A stretch of 64,000 bases of DNA, taken from Patescibacteria group bacterium. Its GTDB lineage: Bacteria; Patescibacteriota; Patescibacteriia; UBA9934. Made by a program: the position numbers and the translations under genes. Positions within the stretch are counted from its first letter, which is position 1; every line of letters starts with the position of its first letter. Of this stretch, positions 1-64,000 are shown piece after piece. The DNA is taken from contig JAGORL010000001.1 of the NCBI GenBank assembly GCA_018062825.1, positions 314,758-378,757 on the forward strand. The letters run 5' to 3'. The notes below the pieces were generated by a model. The model did not search any database. It was not told the origin of the DNA and saw only the letters and a list, made by a program, of their open reading frames with translations.

Positions 1-459
1 CGCCGCAATACAAAGGTAAACATTATGGCTCGCGAGGCGGGTATGACCGAGATCGTTGCTCGGCACCCATACGCCGGCGTACGCACGCCGAGGTGTTTAG
101 GATACTTTGTCATTGAGAACGCTGACGGCCGCTCAGCTCTAATTTTAGAAGAGCTGAACGCGGTAAACCTTAATCATGTTTTAGAGGGCAAAGCGCCTGC
201 CCCGGAGAACTTTGATTGGGAGACGTTTATGGACGCGCTGTACGAGTACATCGATAACTTGCATGAGAAGGCGGAGATACTGCACGGCGATCTATACGCT
301 CGTAATATCATGATTGATAAAGAAACAGGAGCGCCCTATGTGATTGACTTTGGCGAAGCAAAGAACCTCAGAAAGCTCTCAAAAGAGGAGCAGGAGCGCC
401 GAAAAAATGCCGAGTTTGCGCTCCTTGATGAGATATACGACAAGTTTGAAAATGCTTGA
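1..459 (+). CDS. Protein-kinase-like / aminoglycoside-phosphotransferase-like protein, C-terminal fragment. The ORF is open to the window start, so the N-terminus lies upstream.
   Basis: Contains a catalytic-loop motif HGDLYARNIMID followed by DFGEA (DFG), typical of the APH/ChoK/eukaryotic-like kinase fold. There is no stop codon upstream in frame back to position 1. Confidence 0.55.
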   Translation, partial: RRNTKVNIMAREAGMTEIVARHPYAGVRTPRCLGYFVIENADGRSALILEELNAVNLNHVLEGKAPAPENFDWETFMDALYEYIDNLHEKAEILHGDLYARNIMIDKETGAPYVIDFGEAKNLRKLSKEEQERRKNAEFALLDEIYDKFENA

Positions 460-517
460 CTTTTTAGCTAAATAATGCTATTTTATGGAACCAGGTTCAC
501 CAAATCGAGAGGCTCGC

Positions 518-718
518 ATGTCAGTCTTTTTGAACGAAAAGATTCGTAACGAGGCAAGACGCCTCGCGCTAGATCTCGCAAAGGAAGGCAAGGAAGTGGG
601 GGAGCTCGCCATCGGCGACGCAGCCCTGCAGATGACCGTTCGGCGGGAAGACCTCACTGTTGTCCTCGAGACCATCGAGGCGGGTGGAGCGTCCTATTAC
701 CTTGGAACGGCCAAGTGA
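518..718 (+). CDS. Hypothetical small protein (66 aa from the ATG at 518; an alternative start is at 485).
   Basis: GAGAGG lies 5 nt upstream of the ATG at 518. The ORF is followed by a perfect 11-bp-stem hairpin at 731-755 and a T-rich tail. Confidence 0.35.
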   Translation: MSVFLNEKIRNEARRLALDLAKEGKEVGELAIGDAALQMTVRREDLTVVLETIEAGGASYYLGTAK

Positions 719-730
719 GGCATCACAAGT

Positions 731-764
731 ACAACCAGCGCCAAGCGCTGGTTGTTTCATTTCG
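731..764 (+). terminator. Intrinsic terminator hairpin ACAACCAGCGC-caa-GCGCTGGTTGT followed by TTCATTTCG.
   Basis: Perfect 11-bp inverted repeat with a 3-nt loop, immediately 3' of the small ORF. Confidence 0.5.
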
Positions 765-1836
765 CCGTAACCAACGTGAAGTGAATTCTACCAAGTGTTT
801 GCCCACGATCATTCTCAACCGTGACGCGCCACGCCCCCGGCGTTAACCCGGATTTAAAAGTATAAGCACGATAACCATCTGAGCGGCCGCCGCGCACCAA
901 GAACTGCAAACGATCGCTCGTAACCCAGCGCCCATCCTCATTTTTATACTCCCATCGGTGATAAATAGTCGTGACAATGTTCGCTGGTGCAAAGATTGAA
1001 TTAAAAATATAGATCGCACCGTCCTCATCAAGGGTAAGCGTTTTCCCTGGAATGAGCTTTTCAATAAAAGTCTCACGCTCACTAATAAGCTGGTACGAAT
1101 CACCAACTCGTTCAACATTGTGATACACGCCAATGTCGCGAAGTGTAAGGGGTAGTGGTGGGATGAGGTTGAATAAGTAAAAGGTCGACATGGCTAAAAA
1201 CACACCCACAACACCCACATATATTTGGCCAGGAGCTTGGCGAATACGCGGTACAAACCTGCTCAGAAGCGCAGCAAGCGCAAGCGTGCCAAGCGTGCTG
1301 ATAACGCCACTAACCGCAAAGAGCCAGCCGGCTAGAGAGTTAAGCGCGTACGGAAGGAGGATGGAAAGATACGAAAAGAAAACAAAGCTATAGACCGTAA
1401 GCTGCACCGTAGGTCGAACAAAGATGTGACGAAAAACTTCTGATGAAATCATGATCGCCACAATAACCGCAAACAGTGGCCAACTTACAGCAAACGCTCC
1501 ACTAAACCAGTAAAACAAAAGCGCCGCACTCAACAAGGCTCCAAACGACAGCTGAATCGCAAGCGGCGCAGCAAAGCGTAGGTAGATCAAGATTGCGGGG
1601 TGCGCCTCTTTCTTGTGTGCATCAAACCAGTACAGGTACACCATGCTCGCTGCCGCTAGTACGAGGTAGCCAAAAAGTAGCTTGAGCGTTGTGGCAATCT
1701 GCAGCGCTTGAAAGGTGAAAATATCTCCCAAAAATCCAAACACCAAAAAGCCTGGAATCAAAATCTGCTCGTACTTTTTGTAGAGCGCTCGTAAATGCTT
1801 ATCAAGCTGAAGTTCTTGAAGCTTGGCGCGTATCAT
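757..1836 (-). CDS. DUF2914-family polytopic membrane protein with a C-terminal soluble domain.
   Basis: The N-terminal two-thirds is strongly hydrophobic and multi-helix, followed by a hydrophilic C-terminal domain. The start was chosen at the ATG (MIRAKLQ) downstream of the terminator at 1871-1913; the 5'-most listed start is a TTG inside that hairpin. Confidence 0.5.
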   Translation of the reverse strand: MIRAKLQELQLDKHLRALYKKYEQILIPGFLVFGFLGDIFTFQALQIATTLKLLFGYLVLAAASMVYLYWFDAHKKEAHPAILIYLRFAAPLAIQLSFGALLSAALLFYWFSGAFAVSWPLFAVIVAIMISSEVFRHIFVRPTVQLTVYSFVFFSYLSILLPYALNSLAGWLFAVSGVISTLGTLALAALLSRFVPRIRQAPGQIYVGVVGVFLAMSTFYLFNLIPPLPLTLRDIGVYHNVERVGDSYQLISERETFIEKLIPGKTLTLDEDGAIYIFNSIFAPANIVTTIYHRWEYKNEDGRWVTSDRLQFLVRGGRSDGYRAYTFKSGLTPGAWRVTVENDRGQTLGRIHFTLVTAK

Positions 1837-1870
1837 GCCGGTATCATAGCAAATAAAGGTGGGCTGATAT

Positions 1871-1913
1871 TTCAAAAATAAAAAAGCACAGACCAAAGTC
1901 CGTGCTTTTATTA
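1871..1913 (-). terminator. Intrinsic terminator (bidirectional-capable) after the META-domain gene.
   Basis: Minus-strand read: AAGCACgGAC-tttg-GTCtGTGCTT followed by TTTTTATTTTTG, directly after the TAA at 1914-1916. Confidence 0.7.
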
Positions 1914-2366
1914 TTAATCTGCCTGTACAAACACCATCGTTCCTTGATCATCTTGCAAAGTGAGCATGAGTGATCCCTCCTCTGAGATGACGTAGGCAAC
2001 AACGTTGCCAAGTTGCTCGGCGTAGGTTGCTTCTTGTGAGCCTTCGCAGTACATCTTGGTGCTAATAATTTCGCCAAAGCTGAGCGATGCGCCATCCATG
2101 GTGTAGTTGCCGCCCATCGTGTTGCAGTCAGTGCTGCTACCAAAACGACCGTCGGTTTCAAAGGTCAGAACAAAACGCTCTGGCTCGTTTGGTGTAAAGG
2201 CGCCTTCTGCAGCAAGGAGCGTGGTAGTCCATGTCCACGAGGTATCAGTAATAGCGATCATAGAGGTATCCGCTTGCTTCTCATTGTAGATGAAAGCGTT
2301 GAGTGCAAAGAAGCCCAGAAGAACTACCGCAACTACACCAATGAAAACAAGAAATATTTTTTGCAT
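1914..2366 (-). CDS. META-domain (HslJ-like, DUF306) protein with an N-terminal signal anchor.
   Basis: Hydrophobic N-terminus followed by a META-like region (TDGRFGSSTDCNTMGGNYT...). ATG start at 2364-2366; the listed 5'-most start at 2393 is GTG. Confidence 0.55.
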   Translation of the reverse strand: MQKIFLVFIGVVAVVLLGFFALNAFIYNEKQADTSMIAITDTSWTWTTTLLAAEGAFTPNEPERFVLTFETDGRFGSSTDCNTMGGNYTMDGASLSFGEIISTKMYCEGSQEATYAEQLGNVVAYVISEEGSLMLTLQDDQGTMVFVQAD

Positions 2367-2410
2367 AGCGAAAATAAAGAGTACTGCACTCACTATAGTC
2401 TATTAAAGAG

Positions 2411-2446
2411 AAGATCGACACCCCGGGCGCGGGATGTCGATCGTGG
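2411..2446 (-). terminator. Terminator hairpin, copy 1 of a duplicated 31-bp element AAGATCGACACCCCGGGCGCGGGATGTCGAT.
   Basis: GATCGACA/TGTCGATC stem with an inner CCCG/CGGG stem. The minus-strand read is followed by CTTCTCTTTAATA. Identical core recurs at 3197-3227. Confidence 0.65.
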
Positions 2447-2449
2447 TGA

Positions 2450-3067
2450 TCAGGCCTGAACGGCCTGTGCGTGGCTGTCTGCGGGGCGGGAAACCATCGT
2501 GTCCGCCCAGATGATGAACTTCTGGAGCTTGTCGCGCTGATCGGCGACCTCCTCCCGAGATGCGTACCCGAGTACTGGCAGGTATTCTTGCGGACCGACC
2601 AGGATCTGCTTCAGGTTCTCGACCGTATCGCAGATGACAAGGGCTTCTCGCACCTTGTCGATCAGCACGTCGCGCACATTGTCCGTCAGGGGCATGTGCT
2701 GTTGACCGCAGTCCGGGCAGGGCAGCGTGCTCGGGGTCAGACAGAGCTTGTCGCCGAGCTTGAGCAGAGCATCGACCCAGTTCTTCGGCGGGAGCGGATG
2801 GATGTACTCCATGAGTGCCGTGAACGCCTCGTGCGGATCATCGCTGAAGGTGTGGACGCGCATGGCTCGCGGCGCTGCGACCATCTGGTTCGGAACGCCA
2901 TTCGTCACGGTGAACGCTCCGATCACGAGGTCATCCTCGCCGTGAAGGACGGTCCAGTTGCCGTCCTCGAGCTTGGTGCCGATCGGGAGGATGACCGTCC
3001 CTTCCTCGGTGATCTCCACCGTGAGTGAGCGATTGCTGCTCATGATGCGATACGTCGCAAAGCGCAT
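2450..3067 (-). CDS. Hypothetical protein (205 aa), in a GC-rich islet.
   Basis: ATG start with GAGG upstream. ~65% GC against a ~49% background. Has its own terminator. No recognisable family. Confidence 0.5.
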   Translation of the reverse strand: MRFATYRIMSSNRSLTVEITEEGTVILPIGTKLEDGNWTVLHGEDDLVIGAFTVTNGVPNQMVAAPRAMRVHTFSDDPHEAFTALMEYIHPLPPKNWVDALLKLGDKLCLTPSTLPCPDCGQQHMPLTDNVRDVLIDKVREALVICDTVENLKQILVGPQEYLPVLGYASREEVADQRDKLQKFIIWADTMVSRPADSHAQAVQA

Positions 3068-3196
3068 GGGTGTACCTCGTACGTGAAGCTGAAAGCTACT
3101 AAATCAAGCGAACCATTCGCCTAAAACAGCAGTATTTCAACGAGGCAGACTAAACAAAAATCTGAAAAGAGTCAACCTCAACGCCTATAAAAACTA

Positions 3197-3232
3197 AAGA
3201 TCGACACCCCGGGCGCGGGATGTCGATTGTGG
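3197..3232 (-). terminator. Terminator hairpin, copy 2 of the duplicated 31-bp element.
   Basis: Same core as 2411-2441. The minus-strand read is followed by CTTTAGTTTTTATAGG. Confidence 0.65.
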
Positions 3233-3243
3233 CTCGCGGCCTT

Positions 3244-3525
3244 CTAGCCGAGGGCTGCGAGGAAGTCCTCGACCGCCTCGGGGTCGAGCGTGACCTGGAG
3301 CTCCTCCCGCAGCTCGCGGTCGAGGGTGGCGTCGGCGGTCTCGTTCGTGAGGATCGCGAGCTGGGCCTTGCCGCCCTGGACCTCGACCGTGCCGACGCAC
3401 TCGTCGTTGTCGAGGATCTGCCACACCCCGTCTTCGACCGACTGGCCGTGGGGGAACATGGCGGTGGTGCCATGCATCACGATCGTGAGCGTCTGGTCGC
3501 CGAGGGCCGCGAGGAATCCGCGCAT
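3244..3525 (-). CDS. Hypothetical acidic protein (93 aa from the ATG at 3525; the 5'-most start at 3588 is GTG), in a GC-rich islet.
   Basis: GGAGAAG lies 4-5 nt upstream of the ATG at 3525. GC-rich. Followed by terminator copy 2. Confidence 0.45.
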   Translation of the reverse strand: MRGFLAALGDQTLTIVMHGTTAMFPHGQSVEDGVWQILDNDECVGTVEVQGGKAQLAILTNETADATLDRELREELQVTLDPEAVEDFLAALG

Positions 3526-3712
3526 GACTTCTCCTGAAGGGGCGTCGATATGATCGACAGGGGCATCATCTGCGCAAACGTCGATCACCGACGCTAACGC
3601 AAAAGACCCGCTACGATAGCGGAAATACCCAGAAAAGTCAAGCTATTTCTGGAATACTAGCCCCTGTTTACAAAGCGCATCATCGCAGTCTTGCCATGCC
3701 ACAATGCGATTA

Positions 3713-3757
3713 ATGTAGCAATAAGAAGACCCCGTCTGCCTTGCGGCTGACGGGGTC
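3713..3757 (-). terminator. Intrinsic terminator after the beta-propeller gene.
   Basis: GACCCCGTC-(13 nt)-GACGGGGTC 9-bp stem. The minus-strand read is followed by TTCTTATTGC. Confidence 0.6.
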
Positions 3758-3801
3758 AGAGAGATCGGACAACCACGTGAGGTGATCGTCATGTGGTGCG
3801 G

Positions 3802-4971
3802 CTACGGCAGCGGATCGCCGCGGTCGTCCACCCGGATCTCGAAGATGACGAACGGCGACGGGTCCGGCACAGGGGATCCGACGAGCACGTCATCGACAGC
3901 ATGGTTCACCACGTAGGCGCGCTTCTTGTCCGGGTGAAGCGCGATCGTGGACGGCTGCACGAAGGAGACGTTGACGTTCTCCGGCTGAGTGATGCGATCG
4001 ATCTCGTAGGGGTCGAAGTCGCACTCGTTGAGGCCCGAGATGACGCTCACGGAGTTGTCGCCCGCGAGCACCGCGTACAGGTCACCGTTCTGCGCGAACG
4101 CCAGCCCATCGGGCAGGTCATTCAGGCCGTACTCGTACACGATCTCCGGGGTCTCGCCGAGATCGTTCAGTGGCACGCGGTAGATCTTGCCGGTCGCTCC
4201 GGGAGCGCCGGGGAAGGGCACCCCGCCCGTGAACGCGAAGTAAAGGTACTCGCGCTCCGGATCGAGCTTGATGCCGTTCATGCCCAGGCGCCCGCCTCCG
4301 AAGAAGCCGAGCAGCGGGTCCACGATGACCGGCACGGGCTCACCACCACCCGGGGGAACCATGAAGATGATGCCCTGGATGCTGTCCGTCACGTAGAGCT
4401 CGCCCGCCGGGCCGACGACGATCCCGTTCGGGACGGACGGCGGCAGGCCGGGAATGGGCGGCACCTCGATGAGCTGCGGGAAGGGCGTCGACGTGTGCAG
4501 CGACTGGGTCCAGGTGGGCCCGAAGCACGTGTCGACGATCGAGAACTTCACCACACCGAGCTGGGTGCTGTTCACGTACAGGTTGCCATCCGCGTCGAGC
4601 GCGGACTCGCTGAAGGCGTGCTCGAACAGGATGTTCTCGCCGTCGGCCTCGAGCGTGTCGATGAGGTCACCGTCGTTGAGATCGTAGACCCGAACCCAGG
4701 AGGCCGGTAGGCCGGCGGTCGGCGAGGCGGCCGGACCGGTCACGTACAGGAGCTCGCGGTCGTAGTCGACGACCACGCCTTCGGGCCATTCGTAGCCCGC
4801 CGGCATGGTGGCGAAGATCTCCGCCGAGCCGACGTTGCCCTGACCGTTGTTGTGACCACCGCCATGGCCACCACCGTGACCATGACCGTTGTTGTGACCA
4901 CCGGGTGGCCCGCCGTGGGCGAGCGTGGTGGTCGGAATGATGAGTAGAAGCGTGAACAACAGCTGACGCAA
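3802..4971 (-). CDS. Secreted beta-propeller protein (SMP-30/gluconolactonase/LRE-like or NHL-like repeats) with an N-terminal His/Gly-rich tract.
   Basis: Signal peptide MRQLLFTLLLIIPTTTLA. Then HGGPPGGHNNGHGHGGGHGGGHNNG (a putative metal-binding tract). Repeated ...LYVTDS.../...GDLYAV... blade-like motifs. TTG start with AGAGAGG upstream. ~65% GC. Confidence 0.5.
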   Translation of the reverse strand: MRQLLFTLLLIIPTTTLAHGGPPGGHNNGHGHGGGHGGGHNNGQGNVGSAEIFATMPAGYEWPEGVVVDYDRELLYVTGPAASPTAGLPASWVRVYDLNDGDLIDTLEADGENILFEHAFSESALDADGNLYVNSTQLGVVKFSIVDTCFGPTWTQSLHTSTPFPQLIEVPPIPGLPPSVPNGIVVGPAGELYVTDSIQGIIFMVPPGGGEPVPVIVDPLLGFFGGGRLGMNGIKLDPEREYLYFAFTGGVPFPGAPGATGKIYRVPLNDLGETPEIVYEYGLNDLPDGLAFAQNGDLYAVLAGDNSVSVISGLNECDFDPYEIDRITQPENVNVSFVQPSTIALHPDKKRAYVVNHAVDDVLVGSPVPDPSPFVIFEIRVDDRGDPLP

Positions 4972-5062
4972 CTCGAACCTCTCTGAACTAGCATCTATTG
5001 ATGCGCCTCGTTATGAGGCGGCGAATAGTATAGTGTTCAAAAACAAGATAGCCAAACGAGTA

Positions 5063-5590
5063 TTACACACCGGAGCTACTTTCCTTTGAAAGAAGCTGAG
5101 ACTTAATCGCTGATCCCCAGCGATACTGTCCAATCGATCCATCAGCCGGCACAACGCGGTGGCACGGGATAAGAACGGCAATGCGATTAGCGCCAACTGC
5201 GGTACCAACTGCGCGGTATGCGTGCGGCCTGCCAATGTTCTGAGCGATTTGCGCATACGTCCTGCGCTCACCGTACGGAATATGCAGAAGCTCCAACCAA
5301 ACGCTTTTTTGAAAAGCGGTACCGGTAGTAAAAAGGGGAATGCTGCGTTGATCGCCTTTATTCTTCAGTGCATCAAAGGCCACGAGGTGAAGGCGGTGCT
5401 CGCTCGCCACGAGAGCGGACTCGGGAAATAATAAAGATAATTCTCGGGTATGGTCGATATCAGGAATCTGGAAGGCAAGAAAGACAATCGCTCGATCGCT
5501 TGAAGCAATAAAAACCTCACCCTGTGCGGATGAGTAGCTTGCGTAGTACACACGATCAATCACCTCGTGATCATTAAGAAAAGAAGACAT
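5063..5590 (-). CDS. ogt: Methylated-DNA-[protein]-cysteine S-methyltransferase (O6-alkylguanine-DNA alkyltransferase).
   Basis: Active-site motif IPCHRVV (PCHR). The C-terminal HTH-like DNA-binding region is conserved. Start at the ATG at 5588-5590 (MSSFL); the listed 5617 start is TTG. Confidence 0.8.
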   Translation of the reverse strand: MSSFLNDHEVIDRVYYASYSSAQGEVFIASSDRAIVFLAFQIPDIDHTRELSLLFPESALVASEHRLHLVAFDALKNKGDQRSIPLFTTGTAFQKSVWLELLHIPYGERRTYAQIAQNIGRPHAYRAVGTAVGANRIAVLIPCHRVVPADGSIGQYRWGSAIKSQLLSKESSSGV

Positions 5591-5643
5591 AGATAAATAT
5601 AATCTGAGTGTAGGCAAAAAGGCGGAAAGGGGGAAGGGTAGGG

Positions 5644-5672
5644 TTGCTTAATGTGTAAAAATGATGTAGACT
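5644..5672 (+). promoter_or_regulatory. Sigma70-like promoter: TTGCTT, 17-nt spacer, TAGACT.
   Basis: Sits ~10 nt upstream of the DUF1003 ATG, giving a near-leaderless transcript. Confidence 0.4.
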
Positions 5673-5681
5673 ATTCCCCCT

Positions 5682-6101
5682 ATGGGTAAGACACTTTCAA
5701 TCATCGAGAGCCTGACGCGCTCCATCGGTTCTGTTGGATCGATCATCGCGCATACGTTCTTCTTCTTTATTGCATTTCTCATTGGCGCACTTGGTGTGAT
5801 TGATTGGGATACCGTCCTTTTAGTGCTAACAACCGCCGTTTCACTGGAAGCGATTTATTTGGCGATCTTTATTCAGATCACCGTGAATCAAAACACTGAA
5901 AGTTTGCGTGAGGTGGAGGTTGACGTTGATGAGATTCAAAAAGATATTGATGCGATCGAGCAGGATGTTGATGAAATTCAGATAGATGAAAAGGAGGAAG
6001 AGGTGCGTGATGCGCGCCAGCAGGAGGCGATTGACGACATCGGTGAGCGCTTACAGCGCCTTGTTGAAGATGTTTCCAAGCTTTCAAAGCGCGTGCAATA
6101 A
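5682..6101 (+). CDS. DUF1003-family membrane protein (two TM helices plus an acidic coiled coil).
   Basis: Hydrophobic segment FFFFIAFLIGALGVIDWDTVLLVLTTAVSLEAIYLAIFI followed by a charged DVDEIQ... repeat region. Confidence 0.5.
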   Translation: MGKTLSIIESLTRSIGSVGSIIAHTFFFFIAFLIGALGVIDWDTVLLVLTTAVSLEAIYLAIFIQITVNQNTESLREVEVDVDEIQKDIDAIEQDVDEIQIDEKEEEVRDARQQEAIDDIGERLQRLVEDVSKLSKRVQ

Positions 6102-6145
6102 GTAGGGTATTAAGGCTAATATTAGCTAATAATAGCCAAAAATCA

Positions 6146-6174
6146 TTGACAGATGTTGGAATAAATGCTATAGT
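6146..6174 (+). promoter_or_regulatory. Consensus sigma70 promoter: TTGACA, 17-nt spacer, TATAGT.
   Basis: Perfect -35 hexamer at 6146-6151, a 17-nt spacer, then TATAGT at 6169-6174. No ORF follows before the terminator at 6281. Confidence 0.55.
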
Positions 6175-6180
6175 ACAGGT

Positions 6181-6306
6181 GTTGATACTATAGATACGGT
6201 AGTTCCCAATTTCTTCCAAGTTACGTGAAGACACAATTCGGCACTTAACAGTTATTGAAAGCATTGACACAAATAAAAAATCGGACCGCTTGTGTCCGAT
6301 TTTTTG
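6181..6306 (+). ncRNA. Candidate small RNA (~125 nt) lying between the consensus promoter and an intrinsic terminator.
   Basis: Bounded by the promoter at 6146-6174 and the hairpin TCGGAC-cgcttgt-GTCCGA plus T7 at 6281-6306. There is no ORF of 60 aa or more on the + strand. Confidence 0.35.
6281..6306. terminator. Bidirectional intrinsic terminator AAAAAA-TCGGAC-cgcttgt-GTCCGA-TTTTTTG.
   Basis: An A-tract and a T-tract flank a 6-bp stem. It also sits directly 3' of the minus-strand gene 6309-6677. Confidence 0.75.
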
Positions 6307-6308
6307 TT

Positions 6309-6677
6309 TTATTTCTGCTTTGCTTTGTGCTTAGCAATGTTTTGCCGAATGCAGTAACGAGTAATGCGCTTGATAAGGCCAATCGGCAGCGGCTTATCGA
6401 GCGGAAACTGGATACTCCCCTTAGCTGTCTTGTACTTGGTGAGCGAACTTTTGAAGGCTACGAGTGCTGCACTACCTGGATACAGACCGATATGACCTTT
6501 GTACCCGGCGTAGTGAATGAGGTTACCGTGAAGCTTGAAAGTTGGAATGCCGTAACTGATGACCTCGGTCGCCGAAGGCGCAAGTGTACGGATGGTGACG
6601 CGCATTTTTTTCAAGAGGCGCTGAACAAGAATAGGATGCGCTGCGATGTATGTTTCAACACTCGCCACTGAGCGCAT
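6309..6677 (-). CDS. DUF1801 (YdhG-like) domain protein.
   Basis: Family-typical N-terminus (VETYIAAHP...LLKKMR..I...AP.ATEVISYGIPTFKLHGNLIHYAGYKGHIGLYP). Confidence 0.6.
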   Translation of the reverse strand: MRSVASVETYIAAHPILVQRLLKKMRVTIRTLAPSATEVISYGIPTFKLHGNLIHYAGYKGHIGLYPGSAALVAFKSSLTKYKTAKGSIQFPLDKPLPIGLIKRITRYCIRQNIAKHKAKQK

Positions 6678-6795
6678 ATGACTATTTCTTCTTCTTATCG
6701 GTCTTCTTTGGTTTCTTAACGTTCTTGCGTGCGTTCATGCCTTTGGCCATACATTGAGATAAATAATATAGTTGAAGTATAGCATTATGAGTGAA

Positions 6796-7635
6796 CTAAG
6801 CGTGATGTGCAAGATCGGCTTCGAGTAAATCAAGAATCTTCCCGTCAACGCTTTCATCAAACTTGCGAGCAAAAAGATTGTGACTACTACGCAGATACGT
6901 TGCATCTTGCAAGGTAAACGTGCGTGGTCGAAGTTTGATCGTGCCGTCTGGTACCCAGTCGATTGCCCGTAGGTCATCATTCACAAGCTGTGATTGATAC
7001 GACGTATTCATGATGACCGTTTGAAAGAAGCTTTCATCGGCAATGAAAGTATGGCGATAGAAGCGCTTGAAGCGTGTAACCTCAGGACTCGTTGCAAGAA
7101 ACTCGCAAAAACTTCGCGTTAAAATCATCCACTGATTACCAATATACGGCGTTGCTCTACGTAAGAACTTGCGCGTAAACGGCAGCTGCACAATACGCTG
7201 AGCAAACTCCAGATAATAATTTTGAAAACGACCAACAGTACCTGGACGTACCTTCTGTTGATCGATAACTTTCATGAAATCAGTGCCAGCGTGTTTGGTG
7301 AGGAAGGTGCGAATCTGGCGTTGTGATTTAAGTGGAAAATCCTGACCGCTTAAGTTAATAAAGAACTGCCAGCGTGGACTCATGGCAAGAAGTGCGGCAA
7401 TGCCTCTAAGCTGTGCATCAACAAGACTGTAACCACCCCACAAAGCGTTTTTACTTTCAATAAGTTGAGCATTCGGAAACGATGCTAAAAACGCCCCGAT
7501 CTCAGTACGCAGTGACTGGTCGGCGCGTTTATCAGTATGCACCACATAGAAGTTATCTGGGTGGTAAATAGCCTTAAAAAGACGTTTGAACTGTTTAGGG
7601 TAGCGGTGTACTAGGAGGAAATAGGCAATCATCAA
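6796..7635 (-). CDS. Glycosyltransferase family 14 (core-2/I-branching beta-1,6-GlcNAc-transferase-like).
   Basis: Matches the Branch-domain signature: YHPDNFYVVHTDK...LSGQDFPLKS... Confidence 0.6.
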   Translation of the reverse strand: MMIAYFLLVHRYPKQFKRLFKAIYHPDNFYVVHTDKRADQSLRTEIGAFLASFPNAQLIESKNALWGGYSLVDAQLRGIAALLAMSPRWQFFINLSGQDFPLKSQRQIRTFLTKHAGTDFMKVIDQQKVRPGTVGRFQNYYLEFAQRIVQLPFTRKFLRRATPYIGNQWMILTRSFCEFLATSPEVTRFKRFYRHTFIADESFFQTVIMNTSYQSQLVNDDLRAIDWVPDGTIKLRPRTFTLQDATYLRSSHNLFARKFDESVDGKILDLLEADLAHHA

Positions 7636-7667
7636 GTCACCGTACGCTTAGTTAGTGATAATAGCAA

Positions 7668-7706
7668 AGAAGTAAAATTCAAAACCCTGCCACGTGGCGG
7701 CAGGGT
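7668..7706 (-). terminator. Intrinsic terminator after gene 7715-8113.
   Basis: Minus-strand read: CCCTGCC-gccacgt-GGCAGGG followed by TTTTGAATTTTAC. Confidence 0.7.
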
Positions 7707-7714
7707 TGAGGCGA

Positions 7715-8113
7715 TTAGTGCACAAGGACCGCTGAGAGTTCGATCCGTAGGGTGGTGTAAACGCCGAACGGTAGGTCGAGCAAGGTGACGCCACCATGAG
7801 CGACGCCTCGATGCGTTGCATACTGGATGTACGAAGTGCCGTGCAGCCGGATGCGCCGCTCGTTGCGTTCGATGACACGATGGAGTGCAAGGGCTTCTCG
7901 CAGCTCAGACGCGTGGCCGCGCCAGTTGGTGATCACCTGTCCGCCGAGCCCGGTCGACACAACGCGTCGCTGTAGCGCCGCTTCATTCCGGTCAGGACTC
8001 AGGTAGAAGTCGAGTGCCCAGGGACTGTGATGGGGGAGCATGGGACCGATGAAGTCCGGGAAGGAGTAGTTGTATGCGGCCAGGAGACCGTCGTTGAAAG
8101 GACGTGGTGGCAT
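7715..8113 (-). CDS. Hypothetical protein (132 aa) in a GC-rich monocistronic islet.
   Basis: ATG start with AGGTG upstream. ~62% GC. Bracketed by its own terminator and by the cupin-gene terminator upstream. No family recognised. Confidence 0.5.
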   Translation of the reverse strand: MPPRPFNDGLLAAYNYSFPDFIGPMLPHHSPWALDFYLSPDRNEAALQRRVVSTGLGGQVITNWRGHASELREALALHRVIERNERRIRLHGTSYIQYATHRGVAHGGVTLLDLPFGVYTTLRIELSAVLVH

Positions 8114-8154
8114 GATTACACCTATGGTGCTCGCAGGAGCGAGGAGTAAAGATA

Positions 8155-8190
8155 ACGAAAAAACGACCGAACGTCAATCGTTCGGTCGTT
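8155..8190 (-). terminator. Intrinsic terminator after the cupin gene.
   Basis: Minus-strand read: ACGACCGAACG-attga-CGTTCGGTCGT followed by TTTTTTCG. Confidence 0.7.
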
Positions 8191-8211
8191 TAATGGTCAG
8201 TGTGTGTAACG

Positions 8212-8631
8212 TTACTCCGTAATGCTGCCGTCAAAGTGCTCTTCGTCGGCTTCTGCCTCAGCTTTTGTAGCATGTACCACGCCATCACGGTGATGCGGTG
8301 GCATGTAGAGCGTATAGAGCTTCATGCTCACACTCCCGGTATTAATAATGTTGTGCTTCACGCCAACAGGAACAATGATCACGCTGCCATCAGCAAGATC
8401 ATGCTCTACGCCGTTCAATACCGCTTTACCTGTACCTTGTTCAACGCGCAGAAATTGATCGACGTCATTATGCACCTCTTCTCCAATCTCTTCATGTGGT
8501 AAAAGTGCCATAAGTACCAATTGGCACTTCTTGTCGGTATACAAAACCTTGCGAAAGTTGGTATTAGCCAGAGCAAGTTCTTCAATATTAGCTACGTAGC
8601 CTTGCATAAGATATTTGTATTTAGCGCACAT
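8212..8631 (-). CDS. Cupin-domain protein.
   Basis: Cupin_2-like core with conserved His and Glu residues (HPHEEIGEEVH...G...H). Confidence 0.55.
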   Translation of the reverse strand: MCAKYKYLMQGYVANIEELALANTNFRKVLYTDKKCQLVLMALLPHEEIGEEVHNDVDQFLRVEQGTGKAVLNGVEHDLADGSVIIVPVGVKHNIINTGSVSMKLYTLYMPPHHRDGVVHATKAEAEADEEHFDGSITE

Positions 8632-8640
8632 TTTGTAGCA

Positions 8641-9321
8641 TTAGTACTCTGTCGGTATCGGTGTGGTTGCTGATCCTACGGTGTACTCTCCCCAAACACG
8701 TTTTGATCGTTCTTCAAAGGCAGCGCGAGCAGCAGGGAGTTTGGCAACAAGGATGGCGGGCAAAATCTTGTAAATCTGCTCAAGCACCTCCGGAGCTACT
8801 CCTTGCATGCTCCAAGAAAATCCTTCGGCATACATTGCGGCCACCTCATCATCAGTAATAGGAGGAAAGCCAGCGTTGTCGCGAAGTGCTGGTGTGATTT
8901 GAGCCTCCTCAAACGCTAAGTGCTCATCGATCAACGTTTTAAGTCCATGAAGCACTGCTTCTGCCTGCTCAGGGTGTGCTAGATCAGCAAATGCTGCATC
9001 CCCGCGTTCAAGTACCGGATCAATGTGATGATGCTGTTCGGTCAGTTGATCAAGTGCTGCGGCAAGATCAGCATGCTTACTACGAATATCAGGAAAGATA
9101 TTCGTATCTTCCATAGTGTGATGACCGTGGAGCGCTTGGCGATAGCTCGTATTCCACTCATTGCGTACATGCTCAGCGCGTGATGTATCGCCAGCCTTAA
9201 TCTGCTCCACCGCACGAATGAATCGCGCAATATCACGACGAAACGCATGGTGAGAACTAAGAAGCAGAGTAGCCATGGAGGCCGTACCGTCGTCATTTAA
9301 GAAGTTGGGAGCTAAAGGCAT
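8641..9321 (-). CDS. Hemerythrin-like (HHE cation-binding) domain protein.
   Basis: Motifs HH..EDTNIFP and further H...H pairs typical of the hemerythrin/HHE fold. Confidence 0.55.
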   Translation of the reverse strand: MPLAPNFLNDDGTASMATLLLSSHHAFRRDIARFIRAVEQIKAGDTSRAEHVRNEWNTSYRQALHGHHTMEDTNIFPDIRSKHADLAAALDQLTEQHHHIDPVLERGDAAFADLAHPEQAEAVLHGLKTLIDEHLAFEEAQITPALRDNAGFPPITDDEVAAMYAEGFSWSMQGVAPEVLEQIYKILPAILVAKLPAARAAFEERSKRVWGEYTVGSATTPIPTEY

Positions 9322-9334
9322 ATGCTGATCAAAT

Positions 9335-9712
9335 TTACTCTTTACGTAAAACCTTCTCCATCACTTTTCCTCTTGCCAGTTCATCGATCAACTTATCAAG
9401 GTAACGAATCTCACGCATAGTCGGCTCCTTAATATCCTCTACCCGAACGCCGCACACAACACCAGTAACTAAGCTGCGTAGGGGATTCATGCGCGGAGCT
9501 TTGGCAAAGAACGTTTCAAAGTCCGTTTGCTTCTTGATTTGAGACTCAAGTCCTTTCTGGGTATAGCCGGTGAGCCAACGAATAACCTGATCGACCTCAT
9601 CTTTGGTTCGGCCTTTGCGTTCTACCTTTGTAATATAAAGAGGATAGACGCTCGCAAAGCTTGTGGTGTAGATGCGATGTTTTTGTGGTGAACCGTTCTG
9701 ATCATTGCGCAT
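9335..9712 (-). CDS. DUF2200-family protein.
   Basis: Family-typical N-terminus ([37 protein letters not shown]). Confidence 0.55.
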
Positions 9713-9717
9713 AAAAT

Positions 9718-10035
9718 TTATTTTGTACTCTTCTTGCCCTTACGGTTCAAGATACCTTGGACCGACGGGCTAATCTTCTTGTCTGTTCTGTGAGTACAGC
9801 CAAGCCAGCAGCATGGTCGACGTTGCCCTTCTTTGAGTTCATCAATCATGCGTTCAACGTGTTCTTGCCTTGTTTCTACCTTCTTAACAAAAGTCACCCA
9901 ACAGATCCACTCATTACGAGCAAGGGGTGTAAGGCTCTCCCAGGCCGCGAGCGCGCCTTTGCTCTTCATGAGCGCTTGGCGGATATCGGGCGTGAGTTTA
10001 TGAGCAGTGCCGTTTGAAATAGTGGTGCTGAGCAT
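9718..10035 (-). CDS. YdeI/OmpD-associated family protein (DUF1905-like).
   Basis: C-terminal signature [12 protein letters not shown]. Confidence 0.55.
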
Positions 10036-10054
10036 AGGGTGACACTTAATATGA

Positions 10055-10240
10055 TCAAAGTGTTGCCAATTCTTTTTCGATCAATACAGAGGCTATTTGA
10101 AAAGCCTTAATTCTGCGAACAAGGAGCGTGTGCTGTGAAGAGCCCTCTTGTAAGCGTGGCTGCACTTTCTCGCACTTGCCAATAGTAGACATTATGGCGC
10201 GAAGCGCTTCTGATAACTCTTCTTGCGTAAAATTACTCAT
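10055..10240 (-). CDS. Hypothetical small protein (61 aa).
   Basis: ORF in the same orientation, 20 nt upstream of ydeI-like and tightly packed into the minus-strand run. No motif recognised. Confidence 0.3.
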   Translation of the reverse strand: MSNFTQEELSEALRAIMSTIGKCEKVQPRLQEGSSQHTLLVRRIKAFQIASVLIEKELATL

Positions 10241-10499
10241 ACTATTGTCTCATAAGAGAATAATGGTCGAGCTGCACTTGGAACAATCCTATGTTCACTT
10301 CGCCTCCTCTTTAATAAGTAGCAAAGATATCGCCATTTGGCGAGGTTTTTGCTCAGCGAGTTTTGCTCGCCGTGTCTAAGAGGCTGAGTTTGTTAACTTA
10401 AAGCCTGTTGAGTTCCAAGAGTTCTTAAAACGCGTGAGCTAGGGCAAATGCAAAAACACCTTGCAATGCAGGATGTTTTTAGTTGTATCGGGGTGTAGC

Positions 10500-10685
10500 T
10501 TAGGCTGCTTCAAATCGTGCCTTATTTTCAATCATCCACCTCTCCATGTCTTCTTTTGTCTTGCTCGAATCATGCATTACATCGGCATGAGCTTCCATAT
10601 AATGAGGCATGAGTGCTTTCATCCAATCCTCAAAAGTTTCACCAACTGCAGTCACTTCACAGAGATCACATTTCATTGTTTTCAT
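10500..10685 (-). CDS. DUF1059-family small metal-binding-like protein.
   Basis: MKTMKCDLCEVTAVGETFEDWMKALMPHYMEAH matches the DUF1059 pattern (Cys pair plus His). Confidence 0.55.
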   Translation of the reverse strand: MKTMKCDLCEVTAVGETFEDWMKALMPHYMEAHADVMHDSSKTKEDMERWMIENKARFEAA

Positions 10686-10718
10686 AATATAGCTTAGTAG
10701 TGAATAGTGCTTTGTCTG

Positions 10719-11195
10719 CTATTCAGCGATCGCTTTAAGTCGCTTGAGCGCCTCATTCCACATAGTGGTGAAGAGTTCTGCATACTCATCATTAACGTCT
10801 ATATCGACCTTTACCTCCGTTCCACCATCAACCTCGGTGAAGGTGTAGTTCTCAAACGCCGGAGCCCACTTTTTTGCTTCCTCGCTCGTTGTATCTTCAA
10901 TGCCATCTTTCACAATCCCCTGATGTTCAATGGAGATAAATTCGTACGGCTTATTTTCCGCAATGCGACCAACCATGCCGCCTTCACCAGATCCTTCAGG
11001 ATTTGGACCAAGGAATAATATTTTTGATCCCTTGCTCCAGTCGCCAACAAAATACGATCCAGGATTAAACGTACTCGCCCAATCACGATACGTTGCGTCA
11101 TCAAGCATGGTATGCCAGAGCTTTTCCTTTGGAGCTTGAATTACGATTGAAAAATGAAGTTTTTGCATAGTAAGGCCAGTATAGTCATCGATCAT
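10719..11195 (-). CDS. SRPBCC-superfamily protein, AHSA1 (activator of Hsp90 ATPase homolog)-like.
   Basis: Length and motif pattern of PF08327-like proteins (..IVIQAPKEKLWHTMLDD..YRDW...). Confidence 0.5.
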   Translation of the reverse strand: MIDDYTGLTMQKLHFSIVIQAPKEKLWHTMLDDATYRDWASTFNPGSYFVGDWSKGSKILFLGPNPEGSGEGGMVGRIAENKPYEFISIEHQGIVKDGIEDTTSEEAKKWAPAFENYTFTEVDGGTEVKVDIDVNDEYAELFTTMWNEALKRLKAIAE

Positions 11196-11278
11196 TGATG
11201 GTACAAGGCGCCGGCGTTATTCGCTTTCACGGCCTTAAACAGAAATCACACCGATGTGATTTCTGTCCTTAAGATAGA

Positions 11279-12040
11279 TTAAGCATGTGCGTCACAGTAT
11301 GCGTAGATAGCATCGCGCATAAACTCCGGCAAATCTTTGTGGTGTTTTTCAAAGTAAGCACGGAATCGGGCATCGCCTTGGTAGCCGATATACATGTCAG
11401 CGAGTCCTCGATACATTGTGAGATTGGGTTCGTAGAAAAACTTTAAGCTGTCATAGTGACGTTGTACAAGTGCCTGCACCTCGGGGCTATGTACCGGCTT
11501 ATCCATGTTCGCCACAATCTCATCCATTAAGGCTTCACCGTCTTTTTGCATCTGCATCTTTTCCTCAGCTGTAAGAGATTCGTACTTACCAACGGACTGT
11601 TTGTACTGATCTGTATCACCCCAACGTTCCTTTGCCTCTTTATTCCAGGCCTCCTGTTCTTCTTTTGAAAAACCTTCGTACAATTCATTGTCTTGCATAG
11701 TGTTTTCGTGAGCAATTTTCTTAATGGTTTTATCGATTGTTTTAAGTAAGCTGTTCATTCGCTTCTTCTTGAGCTCTATAAGTTTCCTGTGTTCAACAAG
11801 TGCTTTGCCAACATCAAAACTTTGATCATCAAGTATGTCCTTGATGCTTGCAAGAGGGAATTCTAGCTCGCGAAAGAACATGATTTGCTGCAGCCTTAAT
11901 AAGTCACCTTCATTGTATTGGCGATAACTATTCGCAGCACTACGACTCGGCTTTAATAATCCGATCTTGTCGTAATAGTGCAGGGTTCTCACTGTTACTT
12001 CCGCTAAGGTTGCTAGTTGCTGGATGTTATAAGTTTTCAT
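11279..12040 (-). CDS. MerR-family transcriptional regulator with a C-terminal TipAS-like antibiotic-recognition domain.
   Basis: N-terminal MerR HTH (YNIQQLATLAEVTVRTLHYYDKIGLL) with a C-terminal TipAS-like helical domain. Confidence 0.7.
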   Translation of the reverse strand: MKTYNIQQLATLAEVTVRTLHYYDKIGLLKPSRSAANSYRQYNEGDLLRLQQIMFFRELEFPLASIKDILDDQSFDVGKALVEHRKLIELKKKRMNSLLKTIDKTIKKIAHENTMQDNELYEGFSKEEQEAWNKEAKERWGDTDQYKQSVGKYESLTAEEKMQMQKDGEALMDEIVANMDKPVHSPEVQALVQRHYDSLKFFYEPNLTMYRGLADMYIGYQGDARFRAYFEKHHKDLPEFMRDAIYAYCDAHA

Positions 12041-12170
12041 AGTTTAATGCAGTGTCGACCTCACTTATTCCTAAGCATAAACTATCACGTAACGTTAGAG
12101 TCAAGTACTCTCAAAAGTAATGTTGAGCGAGGGTTAAATGAAAAGAAATCGCACCATGCAACGCATGATG

Positions 12171-12205
12171 TGATCTCTGGCTCCGATTGCTGAACGGTTC
12201 AGAGC
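12171..12205. repeat. Hairpin-containing repeat A (TCTCTGGCTCC...CTGAACGGTTCAGAGCC), related to repeat B at 13067-13105.
   Basis: Shares an identical TCTCTGGCTCC block and the palindromic CTG(A/G)ACG..TTCAGA with repeat B. The two repeats flank the SGNH hydrolase gene. Confidence 0.4.
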
Positions 12206-12224
12206 CGCAAAATGGATCTTATAA

Positions 12225-12959
12225 TTATTTGATTGGAAATGCGTCCAATTCTTTTGACATCAGAGAGAACCAGTCAGCGTATCCGGCGTCACTCGGATGG
12301 AATTTATCCTCTGCGTAAAGATGCGTAGGATCGAGGGCAAAAGGGTCGAGGGCACGCTCGCGTAGAAGATCGGTATAACGCACCGTTGCAGAATCATGGC
12401 GCGCTACTTCAGCTTTCATGATTTCTCGAATTTTGTATCCTCGTAGCGCAAAAATCCAGCGACTGCCGAAAGGGAAAAGGGGAACGGTGCCAATATCGCC
12501 CGTTGAGGTTACGAGCACGTAATCACCTTTTTCTTTTGCCTGCGCCATAAGTTCAGCAAAATCTTTTGCGAACTCATCATTATTCGTAAAGCGAATAGCA
12601 TCATTGCCTCCAATGTGAATCATCACCAAATCAAAATCAGTTTCTTTGATTTCCGATAACTGCTTAACGGCGTCTCGCATGCGTGCACCACTTACGGATG
12701 CATTCACGATATGAGCGTCCGGATATCGTTTCGCCGTGAGGCCTGCTGGCGAAAATTCAGGCGAGCTCGCTCCAACTCCCACGCCCGTGCTATCGCCAAG
12801 AACAAGAATTTTCAACGTAGCCTGAGGAAGAGGGCGAGAAAAGGGAATAGCACGATCAGAAAGCTCTGTGCCAATGCGGATGAATTGAGTCGTCCGAATA
12901 TATTGAAATAAGATAAACCCGATTCCCGCGACGAGAAGAAAGAACAAGAAAATGCGCAT
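12225..12959 (-). CDS. SGNH/GDSL-family hydrolase with an N-terminal membrane anchor.
   Basis: Block I LVLGDSTG, block III IHIGGNDA and block V DKFHPS. The ATG at 12959 has GAGG 4 nt upstream; the longer 13055 start is less likely. Confidence 0.65.
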   Translation of the reverse strand: MRIFLFFLLVAGIGFILFQYIRTTQFIRIGTELSDRAIPFSRPLPQATLKILVLGDSTGVGVGASSPEFSPAGLTAKRYPDAHIVNASVSGARMRDAVKQLSEIKETDFDLVMIHIGGNDAIRFTNNDEFAKDFAELMAQAKEKGDYVLVTSTGDIGTVPLFPFGSRWIFALRGYKIREIMKAEVARHDSATVRYTDLLRERALDPFALDPTHLYAEDKFHPSDAGYADWFSLMSKELDAFPIK

Positions 12960-13066
12960 ATGCCTCAGTCTAACAACGAGGTTCATATAAATCAACGAAC
13001 ATGATTCGTTGTGTGAGAATACGTAGTTTCCACAAAAGAAAAACCACCACATCACTGTGATGGCTT

Positions 13067-13105
13067 CTCTGGCTCCCTCTACTGGACGCGTTCAGAACTC
13101 TGAAT
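13067..13105. repeat. Hairpin-containing repeat B, lying at the GC transition into the AT-rich island.
   Basis: See repeat A. Followed by the inverted repeat CTGAAT-(9 nt)-ATTCAG at 13100-13120. Confidence 0.35.
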
Positions 13106-13133
13106 TGGCAGGTGATTCAGAAGGAGATTGAAT

Positions 13134-13730
13134 TTAGCGGGATGGCTTCCTACGCTTAATACCAGTTCTGTGTGGCTGCTTACCGTCGAATAATAGTTTA
13201 AGGGAATCTACGACCGAACCTGCTCCTAGGACAATAATGAGAACGCCGTCTATCTTTAGCTTTTCCTTCAAATCCCAGAAAAGCTCCTCAATCAGCTTTA
13301 CGCGTTTCACTAAATAGTCGGGATCAACCATGATCGGTGTATTTACTGGCCAAGAGTCTTTTTCAATAGTGTTGTGAGCTGTATTGAAATGTCCCACCCT
13401 GTTGTACCGAGCCGTCAAAACCTCTTTCGTAGTTGCTTTAATTTTCAGTATCTTCGCGTGATAGTGAAGACGCTGTTTCTCGGAAGGCAACAATCCGCAA
13501 AGAGTAAAAAGCGACGAGGTTTGATCATCTTGATCGAGAAGGTTACTCAATACGTTTACCGCGTCTCTGCTATAAACGTCTGCCATAGATAAGAGGAAAG
13601 CTCCGTGTTCCTTGGCGATCTTTTCTTTTTCATAGATATAGCTCAATACCCCAATGGTTTCTTTGAGTCTATTCAGGGAATCGTTGATGTGATCGGTTAT
13701 ATCCTTTGGACGGAGCTTAGCCTTCGGCAT
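13134..13730 (-). CDS. Hypothetical protein (198 aa), island cargo; contains a possible HEPN-like Rx5H motif (RYNRVGH).
   Basis: AT-rich ORF divergent from 13780-14910. No family recognised. The HEPN suggestion rests on the short motif only. Confidence 0.45.
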   Translation of the reverse strand: MPKAKLRPKDITDHINDSLNRLKETIGVLSYIYEKEKIAKEHGAFLLSMADVYSRDAVNVLSNLLDQDDQTSSLFTLCGLLPSEKQRLHYHAKILKIKATTKEVLTARYNRVGHFNTAHNTIEKDSWPVNTPIMVDPDYLVKRVKLIEELFWDLKEKLKIDGVLIIVLGAGSVVDSLKLLFDGKQPHRTGIKRRKPSR

Positions 13731-13779
13731 ATCTTCTTACTTTACTATTCTTTACTATATCGGGTAAAGTACGCTCATT

Positions 13780-14910
13780 GTGAGCGAAAATGATTCAGAG
13801 ATTAACTTCTTCATTGAAGATTCAAAGCTCTACACTCTTTGGGTTTATTCACGACCCGATTTTTATCCAAGAGAATATTTTGGAATTGGCGAAATCACTC
13901 CTGCACAATACGACCATAAGGCAATTTTTAACTTTCTTAGAATAAGGCTGAAGATGGCCGATGTTCAGTTCAAAAGCTTTAATGCCTACGGCGATAACGA
14001 CTACTCAAAGATGGCTCTCCCACCCACGGATGCTACGCTTAAGGGATGCGATGATAAGCAGAAAAAAGCTATCCTAGCGGCCTGCAAGAAGTTTCGATCT
14101 GAACCATTCGGGTTAAAAGAGATCGACCTTCTACTTCCTTACTATTACAGCTTGTTTGATTATTTTTACTGGCGACCGTCCTTAACATCTACAGAACTGG
14201 CGAAAATTAAAACTCACATAAACGAGTACATTGATTTGTTTCTGAATACGGAACTCTTCGTTTACAACAGAAACTATTTTATTTTCGAAAAACAAAAACA
14301 GGTATTCATTGAACGATTAAGAAAGATGTCCGCTATCGAAAATTTTGGCTCGAATTTTATTGTTAGCGAAACCGCTAAGGGATATGAAAAGACCGAATCA
14401 CAAAACGGTTTCCTCTTCATTCACACGCTATATGCCCTGCAGAAGCTAAACTATATTAGTGTAATACGATTGTGGCATGAACGAACGGATACAGGACACA
14501 CTTTCCATGCAAACATTGTAATTTTTGATACCTTAATCGAGGAAGTAAATAACAGCTACAAGAAGGACAATCCTAAAAACGTTATAGATAAATTTGATGA
14601 AAAGAAAGGCGTTCTAAAGTTCGCTGAGCAGGAGATAGAGCTTTCAAAGAAGGGCAAGCAGACTGATGCGGTTCTTTTAATGAAAACTCTCCTCAAAACT
14701 GAAGGCGACGACTGGAAACACAACGACGAAATATTAACTGATTGGGGCTATAACGACGATGATCAGAAGGGAGTAGCGAAAAACAAGGTCTATTATGCAG
14801 GCCAAAAGATAAATAATGCCGTGGAACTCAAAACAAAGATAGGCGATTTCATTGAGTGCAATACTTCAAAGGCTCGAATCAATCCCAAATATAGAAAAGT
14901 TGATGAATAA
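13780..14910 (+). CDS. Hypothetical protein (376 aa), island cargo.
   Basis: AT-rich ORF followed by a terminator at 14954-14982. No family recognised. Confidence 0.5.
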   Translation: MSENDSEINFFIEDSKLYTLWVYSRPDFYPREYFGIGEITPAQYDHKAIFNFLRIRLKMADVQFKSFNAYGDNDYSKMALPPTDATLKGCDDKQKKAILAACKKFRSEPFGLKEIDLLLPYYYSLFDYFYWRPSLTSTELAKIKTHINEYIDLFLNTELFVYNRNYFIFEKQKQVFIERLRKMSAIENFGSNFIVSETAKGYEKTESQNGFLFIHTLYALQKLNYISVIRLWHERTDTGHTFHANIVIFDTLIEEVNNSYKKDNPKNVIDKFDEKKGVLKFAEQEIELSKKGKQTDAVLLMKTLLKTEGDDWKHNDEILTDWGYNDDDQKGVAKNKVYYAGQKINNAVELKTKIGDFIECNTSKARINPKYRKVDE

Positions 14911-14953
14911 TATATAAACGTCCATCAACATTTACAAATGCCCTGACATTTAC

Positions 14954-14982
14954 CCTGTGGTCAAACCTCAGGGTTTTTGTTA
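14954..14982 (+). terminator. Intrinsic terminator CCCTG-tggtcaaacct-CAGGG followed by TTTTTGTT.
   Basis: 5-bp stem with a T-tract, 44 nt after the stop of gene 13780-14910. Confidence 0.55.
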
Positions 14983-15121
14983 TGCAGCATTTAACTCAAC
15001 AAAGAGAGCAAGACGTAATATCCGAATCAAAGGATGTTTCTCTCGAAGACGAGCGCAATCTCGTTGATTTCTTTGCATTGCTTTTAGCCGTTGATAAACG
15101 AGTAAATAACAAAGCGAATTT

Positions 15122-16255
15122 ATGATTGATACCGTCTGCCTCCTTATTCCCCTGAACCATGTCGTCTTTCTCGACAAAGCCAATAAAGAGATTCCTGATT
15201 GGGACTTACATTCTAAGACTGAGAACTATCAAAAGTTCGTCAGAAACCCTACAAAAAAGGATAAGGAAAGTGGCCTATATTTTCCACGGATTACACTCTA
15301 TCAAAGACGTTACCAGCGTGAAATCAATGTAAAAATAGAGTTCTCAGCTCCAAAGCTACTGTACGAAAATAATCTTGAAGAGCTAAAGGATTCCGACTTC
15401 GATAAGGTAATTGATCTATTACAGGATCGGCTCAAGCGCATGGGATTAAGGGTCTTCCGTAAGTTCTTAGTTGAAGCCGACGTTTCTTCGATCCATTACT
15501 CCAAAAATATCCTGCTTTCGGATGGCTATACGGCTAGTTATCTGATAGCAGAAATGAGCAAGATTGATCTAAGAAAGAGCTTCGATTTTGCCCGTGCTCG
15601 CTACATCAATGACGGTCAAAGCCTGTGCGCCCATACCTCATCTCACGAGCTAGTCATATACGACAAGGTAGCCGATTTGAATAAGGGCAAGAAAAGGGCA
15701 ATTGACCGAGATCGAACCCCGTATCAAACGAGTCTATTCGCCGACTTGAAGAACGCGAAGAAGCTGATAGAAATCTTGCGGTTTGAAATTCGGCTCGGTA
15801 AAAAAGAGAAAATTAAGAGCCTACTCCTGAAATTAGGTCATCAAAAAAAGGTTGCCTTTGCCGAGATGTTCAATACAAGGCTTAGCCAGCAGGTAGTAAC
15901 CCACTATTGGGAAAAGATTATCAGCGCAAAAACCAACGGTCTATTCATTATTCCACCAACACATAAAGACCTGTTACGAGAGATCTACCGAGTTCAACCA
16001 GAGGTCAAACCTAGCCGCGCGTTCTATCTAGTCGGCTTATCTGCATTAGCAAAGGACGGAAACGGTATACGAGAGCTGAGGAGTATCCTTACAGGCAAGA
16101 CAAACGCAAGGACTTGGTATCGGATAATCAAGGATCATCGTGATTTTTCCAAGGCTATTTCAGCAAGCAAAGTCAGAGATTGGGTTTATCAGATAGATCA
16201 ATCCCTAAAGAAGTATGAGCCACTAACACGTTCCACATACGAAATTGCTGTGTAA
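15122..16255 (+). CDS. Rep_trans-family rolling-circle replication initiation protein.
   Basis: Signature blocks ...SSHELVIYDK... (the RIYDK-like block) and ...EILRFEIRLGKK... (the R.E.EL block), as in pT181 RepC and ICE/phage Rep_trans proteins. Confidence 0.5.
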   Translation: MIDTVCLLIPLNHVVFLDKANKEIPDWDLHSKTENYQKFVRNPTKKDKESGLYFPRITLYQRRYQREINVKIEFSAPKLLYENNLEELKDSDFDKVIDLLQDRLKRMGLRVFRKFLVEADVSSIHYSKNILLSDGYTASYLIAEMSKIDLRKSFDFARARYINDGQSLCAHTSSHELVIYDKVADLNKGKKRAIDRDRTPYQTSLFADLKNAKKLIEILRFEIRLGKKEKIKSLLLKLGHQKKVAFAEMFNTRLSQQVVTHYWEKIISAKTNGLFIIPPTHKDLLREIYRVQPEVKPSRAFYLVGLSALAKDGNGIRELRSILTGKTNARTWYRIIKDHRDFSKAISASKVRDWVYQIDQSLKKYEPLTRSTYEIAV

Positions 16256-16285
16256 AGAAAAGTAAAGTATAATTATAACTACAAT

Positions 16286-16468
16286 ATGCACACGGAAGAA
16301 AGTAAATTCTATACATCTCAAGAACTTTCAAAAGTCTTGAAAGTCAATATCATGACCATTTATCGCTATATTAAGGCTGGCAAGTTACAGGCTTATAAAA
16401 TAGGCAAAGAATATCGAATTGCTGAAACTGAGTTTACAAGGTTTTTGAATGAAGCTAGCACCGAATAA
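16286..16468 (+). CDS. xis: Excisionase-family helix-turn-helix DNA-binding protein (HTH_17 / Xis-like).
   Basis: Classic pattern over 60 aa: YTSQELSKVLKVNIMTIYRYIKAGKLQAYKIGKEYRIAETEFTRFL. Confidence 0.7.
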   Translation: MHTEESKFYTSQELSKVLKVNIMTIYRYIKAGKLQAYKIGKEYRIAETEFTRFLNEASTE

Positions 16469-16471
16469 TCT

Positions 16472-17443
16472 ATGGAGGAAAAACTACGAGCAAAAAACAA
16501 CAGAACAACCTTCGTTAGAAGTGAAGAAGTCTTGGAATTGAAGAAAAAGATAGTATCAGGAGATCAGCTGACAAGCGATATTTATAACAAGACGATCTGG
16601 GGGAGGCTTGAAGACGTTACTGTGAAAATCCCTGAGGGGGTTGTTGATCTCCTATTCATCGATCCGCCGTACAACCTAAATAAGGACTTCGGCAATAATA
16701 AATTCCGTGAACTTTCAGGCGATGACTATCAAGTTGTTTTTGAAAAATGGCTACTATCAATAATGCACACCTTAAAGAAGAACGCCTCGGTGTATGTTTG
16801 TTGCGATTGGAAAAGTTCCCCAATGATCTTTAATGTTTTAGATAAGCATCTCAAAGTACGAAATCGCATTACTTGGGAACGCGAAAAAGGGAGGGGGGCT
16901 TTGAGTAATTGGAAGAATTGCTCAGAGGATATTTGGTTCGCTACAGTCTCTGATGATTATAAATTTAACGTTGAGGCCGTAAAACTAAAGAAAAAAGTCA
17001 TCGCACCATACAAAGAAAACGGTCTAGCAAAAGACTGGGCAGAAGAAAGTGACGGAAAATTTAGATTAACTCATCCTTCGAATCTTTGGACGGACATCAC
17101 TATTCCATTTTGGTCGATGCCAGAAAATACTGACCATCCTACACAAAAACCAGAAAAATTAGTCGCAAAAATACTGCTTGCTTCAACACATAAGGATGAT
17201 GTTGTACTCGATCCCTTTCTGGGATCAGGTACGACATCCGTTGTTGCAAAAAAATTAGGAAGGAAATATATCGGCATTGAAATGAACGAAGAATATTGCT
17301 GTCTCGCAGAAAAACGTATTGCTATGGTTGATAAGAATCCGACTATACAAGGGTATCTAGATGGGGTCTTCTGGGAAAGAAATTCTCTAATTGAACAAAA
17401 AGATTCCAACGGAAGCACGGCCTTTAATGCAACGCTTATATGA
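16472..17443 (+). CDS. Type II DNA methyltransferase, beta class (motif IV DPPY precedes motif I); probably an N6-adenine MTase, N4-cytosine not excluded.
   Basis: DLLFIDPPYN (motif IV) comes first, with DPFLGSGTT (motif I, FxGxG) near the C-terminus. This is the circularly permuted beta order of PF01555-type methylases. Confidence 0.8.
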   Translation: MEEKLRAKNNRTTFVRSEEVLELKKKIVSGDQLTSDIYNKTIWGRLEDVTVKIPEGVVDLLFIDPPYNLNKDFGNNKFRELSGDDYQVVFEKWLLSIMHTLKKNASVYVCCDWKSSPMIFNVLDKHLKVRNRITWEREKGRGALSNWKNCSEDIWFATVSDDYKFNVEAVKLKKKVIAPYKENGLAKDWAEESDGKFRLTHPSNLWTDITIPFWSMPENTDHPTQKPEKLVAKILLASTHKDDVVLDPFLGSGTTSVVAKKLGRKYIGIEMNEEYCCLAEKRIAMVDKNPTIQGYLDGVFWERNSLIEQKDSNGSTAFNATLI

Positions 17444-18603
17444 TCGATGATGAAGTGTTAGATTTGATAGCCTTTCTAAAGGCCAAAGATGGCATAGGCA
17501 ATAAAGCTTCTCTAATGAAGGCTGTGTTGGATCAATTTAGATTAACGAAAGATCGATCTGTTTACTACTCTGAACATCTTGCTATTCGTTTTAGCTCATC
17601 GGGATCAACGAGTTTTTCTAACACCGTACTCTCCCTATCAAATCTCCAGAAATTCGACGAACTTCCATTCTTGGTGTGTCTCGTCACTCCAAATACAAAT
17701 GTTATTTACCTAGCAAACTCAACATTCCTTATAAAAATTAGTCACAGTTCGCAACAATTACGGATCGACAATATCCGTGGAAGCTTCAACGGTTCAGATA
17801 TTTGCAAAGTATTTAATGACCTACCGAACTCACCCGAAAACTTTGAAAAGCTATTTGCCATTCATGAAGAATTGGGCTTTGCTGAGAATCTTCCCCGTCT
17901 CGTTGAAGCGACGACTGGTATTGTTCCTTCAGGGAAGAAGTTTGATGTTTCGAACGAAGGAAAAAAGATGATTTTATCAGCTCCCGAAAGAGCGGTCGAG
18001 TTCATCAACTCAAGTGAATACATCGAGTTAAAGACCCATCTAGACGAGATGGTTGCACGTTACAAAGATGAAATCCTGATTGCAGGATTCATTGAAAACG
18101 TAAATATACGAGGAAGAATAATCGAATACCTTATCGCAGGCGAAGACGAAGAATTACGAGCTACACTAGTTAGTGAACTACGCAAGGAAGGTAGCAAGGT
18201 CTCACGCTTCGCAACGAAAAACGACTTAGGCGATTATGTTCGCATTTTTGACAAATTTCATACCGCAACAGATGTTAAGACAAAAATCATGGTCTTAAAA
18301 TCAAATCCAAAAGCCTACAACATCGATAAAATTCTGCATTTTCTTACGCATGAAAAAAGTGTTTTCATGTTTTATTTCATTGGAATTGAGCCTAACAAGA
18401 TCGTCGCACAAGTGCTGGTTTCTGTGTTCCAAAAAGACCTACTCAGGTCAACCATTCTCTTGAAACATTGGGCTGGCAGAAACTCACGAGGTGTTACTCA
18501 ATTCGAAGGTGAAACTATCCATAAACTAATCCTCTCATCAAATAATGATATCGACCTTAAGGAAAGTAAAAAATTCCTCAGAGAGTTGATTGAGCTGGTT
18601 TGA
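17440..18603 (+). CDS. Putative cognate Type II restriction endonuclease (387 aa, no recognisable motif).
   Basis: The start overlaps the MTase stop (ATGA), which suggests co-transcription. Its size and position fit an R subunit. The sequence itself gives no family assignment. Confidence 0.4.
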   Translation: MIDDEVLDLIAFLKAKDGIGNKASLMKAVLDQFRLTKDRSVYYSEHLAIRFSSSGSTSFSNTVLSLSNLQKFDELPFLVCLVTPNTNVIYLANSTFLIKISHSSQQLRIDNIRGSFNGSDICKVFNDLPNSPENFEKLFAIHEELGFAENLPRLVEATTGIVPSGKKFDVSNEGKKMILSAPERAVEFINSSEYIELKTHLDEMVARYKDEILIAGFIENVNIRGRIIEYLIAGEDEELRATLVSELRKEGSKVSRFATKNDLGDYVRIFDKFHTATDVKTKIMVLKSNPKAYNIDKILHFLTHEKSVFMFYFIGIEPNKIVAQVLVSVFQKDLLRSTILLKHWAGRNSRGVTQFEGETIHKLILSSNNDIDLKESKKFLRELIELV

Positions 18604-18616
18604 ATTGGTCGTCCTT

Positions 18617-20175
18617 ATGAAAGCCGTAATTCTTGCTCGGGTTTCAACTGAAGAGCAGAAGGATGCAGGAAACTCTCTTCCTGCACAGATTGAGCGTATT
18701 CAATCTTACTGCCAAAGAAAAGGATTCGCCGTAGCAGAGGTATTTAGCTTTGATGAAAGCGCATATAAAACTAAACGTGATGAGTTCGATAAGATTTTAG
18801 AGTTCCTAGAAAAGACCACAGAAAAGATTGCAGTTTGTTTCGATAAAGTTGATAGGCTCTCACGCAACGTTTTTGATAAACGTGTTTCCACGCTCTACGA
18901 AAAGGCAGTCAACGATCAGATTGAGCTTCACTTTGTCTCAGACGGACAGATCATCAATAATCAAATGTCGGCCGTAGAAAAGTTTCAGTTCGGCATGAGC
19001 TTGGGATTGGCTAAATACTATTCAGATGCTATCAGCGATAACGTAGTACGGGCATTTGAACAAAAAAGACGTGATGGTGAAATTACTGGTCGCTGTCGGA
19101 TCGGCTACATCAATGCCCTTGACCCAATGGGCAATAAAACTGTCTCCCCCGATCCTGACAGATCGCACTTGGTAATAAAGATTTTCGAGATGTACGGTAC
19201 AGGCAATCACTCAATGAAGACTATTCTTGAAGACCTTACCAAAGCTGGGTTGCGAAGTAGGGATGGTTTTAAGCTCTCGAAAAGCAGTATTGAGAACATC
19301 CTACGGGAACCTTTTTATCACGGGATCGCTCGATCCAAGAAATATAATCAAGACTATCCGCACAAGTACGAACGGTTGATCAGTAAAGAGCTTTTTGACC
19401 GTTGCCAAAAAATCAGACTAACCAGAAAGAAGGAGCCATATAAAGCTCTCTCTAAAGATTTCATTTTCAAAGGCCTACTTCGTTGCCAAAACTGCAATTG
19501 CACGATGACCCCTGAAATCAAAAAGGGACGCTTTATTTACTATTCCTGTACCAACTCCAAGGGACAATGCAAGCGGGTCTATGTGCCAGAGAATCAGCTC
19601 CTAAAGCCCGTATACGACGTTCTGAGCCGTTTGTCTGGTATCTCAGAAGGAATACAGAACCTTCTCGTTACAGAGCTTCGTAAGACCACAGAAGCCGAGG
19701 TAGCCTTTCATCAGGCTCAGCTTGGACGTATTCGAAATGAGCAGGATCAGTTTACTAAGCGAAAGGACGCTTTGCTCGACTACCTTCTCGACCAGAGTAT
19801 TACTAAGGAATTACTAAGGATCAGTATGACAAGAAACTGCAAGAGATCATGGACAGGCTTCAGACCCTCAGCCTTGAATTAGAAGAACATTCACGGGCTG
19901 ACTATGATTATCAAACTACAGTAGCTACGGTACTTTCCCTTGCTCGTCGGGCAAAGGATATTTTCGATAGTTCTGAAAACCACGAAAAGAGAGCCTTTAT
20001 AAACTATCTCATTCAGAACCCAACCGTAGCAGGTAAGGAACTTGTCTTTAACCTCAGAAAGCCTTTTGATTTAGTGCTAAATCTTGCAGATGAACAAAAA
20101 AAGACGGTCAACGTTTCCGCTGATCGTCCTTCTTGGCTCGGGGGGTGGGGATCGAACCCACGGCCAATTGGTTAA
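18617..20175 (+). pseudogene. Large serine recombinase (resolvase/invertase N-domain plus recombinase and zinc-ribbon domains), frameshifted by an 11-bp tandem duplication at 19799-19820. The 3' end overlaps tRNA-Asn.
   Basis: N-terminus AVILARVSTEEQ (catalytic Ser). Central recombinase domain and a Cys-rich motif (CQNCNCTM...C). The reading frame switches to the +2 frame (ORF 19849-20175) exactly at the duplicated ATTACTAAGGA. Deleting one copy restores ...LDQSITKDQYDKKLQEIMDRLQTL... Confidence 0.75.
19799..19820 (+). repeat. Exact 11-bp tandem duplication (ATTACTAAGGA x2) that frameshifts the serine recombinase.
   Basis: Direct reading of the sequence: tATTACTAAGGAATTACTAAGGAtcag. Confidence 0.9.
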
Positions 20176-20208
20176 CAGCCAACTGCTCTGCCGCTGAGCT
20201 ACCCCCGA
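20134..20208 (-). tRNA. tRNA-Asn (anticodon GUU), 75 nt, with CCA encoded.
   Basis: Minus-strand read: UCGGGGG-UA-GCUC-AGCGGCA-GAGC-A-GUUGG-CUGUUAA-CCAAU-UGGCC-GUGGG-UUCGAUC-CCCAC-CCCCCGA-G-CCA. All stems pair. U1-A72 and G73 are as in bacterial tRNA-Asn. Confidence 0.9.
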
Positions 20209-20320
20209 ATATATTGGGTTGAATTGAACGGGGAAATAATACCCACATCCTAAAAAAATGACAAGTCGGTCCGCTATGGGCATGTGGGCAACGGATATAT
20301 GAAGAATGTCCATTATTTCA

Positions 20321-20349
20321 TTGACAAAATCTCAAAAATAGGGTATATT
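20321..20349 (+). promoter_or_regulatory. Consensus sigma70 promoter: TTGACA, 17-nt spacer, TATATT.
   Basis: Perfect -35 hexamer at 20321-20326 and -10 at 20344-20349. An RBS, GAGAGG, precedes the ATG at 20390. Confidence 0.6.
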
Positions 20350-20389
20350 CGTAACTCGCACTTTCGCGAGGATAGTTGAGAGGTACGCC

Positions 20390-20767
20390 ATGAGCAGCAG
20401 CCCTGCACTCCTGCCAGTCGCAAGCGACAAGAGCGGCGACGAACAGTCGGGAGTCACGACTCTCGACTTCCTCCTGAGCATCGACGGCACGAGCGCCGGC
20501 GTTCGTAGGCGTTACGAGAAGGAAGGATTCGGAAGCATCGTGACCACCTGGACGGGCTCCCTCGAAGAGTTCAGTCGGGCGTTCCTCACCGCTGTCAACG
20601 TGGACACCAAGGAGGTGCACATCATCCTCCAGCGCTGCACGTCACAGTACAAGCCGGGAACGATCGAGGGGCGCAGGATGGTCGGCGAAGCCACGTTCAT
20701 CATGTCCAACCGCATGTTCAACGAGGTCTACGACCGCGTCTGCCCGCCTCCCGAGGTCGCACACTGA
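20390..20767 (+). CDS. Hypothetical protein (125 aa) in a GC-rich islet, located across tRNA-Asn from the AT-rich island.
   Basis: Strong promoter, RBS and terminator. ~60% GC. No family recognised. Confidence 0.55.
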   Translation: MSSSPALLPVASDKSGDEQSGVTTLDFLLSIDGTSAGVRRRYEKEGFGSIVTTWTGSLEEFSRAFLTAVNVDTKEVHIILQRCTSQYKPGTIEGRRMVGEATFIMSNRMFNEVYDRVCPPPEVAH

Positions 20768-20784
20768 CGCACAACGCAGAGTCT

Positions 20785-20814
20785 GAGCCGCGCCCGGCCC
20801 AGGCTCTTTTGTTT
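20785..20814. terminator. Bidirectional terminator GAGCC-gcgcccggccca-GGCTC followed by TTTTGTTT.
   Basis: Lies between the convergent genes 20390-20767 (+) and 20813-21340 (-). Confidence 0.6.
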
Positions 20815-21340
20815 ATAAAGCTTCAGAAGTAGAGGTAAGGCTAGCGTAGGGGAAAAGAACACCAAAGTCTTCGCACCACAACACGACGGAGCCAAGATCG
20901 GCGCCTTCAGGAAGTTCGTAATTTTGATCGCCCTTATTGCCTTTAAGTGGCCCAAGGTCCACATAGTCGCCCAGGCTCTCAAGTGAACGACCAGGAACGG
21001 CGGCTGGTGAGAGATACACACGAACATCCGGTCCGTTAACTACCGAAAAGTTTTCAAAACGCAGATAGGTTTTGCCGTCAGGATAGCTAATAACCTTCGC
21101 ATCACCTTCACCGGTATGCAAAAGGTCAGCATCAACAAATGATCCAGTCGCAATAATGCTTGGTTCTGGGGCGATCATCTCGCCATTTTCATCAGCGATC
21201 ATCATTTCTTCAGAAACTGGCGGCAGCGCTTCATTCACCGTAGTTGATTGGAAGTACGTATAAAAACCAAAGAAATAGATGATAAGACCGGTGACCGTTA
21301 ACCCAAGTACAAGAAGCAGGATAAGGCGGAGATTTTTCAT
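20813..21340 (-). CDS. DM13-domain protein with an N-terminal TM anchor.
   Basis: DM13-like C-terminal region (YVDLGPLKGNKGDQNYELP). Start chosen at MKNLRLILLL. Confidence 0.5.
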   Translation of the reverse strand: MKNLRLILLLVLGLTVTGLIIYFFGFYTYFQSTTVNEALPPVSEEMMIADENGEMIAPEPSIIATGSFVDADLLHTGEGDAKVISYPDGKTYLRFENFSVVNGPDVRVYLSPAAVPGRSLESLGDYVDLGPLKGNKGDQNYELPEGADLGSVVLWCEDFGVLFPYASLTSTSEAL

Positions 21341-21458
21341 ATAAGGTAAGTATAAAGGGAAACGAAAAACCATGCACCTGTCAGCGATCGCTGCCAAGAG
21401 GTGCATGGTGTGGAGCTAATGCGCGGCGTAGTAACAAAAAATGCTGATAAGTAAAGAA

Positions 21459-21743
21459 TTATGCTCCCCAGAGTTCTTCAAGCTTGGCAGCAACCACCGC
21501 GGGCTCGCTCGTATAGATATAAAAAGTCTGCATAGCAATGAGGCTATACACCGTCACAAACAAGCCTGCTGGTACGGTTTTATGCTTGAGCCGCGGCGAA
21601 CGACTACGCACGGATTCAATCGGTCCAAGCACGATTTTGGTTACAAGTACAAGTTTTGCGATATCACGAAAAAGATCCTCTGCAGGATCGATCACCGTTG
21701 TGTGTCGGCTTGTAAATTTTGACCCAGCAAGATGTCGTGGCAT
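21459..21743 (-). CDS. Hypothetical small membrane protein (94 aa).
   Basis: ORF with one predicted TM helix. No confident family assignment. Confidence 0.3.
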   Translation of the reverse strand: MPRHLAGSKFTSRHTTVIDPAEDLFRDIAKLVLVTKIVLGPIESVRSRSPRLKHKTVPAGLFVTVYSLIAMQTFYIYTSEPAVVAAKLEELWGA

Positions 21744-21781
21744 GATATTTCTGTCATCCCGAACGAAGTGAGGGATCTCAT

Positions 21782-22084
21782 ATGAGGATTGAAAAACAGT
21801 ACTACGTATACATCATGACTAATGATCGTGGCAATGTCATGTATGTTGGCGTAACGAATAATCTGCTACGAAGAGTTGAGGAGCATAGGAGTGGCAAGGG
21901 ATCAGTATTTACCACAAAATACAAAGTCACCGTACTCGTACATTTTGAACAGGGAACAGATATTCACGGAGCATTATCGCGAGAGAAGGAAATTAAAAGC
22001 TGGCGTCGTCAAAAGAAAGACGACCTTGTGGTAAAAAGTAATCCAGAATGGCAAGATCTTTACCCGGCATTACGAGGAGCTTAA
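21782..22084 (+). CDS. GIY-YIG nuclease-family small protein (COG2827 / URI-domain type).
   Basis: YVYIMTNDRGNVMYVGVTNNLLRRVEEH matches the GIY-(10 aa)-YIG block with the conserved R and E. GAGGGA RBS. Confidence 0.7.
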   Translation: MRIEKQYYVYIMTNDRGNVMYVGVTNNLLRRVEEHRSGKGSVFTTKYKVTVLVHFEQGTDIHGALSREKEIKSWRRQKKDDLVVKSNPEWQDLYPALRGA

Positions 22085-22087
22085 GAA

Positions 22088-22120
22088 GAGATCCCTCCCT
22101 CGGCCGTAGCCCGGCCACGG
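22088..22120. repeat. REP-like 33-bp hairpin element, copy 1 (TCCCCTCGGCCGTAGCCCGGCCACGGGCGAGGC).
   Basis: ~10-bp imperfect stem CCTCGGCCGT/ACGGGCGAGG. A near-identical copy is at 36593-36625. Confidence 0.55.
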
Positions 22121-22183
22121 GCGAGGCGGCTGTGCCTCGGGATGACAGATACGGGAGAGTCGTGCATGATATTGATAATAGCT

Positions 22184-22636
22184 ATGCAATCAAAAGAAAC
22201 AACCGTCGCGCTTTACCTCAAGAGCCTCGCTCCTGAGCAAGCAGCCACTCTCAAGAAGGTACGCGCTTTTGTGAAGAAGCACCTACCAAAAGGGTATCAA
22301 GAAACCATGCAGTACGGCATGATCACGTATGTTGTGCCATTAAAAATGTACCCTGCTGGTTACCTTGGTAAGAAAGATGTAGCTTTGCCGTATGTATCAA
22401 TCGCGGCCCAGAAAAACTACAACGCCATTTATCTCTCAAACATGTATAGCGACAGTTCGCTCAAAAAGCGCTTTGACGCTGCCTACAAAGCAAGTGGCAA
22501 AAAACTTAATATGGGCAAGTCGTGCTTACGCTTTCAAACGATTGAAGACATTGCGCTTGAAGCTGTGGCGATCGCCGTTGCTACAAGTACACCACAAGCA
22601 ATCATACAAATGTACGAAAAGAGTCGGTCACGATAA
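22184..22636 (+). CDS. DUF1801 (YdhG-like) domain protein, second copy (alternative starts at 22142 and 22166).
   Basis: From MQSKETT, VALYLKSLAPEQAATLKKVRAFVKKHLP matches the DUF1801 N-terminal pattern. Paralogous to the gene at 6309-6677. Confidence 0.5.
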   Translation: MQSKETTVALYLKSLAPEQAATLKKVRAFVKKHLPKGYQETMQYGMITYVVPLKMYPAGYLGKKDVALPYVSIAAQKNYNAIYLSNMYSDSSLKKRFDAAYKASGKKLNMGKSCLRFQTIEDIALEAVAIAVATSTPQAIIQMYEKSRSR

Positions 22637-22668
22637 GAAAAGAAACGGCCTCGGCCGTTTCTTTGTTT

Positions 22669-23178
22669 CTAGTTCACCGCAACACGTAGCACCTTGTACG
22701 TCGCTTTACCTTGTGGAGTTTTCACGCTCACCTCATCACCAACGTGCGCACCAAGAAGCGCTTCACCAAGCGGTGATGATCGAGAGATGGTGCCGTGCGC
22801 CGGATTTGTTTCTTGCGAACCCACGATCGTAAAGGTTAATTCTTTAGTGTTCCACTGCACGGTAACGGTGGAACCAATATGCACCTTGCCATCATCAACA
22901 ACCTCAATGACAACCGCTTTTTTAATACGATCATCAAGTGAAAGAATCCGGCTATTCACTTGCCGTAATTTATTCTTTGCAACTTGATACGCAGCGTTCT
23001 CAGAAAGATCACCCATCTGAGACGTGCGGGCAACTTCATCTGCCCATTGTGGTCGTTCAACTTTGGTCAGGCGCTCAAGGTCACGCTGCATGGCAGCAAG
23101 TTTGGCTGGTGTTACTGAGTAATCAGTGCGTTCATCAAGAGCGCGCATGAGTTCAGATTTCCTGGTGGGAATTCGCAT
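22669..23178 (-). CDS. greA: Transcription elongation factor GreA.
   Basis: GDLSENAAY motif with an N-terminal coiled coil and a C-terminal FKBP-like domain (RVNSRILSLDDRI...). Confidence 0.85.
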   Translation of the reverse strand: MRIPTRKSELMRALDERTDYSVTPAKLAAMQRDLERLTKVERPQWADEVARTSQMGDLSENAAYQVAKNKLRQVNSRILSLDDRIKKAVVIEVVDDGKVHIGSTVTVQWNTKELTFTIVGSQETNPAHGTISRSSPLGEALLGAHVGDEVSVKTPQGKATYKVLRVAVN

Positions 23179-23179
23179 A

Positions 23180-24379
23180 TTACGAAGTACGAACGCCAGA
23201 GATAGTAACGCCCGAGCGAGTCAGTTCAAATGGAGTAGTAATACCGTGAAGAACACCGTGTTCGGCAACACTTTGCTCTAAAAAGATCACACCACGGTCT
23301 GGCGTATCTTCAGCAAGCTTGGAAGCGATATTTACAGGGTTACCCGCAATGTCAAAGCCACCACGATCAAGGGTAAAGATGAGCACTTCTCCGGAGCAGA
23401 CGCCAACGTTTGCCAAGAGTCCGTTATCAAGCGCAGCTTGGCGTAGAGAAAGTGCAGCCTCCAGTGCCTCAACCTTGCTCTCACAAGAAATGATACCTAA
23501 CCGACCGTCGGCTTTAATGATGGTGCACTTGTAGTTGCGCAGCGCGTTATGCATGAGTGCATTAGCGGCTACATTATTTACGAGCGTATTTAAAAGACTG
23601 TCAGCAGGTTTTTGAAAAACACGAAACAGAACGATCGTGGTTTCACGAACACGCGCCGTGTGCAGGGCGTGAACCGCGGCAGCATCATGCATGTCGAGCG
23701 TGCGGAGTGACACATGAAATGAGCGATCAAAGGGCGCTGGATAGAAAACGTCCTTACTCATGGCAGCGACAGTGGGGAAGTCAGTATGCTGTAAAACATG
23801 GTTCTCACCTCGTCGTTCCGAGAGCTTGAGGTGTTCAGGAAGTTCGGCATGGATAGTCTCGGAAACAATGACTTCACCAGCTTTCGATTCTTCTTCGGTA
23901 AACTCTTCAATCTCATCAGCCTCATCGCCATAGAGCCCGCCGCCAATCTCATACACATGGGCTTTGTGTAAGCCAATACCAACCTGCACTGCACAGCTGG
24001 CAATGCGGCGCTGCGCAGCAATCATGTGCGTAACAACGTCTTCAGATGGCGTGGTGGCGTCATAGAACATCTGGGTGTTGTCAGCAGCCCATACGCCCAT
24101 AGCTTGGCCTCCAATCGCCTTACCGTGAGCGTGAATGATCTCTTTAGGATCATTCACTAGCTTCATCACTTCAATCAGCGATTTGCCTTGACTGAGTTTT
24201 GAGAGGCCAGTGGAATCTGAACAAGCAATAATGCCATGCCGCTCATATGGCTTCAAAAGTGCGTCATGCGTAGCAAGGCCGCCATCACTTTCAACCCAGG
24301 CCTGAATGAGGTCGGTTGGAATTGGACCAGCAACATCTTGATTGAGGTCAAAAAAGGCAGGAATGATTGGTCGAGGCAT
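23180..24379 (-). CDS. Protein with two tandem, divergent class-III nucleotidyl-cyclase-homology-like domains (pseudo-heterodimer architecture); function unknown.
   Basis: Domain 1 has D-S-T-G-L-S, matching DxxGFT, and KAIGGQAM in place of KxIGDxxM. Domain 2 ends with GNPVNIASKL, matching GDxVNxA(S)R(L/M). The catalytic Asp residues are partly replaced. Ends 1 nt before the greA start. Confidence 0.35.
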   Translation of the reverse strand: MPRPIIPAFFDLNQDVAGPIPTDLIQAWVESDGGLATHDALLKPYERHGIIACSDSTGLSKLSQGKSLIEVMKLVNDPKEIIHAHGKAIGGQAMGVWAADNTQMFYDATTPSEDVVTHMIAAQRRIASCAVQVGIGLHKAHVYEIGGGLYGDEADEIEEFTEEESKAGEVIVSETIHAELPEHLKLSERRGENHVLQHTDFPTVAAMSKDVFYPAPFDRSFHVSLRTLDMHDAAAVHALHTARVRETTIVLFRVFQKPADSLLNTLVNNVAANALMHNALRNYKCTIIKADGRLGIISCESKVEALEAALSLRQAALDNGLLANVGVCSGEVLIFTLDRGGFDIAGNPVNIASKLAEDTPDRGVIFLEQSVAEHGVLHGITTPFELTRSGVTISGVRTS

Positions 24380-24460
24380 AATAATGGATGCATAGTAGCA
24401 AATAATAGAGATTGAGCCAGCAAACTAAAACCCCAGCGTTAATGCCGGGGTTTTATGTTT

Positions 24461-27400
24461 CTACTGCATGAGTCGACCTGGGCCAAGTGGGTCGTAACCG
24501 TACTTCACCTCAATGCCGTCATCGTAGCCATCACCATCTGTGTCACGTTTCCTAGGATCGGTTTGCATCATGAGCTCTGTTTGATCCCAGAGGCCATCGC
24601 CGTCGGTATCAATCTCGAGCATGAATGGTGCGGTACCTGGGCCAAGTGGATCATAGCCACTGCGCACTTCAAGACCGTCATCATAACCGTCATCGTCACT
24701 GTCAGTACTTGTTGGATCAGTACCCATGAGGCGCTCGATAGCGTCACGCAGGCCATCGCCGTCATAGTCGGCATTGAGAAGCGTTGGGTTGAGTCCAGGA
24801 CCAAGCGGATTGTAGCCATTGAGAAGCTCGATCTGGTCATTGTAACCATCGTCATCTGAGTCTGGGTTAGCAAGATCAAGACCAAGGAATGATTCTTCGT
24901 GATCAGCAACACCGTCTTCGTCGTAGTCGGTGGTGATAACGATGCGCTCAGGGAAGGAAAGATCAACGATCTTGTCACTACCAACCGCAAGGTGAGAATC
25001 ATGCCACAAGATGGTGTCTACCTTTGGCTGGCCCTCGTAGTACACAGCCATACCAATCTGGTGGTGCCACGAGGCTTCCATTGGGCGAACCGAGATGGTA
25101 ACGCTCAAGCAAGCACGTGGATCAACGTCGATCACAACGTCATCGTAGTCAAAGTCTGTTCCTTTGTCTTCAATGCCGTAGATCAGTGTTTCTCGCTCCG
25201 TACGAGTAACCGTAGCGTATTCAGAGAAGGCACTACGCTTGGTACCGTCCGGATTAATAATGTACAGGTCGTAGGTGATTGCCTGGTTGAGTGCTGCTCG
25301 GCGATACATGTGCTGCGCTGCGAGGAAATCCTCGTAGCCAGTGATGTCTGTGCCAAACGTGACGTCAAAGGTGTCTTGCGGGAACAGGGTGATCACATAG
25401 TCATACCACTCATCACCAAAGTTCGCTTCTGCGGCTTCCTCAGTTGCAAGCCAGCGCAGGGTGGCGGTTCCGGTATTGGCGCCATCGTCGGTAATAACGT
25501 AGACGCGCGGGCTTTCCGGGAACTTTACAAGAACCGAGTAAGCGCGAGGGAACATGAGTCCACCTGGAGTAGCTGCTGCAATGATTTCATCAGCAACGTA
25601 GGTGAAGGTACCGCAGCCATCTGAGTAACTTAGATAGGATTGCAAGTCAGGGAATGCGCGCAGCGTGCCGTCTTCTGTAATGAAGTACACAGCACTGTCA
25701 TCTTCGGTTCGTACAAACTGTTCGTTGCCATACTCAGGAATTTCTGGATCGGTAGGCGTCTCTGGGTCAGGAGTCACAGGTGAGGAACAGTCGGTAGTGG
25801 TATCTACCGTAATCGTATCGGTAAGTACCGTAGAGGTTGCGCCACTTGTGCTCTTGAACCGCACATACACCGTGCGGGTGCCGTCACCCGTATCAAGAAG
25901 GGTCCAGGGAACTGTCATGGTGTAAATCTTCTTGCCGTCGGTGCCGGTTGGGGTAGGGGCGTCCTCATCCGCCACGAAGGCTGTCCAAGTTGAGCCTGCA
26001 AATGAACTATCGTTTGAGATCGTCACCTCGCTGGCGTTCGAAGCCTTCAGGGTGAGGGTTGCTAGTGGATCAGGCGTACATGGGTCACCAAGGTCAATGA
26101 TAACCGAGGCGTTACTCGTTTGAACCGGAGAAGGTCCACCTCCGCCACCGCCTCCACCTCCGCCACCGCCTGAAGTGTCGTTATCAATAACGCTCACGGC
26201 CTCGTTGCTGATTGAGATGTCGTCATAATCAAGATCTGCTGAGGCGGCGGAATGGGTAAAGATAGTTGCTTCTGGTGAGCTTTCATCTGTTCCGTCGTCA
26301 ACCGCGGTAACTGTCACGGTTTGTGGCGTATCCCAGTTAAGTGCAGTGAAGACAAGCGACGTGTCATCTGCGGTAGCATCGGCATTCTCGGTGATAGTGA
26401 TGGTAACGTCTGCCGTCGGCTCTGTATCAAGAACAATCGTGTAGGTGTCGGTTGCGCCACCCTCAGTCACTTCTGAGGAAAGAGGGGAGACAGTCACTCC
26501 AGGCGTTGGTCCACCACCGGCGGCAGTGAAGTCGATACGTTCAACGACTGGACCGGCGCTAGTCTGGGTGTTGTTGTAAAGCGTAATGGCAATGTCTAGT
26601 GTATTTGTTGTAACAGCAGAGAAGCCATTAGCATGCGACCACTCGGACTCAGTCAGTCCTTCTACAAAAGCGCTATCCATTGGGCTGTTGCCGCTTTCTA
26701 CAGTGCCAAGTGAAATAGCGGCCTGCATGGTGTTGTCAGGTGAAGCAACCCAGATACCGGCATCATAGTAGTACCAATTACCATCAACGCCACCGTGATC
26801 TGCGGCAAGTCGAGAGGCGATCGTTTGCCAGCCGCCATCATGAACGACGAATGAATCGCGATCATCAAATGAGAAGCTGTAGTATGCGGCATTAACCTCA
26901 GCTGATGTGAAGTCAACGACATCCACCATAGAGATGCCGCTCCATGAGCTTACGTCTTCTTGACCAGCATCAGTGGTGACAACGGTGTAATACCTGGCGT
27001 ATGGGGAGTAATCTTCATCGAAGTGAAAAAGCGTCTCGTAAGTGGAATAGTACATGTCTGCTCCGCTGAATTCCGCAGAAAGAACGCCTGAGAACTGATG
27101 CTCGTCAGTAAGGGTGAGGTCGTCTATCCACTGTTCGCCAAGTCCTCCGGCATTCATTGAGGCGGTAAAGACACGTGTATCGTCACTAATGGCGATATCT
27201 GCAAGTCCGCCACCGATAACGGTATTTCCCGTCCAAAAACTCAGATCAAGCGGATCAATGACAAGTCCGTCAGCTAGTTCATCAAGTTCATTGAATATCA
27301 GTACTGCCTCAAAGATTGGATCGTACTCAATCACGTGTTCGTAGGAGAAGTAAAATGGCAGTTCAATGAGCGATGCTTCCACTGTTCCTCCAATCGGAGC

Positions 27401-30400
27401 AAGAGTGGTGGCGTCAAAACGTGCGATAGCAAAACCATTATTAACAACAACCCAAAACTCATCATTAATCGGCTCGTAAGTAAGGTAGCGAGCCTCCCAT
27501 GATCCCTGAGAAGGGTCATGCCCGCTAATAGTGAAGGCAAGCGACTGCGTATCGTCGATGGATCCATCGACAGGATCAATTAACATGAGTTCATTGGAGA
27601 AATACGTGGTAGCAACCATCTGATCAATATCAGCAAAATAGTAGATGCTATTGATGTCGGAGACAGGGTAGGTAGCAAAGAGTGTGCCAGTGGTGGCATT
27701 GTAAACATCAACTTCATCATACTGCTTGACCCACACACGCTCACGCACGGTATCAATGGCAAAATCAAAGCTTTCACCAAAAAGATCAACCTCAAGATCG
27801 ATAGCGTAGAGCTCGGTGTCTGTATCTGGATCAATGGCACTGAGCGATGCATTTTCAGAGAAGCTATAACCACGAAGTACCCAGAGCACACCGTCATTCG
27901 GGTTCACTTTAATGTCAGCGATCTGTGAACTACCCTCCCCGGCGCCACCTTCAAAAGTAGTATAGCCAGCTACTGTTAGCCCGACATCATCATTGGTAAG
28001 TTCAAGAAGGCCTGTTTCAAGTGACGTACAGAATATCTCCTCGAGAGTGCCGCCTGTATCAGGATATGGAGCCGCTTCACCTGGGTCAGCGCCAACGCTT
28101 GAAGCATCATCGAGCGTGGCATATTGATCGCCATCAATATACTGATGACAAGAGGGAAGGTGCTTTACTTCAGAAGTTACATCCTCATGCGCCCATTCGC
28201 TAGTGCTATCGAAGTCAAAAACAGCAGTCCCGCCATCATTGTCGGCGTTGATCATGAGGAGATCCGCAGGATCAAAGCCATTGTATCGAGTGTCCGCGGA
28301 CGTAGCGGCACCGAGGGTGACGGTGTACTCAATGCCCGCATCGTTGAGGAGGTCATTTTGACCGGTAACAGTGATCGTTTGCGCAACGTTCCAGTTAGCA
28401 GGGGTGAAGGTAAGTGATGACGGGCTCACTGTTCCCTCGGACGTATCTGTAGAGGAAACAGCAATGGTGACGTTGGCGGTTGGCGATCCTGACAGTACAA
28501 CATCAATTTCATGAGTACCTCCAGCCTCTGTTGTAGAGCCAAAATTTTGAATCGGTAAAATAAAACCAGGGTAGTTGAAGATAATCCCAGAAGTATTGCC
28601 ACTGTCGGCGCAGCCAATGTGACACTGAATATCTGTGCCACTTATTTGGTCAATATCTTGGATGTCAGCATGGTGAAGCATGACGGTGCCAAGTGGTTCA
28701 AAGTTTGCGGGCACGCCAGGCGTTGCGGATGCAAATTGAAGCTTCGGTGTAGGCGTATCATTTGCGATGCCCTTGGTTCGAAAATCACCATTCACCGTGA
28801 AGGTATCGCCTGCTGTTATAAGAAGTTCATTATCAGTATTCGTTTCCCAATAAACTTCAAAATCATTTACCTCGATATCGCCAGTGATGACGTGAGAAAC
28901 GGTAGACGGTCCATTAACGTTACGCTTCATGGATATGTAGCCACTCGTGGTATCAAATGTTGCCGAGGCACCCTTGCTCAAACTATCAGAAATAATAATG
29001 AGTCCGTCGCCGGCATCAAAGCTACCATCGGTAATAAGAAGACTACCGCCAATATCGAGCGTTTCACCGGTTCCAGGGCCGTTAGCTGATGCTGAGGCGT
29101 TATTCAGCTGAAGGCCAGGTAAGTAAGCGATGGTGTTGGCGTAGTCGAGCGTAAGCGTTGTTGCTCCGGAGATGCGAATCAAGCCGGTACCTCCAAAGCC
29201 GACTATCTGCCCAATATTTGCATCAAGCACAACGGTATCTCCGGAAACAGCAACAGTTCCGTCGTTAAGCGTTCCTCCATCCATCATGAAGGAATTTTCA
29301 ACGTTGACAGTATCTCCGGTACCGATATTGGTGGCACCAAAGCTTTTATCAATGTGAAAATCGTAGAGATCGATCGAGTTAACAACATCGATGTCAATTT
29401 GATTGTTACCATCAACGACAAGTGAACCGTTGTTGTGCATGAAAGTCGCGTCATCGCTTATGGATAATCCAGAGGTTCCAAACTGCGCAGAGATATACAT
29501 GGTCGCCGATGGCGCAGTGAATGCCGCGTCTCCCGACAATGTGACGTCACCATTGTTGAAATCAAGGTTTCCGGCGCCACCAGTAAAGGTACCGGTAGTC
29601 ATGGTAAGCGGTCCATCAAAAAGAACGGTGCCAGAGGATGGTCCTACTATTTCACGAGTGGAATCTACGATGAGTTCTGGCATTTGACCGTTGCCAACAA
29701 GCGTAATGTCACTCGCGCCATTTGTAACGTGAATCTGACCGCCACCTCCATCAAAAGTACTGGAATGGATGAGGTCGCCAGATGTAACTTCAAGAACAAT
29801 GTTGCAAAGGTTACCGTTCGTAAGGGTGAGCGTACCAAAGATGACCCACGTTGGGCCGTCACCAGATGACAAACAGTCAATGTCGGAATCCCAAGCAACC
29901 GTAATGCTATCGAATGTTGGATCGGGATTGATGAGCGATGTCCCGCCATTGCCATCAAAGATAATCGTGCCAGTATCAGGATCAAAGTTCACGAACTCAT
30001 CAACAGCTGTAATTGATTCTAATGTTAGATTACTTGTAGGTATAGTAAAACCGGCGGTGTCAGTGAGTACTAAGTCATGAATAATGGTGAGATTGCCGGC
30101 GTCACCAATGAATGTGCCGTCACTCATTATAAAATCATTATCAATTTGTACGGTGCCAGAAGACGGACCAAGGATGTTACGGTCAACACTTAAGTTTATA
30201 GTTGGCATGAAGCCACCAGGAACGAGGACAATATCGGTGCTGCCGGCAGTAATAGTAAGAGTGCCGCCATTGCTTTCACCGCCATCAAAGGTGGCAGTAT
30301 GTACAATCTCAGCTTGAGCCTCAATCGTACCGGTGCTGATATTGCCGTTTGTGAGCGTGAGTTCGCCAGTGACAATCAGGGTGTCGCCGCTTGAAACAAT

Positions 30401-31012
30401 AAGAAAAATGTTCGATCCGACCATGGCTAATTCCATGTCGTTAAAAGTCTCCGTAACGTTCACGTTCACGGTGCGATTTGCTGAGCCGTCAAACTCAAAC
30501 TTACCGCTATTATGATTGAATATGCCGCCCGCGGTATGGGTAAAGTTATTATCAATGAAAAATGTGCCCGAAGTTGAGGTAAACGTACCTCCAGCTAAAG
30601 TAAACGTACCATTGAGGTCAATATCTGTAGTGCCTCCAAGGAACGTTCCAGCATCCTGAGCAAAATTTCCACTACCAATAGTAAGTGTTGCACCAAGGCT
30701 ATTGGTAATAGTGCCCGAATACCCAGAGTTGATATCAATACCCTGAATGCTACCGGTAAAAGTAGCATCAATGGTGGCATCTTTTGAGGAAGTGCCATCA
30801 AAGGTAGCGACATCGCCAGCGCCTGGCTCGGTATCGCTGCTCCAGTTTGCGTCCTCGCTCCAGTTGTTGGTAGCGCCGCCACCATCCCAGGTGCGAACTG
30901 CGGCAAAAGCCCCAGTTGGAGCAAGGAGTACAAGGCCAAAGACAGCACCGAGCCCAGCGAGAATTGCGAGGCGAAGGGTGGGTAAAAGGCGGGGGGAGAA
31001 AGATGACATCAT
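24461..31012 (-). CDS. Giant secreted cell-surface repeat protein (2183 aa): N-terminal signal peptide, beta-helix-like Gly/Thr-rich repeats, two Calx-beta-like domains, a Gly12 run, and C-terminal thrombospondin type-3 calcium-binding repeats.
   Basis: Signal peptide ...LLAPTGAFAA. Calx-beta-like segments end ...INADNDGG and ...VIDNDTSGGGGGGGGGGGG. TSP3-like repeats include DSDDDGYNDQIELLNGYNPLGPG, DSDDDGYDDGLEV and DTDGDGYDDGIEV. AAGAGG RBS. Confidence 0.7.
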   Translation of the reverse strand: MMSSFSPRLLPTLRLAILAGLGAVFGLVLLAPTGAFAAVRTWDGGGATNNWSEDANWSSDTEPGAGDVATFDGTSSKDATIDATFTGSIQGIDINSGYSGTITNSLGATLTIGSGNFAQDAGTFLGGTTDIDLNGTFTLAGGTFTSTSGTFFIDNNFTHTAGGIFNHNSGKFEFDGSANRTVNVNVTETFNDMELAMVGSNIFLIVSSGDTLIVTGELTLTNGNISTGTIEAQAEIVHTATFDGGESNGGTLTITAGSTDIVLVPGGFMPTINLSVDRNILGPSSGTVQIDNDFIMSDGTFIGDAGNLTIIHDLVLTDTAGFTIPTSNLTLESITAVDEFVNFDPDTGTIIFDGNGGTSLINPDPTFDSITVAWDSDIDCLSSGDGPTWVIFGTLTLTNGNLCNIVLEVTSGDLIHSSTFDGGGGQIHVTNGASDITLVGNGQMPELIVDSTREIVGPSSGTVLFDGPLTMTTGTFTGGAGNLDFNNGDVTLSGDAAFTAPSATMYISAQFGTSGLSISDDATFMHNNGSLVVDGNNQIDIDVVNSIDLYDFHIDKSFGATNIGTGDTVNVENSFMMDGGTLNDGTVAVSGDTVVLDANIGQIVGFGGTGLIRISGATTLTLDYANTIAYLPGLQLNNASASANGPGTGETLDIGGSLLITDGSFDAGDGLIIISDSLSKGASATFDTTSGYISMKRNVNGPSTVSHVITGDIEVNDFEVYWETNTDNELLITAGDTFTVNGDFRTKGIANDTPTPKLQFASATPGVPANFEPLGTVMLHHADIQDIDQISGTDIQCHIGCADSGNTSGIIFNYPGFILPIQNFGSTTEAGGTHEIDVVLSGSPTANVTIAVSSTDTSEGTVSPSSLTFTPANWNVAQTITVTGQNDLLNDAGIEYTVTLGAATSADTRYNGFDPADLLMINADNDGGTAVFDFDSTSEWAHEDVTSEVKHLPSCHQYIDGDQYATLDDASSVGADPGEAAPYPDTGGTLEEIFCTSLETGLLELTNDDVGLTVAGYTTFEGGAGEGSSQIADIKVNPNDGVLWVLRGYSFSENASLSAIDPDTDTELYAIDLEVDLFGESFDFAIDTVRERVWVKQYDEVDVYNATTGTLFATYPVSDINSIYYFADIDQMVATTYFSNELMLIDPVDGSIDDTQSLAFTISGHDPSQGSWEARYLTYEPINDEFWVVVNNGFAIARFDATTLAPIGGTVEASLIELPFYFSYEHVIEYDPIFEAVLIFNELDELADGLVIDPLDLSFWTGNTVIGGGLADIAISDDTRVFTASMNAGGLGEQWIDDLTLTDEHQFSGVLSAEFSGADMYYSTYETLFHFDEDYSPYARYYTVVTTDAGQEDVSSWSGISMVDVVDFTSAEVNAAYYSFSFDDRDSFVVHDGGWQTIASRLAADHGGVDGNWYYYDAGIWVASPDNTMQAAISLGTVESGNSPMDSAFVEGLTESEWSHANGFSAVTTNTLDIAITLYNNTQTSAGPVVERIDFTAAGGGPTPGVTVSPLSSEVTEGGATDTYTIVLDTEPTADVTITITENADATADDTSLVFTALNWDTPQTVTVTAVDDGTDESSPEATIFTHSAASADLDYDDISISNEAVSVIDNDTSGGGGGGGGGGGGPSPVQTSNASVIIDLGDPCTPDPLATLTLKASNASEVTISNDSSFAGSTWTAFVADEDAPTPTGTDGKKIYTMTVPWTLLDTGDGTRTVYVRFKSTSGATSTVLTDTITVDTTTDCSSPVTPDPETPTDPEIPEYGNEQFVRTEDDSAVYFITEDGTLRAFPDLQSYLSYSDGCGTFTYVADEIIAAATPGGLMFPRAYSVLVKFPESPRVYVITDDGANTGTATLRWLATEEAAEANFGDEWYDYVITLFPQDTFDVTFGTDITGYEDFLAAQHMYRRAALNQAITYDLYIINPDGTKRSAFSEYATVTRTERETLIYGIEDKGTDFDYDDVVIDVDPRACLSVTISVRPMEASWHHQIGMAVYYEGQPKVDTILWHDSHLAVGSDKIVDLSFPERIVITTDYDEDGVADHEESFLGLDLANPDSDDDGYNDQIELLNGYNPLGPGLNPTLLNADYDGDGLRDAIERLMGTDPTSTDSDDDGYDDGLEVRSGYDPLGPGTAPFMLEIDTDGDGLWDQTELMMQTDPRKRDTDGDGYDDGIEVKYGYDPLGPGRLMQ

Positions 31013-31039
31013 AATGCCTCTTAGTATACGGCAGAAAAA

Positions 31040-31070
31040 TAAAAAAACCGGGGCTTTTCCCCAGTTTTTA
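31040..31070 (-). terminator. Intrinsic terminator after the cobW-like gene.
   Basis: Minus-strand read: CTGGGG-aaaag-CCCCGG followed by TTTTTTTATTTTT. Confidence 0.55.
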
Positions 31071-31079
31071 TTTGGATTT

Positions 31080-32024
31080 TTATTGCTCGCACTCGGTAAA
31101 GGCAGGTGTAAATTCAGCCGATGTGATATTTGTCCCGATTAGTACTAAATCACTGCGTTTTTCTTCATCTTCACGCCAAGGTCGATCAGGCAGAAGTTCA
31201 AAATCAAACTGCACACCTTGAAAAACAAACCGTTCAGCTCGATCAGCAATGAAGAAAACGCCCTTATACCGTAAGAGCCGATCACCATTAGCGACCAGGT
31301 GCTCGCCGATAAACCGAGATACCTTCGCTAGCTCAAGTGGCTTGGTGGTTTTCAAGTGAACAGAGGTGATGTCGCTGTGCTGGTGACCATGGCCCGTGAG
31401 TTTGGCGTGCGGGCGGTTTTCGAGCGCCGGTAGATCAGCGTCAAGAAGAATGGCGGGATCAATCGCGCCACGCACCGCCTCGGCGACTACGGCTGCGGGA
31501 TTAAGTTCCGCAACAAGTTCGCGAACGGTTGCGGCGGGGGAGGCATTCGGTGCATCAAGCTTGGTAATAATCACAACGTCGGCGGTTGCGATCTGTTGTT
31601 CAGCTTCAACCGTATCCAAAAGTCGCTGCGCAATCGTTGTGGCGTCTACAAGAGTAACAATGGCATCGAGTTGAAAGTGTTTCTCTAAACTCGGTCGATT
31701 TAAAAATGCCTTAGCAAGCGGCAGGGGATCAGCTAGACCGGTTGTTTCAATGATAACGCGTTCAAAGTCTTTATTGCTCGCCATGAGTGTCGCCATCGCT
31801 TGGGCAACGTCACCCATAGCTGCGCAGCATACGGCGCCACCACTGATTTCAACCATGCCATTTTGAGCGCCATCAAGAAGGGCGCCATCAATGCCGGCAT
31901 CACCAAACTCATTCACTACAACCGCAAACTTTCGCCCGGCGTTCTCTTTGAGGAGGCGATTGAGAAGAGTTGTTTTTCCAGCTCCGAGAAAGCCAGTGAG
32001 AATTGTGACGGGAATGCGTTTCAC
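31080..32024 (-). CDS. COG0523 (CobW/YjiA/ZigA-like) G3E-family GTPase metallochaperone.
   Basis: P-loop [16 protein letters not shown] Cys cluster ([11 protein letters not shown]) in the CxCC position. C-terminal CobW_C-like domain. Confidence 0.7.
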
Positions 32025-32057
32025 AGCTTTAATCTTTTAACTTTAATCTTGAATCAC

Positions 32058-33830
32058 TTACGACACCATCCGGAGCCACTGCTCCTCAAGTCTACCAATC
32101 TCTTCCGTAAGTTCAGTGAGGCGGCGGGATTTTTCCGGGGCGTAATCAGTAGGGTTCTCAAAAAAGTAGGCGAGGAGCTCACTTTTTTCTTTTTCAAGCG
32201 TTGCAATCTGCGCCTGTAGGCGATCAAGCGTCTTGCGGCGCTCTTTGGCGACCAGTCGCGCTTCCTGACGCGCTCGCAACTCTTCCTCAGATGCAGTATT
32301 TTGCGACGCAACGTCTACGCGTTGCTCCGCATGGTTGCGCTGCGCGACATCGGCCACGTACTCCTCATATGACCCAGTGTAATGCTTGAGCGTTCCGTTT
32401 CGTACTTCGTAAATTCTGTCAGCGAGGGCGTTTACAAAGGTACGAGCGTGGGAAATGAAGATCACTGTGCCGCCATATTCCTTCAAGGCAAGAGCAAGGG
32501 CTTCGGCGGTCTCAACGTCTAAGTGGTTAGTTGGCTCATCAAGCAAGAGAACACTATGTTCATGCAGAAGAATTCCAGCCAAGCACAGGCGCGCGCGTTC
32601 GCCACCAGAAAGGACGTTTGTGCGTTTCTCAAGATCGTCATTTCGAAAAAGAAAATTTCCCGCCATCATCAAGATTCGCTCGCCAGGAGCCTGAAGCGGC
32701 GCCATTCGAGTCAAATAACTCAACACGGTCTCGTCCGGAAGCAAGGTCGCATCAGTTTTCTGATCGTAGTAACCAATATCGGCTTTATGCCACCACTTCG
32801 CTTGTCCGCTAAGTTCCGGAATTCTGCCAGCAATCGTTTTGAGAAGCGTGGACTTACCCTGACCATTCTCACCGGCGATCACAACCTTTTCTCCACGTAT
32901 TACTTCAAACGTTATATTGTCACCAATAACTTTGTCGCCGTAACCGATGGTGAGTTTATCGCAACGAAGCGCTGTGCCGGCAATAAAGTGCGGCGTAGGA
33001 ATGGTGATACGAGTAGTGGCAAGATCGCTTTTCACCGCCGAAACTTGGGTACGCAGTTTAGCGATGTGCTTGATCTTGCTCTGCGCTCGTGAAGCTTGGC
33101 TTGCTTTAAAACGAAAACGGTCCACGAACGCTTGCTGATGGGCAATTTCTTTAGCGAGTTTTTTATTGGTACGACGCAAGAACTCTCGTTGCTCATCTTT
33201 GTACTCTAAATACTCTTCAACGCCGCCAGGGAATGTTGTTAGTTCACCGCGCTCAATTTCAAAGGTGGCATTACAAATATTCTGCAAAAACTCGCGGTCA
33301 TGCGCAGTCACTACAAAGCTACCGTTGTAGTCAGCTAAAAACTGCTCAAGCAAAAGAAGTGTTTGTAAATCAAGATAGTTAACAGGCTCGTCAAGAAGTA
33401 GGAGGGTAGGGTCTTGCAAGAGCATGGCTACAATCTTCAAGCGCATCTGATACCCACCAGAAAGTTCGCTTGGCTTTTTAGCAAGGTGCGCGAGCGTTAA
33501 TCCAAAGCGAGCAGCAAGTTTGCGAGTCTCCCAAGATGGTTTGCCGGACTTTTTTTCACAGTACTCCTCACAAGAAATGTCGCTCGGTAGTATTTCATGC
33601 TGAGCAACAAGGCCAAGCTGCGTCCATGGCAAGGTTTCAATCTCACCGCTATCGCGCTCTTCTAATCCCATCAGAATATTAAGAAGCGTTGATTTTCCAG
33701 CGCCATTTCGGCCGATCAAAGCGATCTTTTGGCCTTCTGAGATCGTGCAGGAGATATCCTCAAGAACCACCTGGCGTCCGTAGGTTTTGTGAAGATTATG
33801 GATGCTCAGGAGCGGTCGGGGCGTTGGCAT
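32058..33830 (-). CDS. ABC-F family ATPase (two ABC cassettes with an inter-domain linker and C-terminal coiled coil; Uup/EttA-like).
   Basis: Two Walker A motifs (GRNGAGKST; GENGQGKST) and two signature LSGG(E/Y) motifs. No TM domain. Start chosen at MPTPRPLLSIHNL. Confidence 0.8.
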   Translation of the reverse strand: MPTPRPLLSIHNLHKTYGRQVVLEDISCTISEGQKIALIGRNGAGKSTLLNILMGLEERDSGEIETLPWTQLGLVAQHEILPSDISCEEYCEKKSGKPSWETRKLAARFGLTLAHLAKKPSELSGGYQMRLKIVAMLLQDPTLLLLDEPVNYLDLQTLLLLEQFLADYNGSFVVTAHDREFLQNICNATFEIERGELTTFPGGVEEYLEYKDEQREFLRRTNKKLAKEIAHQQAFVDRFRFKASQASRAQSKIKHIAKLRTQVSAVKSDLATTRITIPTPHFIAGTALRCDKLTIGYGDKVIGDNITFEVIRGEKVVIAGENGQGKSTLLKTIAGRIPELSGQAKWWHKADIGYYDQKTDATLLPDETVLSYLTRMAPLQAPGERILMMAGNFLFRNDDLEKRTNVLSGGERARLCLAGILLHEHSVLLLDEPTNHLDVETAEALALALKEYGGTVIFISHARTFVNALADRIYEVRNGTLKHYTGSYEEYVADVAQRNHAEQRVDVASQNTASEEELRARQEARLVAKERRKTLDRLQAQIATLEKEKSELLAYFFENPTDYAPEKSRRLTELTEEIGRLEEQWLRMVS

Positions 33831-33936
33831 GATGGGGGAGTGTAGCAAGATCTTTACAAAGAGCCAAAAAAACATTAGTATACTGAGTTAAATCGCCTAC
33901 AATCCCTGTTGGCTGATTTGAACACTGGAGGAATCA

Positions 33937-34466
33937 TGGAGTTCTGGGTCATCGCTGCCGCGATCGCTACGATGGGCCTCGTGCTTGTCGTGTCGATCAC
34001 GATCGCTGCCGCCGCACTCATGTTCCTCTGGCGGCGGTTCACGGAAGGTGTCATGAGGGGTTTTGGCCTGGCGTACATGCCAATGCGGCAAGATTCCCCA
34101 CAGGAGCGAGCCTCGGCTCGGCTCGGTGAGGTGATGATTCCGCTGCGGCAAGAGTCTGCTGCGCCACGCCCAAGGACGGTGTCCCGTCTGGCTGGTGATC
34201 ACAAGCCTGCGCGCCCCCGGCTTGTGCCACAGGCGGTGGACGAAGACCGCACGAAGACGGTCGCCTTCTCACGCTACAACGCCGAAGACGACCAGGACAC
34301 CGAGAGCGACGAAGGTGGCCCGCGCAGCTGGAAGGCTGACGCGAACGACGGCCGTTCCAACATCTCGCTTGAAGGGGACATCACGCCCAGGCCCGCAGCC
34401 GGGCGCAAGGTGCTCCCGTTCACGCCCCCGACGAACTCCTTCCACGACCTGTTCCGGAGGAAGTGA
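33937..34466 (+). CDS. Hypothetical membrane-anchored protein (176 aa) in a GC-rich islet.
   Basis: GGAGG RBS 5 nt before the ATG. N-terminal TM helix followed by a low-complexity tail. Terminator at 34494-34530. Confidence 0.45.
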
Positions 34467-34493
34467 TTGCATTGCCCGCGCCCGGGAGATGCC

Positions 34494-34530
34494 AGGCCCC
34501 TCGTACTCAAGCGAGGGGTTTATTGTTTCT
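34494..34530 (+). terminator. Intrinsic terminator GCCCCTCG-tactcaag-CGAGGGG followed by TTTATTGTTTCT.
   Basis: Read directly from the sequence. Confidence 0.65.
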
Positions 34531-34585
34531 ATCGTGCACTTTACTCTTTTAACGTTACTCTTTAATCTACCCGCGGAGGTGCCCC

Positions 34586-35353
34586 ATGTCTGTTTGGCAT
34601 GCACGGTCAAAGTGCCCCGTGTGCGCAGGCACGGGGGAGAACGCCAGTTCGCCACTCAAGATCTGCGACGTCTGCTTGAGTCTTGGGTACATGTACAAGC
34701 CAAGCGCGGCCTTTCGAGAGCTCGGGCAAGCACTATGCGAGCGCCTGCGGTTTCTCGAGAAGACTACGCCGCCCTTGCCGATCGCGATTGTGATCGACGA
34801 AGTGACCGAGATCGATCGCCTCATTCGCGGCCTCGACGCCGAGACCGATCCGAACAGCACGATTATCGACTCACTCGCGAACGATATCCGCAACGGTCAG
34901 TTACGGCGCTATCTGCAGGAGCTCAAGAAGAAGCGCGATGAGGCGATCATCGACCTCCAGCTCCAGGTGGCGCTCCTGCCGCGTGAGCTCGGACAAGCGG
35001 TGATCCAAGCAGCACGCGGTCAGTACGCGGACGCCGAGCTCTTGTTTGCGAAGGCGCTACGCAAGTACGAGGAGGAAGCGGTGGTGCACTACCACTACGG
35101 CATGTACCTCATGTGCTACAAGCGCAAGTACAGGGAAGCACTCTGGCAACTGGAGAGCGCGGTACGCATCAATACACAAAGTCGAGCTGCTATTTACCTC
35201 GCCGCCGCCGACTGCGCGAGTGAAGTAGGTAGCCACAGCAAGGCTGAGATGTATTACGTGATGTGCACGATCGCTGATGACTTCGACGAACTCGACGAAG
35301 ACACGCAGCGTCGTGTCGAGTTCGTCGCTCGCGGCGACGGCATCGTCAACTAG
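34586..35353 (+). CDS. Hypothetical protein with an N-terminal zinc-ribbon (CPVC...CDVC) and a C-terminal TPR-like helical region, in a GC-rich islet.
   Basis: GGAGGTG RBS. CxxC-(18 aa)-CxxC arrangement. ~62% GC. Confidence 0.5.
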   Translation: MSVWHARSKCPVCAGTGENASSPLKICDVCLSLGYMYKPSAAFRELGQALCERLRFLEKTTPPLPIAIVIDEVTEIDRLIRGLDAETDPNSTIIDSLANDIRNGQLRRYLQELKKKRDEAIIDLQLQVALLPRELGQAVIQAARGQYADAELLFAKALRKYEEEAVVHYHYGMYLMCYKRKYREALWQLESAVRINTQSRAAIYLAAADCASEVGSHSKAEMYYVMCTIADDFDELDEDTQRRVEFVARGDGIVN

Positions 35354-35397
35354 TCCCTTGCATGTCGAAAGATGTGCGGGGACATTTTATTTAATGG

Positions 35398-36135
35398 TCA
35401 GCTCCTCGTGATGTGTAGCAGTCGTTGGCGCTCATGGAGTGGAAACTTCTCAATCGCGTAACGAACGGTGGTGCGAGGGAGTTGTGTCCCGTGTTTTTCA
35501 AGGAAGCTTTTGAGTCGTGGCATATCTCTTTTGCCAGCCTCACGCAGCATCCAGCCCACTGCTTTATGCGTTAAATCGCGCTTGTCGTTATGTACGTCGA
35601 GCGCGATTTCGTATATCTCATCCAAATGTCCGGCTTTAATGAACGCATACGTTGCGATGATTCCAATGCGGCGTAAGAAAAGCGGCTCACGATGCGCAAG
35701 AGCATTGGCTTCATAGCGACGATTTTGCAGAAGTAACCAGTCGCCAACAATTTTGTGCGCCGACACGTCAACTAAATCCCAGTTATTCAAACCAGGAAGC
35801 GTGACATACACATCAACGATTCGACGCCGCACATTTTCGTCCTTCGATTTTGCATACAAACGAACAAGGGCAATGGCCGCAAAAAGACGCGCTTCATGCC
35901 ATGGGGAAGTGAAGATCTCAAGAATCTCTTCCAAACTCAAAACAGGAAACTCTTTAAGAAGCGATCGAGTTTCTGGAACCGTTACGCCAAAAAAGCGATC
36001 ACCTTCGCCATACTGACCCTTGCCGGTCTTAAAGAACCGCGTCGCTTGCTCAGCCTTGATGGGGCTCCCAAGTGAAGCTAAGCGTTTTTCAACTGCGAGC
36101 CGTGTTGTTTTAGGAATATTGTTCATATATGTCAT
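35398..36135 (-). CDS. DNA alkylation repair protein (AlkD/AlkC-like HEAT-repeat glycosylase family).
   Basis: DNA_alkylation-family pattern (...FFKTGKGQYGEGDRFFGVTVPETR...WDLVD...). Start taken at MTYMN or MNNIP to avoid overlap with msrB. Confidence 0.6.
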   Translation of the reverse strand: MTYMNNIPKTTRLAVEKRLASLGSPIKAEQATRFFKTGKGQYGEGDRFFGVTVPETRSLLKEFPVLSLEEILEIFTSPWHEARLFAAIALVRLYAKSKDENVRRRIVDVYVTLPGLNNWDLVDVSAHKIVGDWLLLQNRRYEANALAHREPLFLRRIGIIATYAFIKAGHLDEIYEIALDVHNDKRDLTHKAVGWMLREAGKRDMPRLKSFLEKHGTQLPRTTVRYAIEKFPLHERQRLLHITRS

Positions 36136-36167
36136 CCCGAGACAGAGCCAGGGGTCCCTTACTTGCA

Positions 36168-36545
36168 CTAATCCTTCTTCGCGACAAACTCTAGGGCGGC
36201 GGAATTCATGCAATAGCGCAAACCGGTTGGCGCTGGACCATCTTCAAAGACGTGCCCAAGGTGTGCATCGCAGTTTTTGCAGATCACCTCAGTACGAATC
36301 ATGCCGCCCGCGGTATCAGTGACGGTTTTGATTGCATCCGGACTCGTTGCAGAAAAGAAGCTTGGCCAGCCAGTGCCAGATTCAAACTTTGTTTCAGAAG
36401 AGAAAAGGGGAGTGTTACAAACAATGCAGTGATACGTGCCTTTCTCATGGTGATCCCAGTACTTTCCGGACCAAGGCGCCTCAGTTCCTTTATTGAAGCA
36501 GACGTTGGCAGATTCCGGAGGTAGCTCGTTTGGCGATTTTTTCAT
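36168..36545 (-). CDS. msrB: Peptide-methionine (R)-S-oxide reductase MsrB.
   Basis: CxxC...CxxC zinc site (HCIVCNTPLF; CKNCDAHLGHVF) and the catalytic RYCMNSAAL motif. Alignment with E. coli MsrB supports a start at MKKSPNEL. The longer start at 36581 lies inside a perfect palindrome. Confidence 0.8.
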   Translation of the reverse strand: MKKSPNELPPESANVCFNKGTEAPWSGKYWDHHEKGTYHCIVCNTPLFSSETKFESGTGWPSFFSATSPDAIKTVTDTAGGMIRTEVICKNCDAHLGHVFEDGPAPTGLRYCMNSAALEFVAKKD

Positions 36546-36558
36546 ATACTTATAGATA

Positions 36559-36585
36559 GTATGCTGACTACTTGTCAGCATACTA
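36559..36585. promoter_or_regulatory. Perfect palindrome AGTATGCTGAC-tactt-GTCAGCATACT (11-bp arms) just 5' of msrB.
   Basis: Direct reading. Fits either an operator for a dimeric regulator or an RNA hairpin that sequesters the upstream ATG. Confidence 0.45.
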
Positions 36586-36592
36586 CTCCCCT

Positions 36593-36625
36593 CGGCCGTA
36601 GCCCAGCCACGGGCGAGGCCTACTT
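36593..36625. repeat. REP-like 33-bp hairpin element, copy 2.
   Basis: TCCCCTCGGCCGTAGCCCAGCCACGGGCGAGGC, 1 mismatch from copy 1 at 22088-22120. Confidence 0.55.
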
Positions 36626-36681
36626 ACTACTTTCCAGTCCTAACGTAGTCCGCTAGGACTAAGTGGACCCACCCCTGCACT

Positions 36682-37389
36682 ATGCTTTCTCAACTTGTTA
36701 TAGCTTATTTGGGCGGCGTTGTATCCGTGACCGCTCCATGCGTACTTCCGCTTTTACCGGCGATCATGGGCGCCGTTGCTCATGAAAACAAGAAGTACCC
36801 ATTATTTCTGGTGGGAGGTTTTTCAATATCGTTTGCTTCACTAGGGATTTTATTCGGTACGGTGGGTTATGCACTCGTGAAAGAACGTGAGGTGCTCATC
36901 ACGACTGCCGGCGTCGTCACGCTTCTTTTTGGCGTCATCTACCTTTTTCCCAAACTTTCAGAAAAGATGAGCGAGCCATTTGCGTATCTGACCGGTCGAC
37001 TCGCAAGTAAAGCACCACAAGCAAATGCTTTGCATGCGCCTTGGGAGGCCGCGCTCCTCGGAGCAACCCTTGGTGTGGTGTGGGCGCCATGCGCTGGCCC
37101 TGTGCTGGGTTCGATCTTGGCGCTTGCCACGGTGAGCGGGAACATTGCTCTAAGCGCCACGCTTATGATCATCTACGCCCTCGGCGCCGCTACGCCCATG
37201 TTGGCACTTGCTTACGGCGGCAAAACGCTCGCCACCCGCGTGCGCGGCTTTGCGAAGTACGCCCCAACCGCCCAGCGCCTCTTCGGTCTCGTGCTCATCA
37301 TCTCCTCGCTTTTCATTCTCTTTAATCTTTGGAAGCGACTTGAGATTCTCCTCACGCCATTCGCTCCCAATTGGATAACGGTGTTCTAG
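36682..37389 (+). CDS. ccdA: Cytochrome c-type biogenesis / thiol-disulfide transporter CcdA (DsbD-family membrane core).
   Basis: Six-TM protein with conserved Cys in TM1 (TAPCVLP) and TM4 (WAPCAGP). Confidence 0.75.
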   Translation: MLSQLVIAYLGGVVSVTAPCVLPLLPAIMGAVAHENKKYPLFLVGGFSISFASLGILFGTVGYALVKEREVLITTAGVVTLLFGVIYLFPKLSEKMSEPFAYLTGRLASKAPQANALHAPWEAALLGATLGVVWAPCAGPVLGSILALATVSGNIALSATLMIIYALGAATPMLALAYGGKTLATRVRGFAKYAPTAQRLFGLVLIISSLFILFNLWKRLEILLTPFAPNWITVF

Positions 37390-37418
37390 CAGGGTAAGCA
37401 TAGTCGAGAGAAGAATTG

Positions 37419-37462
37419 AAAAGAGCACGGACTTTTGGTCGCGTGCTCTTTCTTTAACACTT
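37419..37462. terminator. Bidirectional terminator AAGAGCACG-(12 nt)-CGTGCTCTT with T-rich tails on both strands.
   Basis: Lies between the convergent genes ccdA (+) and 37488-39047 (-). Followed by a TCTTTAACACTTTTTACTTTAAT tail. Confidence 0.65.
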
Positions 37463-37487
37463 TTTACTTTAATACCTTCACCTCAAA

Positions 37488-39047
37488 TTACTCTTCTCGT
37501 GCCTCGCCTTCGGTATACAGCACTGCTGGTTCAACCGGCATGATGTCGTAGCGTGGCTCTTGGTAGGAGTTGATGATGTCTTCAGCGAGCGGGATCACGA
37601 TAGCACTGCCGTAGATATAAGCATCTTCAGGAATGTTGATGATCGGGAAGCTGAGTGCCGGCACAAGGAGCATTTGCGAAACGTTGTTCTCATACGTCCA
37701 GTGAGGAACAAGGACGTCGGTTGGTGAACCAACGGTGATATCAATCACCTGGGCGCCCGTGTTGAGAATCTCTTCATCAGTTGGTAGGTAGCCGTACAAG
37801 CCACCGCGCTCGAGCAAGCGATCAACAACAGCGGCGTCGGTTGTAAGACTGTATGAAGAGGATGCTAGATCAGTTGGCAGGTTGATGTTCACGCCCGAAA
37901 CCTCGCCGAGCATAAGATTGATGGAGACATCAATGCCATAGCCGCTGCCCTCACTGTTGCGGACCTCCATACCGTCTACCACAAGTGGGTAAGTAACATT
38001 CATCCAGCTGCCAGCATATGGATCAGCAATGCGTACGGCTTCAGCAAGCGCCATGTACGCCTGCTCGTTCACGATTGGTGCGCCGTATGAGGATAGATCA
38101 ATGTTGTACTCATTAAGAAAATCATTTGCCATGGCGATGATTTCACCTTCAGCTGGCACGGCATTTAATCCACCTTGCTCATAGCTGCGAGTCCAGTAGT
38201 TGTAGTTTTGATTGATACTCACTGATCCAGATGCGAAATCAACGCTTACGTTGTAACCTTCGCCGTCTTGGCCCTGACTAGCGCCGAAGTAGGTGACTTC
38301 TAGCCCAGGGAATGCGCCAAGATCAACCGGTCCAAAATTAGCACTTGTTAATCCGTTAGCGTCCCCCGGAAGTGAGCCACGGCGGTACACGAGGCCGCTT
38401 TCGTTCAGCTCAAGATCGCCTTCATAGTTGTAGCGATAGTAGGTTGGAGTCCATGAGCCATCACCAGGGTAAGGCGCGATCATCATTGAATCAACAACCG
38501 CCCCATTAACAGCATTGTTAGCAGCCATCTTTTCTTCATCTGCTGAATAGCTCATGTCCATGCTAACCCCGCCACCACTTTGTGGACGCGCGCTGATAGT
38601 GCTTGGAGCAACGCTGGAAAGAAGTGAGGCGCCATCGGTCATCATTTCCGCTGTACCGGCAGCATTGCTGCCACCAAGAGATCCGAAAGCACCTGGCTTC
38701 ATGGATTCAATACTAATGTTGCCAACAAGACGCTTCATGCCAAAGTCACCAAGCGGCTTGCCACCCATGACGCTGTCATACAAGAACGGAACGCCAAGCA
38801 TGAAAACAAGTGCGCCACCAGCTGCTGCTGAAAAGAGGTAACCAAGCACCTGTGGAGCACGTGATGTCTTTTGTTCAGGCATATGAAGAAGTTTTTGTTT
38901 TAGAGTGAAGAGAAAGTTTTCATCGATCGTGACGCCGTCACGTGCGGTAACCATTTTTGCCACGATTGGCCGCAGTGATTCACGCTCAGCGGCAAGCGAT
39001 GGATCAGCCGCGAGGATATCGTCTAAGAGTTCATCAATAGAGGTCAT
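37488..39047 (-). CDS. Putative anti-sigma factor / membrane protein with a large extracytoplasmic domain.
   Basis: Its start overlaps the ECF sigma stop by 4 nt. Single TM helix (VLGYLFSAAAGGALVFMLGVPFLY). No catalytic motif. Confidence 0.5.
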   Translation of the reverse strand: MTSIDELLDDILAADPSLAAERESLRPIVAKMVTARDGVTIDENFLFTLKQKLLHMPEQKTSRAPQVLGYLFSAAAGGALVFMLGVPFLYDSVMGGKPLGDFGMKRLVGNISIESMKPGAFGSLGGSNAAGTAEMMTDGASLLSSVAPSTISARPQSGGGVSMDMSYSADEEKMAANNAVNGAVVDSMMIAPYPGDGSWTPTYYRYNYEGDLELNESGLVYRRGSLPGDANGLTSANFGPVDLGAFPGLEVTYFGASQGQDGEGYNVSVDFASGSVSINQNYNYWTRSYEQGGLNAVPAEGEIIAMANDFLNEYNIDLSSYGAPIVNEQAYMALAEAVRIADPYAGSWMNVTYPLVVDGMEVRNSEGSGYGIDVSINLMLGEVSGVNINLPTDLASSSYSLTTDAAVVDRLLERGGLYGYLPTDEEILNTGAQVIDITVGSPTDVLVPHWTYENNVSQMLLVPALSFPIINIPEDAYIYGSAIVIPLAEDIINSYQEPRYDIMPVEPAVLYTEGEAREE

Positions 39048-39598
39048 AGAGGAGGGAAGAGTGAGAGGAGAGTAAGAAGAAGTGATGTTTGCAAGGCTTT
39101 CACCGCTCGAGAGAAGAGCACCTTGCTGTTGCCTTCAGTTTTTCCGAGGCGCTCGGCAATCTCTTGGTGTGAGAGGCCAGCGATTACTCGTAGTTCCACC
39201 ACGAGCCGCTGAGATTCAGGGAGTTGTTGCAGCGCGTCATGCACTTGTTGCATGAGAATGCCGCGTTCCGTTTTTTCTTTCGTTGGATTTGTTTCTGGCA
39301 CATCGGCAAATTCAGGTAGGGGCACGGCTTTCTTTTTGCGGGTGTAGTCAATGAAAGTCCGTTCAGCGATTGTAAAGATCCACGCCGCCACGGAAATGTC
39401 CGTTGTGCCGCGGAATCCCGCAAAACCGGTCAGTACTTTTTCAAAGACATGCGAGGTAAGATCCTCGGCTGTTTCTTTATGACGCGTTTTGTACGAGAGA
39501 TAGCGTAAGACACGCACAGCAAATCGATCATAGAGTTGACCGAACGCTTGGCGGTCGCCGCCTTTTGCCTGCAGAGCTAGTTCAATATCGGTATGCAT
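39044..39598 (-). CDS. RNA polymerase ECF-type sigma-70 factor.
   Basis: Region 2 (...FGQLYDRF...VLRYL...) and region 4 HTH (LPESQRLVVELRVIAGLSHQEIAERLG). Confidence 0.8.
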   Translation of the reverse strand: MHTDIELALQAKGGDRQAFGQLYDRFAVRVLRYLSYKTRHKETAEDLTSHVFEKVLTGFAGFRGTTDISVAAWIFTIAERTFIDYTRKKKAVPLPEFADVPETNPTKEKTERGILMQQVHDALQQLPESQRLVVELRVIAGLSHQEIAERLGKTEGNSKVLFSRAVKALQTSLLLTLLSLFPPL

Positions 39599-39679
39599 AC
39601 CGTGGTGAGGTCCTCACAATAGAAAACGATTGAGCACCCCAATGGTAACATTTTGCGCTTTGGTCTACACTCGTGCCGT

Positions 39680-40594
39680 ATGTCAGCCCAAACCCCACTG
39701 AGCGTTACGAACGTAAAAAAGCACTTTAAGAAGAAGAATGGCTCTTGGCTTGAAGCGCTCAAAGGCGTCTCATTTACCGTCGAACCAGGCTCTATTCACG
39801 GACTGCTAGGTCCAAATGGCGCTGGCAAAACCACACTCCTGTCACTCATTTCAGGAATCGCCATGCCAACAGATGGTTCGATTGCGGTTTTCGGACTAGA
39901 TCCAGTAAAGGAAAGCGTGGCTGTGAAAAAGATGCTCGGCATCGTGCCACAGGAAATGGTTATTGAGCCGGCGTTCTCGGTGCAAGAAGTCTTGTACTAC
40001 TTTGGTGGCATGTACGGCATGAGCGCCGCGGATCTCAAAACTCGTATTCCTGAAGTGCTTGAAGATGTCGGCTTAACCGATAAGAAAGATGAGAAGGCTA
40101 TGCGTCTCTCGGGTGGTATGAAGCGCCGCCTCATGGTTGCAAAATCCATCATGGCCAAGCCAAGGCTACTCATCCTTGATGAGCCAAGTGCGGGCGTTGA
40201 CGTTGCACTTCGTATTAAGTTGTGGGAACTCGTGCGCCGCTTGAATAAAGAAGAGGGTACAACGGTTGTGTTCACGACACACTACTTGGAAGAGGCGGAG
40301 CGCCTGTGTGACCGCATTACCTTGATCGATCAAGGAGTAGTCGTTGCTGATGGTCGTTTGCAAGACATGTTGAATGACTTTGGTAAGCAACGTGTATCAT
40401 TCACACTTCATAAGAACGGTGTCGATCATGTCGCCGGCGCTGAGAAGATCGGTGAGGACTGGGTGGTAAAAACAGAAAACGGCGCCGTAACCCTCGCCGC
40501 TATCGCTAATCACTATACGGACAACTTGAAGTCTGCTCGTTTAGAGCGTGCCACCCTTGAAGAGATCTTCCTTGAACTAACCCACAACGTATGA
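39680..40594 (+). CDS. ABC transporter ATP-binding protein (ABC-2 type exporter ATPase).
   Basis: Walker A GPNGAGKTT, signature LSGGMKRR, and Walker B LLILDEP. Confidence 0.8.
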   Translation: MSAQTPLSVTNVKKHFKKKNGSWLEALKGVSFTVEPGSIHGLLGPNGAGKTTLLSLISGIAMPTDGSIAVFGLDPVKESVAVKKMLGIVPQEMVIEPAFSVQEVLYYFGGMYGMSAADLKTRIPEVLEDVGLTDKKDEKAMRLSGGMKRRLMVAKSIMAKPRLLILDEPSAGVDVALRIKLWELVRRLNKEEGTTVVFTTHYLEEAERLCDRITLIDQGVVVADGRLQDMLNDFGKQRVSFTLHKNGVDHVAGAEKIGEDWVVKTENGAVTLAAIANHYTDNLKSARLERATLEEIFLELTHNV

Positions 40595-41346
40595 AGCCGA
40601 TGATTGCGCTCTATGCGCGTGAAGTGAAGCGTTTTCAGAAACTCTGGCTTGATACGCTCATGAATCCGATCGTATCAGTCGGATTGTATCTGTTAATTTT
40701 CGGCGTTGTTGGTCAGGGGCAGGTACTTGAGAGCGGCATTCCTTTTGTTGCCTTCGTGTACGCTGGTCTTTTGGCAAACGTGGTAGTTAACGCTAGCTTT
40801 TCAAATCCTGGCTTTGCACTTGTTATTGCCAAGAACCTCGGCACCTTCGTCGATTTACGTTTAGCACCAATCCCACCACTGGGCGTGGCATTTGCCTATG
40901 CTTTTGCAGCGGTAACACGTTCGCTTATTACACTCGTTGTTGCCCTTGTGGTGACAGCACCGTTTGTGGCTGGCCTGGAAATGCATCACCCGCTTCTTTT
41001 GCTCGCAACGCTGATCGCCTCGGGATTACTTTTCGCGCTTCTTGGTTTCTCATTCGGTATGCGCGCGAAGAATTTCGAGTCGCTCACGTTCATCACCACG
41101 TTCGTCATGCAGCCGCTGACACTTCTCTCGGGTGTGTTTTATCCAGTTGCAAGCTTACCAGGCATTTGGGCAGATGTTGCACGGTTTAACCCAGTGCACC
41201 ACGTTATGAACCTGGTACGGTACAGCATCTTTGGTGTAGCGGAAACACCAATCGTGTATTCTATTGCCCTCATCGCAACGCTCTTAGTACTCGTAAGCGT
41301 GATGGCCTTCGTATTTGCTCGCCGAGGATTGCGAGCTGATGTTTAG
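40591..41346 (+). CDS. ABC-2 family transporter permease.
   Basis: Six predicted TM helices. Start overlaps the ATPase stop. Confidence 0.7.
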   Translation: MKPMIALYAREVKRFQKLWLDTLMNPIVSVGLYLLIFGVVGQGQVLESGIPFVAFVYAGLLANVVVNASFSNPGFALVIAKNLGTFVDLRLAPIPPLGVAFAYAFAAVTRSLITLVVALVVTAPFVAGLEMHHPLLLLATLIASGLLFALLGFSFGMRAKNFESLTFITTFVMQPLTLLSGVFYPVASLPGIWADVARFNPVHHVMNLVRYSIFGVAETPIVYSIALIATLLVLVSVMAFVFARRGLRADV

Positions 41347-42158
41347 AGCCCAGCGGCTTTGCGCATAATGCGATCAAGTAACCACGTTGGAACAAGCTTA
41401 GTGACAACAGGAATCCATGAGGCAGACGCCGGCGCCAGTAAACGGGCCGGCGTTTTTGCGTCTTCAACCGCTCGTACAATTGCCTCTACCACAGATGTAG
41501 TCGGGACTTCTTTGTTTGGCAGATCGCGTTCAAACTTCTTCAGTCGATCAAAATCAGCAGCGAAGCGCGACGTTGGCAGTAACCAGCGCCACTTGTTGGC
41601 GTACATGCGTTCATTAAAACCGGTGGCAATATAGCCAGGCTCAATCAGATGCACGCGAACGTTGTGCGGCCTCATCTCCATCCTGAGCGCATCGTGCATG
41701 GCTTCGAGAGCAAATTTGGTCATGTGATACGGGCCAAGATGCGGTAGGACGATTCTGCCAGCAACTGATGACAACGTAATAACTGCGCCGGCATTGTTTT
41801 GTAGTTGCCTAATAAACGCCTGCGTTAATCTCAGAGTTGAAAAAACGTTCACCTCAAACCCTGCTCGCACTATCTCAAGCGGCACTTCGCTCATTGGTCC
41901 GGATTCACCAACTGCGGCGTTATTGATAAGCACATCAAATGAATGATCAGAGAAAATGCGAGCCTCATCGCTTTCTTGTGTGATATCAAAAGCAGCAACC
42001 TGCAGTTTGATGTTTTCAGCTTCAGCAAGTAATCGCAACGCTTCCGCTTGTTCGGGTATATGCGCGGTAGCGACAACATGGTGACCGCGCTTGGCAAGGG
42101 CAAAGGCGGCATCTTTTCCAATACCACGTGCCGCACCAGTTATGAGAATAGAAGACAT
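41343..42158 (-). CDS. Short-chain dehydrogenase/reductase (SDR) family oxidoreductase.
   Basis: TGAARGIG cofactor motif and YxxxK (PYHMTK). Start chosen at MSSILITGA. Confidence 0.75.
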   Translation of the reverse strand: MSSILITGAARGIGKDAAFALAKRGHHVVATAHIPEQAEALRLLAEAENIKLQVAAFDITQESDEARIFSDHSFDVLINNAAVGESGPMSEVPLEIVRAGFEVNVFSTLRLTQAFIRQLQNNAGAVITLSSVAGRIVLPHLGPYHMTKFALEAMHDALRMEMRPHNVRVHLIEPGYIATGFNERMYANKWRWLLPTSRFAADFDRLKKFERDLPNKEVPTTSVVEAIVRAVEDAKTPARLLAPASASWIPVVTKLVPTWLLDRIMRKAAGL

Positions 42159-42175
42159 ATGGCCGCATTCTATCG

Positions 42176-42212
42176 TGAATAAAAAGAAACGGCACCCGTT
42201 ATGCACGGGTGC
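42176..42212 (-). terminator. Intrinsic terminator CGGCACCCG-tgcataa-CGGGTGCCG followed by TTTCTTTTTATT (minus-strand read).
   Basis: 9-bp stem. The loop contains the TAA of a candidate 57-aa ORF at 42199-42372. Confidence 0.55.
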
Positions 42213-42368
42213 CGGTGAGGCCGAGCTTGCGCAGTCGCAGGCGAGCTCGGATGGTAGCGGCGTCGATCATCATCTGAAATCCGAGGACCGTTTCCGGGCC
42301 AAGGGTGCAGACGGCAACGCCAAGGACTGCGGTGCGGCTAACGAGTGAAACCGTGCGCACGAAGTGGA

Positions 42369-43214
42369 TCATCGAACGAACCTCGCAAGTTCACGGGTGA
42401 TGCCACCCAAATACGGAGTCTGTGCGGTACAGCACAGAAAGTTGCGGCGCTGGAACACAGCCTTGCGCAGTTCATGCGGAGCCTGCTGCGCCATGATCAC
42501 GATGTCGGCCACGGCGAACGTTGGCAGATCGCTCTGCGCATCGCCGGCCGCGATCACGCTCACCTCTTCACGTCGATCTCCGCAGCGCTCAATGTAGCGC
42601 AGCAGAGCCTTGCCCTTGTCCGCGCCCTTCGGCACGAAGTCCACGCTGTACCGAGTGTTGAACTGGTCGACGAGGCCGACGATCTGCGGCAGGCGATCGT
42701 ACAAGAGGCGACGCACGTTCTTGTCGAACGTATCGGCGACGATGTGTGATGGACGAGCGAAGGAGAGCGTGAACTGCTTGCGGCGCGCCTGTGCGCCGTA
42801 GCGCGTGGCCACTTCGTGGTTCATGTACGTTCGCACCCCGTTCAGTGCCTCCACGGTGTGTGGGCGAACGTCAGGGCTCAGCGCGAGATCGCTGAACTGC
42901 GCGCCGCTGCGAACGAGCAGGCCGCAGCCGCTCTCGCTCACGATCGCATCCACCTGATCGCCACAGATCACTTCCGCGACGATCTTGCAGAACTCGTGAT
43001 CGCGTCCGCTGTTCAGCACAGCGTGCCCACCCGCAGTGCGCGCCTGGCGCAGGAGTGCGATGAACTGATCCACGAGTGCCGGGTTGCGCTCGGCAAACTG
43101 CACCACGTCATCTTCCGTGTACGCCCGATCATCATCGGTGCGAGACGGAATGAGTGTGCTATCGATGTCGAACGAGAAGTAGTGCCGACGCTGATCGGCG
43201 CGAGCAGTAGTCAT
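42369..43214 (-). CDS. HAD-superfamily hydrolase, subfamily IIB-like (Cof/SPP-type phosphatase), in a GC-rich islet.
   Basis: Motif I FDIDSTL and motif IV AAGDAQSDLPTF. ATG at 43212-43214 with GGAG upstream. ~62% GC. Confidence 0.6.
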   Translation of the reverse strand: MTTARADQRRHYFSFDIDSTLIPSRTDDDRAYTEDDVVQFAERNPALVDQFIALLRQARTAGGHAVLNSGRDHEFCKIVAEVICGDQVDAIVSESGCGLLVRSGAQFSDLALSPDVRPHTVEALNGVRTYMNHEVATRYGAQARRKQFTLSFARPSHIVADTFDKNVRRLLYDRLPQIVGLVDQFNTRYSVDFVPKGADKGKALLRYIERCGDRREEVSVIAAGDAQSDLPTFAVADIVIMAQQAPHELRKAVFQRRNFLCCTAQTPYLGGITRELARFVR

Positions 43215-43372
43215 GACAAGGTCTCCGGGTTGAGGGGAAAGAGCGACTTGGTAGCGTAGCAGAACCGCGCACCTCAGACAAGTACGTTTACCTAGAACGA
43301 AAAAGCACCCGAACGCAGGGGGCGGGGGTGCTTGAGAGCCGACGGATTCGGCTACGGCCGTGAGCGGGGAGC

Positions 43373-43690
43373 TTACGGCAGGACGATCTCGGGGGCGGAG
43401 ACCTTCAGGAGGATGTAGGGAGCGGCGCCGACAAGAGTGGTGACGATGATCCCCATGACATAGCGCCAAGAGGTGTCTCGATGCAGCTTCTCGCGACGCC
43501 ATGGGTCACCCCACCCCGCATGCTTCTGAGCCTTGAGGTAGTACGTGACGGCGTGACGCATGAGGTACGCATCGATCAGGGCGGTGGTCGCGATGGCGAT
43601 CAAGGTGATGACGCTGAGAGGATCGGTTGGCAAGACACGCTCCGTAACTAAGGGTGAAGGAACAGAGGAGTAGAGTAGCAGAAAAATCAA
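43373..43690 (-). CDS. Hypothetical small membrane protein (105 aa).
   Basis: ORF with two predicted TM helices in a GC-rich region. Weak support. Confidence 0.3.
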   Translation of the reverse strand: MIFLLLYSSVPSPLVTERVLPTDPLSVITLIAIATTALIDAYLMRHAVTYYLKAQKHAGWGDPWRREKLHRDTSWRYVMGIIVTTLVGAAPYILLKVSAPEIVLP

Positions 43691-43702
43691 ATAATTGCAA
43701 GA

Positions 43703-44272
43703 TTGCCACTAAATGATCGGCAGTCTATGATGAGCCATATGTCTTTTGAAAGTCTTGCGCTAGCGGAAGCGCTCGTAAAGAGCCGCATTGTTGGCACGCG
43801 TATCGGCTCAGAAAAGCCGCAGTGGCAGCATTCATGCGATGTCCGCGATAAGCTTGCCATGTACAAATACCCTCAAGAGGTGGTGCTTGCTGGCCTACTT
43901 CATGATGCCATTGAAGATGCTGGTGCTACCGCTTTAGAACTCCAAGAAATCGGGTGCTCCGATCGAACGCTTGAGTTGATCGATCTTGCTACCCACGACA
44001 GTGCAATAGAAGACAAGGATCACCGCTGGGCAAAAATGATGGTGCGTTTGGCTGATGCCAAGGATGCCGACGCTTGGGCGATCAAGCTCGCGGATCTCTT
44101 GAGTAATATGACCGACTGTGGAACTATGCCGACCGATCGCGCGCTCCTCATGATTGAGGTGAAGGCTGGGCTGATGCTCGCACTAGCCGCCCCCTTGATG
44201 GCTGATACGCCGCTTTATAAAGAACTCAAACGTCTCCGTGACCACGCCCTCTATGCCGCACCTCGACCTTAA
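43703..44272 (+). CDS. HD-domain metal-dependent phosphohydrolase (small HD protein).
   Basis: H...HD motif (LAGLLHDAIED) with downstream conserved D. An alternative start is at MSFESL. Confidence 0.6.
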   Translation: MPLNDRQSMMSHMSFESLALAEALVKSRIVGTRIGSEKPQWQHSCDVRDKLAMYKYPQEVVLAGLLHDAIEDAGATALELQEIGCSDRTLELIDLATHDSAIEDKDHRWAKMMVRLADAKDADAWAIKLADLLSNMTDCGTMPTDRALLMIEVKAGLMLALAAPLMADTPLYKELKRLRDHALYAAPRP

Positions 44273-44684
44273 CGCCAAGCAGTACCTCGTGCTCCTGCGT
44301 AGCCTCTCAACCGCTCGTCAGCTGACCGAACACATCGCAGACCTCACTGACGCTAAAACCGACGGTGAATACCAGGCACTCTTTGAACGCCTCATGGAGT
44401 CTGCGGATGACTTTGGCTTGTCGTACCCAACCAAGGAAAATGAGGAAACGCACTGGTCACATGAGCTACAAGAAGAAGTACATGATGATCTGCACGCTTA
44501 CGTTGACGCTGAGCTGAACGAATCAATCTCTCAAGACTTAGCGTTTGGCGAACATGCAGCTAGCTGCCAAGATGAAACGCACGAGAATGAAACGTGCCGT
44601 GGAGATTTGTTGAATCGTCGTGATGCTTGGCTTGCTAAGCTTGAGAAGCAATCACTCTTTGAGGCCTTGCAAGAAAAAGTATGA
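44238..44684 (+). CDS. Hypothetical acidic protein (148 aa).
   Basis: ORF overlapping the HD gene end. Translationally coupled (ATGA) to the next gene. Confidence 0.4.
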   Translation: MTTPSMPHLDLNAKQYLVLLRSLSTARQLTEHIADLTDAKTDGEYQALFERLMESADDFGLSYPTKENEETHWSHELQEEVHDDLHAYVDAELNESISQDLAFGEHAASCQDETHENETCRGDLLNRRDAWLAKLEKQSLFEALQEKV

Positions 44685-45697
44685 GTGAGGTAGATCGATC
44701 ACAAGCGGTCGGTTACGTTTCGCAAATTATTCGCGATGCTTTTGATTATCAGGATGAACCAGCAATCATTGTTGCTGACAATGAATCGGAGCTAGCGCGC
44801 GTGCTTGGCGAGGCTTATCATGCAGCGCTACCACAAGCGCACATGATTTGGTTTAAGAAAGAAGAGGCAGCACAAATTCGTGATGCACTTTTTGCTCTTC
44901 CGGAAAAAAGTCTCGTCGTGCTCGTGCAAACTAGTAGCTTCCGCCTTGATGACTTCCGGTTGCGTGTTGAGCTTTTTAAGCGATCATTAAAAGTGATTGA
45001 GCACCCGCATCTTGGTCGCATGAAAGATGCTGAGATCGACATCTATTTAAACGGACTTGAATACGATAAAGAATACTTGCGTGGCACCGGTGCTGAGCTT
45101 GCAGCGATTATCGATGCCTCAAGTGGGGGAGTGCTTGAATCACAATCAGGAGCCAAGTTGCATTACCCAGGTGCATTTGAGCCCGCCAAGTTAAACGTTG
45201 GTGATTACTCGCAAATGAAAAACATCGGTGGTCAATTTCCGATCGGCGAAGTATTTACTGAAGCGAAAGATGTTTTCGGTGTGAACGGAGAGGTCGACAT
45301 CTTTGCCTTTGGTGGCAACGATTTTCTGATACGTATTTTAGAAACACCTATTACGCTAGTGGTTGAAAATGGACTCGTGACACAAGTAAAGAACAGCACC
45401 CCTGATTTTGATGAAGTCATGAAAACGATTTCAACAAATGAGCGACCGCTTGTGCGTGAGCTCGGCCTTGGTCTGAATAAAGCCTTTGGTCGATCACACG
45501 CGGTGAGTGATGTTGGCACTTTTGAGCGTCAGTACGGTATTCACATGTCACTGGGTGAAAAGCACGCCATGTATAGCAAGGACGGTTTATCAAAGCGCGC
45601 CGGACGTTTTCACGTTGACGTGTTTATCGATGCCAAAAAACTCACCCTCGGGGAAACCGTGGTGTTTGAGAACGGAAAGTACACCAGTGAACGCTAA
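44681..45697 (+). CDS. Putative M29-family (aminopeptidase T/PepS-like) metallopeptidase-like protein.
   Basis: Loose match to the M29 block N.(I)P.GEVFT (NIGGQFPIGEVFTEA). Assignment is tentative. Confidence 0.35.
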   Translation: MSEVDRSQAVGYVSQIIRDAFDYQDEPAIIVADNESELARVLGEAYHAALPQAHMIWFKKEEAAQIRDALFALPEKSLVVLVQTSSFRLDDFRLRVELFKRSLKVIEHPHLGRMKDAEIDIYLNGLEYDKEYLRGTGAELAAIIDASSGGVLESQSGAKLHYPGAFEPAKLNVGDYSQMKNIGGQFPIGEVFTEAKDVFGVNGEVDIFAFGGNDFLIRILETPITLVVENGLVTQVKNSTPDFDEVMKTISTNERPLVRELGLGLNKAFGRSHAVSDVGTFERQYGIHMSLGEKHAMYSKDGLSKRAGRFHVDVFIDAKKLTLGETVVFENGKYTSER

Positions 45698-45840
45698 CGA
45701 TTCGAAATCTGAGAGATCTCAGGAGTCGAAGAATCGGTTGCTGTGATGTACGAAGTAGAGAAGGAGGTAACGCAGCCGGCGCCAACAAGTGCGAGAGCAG
45801 TGCCGACAAGCGCTGTGGATAAAAGTCGAGAGACAGGCAT
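45694..45840 (-). CDS. Candidate small lipoprotein (48 aa).
   Basis: Signal peptide with a lipobox (LVGAGC). Below the 60-aa ORF-track cutoff; found by manual translation. Confidence 0.3.
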   Translation of the reverse strand: MPVSRLLSTALVGTALALVGAGCVTSFSTSYITATDSSTPEISQISNR

Positions 45841-45857
45841 AATCCGCTAAATAGTGT

Positions 45858-45892
45858 ACTACAAACAAAAATCCCTCATGAAGCCGTGAGGG
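45858..45892 (-). terminator. Intrinsic terminator CCCTCA-cggcttca-TGAGGG followed by ATTTTTGTTTG (minus-strand read).
   Basis: Directly 3' of the small basic ORF at 45914-46048. Confidence 0.6.
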
Positions 45893-45913
45893 CTACCATG
45901 AAGGATTGCTTGT

Positions 45914-46048
45914 TTAGGCCTGAGCTTTTGCCTCCTGCTTAGCGAGACGCTTTGCCTTGTTCTTGCGGCGAGTAAAAGCAGCTTCTTTGCGCTTTACTGC
46001 AGTTCGGGAGTTTTGCTCCTTTCGAGAAAGTCGTTGGCGTGTTGGCAT
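45914..46048 (-). CDS. Candidate small basic protein (44 aa, MPTRQRLSRKEQNSRTAVKRKEAAFTRRKNKAKRLAKQEAKAQA).
   Basis: ATG start, highly basic, followed by its own terminator. Below the ORF-track cutoff. Possibly a ribosome- or nucleic-acid-associated small protein. Confidence 0.35.
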   Translation of the reverse strand: MPTRQRLSRKEQNSRTAVKRKEAAFTRRKNKAKRLAKQEAKAQA

Positions 46049-46102
46049 AGATTACGTAAATTCAGGAAGTAGTGTGCCAGAATAACAAAATTTGTCAAAC
46101 AT

Positions 46103-46378
46103 ATGCGAAATCTAGAACCAAAGTACAAAGGTTACCTCTTTATCTGCACCAATGTCCGTGATGATGGCCGAGAAAGCTGTGGAAAACGCGGCTCAGAAGA
46201 GGTTTTTGTGCAATTGAAAGAACAGGTCAAAGCCGCCATGCTTCCTATAAAGGTTGTGCGTAGCGGTTGCCTTGGCCACTGTGAACAAGGCATTACTGTC
46301 CTGAGCACCCTGCTTGGCACCTTTGGCGAGGTAACAATCGAGGATGTTGCGAAGATTATTGCGCTTCACCAGCTTTAA
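46103..46378 (+). CDS. Thioredoxin-like [2Fe-2S] ferredoxin-family protein.
   Basis: Cys pattern C(x4)C...C(x3)C (ICTNVRDDGRESCGKRG ... GCLGHCEQG), typical of NuoE/HoxF-like 2Fe-2S domains. Confidence 0.55.
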   Translation: MRNLEPKYKGYLFICTNVRDDGRESCGKRGSEEVFVQLKEQVKAAMLPIKVVRSGCLGHCEQGITVLSTLLGTFGEVTIEDVAKIIALHQL

Positions 46379-46451
46379 TCTTTCCTCTTTAATCCTTAAT
46401 CTCCCCAACACCCATTGACATATACCCTCAAATGCCCCAAAACAGACATAT

Positions 46452-47951
46452 ATGAATGTCACCGTTGCCAAGGGATCGCTCATGAAAGCGCAGTCTGAAG
46501 TCTTGGTGCTCCCAGTCTACAGTCTGACAAACGATGAAAAATCGTTGGCAAAACTGCCGGAAGCACATCAGCGTTTGGCGCAAAAGATGGCTAAGGCGCA
46601 AGAGTTTACCGGCGCTGTCGGTCAATCGCTCTTGTTGCCGGCGGTGCAGGATTCCGGTGCTGACGCGTTGCTGCTTGTTGGTTTTGGCGAACGACGTTCA
46701 AAAGATCTGACAAACGCCGTGCGTGAATGTGCGGGCGTGGCGGTTTCTCTCGCACGCAAGATGGGGCTACGAACAGTGGCGGTCGACTTTAGCGGCAAAG
46801 AGTTTAAAGAAGACGCGGTTGAAGCCTTTGTGCAAGCGGCTGATGCTGCTAACTATTCGTTTACAGTTTTTAAAAAGAAGATGGAGGACCGCAAGGTTGC
46901 TCAGATCGATCTTTTGGTAGCTGACGGCAAGGTGCTACCAAAGTTCCGCAAAGCTATCGAGCGCGCATTTATCGTTGCCGAAGGCGTTGCCCTTGCTCGC
47001 GACCTTGTGAACATGCCGGGCCAAGACATGACGCCAACGCGTCTTGCAGAAGCTGCGCAACAAGTGGCTGATGCTTCAGGTGGTGTGATCACCGTTACTA
47101 TTTTGGATAAAGATGAATGCGCTAAGCGCGGTATGGGCGCTTATCTCGCTGTCGCCCAGGGCGCCGATGAACCACCGAAGTTCATTCACCTGACCTACAC
47201 ATCGCCACGCCCAACAAAGCGTAGCTTGGCTGTGATAGGTAAGGGCGTCACTTTCGATTCCGGTGGTTTGTCCCTCAAGCCAGCTGACAGCATGATGACC
47301 ATGAAGTGCGACATGGCCGGCGCCGCCGCAGTGATCGGTTTGTTCTGCGCGCTTGCTCGTTTGAAGCCTCGCTTGAATGTGCACGGCGTTATTGCCGCCA
47401 CTGAGAACATGCCGTCCGGCAAAGCAATTCGCCCGGGTGACATTGTTCGCTCAGCTTCCGGAAAAACGATTGAGATTTTGAATACGGATGCTGAGGGTCG
47501 CCTCACGCTTGCTGATGCTTTGCATTACGTGCAAGAAGAGGTGAAGCCAGAAGCGATCGTGGATCTTGCTACGCTCACTGGCGCCTGTATGGTGGCGCTT
47601 GGTGAAGAGATCGCCGGCCTCATGACCAATACTCCGGCGCTTAGTAAGACAATGTTAAAGTCAGCTGAGCTTGCTGGTGAAAAGATGTGGGAGATGCCGC
47701 TTGAAAAGCGCTACCGATCACTGATCATTTCCGACGTTGCTGATTTGCGAAACATCGCCACGAGCCGTTACGGCGGCACGCTCACCGCTGGCCTCTTTGT
47801 GCAGGAGTTCGTTAACGCTGATATGCCATGGGCTCACCTTGATATCGCTGGCCCAGCCTTTGCCGAGCGACCGATGTCGTCCTATCTTGGAAAGGGTGGC
47901 ACCGGCTTTGGTGTCAAAACCTTGGTGGAGTGGCTAAAAGCCATCGAGTAA
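46452..47951 (+). CDS. pepA: Leucyl aminopeptidase (M17 family).
   Basis: NTDAEGRL signature with conserved K, D and E metal ligands (VGKGVTFDSGG). Confidence 0.9.
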   Translation: MNVTVAKGSLMKAQSEVLVLPVYSLTNDEKSLAKLPEAHQRLAQKMAKAQEFTGAVGQSLLLPAVQDSGADALLLVGFGERRSKDLTNAVRECAGVAVSLARKMGLRTVAVDFSGKEFKEDAVEAFVQAADAANYSFTVFKKKMEDRKVAQIDLLVADGKVLPKFRKAIERAFIVAEGVALARDLVNMPGQDMTPTRLAEAAQQVADASGGVITVTILDKDECAKRGMGAYLAVAQGADEPPKFIHLTYTSPRPTKRSLAVIGKGVTFDSGGLSLKPADSMMTMKCDMAGAAAVIGLFCALARLKPRLNVHGVIAATENMPSGKAIRPGDIVRSASGKTIEILNTDAEGRLTLADALHYVQEEVKPEAIVDLATLTGACMVALGEEIAGLMTNTPALSKTMLKSAELAGEKMWEMPLEKRYRSLIISDVADLRNIATSRYGGTLTAGLFVQEFVNADMPWAHLDIAGPAFAERPMSSYLGKGGTGFGVKTLVEWLKAIE

Positions 47952-47983
47952 TAGCACTAAAATGAGCGAAGAAAGAAGTAAAA

Positions 47984-48017
47984 CAGCCTTGACCCGAGGC
48001 TGTTTTTATGTTAGCAT
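47984..48017 (+). promoter_or_regulatory. pepA terminator (CAGCC-ttgacccga-GGCTG followed by TTTTT) whose loop and tail double as a sigma70-like promoter (TTGACC, 17-nt spacer, TAGCAT) for gene 48096.
   Basis: Direct reading. The -35 hexamer sits in the hairpin loop. Confidence 0.45.
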
Positions 48018-48095
48018 CGACTGTTACTTATTTGTATTGCACTTTCCATCTGGTACGGCAGATCCGTACACATCTTCATAAGGCCCAGGTGCCTG

Positions 48096-48938
48096 ATGAG
48101 CGTAAAGATGACGATCAACGTGAATGAAATCCTGGCTCAGCTCGGCGATGTTCAGAGCCTCGTCGCCACTCTCGCCAAGCAGGGACTGCCCGACGAGTTC
48201 TACGAACGGGTGCAGAACGACTCCCAGTTCCGGAAGAAGTTCATCACCTGGGCGCAGAAGCAGCTCAACTCCACCGGCCGTCTCGTTGCTCCCGACCCAG
48301 ACCACAATCCGTTCATGCTGAGCGTCGAGGAACAGATCTCTCGTCTGCGGCGCGCGAATGACGAGGAGGGCTGGGGAATCTCGGAGAAGATCCTCCAGAG
48401 CCTAGAGAAGAGCGCTCCGGAGTGGCCAAAGGGTCGCCTCGCGTTCCGCAGCTTCCGGATTCGCTTCGGGGAGGGGGTTGAGGGCATTACCCTGACGTTC
48501 AACTTGCACGTCAAACACATCGGATCAGTCTTCAAGAATGTGAATGTCCGAGGAGGGGAGCTCATCTCGAAGGGAGGGTGGATTTACTTGATATCCGGTA
48601 GCCACACGCATCAGCCGGTCATCGAGTGGGTCACCTTCGATCTTCTTGCTCACCGCACGCATGAACGCATCAAGGACGTGCAGGGACTGGAGTCGCTGGC
48701 GGACGAACTTCTCGTCTTCGTGTGGCTGTTTCTGGAATACATCGAGAAGATCGATTACGAGGAGAATCCTGCTCTGTTCGGGGCAGGTTACGACTTCTAC
48801 CATCATCATGTTACACCGTACATCGATTGGAAACGCGGTACTCGTGGGCGCCCCGGTACCCTGAGGATCGATATGAAGAACAGTGCGCGCAGGCTCAGTC
48901 GCTGGTGGCGCTACTCGATTCCTGCTCTTAGGAGCTAG
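48096..48938 (+). CDS. Hypothetical protein, paralog A of a two-member family (280 aa), in a GC-rich islet.
   Basis: Shares the blocks DPDhNPF, APEWPKGRLAFRSFRIRFGEG, HQPVIEWVTFDL, ADELLVFVWLF and FGAGYD with gene 55027-55761. Has its own terminator. Confidence 0.55.
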   Translation: MSVKMTINVNEILAQLGDVQSLVATLAKQGLPDEFYERVQNDSQFRKKFITWAQKQLNSTGRLVAPDPDHNPFMLSVEEQISRLRRANDEEGWGISEKILQSLEKSAPEWPKGRLAFRSFRIRFGEGVEGITLTFNLHVKHIGSVFKNVNVRGGELISKGGWIYLISGSHTHQPVIEWVTFDLLAHRTHERIKDVQGLESLADELLVFVWLFLEYIEKIDYEENPALFGAGYDFYHHHVTPYIDWKRGTRGRPGTLRIDMKNSARRLSRWWRYSIPALRS

Positions 48939-48955
48939 TCCAAGAAGCGCACGCT

Positions 48956-48994
48956 CACAGCCTCTGACTTCGGTCGGGGGCTGTTTCTTTTGGG
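48956..48994 (+). terminator. Intrinsic terminator CAGCCTCTGAC-ttcg-GTCGGGGGCTG followed by TTTCTTTTGGG.
   Basis: Near-identical to the terminator at 55815-55853, with a compensatory G:C to A:T stem change. Confidence 0.75.
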
Positions 48995-49091
48995 AAGAGT
49001 ATTGAGATAATGGGTGGTAGAGTGTAAAAGAAAAACATACGCCTGAAGCCACTTTAATCTTTTATCTTTACTCTTTAACCTTTAACCTCCT

Positions 49092-49388
49092 ATGCCCAAA
49101 CTCGTCCGCGACAATATCCCCGATATCATTACCGCTAAAGGCGAGCACTTTGTGTCGCACGTTGCTGACGACGCTGAGTATTGGCAGAGATTGAAAGAGA
49201 AGCTTGCAGAAGAAGTGGGGGAGTTTCAGAAAGATGAGAATGAAAGCGAGCTGGCTGATATTTTAGAAGTGATCGACGCCATTGTGGCGTATAAGAAATT
49301 CGATCAGGCCTCGATCGCGGTAGTCAAAGCGAAGAAGTTCGCTGAGCGTGGGGGATTTGCAAAGCGGATTGTGCTTGATGAGCACTAG
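49092..49388 (+). CDS. MazG-like / HisE-like all-alpha nucleotide pyrophosphohydrolase.
   Basis: KLVRDNIPDII...EYW..LKEKLAEEVGEF...ELADILEVIDAI matches the small NTP-PPase family. Confidence 0.55.
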   Translation: MPKLVRDNIPDIITAKGEHFVSHVADDAEYWQRLKEKLAEEVGEFQKDENESELADILEVIDAIVAYKKFDQASIAVVKAKKFAERGGFAKRIVLDEH

Positions 49389-49429
49389 TCAGTGGGGAGT
49401 AGAAAGTCGGCAGTAGTATGAGTGATAAC

Positions 49430-49475
49430 CAAAAAGAGCACCGGCTCAACGCCGCGTGCTCTTTCTTTAAAACTT
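49430..49475. terminator. Bidirectional terminator AAGAGCAC-(14 nt)-GTGCTCTT flanked by A- and T-tracts.
   Basis: Lies between convergent genes. Followed by a TCTTTAAAACTTTTAACTTTAAT tail. Confidence 0.65.
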
Positions 49476-49502
49476 TTAACTTTAATACTTTAACCTCCCA
49501 CT

Positions 49503-50027
49503 CTACGCCTTCCCAAGCGTGCTCTCACCTGGCTCCCACTCCATTGGGCAGAGTTCGCCGCTTTGAAGCGCCTTGATCACACGAACCACTTCCTTCACTG
49601 ATCGACCAACCGAGCCTGAGGAAACAACGCTATAACGAACGTTGCTGTCTGGATCGATGATGAACAAGCCGCGCTCAGCCAAGCCTTCATCCTCATTCAA
49701 AACCCCGTACGCACGGCTAACGCGGTGTGTGGTATCCGCAAGGACTGGATAGGTAACGTCAGCAAGATCACGTTCAAACCATGCCTTGTGACTCCACTCG
49801 GAATCCGTAGAAGCCGAGAGAACCTTTACTCCAAGATCATGCAATTCTGCCTCATGCTTGGCAAAGCCCTTGAGCTCTGTTGGACAAACAAAGGTAAAGT
49901 CACGTGGATAAAAGAAAAACACTAACCAGCTGCCCTTATAGTCGCTAAGACTTACTTTTACGAAGTCGCCCTTATGGTACGCAACAACATTAGAAAAATC
50001 TGGAGCAGGTTTACCGATAATAACCAT
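49503..50027 (-). CDS. Typical 2-Cys peroxiredoxin (AhpC/TSA family).
   Basis: Peroxidatic Cys in FTFVCPTE. Resolving Cys in GELCPMEWEPG (matching the EVCPAGW motif). Start at MVIIGKPAPDF. Confidence 0.85.
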   Translation of the reverse strand: MVIIGKPAPDFSNVVAYHKGDFVKVSLSDYKGSWLVFFFYPRDFTFVCPTELKGFAKHEAELHDLGVKVLSASTDSEWSHKAWFERDLADVTYPVLADTTHRVSRAYGVLNEDEGLAERGLFIIDPDSNVRYSVVSSGSVGRSVKEVVRVIKALQSGELCPMEWEPGESTLGKA

Positions 50028-50129
50028 AGACAAGCAATAAAGAATTTGCCTGAACATAGTAACAAGCGGTGACTAAGTCGCAAGGTAGGCTGTTGACCAA
50101 GGTCGGTAAAAAACGTACTTTACGTTCGT

Positions 50130-51293
50130 ATGAAAAAAGCGCTCACCTACGCCATTCCCGTTATTTCCGCAGTTGTCGTCTTTGGGGCGATCATGATTAT
50201 TCGTAACAATCAGATGGATAAAGCCATGGGCGGTTTATGGCCAACGCTTGATGGGGGAGTGTACGAGCAAGCCGTAAAGGTCGGAAAGTTGCAGTACCTT
50301 GTTCCGCCAAATGAGGTTGTGGATGGTGGTGTACAGGCAGAGGATCTTCCAGCGCTCAATGAGCCAACGTTTGGTTCAATCGCGGCTGAGGATGAAAAGC
50401 TCGCTGATGACGTTAGCGGTATTGTTGTCACTTCCGGTTCAGAGGCGCGATTCTACTCCTTCCAAATTCTCAACTGGCATTACGCAGTGAATGATGTGAT
50501 CGGTGGCAAGAATGTTGCCGTAACGTATTCGCCACTTTCTGGTTCCGTAGCAGTTTATGATCGTGGCGACATGCAGCTTCAGGCATCAGCCAAGCTCTAC
50601 AACAACATCATGTTGTTAACAGACGGTTCAGATAGTTTGTGGAATCAATTGAACGGTCAGCGCGTTGTTGGTGAATCTGTTGGTGAGGTTTTGGTAAGCC
50701 AACCGTTTGCTGTCATGACCTGGGCAAGCTTTAAGGCCGCATACCCACAAGGTCAAGCGCTTTCAACTGAAACCGGTCATGTACGCGCGTACGGCATTCA
50801 TCCATACGGAAGTTACGATAATGCATCATCAGTCTATTTCCCATTAAACCACTTGGACTCCAGTCAGCCACTGAAGGCGATCATGCACGCGGTAGCAAAT
50901 GGCGGCACCACGGTTCTCGTGCCAGACGTCCAGGTCTTTGCAAATAACGCGCTCAACCTTGAAGTCGGCGATCTGCCGGTCATGGGTCGCTTCATGGATG
51001 GCGATGCCGTACGTTTCTTTGATCGTCGTGTTGAAGGCGTAACCTTAACGTTTAGCGTCTCCTCAGGTGGCGTTGTAACGGATGACCAAACCGGTTCGGT
51101 TTGGAACGGTGAAGGTGAGGCAGTCAGTGGCGAGTATCGTGGCGTGCGCTTAACGCAAGTTGTTAGCATGCGCTCATTCGCCTTTGCCGCTTTGGCCATG
51201 TATCCTCAAGCAGAAGTTATCGGTGCCGTGACAGGTGAGGCGGCTGCGGAGGCTGACGTCCCAGCTGAACCAATTGAAATCAATGTCGAATAA
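50130..51293 (+). CDS. DUF3179-family protein with an N-terminal membrane anchor.
   Basis: TM anchor followed by NDVIGGKNVAVTYSPLSGSVAVYDR, which resembles the DUF3179 core. Assignment tentative. Confidence 0.4.
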   Translation: MKKALTYAIPVISAVVVFGAIMIIRNNQMDKAMGGLWPTLDGGVYEQAVKVGKLQYLVPPNEVVDGGVQAEDLPALNEPTFGSIAAEDEKLADDVSGIVVTSGSEARFYSFQILNWHYAVNDVIGGKNVAVTYSPLSGSVAVYDRGDMQLQASAKLYNNIMLLTDGSDSLWNQLNGQRVVGESVGEVLVSQPFAVMTWASFKAAYPQGQALSTETGHVRAYGIHPYGSYDNASSVYFPLNHLDSSQPLKAIMHAVANGGTTVLVPDVQVFANNALNLEVGDLPVMGRFMDGDAVRFFDRRVEGVTLTFSVSSGGVVTDDQTGSVWNGEGEAVSGEYRGVRLTQVVSMRSFAFAALAMYPQAEVIGAVTGEAAAEADVPAEPIEINVE

Positions 51294-51960
51294 CGCCGGA
51301 TCACTTTTTATTGTCGCAACCCCGATTGGCAACCTCGGTGATATTTCGTTTCGCGCAAAAGAGGTGCTCGGGAGTGTTGATCAGGTGTTGTGTGAGGATA
51401 CGCGCGTAACCGCTCGCCTCATGGCAGCGCTTGAAATTCGCCCTTCACTACAATCGTTCCACGAACACACTGATCCCATGAAGCGCCGCGCGCTTGTAGA
51501 GATGATCCTAGAAGGAAAGTCGCTCGCGCTCGTAACCGATGCTGGTACACCAGCTATTTCAGACCCCGGCGGCGCCCTTGTTGCTGATTGCGTGAAGGCC
51601 GGGATCAAGGTTCTGCCAATCCCTGGCGCTTCCGCCGTCATCGCGGCACTGTCTGTCAGCGGCTTCATGTTTGATCGGTTTACCTTTGTTGGCTTTCCAC
51701 CACACAAGAAAGGCCGAGAAACCTTCTTCCGTGAGCTCGAGCGTCTGGATCACGTGATTGTCTTGTACGAATCCACGCACCGTATTGAAAAAACGCTCAC
51801 CTCACTTGCTGCGCTCAATCGTCCACTGGTTGTTTGTCGTGAACTTACTAAGTTGCACGAAACAATCTATCGCGGTTCAGCACAAGAAATCATGCAGCAA
51901 TTGAGTCAGACAAGTAGTAAAGGAGAGTTTGTGATCGTCGTCGGTAATGCAATAGCATAA
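51283..51960 (+). CDS. rsmI: 16S rRNA (cytidine1402-2'-O)-methyltransferase RsmI.
   Basis: Tetrapyrrole-methylase fold: LFIVATPIGNLGDISFRA...CEDTR. Start overlaps the previous stop (ATGTCGAATAA). Confidence 0.85.
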   Translation: MSNNAGSLFIVATPIGNLGDISFRAKEVLGSVDQVLCEDTRVTARLMAALEIRPSLQSFHEHTDPMKRRALVEMILEGKSLALVTDAGTPAISDPGGALVADCVKAGIKVLPIPGASAVIAALSVSGFMFDRFTFVGFPPHKKGRETFFRELERLDHVIVLYESTHRIEKTLTSLAALNRPLVVCRELTKLHETIYRGSAQEIMQQLSQTSSKGEFVIVVGNAIA

Positions 51961-52005
51961 CGTCTTTAACACTTTTCACTTTAATACTTTAATCTCACCC
52001 CTCCT

Positions 52006-53460
52006 GTGCCAACCCGCTACATAACCGCCTCAATTCCGTACGTAAACGCCGTGCCGCACATCGGTCACGCGCTTGAGTTCGTGCAAGTTGATTTCTTGTT
52101 GCGCTACTACCGCGCACAAGGCGAGAATGTTCGCGGTCAGTTTGGTAGCGACGACAACTCGCTCAAGAACGTGCGAGCCGCTCAGGCAGCGGGGGAGGAG
52201 ACTGAGGCGTACGTAGCTCGTCACTCGCAGGTTTTCAAAGAGCTGCAAGAGCTTCTCGGTTTGTCATTTGATGATTTTATTCGTACCCGTGAGGATCGCC
52301 ACATGCGTGGCGCGCAAAAGTTGTGGTCACTCATGAAGCCTGAGGACGTCTACAAGAAGTCATACCAAGGTTTGTATTGCGTGGGTTGTGAGGCTTTTTA
52401 TAATGAAGCCGATCTTGTTGAGGGTTTGTGTCCAGTGCACAAGAAGGCGCTTGAAACCGTTACTGAGGAAAACTATTTCTTCCGTTTGTCGAGTTATCAA
52501 AAACAACTTGAAGAACTTGTTGCATCAGACAAAATCAAAGTCTGGCCAGAGAATCGCAAGAATGAAATGCTTGCTTTTATTCGTCGTGGCTTAGAAGATT
52601 TCAGCATCTCTCGTTCGGTTGAACGCGCGGAGCACTGGGGCGTGCCAGTACCAAACGATCCATCACAAGTTATGTACGTTTGGGTTGATGCCTTGTCCAA
52701 CTACATCAACGCTCTTGGGTTTGCTGACGACGATAAAGCGTACGATACCTTCTGGAAGAATGCGGATGTCCGTACACATGTGCTTGGTAAAGACATTTCG
52801 CGCTTTCATGTTATTTACTGGCCAGCTTTCTTGCTCTCCGCCGGTCAGCCACTCCCAACAGAAATCTTTGTGCACGGCTTTTTGACCGTTGATGGTCAGA
52901 AGATGAGTAAGTCACTTGGGAACGTTATTGCTCCAGCTGATCTTGTTGCTGACTTTGGCGTGGAGGCTGTGCGCTACGCACTGCTTCGCGAGCTTCCACT
53001 AAGTAACGATGGCGATATTGGTAAGGCGCGTATGGAAGAGCGTTACGCTGAGCTTGCTAATAACCTCGGGAACCTCGTGGGTCGCGTGGCTGCCATGGCA
53101 AACAAGTACTTTGAAGGTGCGGTAGACGATATTGCTTTTCATGATGCTGACGCATTGACCGCTAAGCTCAAAGAGGCCGTGGCTCGCTACGACTTCCGAA
53201 CGTACATAGAGCTTGTCTGGTCAGTCGTTGATGCCGCCAACCATAAGATTGATGTTGAAGCGCCATTTAAGACCGCCAAAACTGATCTCGCTGCGTGCAA
53301 AAAGACCTTGTCAGAACTTGCTGGCATGATTCGCTTCATTGCGGAGGCGCTCAAGCCGGTCATTCCAAACGCTGCCGCTGAAATCAGTAAACGGTATACT
53401 GGAGAAAAACTCACCCACGGCGAGCCACTTTTCCCTCGCCGCGATCAAGAAAAAGTCTAG
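52006..53460 (+). CDS. metG: Methionine--tRNA ligase (short form without the C-terminal tRNA-binding extension).
   Basis: HIGH motif (PHIGHAL), zinc knuckle (CVGCEAF...CPVH) and KMSKS. GTG start. Confidence 0.9.
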   Translation: MPTRYITASIPYVNAVPHIGHALEFVQVDFLLRYYRAQGENVRGQFGSDDNSLKNVRAAQAAGEETEAYVARHSQVFKELQELLGLSFDDFIRTREDRHMRGAQKLWSLMKPEDVYKKSYQGLYCVGCEAFYNEADLVEGLCPVHKKALETVTEENYFFRLSSYQKQLEELVASDKIKVWPENRKNEMLAFIRRGLEDFSISRSVERAEHWGVPVPNDPSQVMYVWVDALSNYINALGFADDDKAYDTFWKNADVRTHVLGKDISRFHVIYWPAFLLSAGQPLPTEIFVHGFLTVDGQKMSKSLGNVIAPADLVADFGVEAVRYALLRELPLSNDGDIGKARMEERYAELANNLGNLVGRVAAMANKYFEGAVDDIAFHDADALTAKLKEAVARYDFRTYIELVWSVVDAANHKIDVEAPFKTAKTDLAACKKTLSELAGMIRFIAEALKPVIPNAAAEISKRYTGEKLTHGEPLFPRRDQEKV

Positions 53461-53463
53461 CCT

Positions 53464-53955
53464 ATGTTCGCACTCCAGCCTTGGCATATTGATCTCATCA
53501 TTGGCTTCATCGGCCTTGTGTTTGTGATTTTAGGCATGCGGGCTGGTGGTGTGCGGGCGATCGGGAGTCTAATCAGTCTCATTGTCAGTATTCTTGTTGG
53601 AATATTTGGCATCATGGCGCTTGAGGAGTGGACGGGCATGGATCTGACAAGTAACCCGATCATCCTCGTGCTCGTCTTTGTGCTGCTCTCGGTTATCACA
53701 AGTAAGCTCGCGCAACTCATAATCAACGCAATGGATTTGGTGCGCCGCGCCATGTCTATCATTCCTTTTGTAAACTTAGCGAACAGTCTGGCAGGTGGCG
53801 TTGTCGGTATCTTTAAAACACTGCTACTCATTGCGTTGATCGCCTACGTCTCCGTTTACTGGCTGCCAGCAACTGCGGAATACCGCAAGGCAATCCTGCA
53901 GTCACAGACCATCTCCTTTGGCGTCGATTCACTCGACGGCATCAAGGTTTTCTAA
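53464..53955 (+). CDS. cvpA: CvpA-family membrane protein.
   Basis: Four-TM small protein of the CvpA (colicin V production) type. Confidence 0.6.
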   Translation: MFALQPWHIDLIIGFIGLVFVILGMRAGGVRAIGSLISLIVSILVGIFGIMALEEWTGMDLTSNPIILVLVFVLLSVITSKLAQLIINAMDLVRRAMSIIPFVNLANSLAGGVVGIFKTLLLIALIAYVSVYWLPATAEYRKAILQSQTISFGVDSLDGIKVF

Positions 53956-53958
53956 ACT

Positions 53959-54828
53959 ATGTTCGAACTGATTGATACGCATTGTCACGTCCATTTTCAA
54001 GCCTACAAAGAAGATATGGACGCGGTTGTTGAGCGCGCACTAAAAAGTAGCGTTGGCATGATTACGGTTGGCACGCAATCAACCACAAGCGCTAACGGTA
54101 TTAAGCTTGCGGAGCGTTATGATGGCGTGTGGGCCGCCGTTGGTCTGCACCCCAATCATTTGCATGCGCAAGAATTTGAAGATGAGAATGAGTTGCCACC
54201 GGGCGTTACGGCCGATCAACATGATTCGGTAAAAGTAAAAACTCGTGCCGAGCGCTTTGATCCGGAGTATTACCGACCACTTGTGGTGCATCCTAAGGTG
54301 GTAGCAGTGGGGGAGTTTGGTTTGGATTACTACCGCTTGCCACCAAACGTGGACATTGAAACCTTGAAGGCTGATCAGATGGAATCGGTGCGCACGCAGC
54401 TCACCTTTGCAAGCGATGCTGGCAAACCGGTTGTGATTCATTGCCGAGATGCGCACGCTGATCAGGCTCGTTTACTAAGAGAAGAGATCGATCGTGGTGG
54501 CTTAAAGCGCCGCGGCGTCGTGCACTGTTTCACCGGCACTGATGCCGAGGCCTCTGCCTACCGTGATATCGGCTTTTACGTTTCCTTCACCGGCATCGTG
54601 GCTTTTGGCAAGAACGTCATGGAAGCCGCCAAAAACGTCCCGCTGGAACAGATGTTGATTGAAACCGATTCCCCATACCTCACCCCGCCTCCACACCGGG
54701 GCAAGCGCAATGAACCAAGCTATGTTCGTTTCGTTGCCGAAAAGATCGCTGAAATAAAAGGCATACCTGTTGCTAAGGTTGCAGAAGTGACCACGGAAAA
54801 TGCTGTCAGATTGTTTGGGTTGGCGTAG
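53959..54828 (+). CDS. tatD: TatD-family metal-dependent hydrolase (DNase).
   Basis: N-terminal IDTHCHV. Conserved His and Glu residues. C-terminal IETDSPYL. Confidence 0.85.
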   Translation: MFELIDTHCHVHFQAYKEDMDAVVERALKSSVGMITVGTQSTTSANGIKLAERYDGVWAAVGLHPNHLHAQEFEDENELPPGVTADQHDSVKVKTRAERFDPEYYRPLVVHPKVVAVGEFGLDYYRLPPNVDIETLKADQMESVRTQLTFASDAGKPVVIHCRDAHADQARLLREEIDRGGLKRRGVVHCFTGTDAEASAYRDIGFYVSFTGIVAFGKNVMEAAKNVPLEQMLIETDSPYLTPPPHRGKRNEPSYVRFVAEKIAEIKGIPVAKVAEVTTENAVRLFGLA

Positions 54829-55026
54829 TAAATAATGGCTAATATTACAAAAGATCCGTTGACAAAACGGCAATTTTATGATACTTTTACACGTCGTACT
54901 TTATAAACGGTGATGTGTTAAAAGTGGCATTTTGAGGCTCAAAGGTGGGCTTTAAGACGCCGCTTTTAACAGTTGGTGTGCTTGTAACGGGAATAGACCC
55001 GCATCAAGTTCACTAGCGGCACCAAA

Positions 55027-55761
55027 TTGGGTATGCCCATGGCAAACCTCATTGATGCACGGGTCGAGCAAGATGTTGAGACCACGAGTCTCAGCACCTC
55101 TGACCCCGACAAGAATCCTTTCGAACAGTCGGTGACTGAGCAGATCGTGTCGCTCATTCGGGCGATCGACAAAGGAGGATGGGATATCTCGATCGAAGAC
55201 ATTGAGCGCCTCATCAAGACCGCTCCCGCGTGGCCGAAGGGTCGCCTCGCGTTTCGTTCGCTTCGTATCCGTTTCGGACATGGTGAGATGGGAGTCGCCC
55301 AAACCTTCGATCGACACGTTAAAATGATCAAGAAAGTCTTTCATGAGGGGCTCACGTATCTTGATGTTCTTCCAACGGTTAAGGCGCCGCACTATAGAGA
55401 CCTTACAAGACGCCTGCGTCTGTCGGTGGGTAATCAAACGCACAAGCCCACGATTGAGTGGATCTTGGTCGACATTGGGGCGAATCAAGAGCGGGAAGAG
55501 CTCACGGATGCTCATTTCATGCAAGGGCTTGCTGATGAACTACTTGTCTTTACGTGGATGTTTCCAAGCTACCTCAGGCGGATTACCCTCAACGACCTCG
55601 AGTACCCGATGCTGGTCGCTGCTGGTTACGAGAATTATGTCGATAATGAGCCTGACCCTTGGGTTGGGACGGTGCTTATCGACTATTCGGACAAAGTCAT
55701 ACTGTTCGACGACTTGATTGGTGGCTCGGAGATGTCGATACCGGTTGAAATCACGCAGTAA
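55027..55761 (+). CDS. Hypothetical protein, paralog B (244 aa), in a GC-rich islet.
   Basis: See paralog A at 48096-48938. Has its own conserved terminator. Confidence 0.55.
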   Translation: MGMPMANLIDARVEQDVETTSLSTSDPDKNPFEQSVTEQIVSLIRAIDKGGWDISIEDIERLIKTAPAWPKGRLAFRSLRIRFGHGEMGVAQTFDRHVKMIKKVFHEGLTYLDVLPTVKAPHYRDLTRRLRLSVGNQTHKPTIEWILVDIGANQEREELTDAHFMQGLADELLVFTWMFPSYLRRITLNDLEYPMLVAAGYENYVDNEPDPWVGTVLIDYSDKVILFDDLIGGSEMSIPVEITQ

Positions 55762-55814
55762 TCAAGTTGTGCTCGAGAACTCTTGAGACTAGCTATTCGT
55801 TTCTCGTGTCACGC

Positions 55815-55853
55815 CTCACAACCTCCGACTTCGGTCGGGGGTTGTTTCTTTTG
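55815..55853 (+). terminator. Intrinsic terminator CAACCTCCGAC-ttcg-GTCGGGGGTTG followed by TTTCTTTTGGG.
   Basis: Paralogous to 48956-48994. Confidence 0.75.
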
Positions 55854-55979
55854 GGAAAAAGATTAAAGATTAAAGTGGAAAGATGAAAGGGATGAAAGAA
55901 GCGTAAGGTAAGGTCTACTATTTCGATAAGCGCCTTTACTTTCACTCTGAAAGACGTTACGATTAGTTGTCGTTTCGCA

Positions 55980-56330
55980 TAGGGTGAACGACGCGTAAAC
56001 CCGCCCGTGTTTGTTACGGAGTCAGAAGTGCCTTCCTCGGATAAGCCCACCCATACCGCGCCCCCGCGCAGCTTCACGCCACTCGTGCCGCCGCCCAATC
56101 ACCTCGGTCCTCGTACCGAGCTCGGAGCGCCACTGCGCTTGAGTGGCGACACGCTCGTTCCGCCCGGAACGCGCTGCATCCCGCTCGCTGCCCTTGCTGA
56201 GGATCTGAACCTCGGGGGCGACATCACGTTCGTTCATCTGAGGGCGCGCCGCGACAGGTAGTTCGTACCGCGCCTCACAGTGTTTCTTTCGTACCCCCGC
56301 TAGCGCAAGCCGGCGGGGGATTTCTTTACT
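55980..56330 (+). other. GC-rich ~350-bp terminator-bounded segment of unknown nature: either a structured ncRNA or a degraded/small GC-rich gene (ORF 56007-56261 encodes a Pro-rich 84-aa product).
   Basis: ~66% GC. Nested hairpins (GAGCG-CCACT...AGTGG-CG..CGCTC; GTTCC-gccc-GGAAC). Ends with the terminator CCCCCGC-(12 nt)-GCGGGGG followed by ATTTCTTT at 56283-56325. Confidence 0.3.
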
Positions 56331-56395
56331 CCCACCTCGGCCTGCCCCCTTTCCGCCCTTCCGCCATTCCCACTTTCCGCCTACAATTCACCCAT

Positions 56396-59374
56396 ATGCT
56401 CGATACCGCACCCTTTCTTGAAGGCTTGAATAAAGAACAGGCAGCAGCCGTTCAGCATGGGAGTGGTCCACTCATGATCATTGCCGGCGCCGGTACCGGA
56501 AAAACGCAGGTAATCACGCGCCGTATTGCCTGGCTCATTGCCACCGAGGCCGCTAAGAGCGATGAAATTTTAGCGCTCACGTTTACGGAGAAGGCGGCAA
56601 ATGAAATGGAGGAGCGTGTTGATCGATTATTGCCACTTGGCTACTTAGATTTGAACATTAGTACCTTCCACGCCTTTTGTGAAAAGGTGCTCCATGCCCA
56701 TGGCATGCACATTGGCTTACCGGAAGATTTTAAAGTACTTACTGAGGTCGAGGCTTGGCTACTCATGCGCCGACACTTAAAGCGTTTTCAGTTGGACTAT
56801 TTCAGACCTCGTGGTAACCCAACGAAATTCATCAAGGCGATGCTTACCCATTTCTCGCGCGCCAAAGATGAAGGTATTACACCGGATGCGTACTTAGCGT
56901 TCGTTGAAGACCTAGTTGCTAAAAAGAGCGGGGGAGCGCCCGAGGCTTTTGCGGCTATGGCGGATGAAGACAAGTTAGAGATGCAAAAGTGGCAGGAACT
57001 TGCCGGCGCGTACGCCATGTATGAAAAGATCTTGCTTGAACAAGGCATGATTGATTTTGGCGGACTGCTTTTATACGTGAAGCAATTATTTACCGAGCGA
57101 CCAAATGTACTTGCGGAGTATCGCAAGAAGTTTGTCCATGTCATCGTGGACGAATTTCAAGATACGAACACCATTCAGTACGACATCGTGAAGCTCTTGG
57201 CCTCACCTCGTAACAACATCACGATCGTTGGTGATGATGACCAAGCCATTTATCGTTTCCGTGGTGCCGCACTCGCCAACATTCTGCAGTTCCGTTCAGA
57301 TTTCCCAGATACAGCGCGTGTTGTTCTTACGCAAAACTATCGCAGCGGCCAAAAGGTGCTTGATGCCTCGTACGGACTCATCGTGAACAACAATCCACAT
57401 CGCCTAGAGGCGTCAGAGGGTATCTCAAAGCAGTTGCAGTCAAACGTGGAGCATGAAGGTTTTGTGCATCACGTGCAAGCCAAAACGCTAGAGGAAGAGA
57501 TTGAGGCCGTAGTGCAAGAGATGACAACGCGTGTTGTCACGGGCGACGCCACCTGGCAAGACTTCGCACTTCTTTCACGTTCTAATGATGCCACTGAGCC
57601 TTTCCTTGAAGCCTTTGATCGTAACGGTATTCCGTTTCGATTTGTGGCGCTCTCGGGTTTGTACAGCAAACCGATCATCTTAGATGCGCTAGCTTGGATG
57701 CGTGCGGTGAGTGATCCGCATAACGGCACGGCGCTCTATCGTGTTTTAGCGCACCCGACTCTCGGACTTGTTGAAAAGGATCTCATGGAGCTTCTGCACT
57801 TTAGCCGTAAGAAGGGCTACGGGTTGCATACCGCCATGCGTAAGGCTATGGAATCAACGGCACTCTCCATGGAAGCTAAGACGCGCATCATGGATCTTGA
57901 GCAGCTTTTGCATGGTCTTCGTGAGCGAGTCACGCGTCGCCCAGTAACTGAGATGTTTGTGCGCATCATCAAGGAGACTGGTCTTTTGGATCAGCTGCAA
58001 GAGCTTCCAGAGCCTGAACAAGAAGAGATCTTTGGGTACCTCGATGCCTTCATGAATCGTTTGAAGCGTTACGTCGTTGCTAATCCTGATCACAAAGAGT
58101 TGAGGCACTTCCTGGAGGAGTTTGATGCGGAGCGTGAAGCTGGCGAAGGGGGGAGTTTACGTAAAGACGATGAAGAAGGGCCTGACGTTGTGAACGTGCT
58201 AACCGTGCACGCCGCTAAGGGCTTGGAGTTTCGTTACGTGTTCGTCGTGAACTTGATTGAGCAACGCTTCCCGTCTACTGCACGTTCAGAGGCACTACCG
58301 TTGCCGCCAGGCCTGTCGCGGGCGGTAAAGGAACTTGATGACCATGTAGCTGAAGAGCGCCGCTTATTCTACGTAGCGATGACCCGCGCGAAAGAGGGCC
58401 TGTTCTTGATGAGCGCTGAGGACTATGGCGGCACACGTGCCCGTAAGCCATCGCGCTTCTTGAAGGAGATCGGCTTTGAAGCGGGGGATAAGAAGGGAGA
58501 GAAGGCGGAGAAAAAGAAAAAGCCGGCCGGCGCCGATCTATCCGCGGCACCAGCTACTCCCACCTCCACCGTCCCACCTCCACCCTCCCCATACAAACTT
58601 CCTAAGCGTTTCTCGTTCTCGCAAATCGCCGCTTTTGACTCTTGCCCACAGCAGTACAAATACGCGCATATTCTTAAGGTACCAACGCTCGGTCGTTTTC
58701 AATTGAGCTTTGGTCACAGCATGCACGGCGTGTTAGATAAATTCATGCGCCGCATCCTTGATCAGCAAACTGCTCAACAAGTCGATCTTTTTGGCGCCAA
58801 ACAGACCAAAGTGGAATTGCCGGCGCTTGCTGAGGTGCTGCAAAACTACCAAGAGAAGTTTATTGATGAGTGGTACGAATCAGAAGAGCAACGTGATGAA
58901 TACAAAGAGCTCGGTCGTAAGTCGCTCATGCAGATCTACGCTGATACCGAGCGAGAACTACCAAAGCCTCGTTACCTTGAACAAGACTTCACCCTCAAGA
59001 TTCAAGACATTCTCATGAAAGGCCGTATTGACCGCATTGATGAAGTGGAGGGCGGCTACGAAATTATCGATTACAAAACCGGTACACCGAAAACCTCGCT
59101 TGATACTGCCGCCAAACGTCAGTTGATCATTTACGCTCTCGCAGCTGAAGAATGTTTTGATCCACCGCTAAACGTTGTGCGCGTTACGTACCACTACCTC
59201 ACCGACAACTCCAAAGTCAGCTTCGCGCCCTCGCAGAAAGAGAAGGACTCTATCAAGCAGTTGATCATCAATTGTGTGACTCGTATGCGTGAGAGTGACT
59301 TTACTGCAACCCCGGACCTGATGACCTGTAAGTACTGTGACTTTAAAGAGATCTGTCCGTTCGCTAAAACCTAA
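56396..59374 (+). CDS. UvrD/PcrA-family ATP-dependent DNA helicase fused to a C-terminal PD-(D/E)XK (RecB/Cas4-like) nuclease domain with a Cys cluster.
   Basis: Helicase motif I (GAGTGKT) and motifs II-VI (VDEFQDT; TVHAAKGLEF). C-terminus has DRID...EIIDYKTG (D...ExK) and Cys residues at FDSCPQQ and CKYCDFKEICP. Confidence 0.8.
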   Translation: MLDTAPFLEGLNKEQAAAVQHGSGPLMIIAGAGTGKTQVITRRIAWLIATEAAKSDEILALTFTEKAANEMEERVDRLLPLGYLDLNISTFHAFCEKVLHAHGMHIGLPEDFKVLTEVEAWLLMRRHLKRFQLDYFRPRGNPTKFIKAMLTHFSRAKDEGITPDAYLAFVEDLVAKKSGGAPEAFAAMADEDKLEMQKWQELAGAYAMYEKILLEQGMIDFGGLLLYVKQLFTERPNVLAEYRKKFVHVIVDEFQDTNTIQYDIVKLLASPRNNITIVGDDDQAIYRFRGAALANILQFRSDFPDTARVVLTQNYRSGQKVLDASYGLIVNNNPHRLEASEGISKQLQSNVEHEGFVHHVQAKTLEEEIEAVVQEMTTRVVTGDATWQDFALLSRSNDATEPFLEAFDRNGIPFRFVALSGLYSKPIILDALAWMRAVSDPHNGTALYRVLAHPTLGLVEKDLMELLHFSRKKGYGLHTAMRKAMESTALSMEAKTRIMDLEQLLHGLRERVTRRPVTEMFVRIIKETGLLDQLQELPEPEQEEIFGYLDAFMNRLKRYVVANPDHKELRHFLEEFDAEREAGEGGSLRKDDEEGPDVVNVLTVHAAKGLEFRYVFVVNLIEQRFPSTARSEALPLPPGLSRAVKELDDHVAEERRLFYVAMTRAKEGLFLMSAEDYGGTRARKPSRFLKEIGFEAGDKKGEKAEKKKKPAGADLSAAPATPTSTVPPPPSPYKLPKRFSFSQIAAFDSCPQQYKYAHILKVPTLGRFQLSFGHSMHGVLDKFMRRILDQQTAQQVDLFGAKQTKVELPALAEVLQNYQEKFIDEWYESEEQRDEYKELGRKSLMQIYADTERELPKPRYLEQDFTLKIQDILMKGRIDRIDEVEGGYEIIDYKTGTPKTSLDTAAKRQLIIYALAAEECFDPPLNVVRVTYHYLTDNSKVSFAPSQKEKDSIKQLIINCVTRMRESDFTATPDLMTCKYCDFKEICPFAKT

Positions 59375-59378
59375 TCCT

Positions 59379-59750
59379 ATGGTCTTTATAGATAAGCGCA
59401 AGCCTCGTAAGTTCACGGGCTTAACCGGCGTGAATCACTTGCTCACGGGCGCCATGGGTCGTCACGGCATCATGAAACGCGTGGAGACGTCACAGATCGT
59501 GCGTGAGGCAGAAGTGCTCCTTACTGAACTGTCTGCTGCTCCGCAAACGGAGTGGCGTGTAGCAAGTTACGTGGAGGGTACTCTTACTATTGCGTGCGCA
59601 TCACCGGCGGTAGTTGAGGTAGTGGATGCAGTGGGGGAGGCGCTAGCTCGGGCTCTTGAAGAATCTTTTCCACACATCACCGTCACGGTTCTACCCCGAT
59701 TTTCACCAAAGGAAGCTCGGCAGGGGTATACTGGAGATGTTGGAGTATGA
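59379..59750 (+). CDS. Hypothetical protein, possibly DUF721/DciA-like (124 aa).
   Basis: Size and position are right. Family assignment is weak. Confidence 0.3.
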   Translation: MVFIDKRKPRKFTGLTGVNHLLTGAMGRHGIMKRVETSQIVREAEVLLTELSAAPQTEWRVASYVEGTLTIACASPAVVEVVDAVGEALARALEESFPHITVTVLPRFSPKEARQGYTGDVGV

Positions 59751-60169
59751 ATCTACGTCACTACCTCTTCATTATCGCGCTTGGTGGGCTAGCATCACTT
59801 GCTGCCTTTTGTGTCACGCTGCTCATGATCAACCCGCTCACCGCTGGGCTCGTTGGTTTTATTGCCTTTTACATCACCCTGTTCTTCAGCATTCTCGGCT
59901 TCTTCACTTTTTTGGGTACGCTTATTCGTATGGCTCGCACCGGCGATGACTCTGAAAAAGCCATGAATACCGCGGTTGCGCGTTCCTTGCGTCAGGCCAT
60001 CTTTCTGGCGGCCTTTGTGCTAGCGCTTCTTGCGCTGACAAACGCCGGCGTCATGGGCCTGCCAACACTCCTGTTCTGTATCGGTCTTGTTGGCGCCTTG
60101 GAATACGCGTTTCTTACCTTTGCTGAACGAGATTCAAGCGTGCAGGCTGGGCGTGATCAGAGGGGATAA
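59747..60169 (+). CDS. Hypothetical membrane protein (140 aa, 4 TM).
   Basis: Hydrophobic-helix pattern. Overlaps the previous gene's stop. Confidence 0.45.
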   Translation: MNLRHYLFIIALGGLASLAAFCVTLLMINPLTAGLVGFIAFYITLFFSILGFFTFLGTLIRMARTGDDSEKAMNTAVARSLRQAIFLAAFVLALLALTNAGVMGLPTLLFCIGLVGALEYAFLTFAERDSSVQAGRDQRG

Positions 60170-60218
60170 CTCGCCTTGTTGGTGCCCTCTGCTCGTGGTG
60201 AAATGCCACGAGAACTGT

Positions 60219-61274
60219 ATGCTCAATCGCTTCTTTGGCCAATTTTCAAAAGATGTTGCTATCGATCTTGGCACATCAAATACCCGCGTTTTTGTAAAAG
60301 AACGCGGTATTGTGATGCATGAGCCATCTGTTGTTGCTATTAACAATCGCACCAACCACATTTTGGCAGTCGGTCGCACCGCCAAAGATATGGCTGGCCG
60401 CACGCCGCCGCATATCAACATCATCCGTCCGCTTACAAAGGGCGTTATCTCTGACTTTGAAGTCACCGAGAAGATGATGAAGTACTTCGTGGATAAAGTG
60501 CACGAGGAAACCTTTAACGTTGTCCCGCGTCCTCGTATTGTGATGACAGTTCCTATGGAGATCACGGAAGTAGAGCGCAAAGCTGTGGAGGATGCCGCGC
60601 TTGCAAGTGGTGCTCGTGAAGTTTTTCTTGTTGAAAGTCCTCTTGCGTCAGCTATCGGCGCCGGCTTACCGGTTGAAGAGAGCGTGGGGAGTTTGATCGT
60701 TGACATTGGTGGCGGCACCACACAAATTGCTGTGGTGTCACTTGGTGGCATTGTCACCTGGAAATCACTCACTGTTGCTAGCGACGAAATGACCAAGAGT
60801 ATTTCTCAATATGCACGCGACGTTTTCAACCTGCTCGTGGGTGAACGTGTTGCTGAGGAAGTAAAGTGGCGTATTGGTAGTACAACCGATCTTGGTACGG
60901 GTTATGAAATGGAGATGCGCGGTCGTCATTTGCTAACCGGCTTGCCTCGTCAGATCATTATTCACGAGGGGCAGATTCGTGAGGCCATGTATCGTCAGGT
61001 CCAGCAAATAACAGAGAACATCAAAGCAACCCTTGAGGTAACGCCCCCGGAACTTGTTGCAGACATCTATGAGCGCGGCCTCGTGCTTGTTGGTGGTGGT
61101 TCACTCTTGCGCGGCATCGATCGAACCATTCAGCGCGAAACCGATATCCCAGTTCGCGTTGCGGAAGACCCAACAACCGCCGGTGTTCGTGGCGCGGGCA
61201 AGCTCCTTGATCAAGAAGCCTTACTCAAAGACGTCGCTCTTCCAGCTACCGGAGCCGATGCCGCTCGTCGTTAA
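60219..61274 (+). CDS. mreB: Rod-shape-determining protein MreB (actin homolog).
   Basis: Starts at the ATG at 60219 (MLNRFFG), then DLGTSNTRVFV (phosphate 1) and conserved actin-fold motifs (DIGGGTT...VLVGGGSLL). Confidence 0.9.
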   Translation: MLNRFFGQFSKDVAIDLGTSNTRVFVKERGIVMHEPSVVAINNRTNHILAVGRTAKDMAGRTPPHINIIRPLTKGVISDFEVTEKMMKYFVDKVHEETFNVVPRPRIVMTVPMEITEVERKAVEDAALASGAREVFLVESPLASAIGAGLPVEESVGSLIVDIGGGTTQIAVVSLGGIVTWKSLTVASDEMTKSISQYARDVFNLLVGERVAEEVKWRIGSTTDLGTGYEMEMRGRHLLTGLPRQIIIHEGQIREAMYRQVQQITENIKATLEVTPPELVADIYERGLVLVGGGSLLRGIDRTIQRETDIPVRVAEDPTTAGVRGAGKLLDQEALLKDVALPATGADAARR

Positions 61275-61283
61275 TAAGAGCCT

Positions 61284-62087
61284 ATGGCGCGTTCGTGGCG
61301 TTTTACCGATGCACAAAAGCGCTCATTGCAAATCGGAGCCTTATTTGTTGGGCTCGTGTGTATCTATTTCATTTTACGCGCTGTACCGCTCACAAGCGTG
61401 CCTCTTTTGCGTTTTGAAGCCATGCTTGCGCAGTTTGGCGCCACCGCACGTCGCACGGTGAGTCGCGTAGTGATTAATGAAGGGTCGCTGAATGCGCGTT
61501 ACGAAATGTGTGAAGCCGATCGGGCGCAGCTTGTGGCAGAGAGTATTGAGCTAGCCACACTACGCGCAGAGGTTGATCAGTGGCGTGCCCTTGTTGCCTA
61601 CACGGAGCGTTCTGGAGAGGAGGGCATCGCCGCCAAAGTGGTGCGCCGTTCGGTTGAAGGCAGTGCCATGCGCGTGACGCTTGATCGAGGGAGTGAAGAT
61701 GGCGTGACGGTTGGTAGAGCAGTGATCGTTGGCGACGGTCTCTTTTTTGGAACGATCATAGGTACCGCTAACCATACAAGCGTTGTTGAGCTTGTAGTAA
61801 GTACGCAAAGCAGTGTCCCGGCCTCTCTTTTGAGTAAGGAGAGCACAATCGGTGTAGTTGAAGGCCGAGAGGGTGCGCTTCTATCTTTAGAGTTTGTGCC
61901 ACAAGATGCAGATATTGTGGCTGGCGACATTATTGCCACAAGCGGTCTTGAGGGCCGCTATCCATCCGGCTTAGCGCTCGGGATTGTAACGGATGTCACA
62001 ACCGACGCCCGCACCCCATTCAAGCGCGCTTTCATTGAGATGCTCTACGACCCGCTGTCACAGACCCAGGTAATGATCTTGCCATAG
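61284..62087 (+). CDS. mreC: Rod-shape-determining protein MreC.
   Basis: Position after mreB. N-terminal TM and coiled coil, then a C-terminal beta domain (GDIIATSGLEGRYPSGLALG). Confidence 0.8.
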   Translation: MARSWRFTDAQKRSLQIGALFVGLVCIYFILRAVPLTSVPLLRFEAMLAQFGATARRTVSRVVINEGSLNARYEMCEADRAQLVAESIELATLRAEVDQWRALVAYTERSGEEGIAAKVVRRSVEGSAMRVTLDRGSEDGVTVGRAVIVGDGLFFGTIIGTANHTSVVELVVSTQSSVPASLLSKESTIGVVEGREGALLSLEFVPQDADIVAGDIIATSGLEGRYPSGLALGIVTDVTTDARTPFKRAFIEMLYDPLSQTQVMILP

Positions 62088-62088
62088 T

Positions 62089-62571
62089 ATGGCGTTTGGC
62101 GTTCTCTTGGCGATCGTCTTTATTCTCACCCACGTGGCTAATGAAGCGATTGTGTCCGCTTTGCCATATCCGTGGGGTCTGATTAGCTTAACTACTGTTG
62201 TTGGTTGCTATGTAGCCTACAGAACGCAGGCGCTCTATGCAGCCGTCTATCTTGGAATGGCGGCTTTTGTGCAGATAACGTCGCTCCACATTCTTGGGAG
62301 CTTTCCGTATCTTGGAGCAGCGCTGGCGGTCTATCTCACGGCCACCTTTGTTTTTGCAAAGCGTTCGCTTATTGCCTATATCGGCATTGCTGCCGCCGGC
62401 TGTCTCACACAGGCTTTGGTTGCTTCAATGCTCGAGCCAAGCTATAGTGGAGTGAGTCAGCTACTACTACGGTTTATTCTTACGTTTTTCATTGCGATCA
62501 CCTTTGGTATCGCGATGGATGCGCTACTACGTCGTTTCGGTCGATCATTCATGACACGCGGACAATTATGA
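62089..62571 (+). CDS. mreD: Rod-shape-determining protein MreD.
   Basis: Small polytopic membrane protein between mreC and mrdA. Stop overlaps the next start (ATGA). Confidence 0.7.
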   Translation: MAFGVLLAIVFILTHVANEAIVSALPYPWGLISLTTVVGCYVAYRTQALYAAVYLGMAAFVQITSLHILGSFPYLGAALAVYLTATFVFAKRSLIAYIGIAAAGCLTQALVASMLEPSYSGVSQLLLRFILTFFIAITFGIAMDALLRRFGRSFMTRGQL

Positions 62572-64000
62572 GTCCACATGACCCAATCGGACCTTTTGGT
62601 CTAGCACAAACAGGTGATGACTGGGCAGTAAACGCCGAGTCTGGCTTAGATGCGGGGGAGATGATGCTCTCAGGAAGAGCGATCGAAAATAAACGGTCGG
62701 TTACTGCGCCGCTTACGCTGTGGCGCCGCCGCTTTGGCAGTATTCTTATCGGGCTATTTGTCGTTGGTGTTCTTGGTCGCAGTGCCTATTTGCAGGTAGC
62801 GCGCGGTGAGGAGCTGCGTTTAATCGCAGAGAATAACCGTACCCGAGCCGTAGCTTTGCCGGCACAGCGGGGCATTATTACCGATAGGAACGGCATCGTG
62901 CTTGCGGAGAACTTGCCAGCATTTCGTTTGCTTGCTTGGCCGCGTGAGTTAGGAAGTCAGGACGACGGTGGCTTCGGGTTGTTATTAGCTGCTGCAGATT
63001 TATTTGATGAAGACGTGGGGGAGTTTGCCCAGAAGGTAGCGCTGGCTCAATCGCAAGATGAATCGGTGCTGCTTATTGATAACGCCGACTATGAAGCAGC
63101 CATGTCGTTTCTCGCAAACGAGGCGCAGTACCCTGGGCTCGTGGTCGAGCTTGGTCAAGAGCGCGGGTACTTCACGACCGACATTCCAACGCTCTCACAT
63201 ATTCTTGGCTACATCGGTCCGATTGCCTCAGAAGAGTATGCTGCGCTTCAAGAGGACGGATATCGTCGCTTTGACAGTGTAGGTAAGCAAGGCGTTGAGG
63301 ATTCATTTGAAAAAGAGTTGCGCGGTATCTTTGGCAGCACGGTGTATGAGGTAGATGCGCAAGGTAGAGCGGTACGCGCCATTTCAACCACGCTTCCTGT
63401 ACACGGCACAGATCTCACGCTTGCCATTGATGCTCGCCTGCAAGCGTATGTTGAGCAGGTACTTGCTGAGCACTTAGCGGATAACCCGGTACAGCGTGCC
63501 GCGGTTGTAGCAATGGACCCAGTTACTGGAGAGGTGCTCGCCCTTGTTTCCTACCCGTCCTTTGACGCTAACCTCTTTGCGCGTGGTATTAGTCAGGCGG
63601 ATTACACGGCGCTCATTGAAGATGAGAATACACCACTCTTTGCTCGCGCGTTTGCGGGTGAATATCCAAGTGGTTCGGTTATCAAGCCAACCTTTGCCGC
63701 CGCCGCTTTAGCAGAAGGCGTTGTCACACCCGCAACCACCTTTACTTCCGTTGGCGGTCTATGGCTCGGAGACCGCTTCTTTCCTGACTGGAAGCCAGGG
63801 GGCCATGGCATAACAAATGTCTATCACGCTATCGCTGACTCGGTGAACACCTACTTCTACATGATCGGTGGTGGCAATGAGGCCTTCCCGGGCATGGGAC
63901 TTGATACGCTCATGAGGTATGCCAAGCTGTTTGGTTACGGTGAGCAGTCAGGACTCTTGATCCCAAGTGAGGCCGATGGCTTCTTGCCAAGCAAGGAATG
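62568..64000 (+). CDS. mrdA: Penicillin-binding protein 2 (peptidoglycan D,D-transpeptidase MrdA), N-terminal ~477 aa. Runs off the window end.
   Basis: N-terminal TM. PBP dimerisation domain (RGIITDRNG..LA). SxxK active site (GSVIKP) near the end of the window. No stop before 64000. Confidence 0.8.
   Translation, partial: MSPHDPIGPFGLAQTGDDWAVNAESGLDAGEMMLSGRAIENKRSVTAPLTLWRRRFGSILIGLFVVGVLGRSAYLQVARGEELRLIAENNRTRAVALPAQRGIITDRNGIVLAENLPAFRLLAWPRELGSQDDGGFGLLLAAADLFDEDVGEFAQKVALAQSQDESVLLIDNADYEAAMSFLANEAQYPGLVVELGQERGYFTTDIPTLSHILGYIGPIASEEYAALQEDGYRRFDSVGKQGVEDSFEKELRGIFGSTVYEVDAQGRAVRAISTTLPVHGTDLTLAIDARLQAYVEQVLAEHLADNPVQRAAVVAMDPVTGEVLALVSYPSFDANLFARGISQADYTALIEDENTPLFARAFAGEYPSGSVIKPTFAAAALAEGVVTPATTFTSVGGLWLGDRFFPDWKPGGHGITNVYHAIADSVNTYFYMIGGGNEAFPGMGLDTLMRYAKLFGYGEQSGLLIPSEADGFLPSKE

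Follow-up and report, generated by a model that had tools for sequence, protein, structure and literature searches.

Introduction

Several variable proteins of diversity-generating retroelements (DGRs) have been named, including Mtd of a Bordetella phage, TvpA of Treponema, TaqVP of Thermus, and the nanoarchaeal AvpA. In published accounts, all DGR variable proteins with solved structures have a C-type lectin fold. The DGR targets of CPR bacteria carry no recognisable conserved domain (PMC8144416). In the system described by Guo et al. (2011; PMC3240598), target recognition depends on a hairpin with a GC-rich stem of 7–10 bp and a 4-nt GRNA loop, located 4–34 bp past the VR.

Here, we describe two related genes from a 64-kb stretch of Patescibacteria DNA, referred to throughout as the window (contig JAGORL010000001.1). 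They stand closest to the targets without recognised domains that belong to a DGR clade of Patescibacteria, named “clade 2” by Roux et al. (2021; PMC8144416). Homologs of the two genes resemble DGR targets in having a C-terminal VR of ~135 nt, a TR, adenine-only mismatches, Avd and RT, and a hairpin past the VR. The copies in the window are unlike DGR targets in that they have no nearby TR, Avd, or RT and no TR-like tail.

Results

Paralog 1 (48096–48938, + strand) is an ORF of 280 aa, annotated by NCBI as KBC55_01950 (MBP9827895.1) from an ATG at 48108 (276 aa). Paralog 2 (55027–55761, + strand) comprises 244 aa from a TTG at 55027, with KBC55_01990 (MBP9827903.1) beginning at an ATG at 55039 (240 aa). 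Both ORFs are present as the first-pass annotation had described them, and their pairing stands: BLASTP aligns the two proteins with 82 identities in 186 positions (44%; E = 3e-47), the alignment takes in every shared block quoted at the time, and the similarity is not confined to regions of low complexity. A second NCBI record of gene 2 holds a 193-aa version only; homology to the rest of the family begins upstream of this version, so the long ORF is right. Protein and DNA of both copies are identical across three assemblies (the MAG and two run assemblies), the C-terminal DNA of paralog 2 included.

The two genes are distant from each other. Their nucleotide identity is 54%, and third codon positions are 40% identical, i.e., saturated, such that a dN/dS ratio between the copies is meaningless. 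Paralog 2 is closer to its best non-self family matches (49% identity) than to paralog 1 (44%), and the distance between the paralogs equals that to homologs from other orders. In a simple NJ tree with long branches, the genes are found on deep, separate, and non-sister branches.

The conserved core domain of paralog 1 (48294–48791, + strand; approximately residues 67–232; alignment A1) follows the pattern NPF...WPKGR.AFRS.RIRFGEG...TH.P..EW...LADELLV..W...GY, and the protein has all residues that are invariant in the family (P111, R121, R123, G130, T134, and H138). The C-terminal ~48 aa (48792–48935, + strand) are equivalent to the VR by position and degenerate, with the near-invariant W245 and P276 kept. 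The corresponding ~42 aa of paralog 2 (55633–55758, + strand) are similarly VR-equivalent and degenerate, and their DNA is unlike the tail of paralog 1 or any TR. The proposal that each gene has its own promoter was not confirmed. The sole candidate is a weak sigma-70-like match upstream of paralog 1 (TTGACC-17-TAGCAT, 47989–48017, + strand; 9/12) that overlaps the pepA terminator (47980–48006) and is not above chance, gene 2 has none, and such sites are no commoner than in shuffled sequence. Rfam yielded only a distant tRNA over 47.9–56.5 kb, whether the gathering threshold or E ≤ 1 was applied.

Paralog 1 is a 100% match to P0001 and was found together with 73 homolog clusters, none bearing a Pfam domain; the family as a whole has 314 representatives at 50% identity. 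It is without match in Pfam, NCBIfam, PHROG, PADLOC, and PDB sequence space. Pfam searches with 70 members at E ≤ 1 gave no match to families of the CLec type (FGE-sulfatase, DUF1566), and a profile search of the PDB gave none at E ≤ 10. The family is not a well-characterised enzyme, and the earlier description of it as unrecognised is correct to that extent but incomplete, as it can be placed as a DGR variable (target) protein of Patescibacteria. Locus L001 shows a target, then TR, Avd, and RVT_1, and in 13 of 48 GTDB loci the homolog is likewise directly followed by TR, Avd, and RT. The avd gene runs opposite to the target gene, and the TR is situated between the latter and the 3´ end of avd. 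The TR matches the final ~135 nt of the target gene. Across the 13 loci, TR/VR pairs span 131–147 nt at 85–93% identity, with mismatches almost exclusively at TR adenines (15/15, 16/16, 18/18, 20/20, etc.). This gene order and the adenine-specific mismatches identify the family as a variable-protein family of a Patescibacteria DGR. Among the 38 loci with at least 2.5 kb of downstream sequence, 11 have the full cassette and 23 have none. The copies in the window are full-length homologs of DGR-linked members (e.g., L007, L008, and L010; E = 1e-35 to 1e-70). The DGR link extends to L055, a distant member of the superfamily (hhalign 99.7%, 27% identity) with 21/22 mismatches at A, which argues that the link is ancestral.

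The family has a conserved downstream hairpin with an invariant CUUGG...CCUUGG motif. A covariance model (R1) gave 28 matches in 791 kb, each of them immediately past a gene of the family, and the hairpin is present in L055 at 57 bits. It covaries, with double changes at 14 of 20 stem pairs, and it co-occurs with TR-like tails (Fisher p = 0.0016). The likeness to the hairpin/cruciform of Guo et al. (2011; PMC3240598) lies in an inverted repeat that is rich in GC, has a loop of 4 nt, and is placed shortly past the gene end and, for the family hairpin, in a stem whose pairing is conserved through covariation while its sequence varies. Compared to the published hairpin, the family element is longer: its outer stem has 16 bp, its internal loop is UU/UU, and its inner stem is GG..CC. 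Its CUUGG...CCUUGG motif is invariant, and in place of GRNA it has UUCG, UUCU, or CUUG loops.

AF2 models paralog 1 with pLDDT 90–98 over most of 48294–48791. Its C-terminal tail has pLDDT 39–55, compared to 94–98 in the DGR-linked homolog P0008, for which the model as a whole has pLDDT 88 (core 97–98). Unlike the solved DGR variable proteins, the P0008 model found no match by Foldseek in the PDB or BFVD, C-type lectin folds included; the VR-bearing domain is not recognised as a CLec fold in these searches. A second type of DGR target was seen in locus L021; this protein has neither a Pfam nor a PDB anchor and is unusable as a CLec test.

The DGR itself is missing from the window. Searches by tblastn with the RT and Avd of L001 gave nothing below E = 1 in the 64 kb covered here of a 406-kb contig, and blastn (word size 7) revealed no TR for either gene in the same stretch, which is why the first-pass annotation could not have seen the DGR link. 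The tails of both genes have no DNA similarity to 13 known family TRs or to each other, and that of paralog 1 has none to any family VR. Both window hairpins were missed by the R1 model at E > 10 with filters off. A state with neither a TR-like tail nor the CUUGG hairpin is shared by 13 of 48 family members, the window copies being alike in this respect. The COX00 Uhrbacteria genome offers an analogous case, in which the TR of its DGR is unlike its own orphan pair. No KBC55-tagged RT occurred among the best 120 of more than 6,600 matches to a family-linked RT, a sample too shallow to be informative. A 535-bp GC-rich gap at 55860–56395 was considered as a relic of a DGR cassette and rejected, since nothing in it resembles an RT, Avd, a TR, or the family, and the ORFs within it are without Pfam match. 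No ligand, signal peptide, or partner of the two proteins was found.

Each gene is followed on its own strand by a GC-rich stem-loop directly before a U-rich tract, i.e., a putative intrinsic terminator. Hairpin 1 (48957–48994 including the tail, stem-loop 48957–48984, + strand) reads ACAGCCTCTGAC TTCG GTCGGGGGCTGT with the tail TTCTTTTGGG, and hairpin 2 (55818–55855 including the tail, stem-loop 55818–55845, + strand) reads ACAACCTCCGAC TTCG GTCGGGGGTTGT with the same tail. Both have 12 pairs, including 7 G-C, a 4-nt UUCG loop, and the tail TTCTTTTGG, and are the top two matches of a terminator scan. Their energies are −22.8 and −21.5 kcal/mol (z-scores −3.1 and −3.6), and they begin 18 and 56 nt past the stop codons of genes 1 and 2, respectively. 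Like Rho-independent terminators, they combine a perfect 12-bp GC-rich stem and a stable UUCG tetraloop with a U-rich tail on the coding strand. Unlike the usual ones, they are near-identical copies in a genome where hairpin sequence families are joined to CTTTAAT tracts. Identity is 88% over a common block of 50 nt, or 93% over 43 nt, and the window contains no exact copy of their 15-nt core outside the two hairpins. Set beside the hairpin of Guo et al. (2011), their stems have 12 bp, their loops have 4 nt but read UUCG, and their distances from the stop codon are 18 and 56 nt. They are not members of the family element: homology was considered because AGCCU...UUCG...GGCU is shared by eye with L044 and L026, and it is rejected by the covariance model.

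The two hairpins differ at stem positions 4, 9, and 25, by a G:C to A:U double change and a U.G to C:G change. Pairing is kept at all three differences, as the first-pass annotation had noted for the double change. Its reading of this as direct evidence for selection is, however, over-stated: under neutrality, three stem substitutions would all preserve pairing with P = 0.017–0.073, which makes the pattern only suggestive of selection on the RNA hairpin. The same pair-preserving pattern would be expected from palindrome-templated correction or if the DNA itself had a function.

The CTTTAAT tails reported after both genes are indeed period-7 tracts in opposite orientations. Tract 1 (49052–49085, or 49049–49085 as annotated, + strand) lies upstream of the next gene (49092), and tract 2 (55858–55899, − strand) is inverted and directly follows hairpin 2. 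They have a 21-nt match in common, CCACTTTAATCTTTWATCTTT, in opposite orientations, where none is expected by chance. This motif is intergenic and genome-wide, with at least eight copies, and recurs across the window after unrelated genes. The same 64 kb holds at least three further families of short repeats, of which two are terminator hairpins. One family is found past unrelated genes, and here too the differences between copies leave pairing intact. REP and BIME-like elements are dispersed palindromic intergenic repeats that are short, form hairpins, and occur in several copies after genes. The hairpins of the window resemble them in being repeated after genes, some with pair-preserving differences between copies. 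They are unlike them in having only two to three copies per family in 64 kb, and exact-pattern scans of JGI metagenomes with the hairpin sequence gave no match. The near-identity of the terminators stands as first described, but it is not special to this gene pair, and with terminator and CTTTAAT modules repeated in the genome, similar terminators should not be read as gene-specific signals.

Discussion

The observations are probably best explained by the two genes being ancient, non-sister paralogs within a DGR target family that are both without its hallmarks, and likely fossil members encoding binders of fixed specificity. In many of their relatives, RT and Avd would copy the TR into the final ~135 nt of the gene, making errors at adenines, and in this way rewrite the surface of a C-terminal beta-hairpin that presumably binds ligand. 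The window copies appear to have lost, or at least lack, every one of these hallmarks, and their products are most likely binding proteins of fixed specificity, a function suggested by analogy to what DGR targets do in general. Each copy may form its own transcription unit closed by a strong Rho-independent terminator. We propose that the near-identity of the terminators reflects a habit of this genome of keeping or spreading such hairpins as sequence families. Conversion of short tracts could achieve this, as could the copying of a small module of hairpin plus CTTTAAT, after which only pair-preserving changes would survive.

An alternative is that the two genes belong to lineages that were never targeted, that the DGR captured only a crown group, and that their tails simply evolve fast. 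Both genes, and most members in the “neither” state, indeed branch deeply, with long branches, and fall outside the crown that is rich in DGRs, and no TR-like trace is left in the DNA of the window tails. We nevertheless regard this as unlikely. The more distant L055, at 27% identity, is DGR-linked and has the CUUGG hairpin, members in the “neither” state are also found inside DGR-rich clades (L027, L037, L041, and L043), and the window tails have kept the W and P residues of the VR scaffold. Loss is favoured here by parsimony, given a single distant outgroup with a DGR link and the simple, long-branched NJ tree.

Conversely, one or both genes could be live remote targets of a DGR elsewhere in the genome, with the hairpins as recognition elements for homing. 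The family is one of DGR targets, and DGRs with remote targets are known (PMC8144416). Homing requires GC-rich hairpins with a 4-nt loop 4–34 bp past the VR and depends on structure over sequence (PMC3240598); hairpin 1 begins 18 nt past the stop codon, and the hairpins are 93% conserved in comparison to 54% nucleotide identity of the genes. This idea fits poorly with much of the evidence, and we consider it distinctly unlikely. Since the tails have no DNA similarity to each other, one TR cannot feed both. The window hairpins fail the covariance model and lack the invariant CUUGG...CCUUGG, their loop is UUCG and not GRNA, and hairpin 2 is 56 nt past the stop codon. Similar hairpin families follow unrelated genes, and three assemblies are without variation.

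That the terminators were inherited with the gene duplication and held by purifying selection on the RNA, as first suggested, accords with their strong-terminator form, the pairing kept at all three stem differences, and their presence after both paralogs and nowhere else in the window, but is improbable given that the paralogs are as distant as homologs from other orders with saturated third positions, that near-identical hairpin families follow unrelated genes, and that the family hairpin, itself under selection, varied its stem freely over equal depth, such that 93% identity is not explained by structural selection alone. The placement of the only two copies exactly after both paralogs is itself unlikely under random scatter, and a gene-linked cause is possible.

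One tentative possibility is that the family represents a scaffold for DGR hypervariation that does not have the C-type lectin fold and has its own conserved RNA/DNA element at the target site, a long hairpin whose internal loop has the invariant CUUGG...CCUUGG, and that the window copies were domesticated as frozen variants and shed both cassette and hairpin.

In conclusion, two “hypothetical proteins” and several hundred Patescibacteria homologs can be labelled as a DGR variable-protein family, with the pair in the window as orphan members. For DGR biology, this provides a compact and well-conserved target family with a predicted fold that is not recognisably C-type lectin, and, downstream of it, a hairpin with strong covariation whose presence goes with that of TR-like tails. 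The approximately one quarter of the family without both hallmarks offers a natural series on how hypervariable genes become fixed. The genome studied here has its terminator hairpins and its CTTTAAT leader tracts as repeated modules.

Family membership of the gene pair

The two open reading frames, gene 1 at 48096-48938 and gene 2 at 55027-55761 (both plus strand), exist where the first-pass annotation placed them and are paralogous (BLASTP 44% identity over 186 residues, E 3e-47), with all of the sequence blocks quoted there falling inside the alignment. NCBI starts gene 1 at ATG 48108 (276 aa) and gene 2 at ATG 55039 (240 aa); another record has a 193-aa version of gene 2, but the 240-aa form is right because family homology begins upstream of the shorter start. 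The cores share 54% nucleotide identity, and third positions are saturated (40% identical). Each protein is no nearer to the other (44% identical) than to members from other genomes (45–49%), and the two form deep, long, separate branches in a simple NJ tree of the family. The suggestion that each gene has its own promoter was not borne out: one 9/12 match precedes gene 1 and none precedes gene 2, and promoter-like matches in the region are no more numerous than in shuffled sequence.

The pair had been described as an unrecognised family. This holds for the databases, since Pfam, NCBIfam, PHROGs and PADLOC contain no match to either protein and the family profile has no match among PDB sequences, but genomic context places the family among the variable proteins of diversity-generating retroelements (DGRs). 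Homologs form 73 clusters at 90% identity (220-290 aa, domain-free), nearly all from Patescibacteria or Uhrbacteria MAGs, and an exhaustive profile search yielded 314 representatives at 50% identity. On an Uhrbacteria contig, two genes follow that of the homolog P0008, an oppositely oriented bAvd and an RVT_1 reverse transcriptase (RT), and between them and the P0008 gene sits a 136-nt copy of its 3´ end. All 15 mismatches between gene end and copy are at adenines of the copy, which together with the neighbouring accessory gene (Avd) and RT constitutes the DGR signature of template repeat (TR), variable repeat (VR, the last ~135 nt of the target gene), Avd and RT. Among 48 loci found by scanning GTDB representative genomes, 13 have the order target, TR, Avd (minus strand), RT, with TR/VR pairs of 131-147 nt at 85-93% identity; TR adenines take from 9/9 to 20/20 of the mismatches, with a few mismatches elsewhere in two loci. 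Downstream cassettes were counted in the 38 loci that extend for 2.5 kb or more past the gene: 11 had a full cassette, four had RT fragments or a different DGR, and 23 had nothing within 10 kb. The layout recurs at a far more distant protein, itself a DGR target (27% identity, hhalign probability 99.7%), and the DGR link is therefore probably ancestral to the superfamily. Targets without recognisable domains are likewise a feature of a published Patescibacteria DGR clade, and remote DGR targets are missed by contig-based surveys (PMC8144416). We hold with high confidence that gene 1 and gene 2 belong to a DGR variable-protein family.

A second, different DGR type is present in the same genomes (homolog loci L021, 4933-7438, and L040, 1006-2368). 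Its target is a 211-aa protein ending ...GRWL...RWNRDSGFAFAVSQ, with a TR at ~5915-6010 and, beyond it, Avd and an RT that is 45% identical; the family gene, 3-8 kb away, is not one of its targets. Several family contigs (L007, L009, L012 and others) are titled “uncultured Gammaproteobacteria”, Lentisphaerae, Ignavibacteriae, Bacteroidetes or Myxococcales, probably as placeholder labels or through mis-binning.

State of the two copies

No DGR parts were found in the 64-kb window, either by tblastn for RT and Avd or by blastn of both gene tails for a TR. The tails share no DNA similarity, so a single TR could not feed both genes, and neither resembles any of the 13 family TRs; a tail still resembling a family TR is found in 33 of the 48 family genes. 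The tail of gene 1 has indels relative to the family and is modelled at pLDDT 39-55, compared to 94-98 for the VR of P0008, a beta-hairpin and terminal strand. The near-invariant VR scaffold residues W and P are kept in the window tails. The MAG and two independent run assemblies agree exactly in protein and DNA, which is weak evidence because assemblies report consensus. Both family hallmarks, a TR-like tail and a 3´ hairpin containing CUUGG, are missing from 13/48 members, and the window genes belong to this class. We lean towards a frozen state for gene 1 and gene 2; both are orphan members of the family and probably fossils. A comparable pair occurs next to AhpC in the COX00 Uhrbacteria genome, in a similar neighbourhood; that genome has a DGR elsewhere, whose TR pairs with the target next to it (21/22 mismatches at A) but with neither orphan. 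Remote paralogs in another MAG are imperfect matches to its resident TR (9/17 and 16/30 mismatches at A), and these cases indicate that orphaned members are common.

The 535-bp GC-rich gap between gene 2 and a UvrD/PD-(D/E)XK helicase gene (55860-56395) has no convincing gene and shows no similarity to Rfam or Pfam families or to RT, Avd or TR. A hairpin lies inside it at ~56296-56325, with a T-run after it, and both Logan assemblies end within or just past the gap. The window also contains a very large ORF of 2183 aa (24461-31012, minus strand).

Terminators and repeated modules

The hairpins after gene 1 (48957-48984, -22.8 kcal/mol) and gene 2 (55818-55845, -21.5 kcal/mol) are the top two terminator-like sites of the region and have the form of intrinsic terminators, each with a perfect 12-bp stem, a UUCG loop and the tail UUCUUUUGGG. 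They are near-identical, as annotated: the block common to both is 88% identical over 50 nt, or 93% over 43 nt, and within the window its core is confined to these two sites. Short intergenic repeat families are common in the window, which makes it likeliest that a small terminator module was recently copied or converted, giving the look-alike terminators, and pair-preserving drift would have followed. Structural selection alone does not explain terminators 93% identical beside genes of saturated divergence, because the selected hairpin of the family varied its stem sequence freely over comparable depth. The stems differ at three positions, two of them forming a G:C to A:U double change and the third turning a U.G pair into C:G; the double change had been read as direct evidence for selection on the RNA hairpin. 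The neutral chance of all 12 pairs surviving three stem substitutions is 0.017-0.073 (0.010-0.023 with a double change included), which is suggestive but falls short of direct proof. The same pair-preserving pattern would result from templated correction within palindromes or from a role at the DNA level.

Another near-identical terminator pair is found on the minus strand at 2413-2442 and 3200-3227 (GATCGACATCCCG CGCC CGGGGTGTCGATC; 36 nt at 97%), after adjacent ORFs (2450-3067 and 3244-3588) that are no more than weakly related to each other (30% over 47 aa) and lack Pfam matches. A 66-nt module of a hairpin (AAAAGAGCAC...GUGCUCUUU) and a CTTTAA tract occurs at 37419-37484 and 49432-49497, with a related hairpin at 1882-1909 (minus strand); all three follow unrelated genes, and their inner stems show pair-preserving differences (GGAC/GUC vs CGGC/GCCG). 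A 31-nt direct repeat (22097-22127 and 36589-36619, 97%) adjoins a 24-nt inverted pair (22128-22151 / 36126-36149). The CTTTAAT tracts noted beside both genes are real and oppositely oriented, and belong to a pyrimidine-rich type with a 7-8-nt period and at least eight copies in intergenic DNA (32024, 34536, 37451, 46370, 49049, 49463, 51963 and, on the minus strand, 55858); further periodic tracts lie at 56351-56381 (TTCCGCCA x4) and 13740-13758. Such tracts often immediately precede a start codon, as at 49092, 52006 and 56396, and in this organism they may serve as a leader or in translation initiation. Gene 1 and gene 2 each end in an ordinary strong terminator of a genome-wide repeated hairpin set.

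The CUUGG hairpin and the fold of the family

A long hairpin sits 5-30 nt past the stop codon of most genes in the family and of nearly every DGR-linked one. Its outer stem reaches up to 16 bp and encloses a UU/UU internal loop, then an inner GG..CC stem capped by a 4-nt loop. Across 21 aligned copies, pairing holds in 92.5% of cells compared to 74.7% in shuffles, double changes occur at 14 of the 20 pairs, the signal collapses in slid controls, and CUUGG...CCUUGG is invariant. A covariance model from these copies had 28 matches in 791 kb, every one on the coding strand directly 3´ of a family gene; it misses both window hairpins (E > 10, filters off). The hairpin and a TR-like tail tend to co-occur (Fisher p 0.0016, counts 21/12/2/13). 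It is a good candidate for a target-recognition hairpin of the kind known from the Bordetella phage DGR, in which stem structure is needed rather than sequence (PMC3240598); size, internal loop and loop sequence differ between the two. One subgroup (L001, L010, L013, L034, L035, L038) has a small conserved hairpin, GGCGC-GAA-GCGCC, after the CUUGG hairpin, ~60-90 nt from the stop, and another (L011, L014, L018, L021, L026, L003) has in its place a GCCGYRUCUACAAC...GUAGAURCGGC terminator. Upstream of its DGR-linked copy, L011 also contains what is left of a further family gene (140-333), a truncated 3´ end that has a CUUGG hairpin of its own (56 bits), indicating tandem family members.

The AlphaFold model of P0008 has a mean pLDDT of 88, rising to 97-98 from residue 70, and is unmatched by Foldseek in PDB (best E = 1.6) and BFVD (best E = 0.32); no family member matches a CLec-type Pfam domain.

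In conclusion, the first-pass observation of a paralogous pair with look-alike terminators is confirmed, and its interpretation was right in part. The more interesting by-products are leads at the level of the family, namely its fold, the CUUGG hairpin and the decay series.
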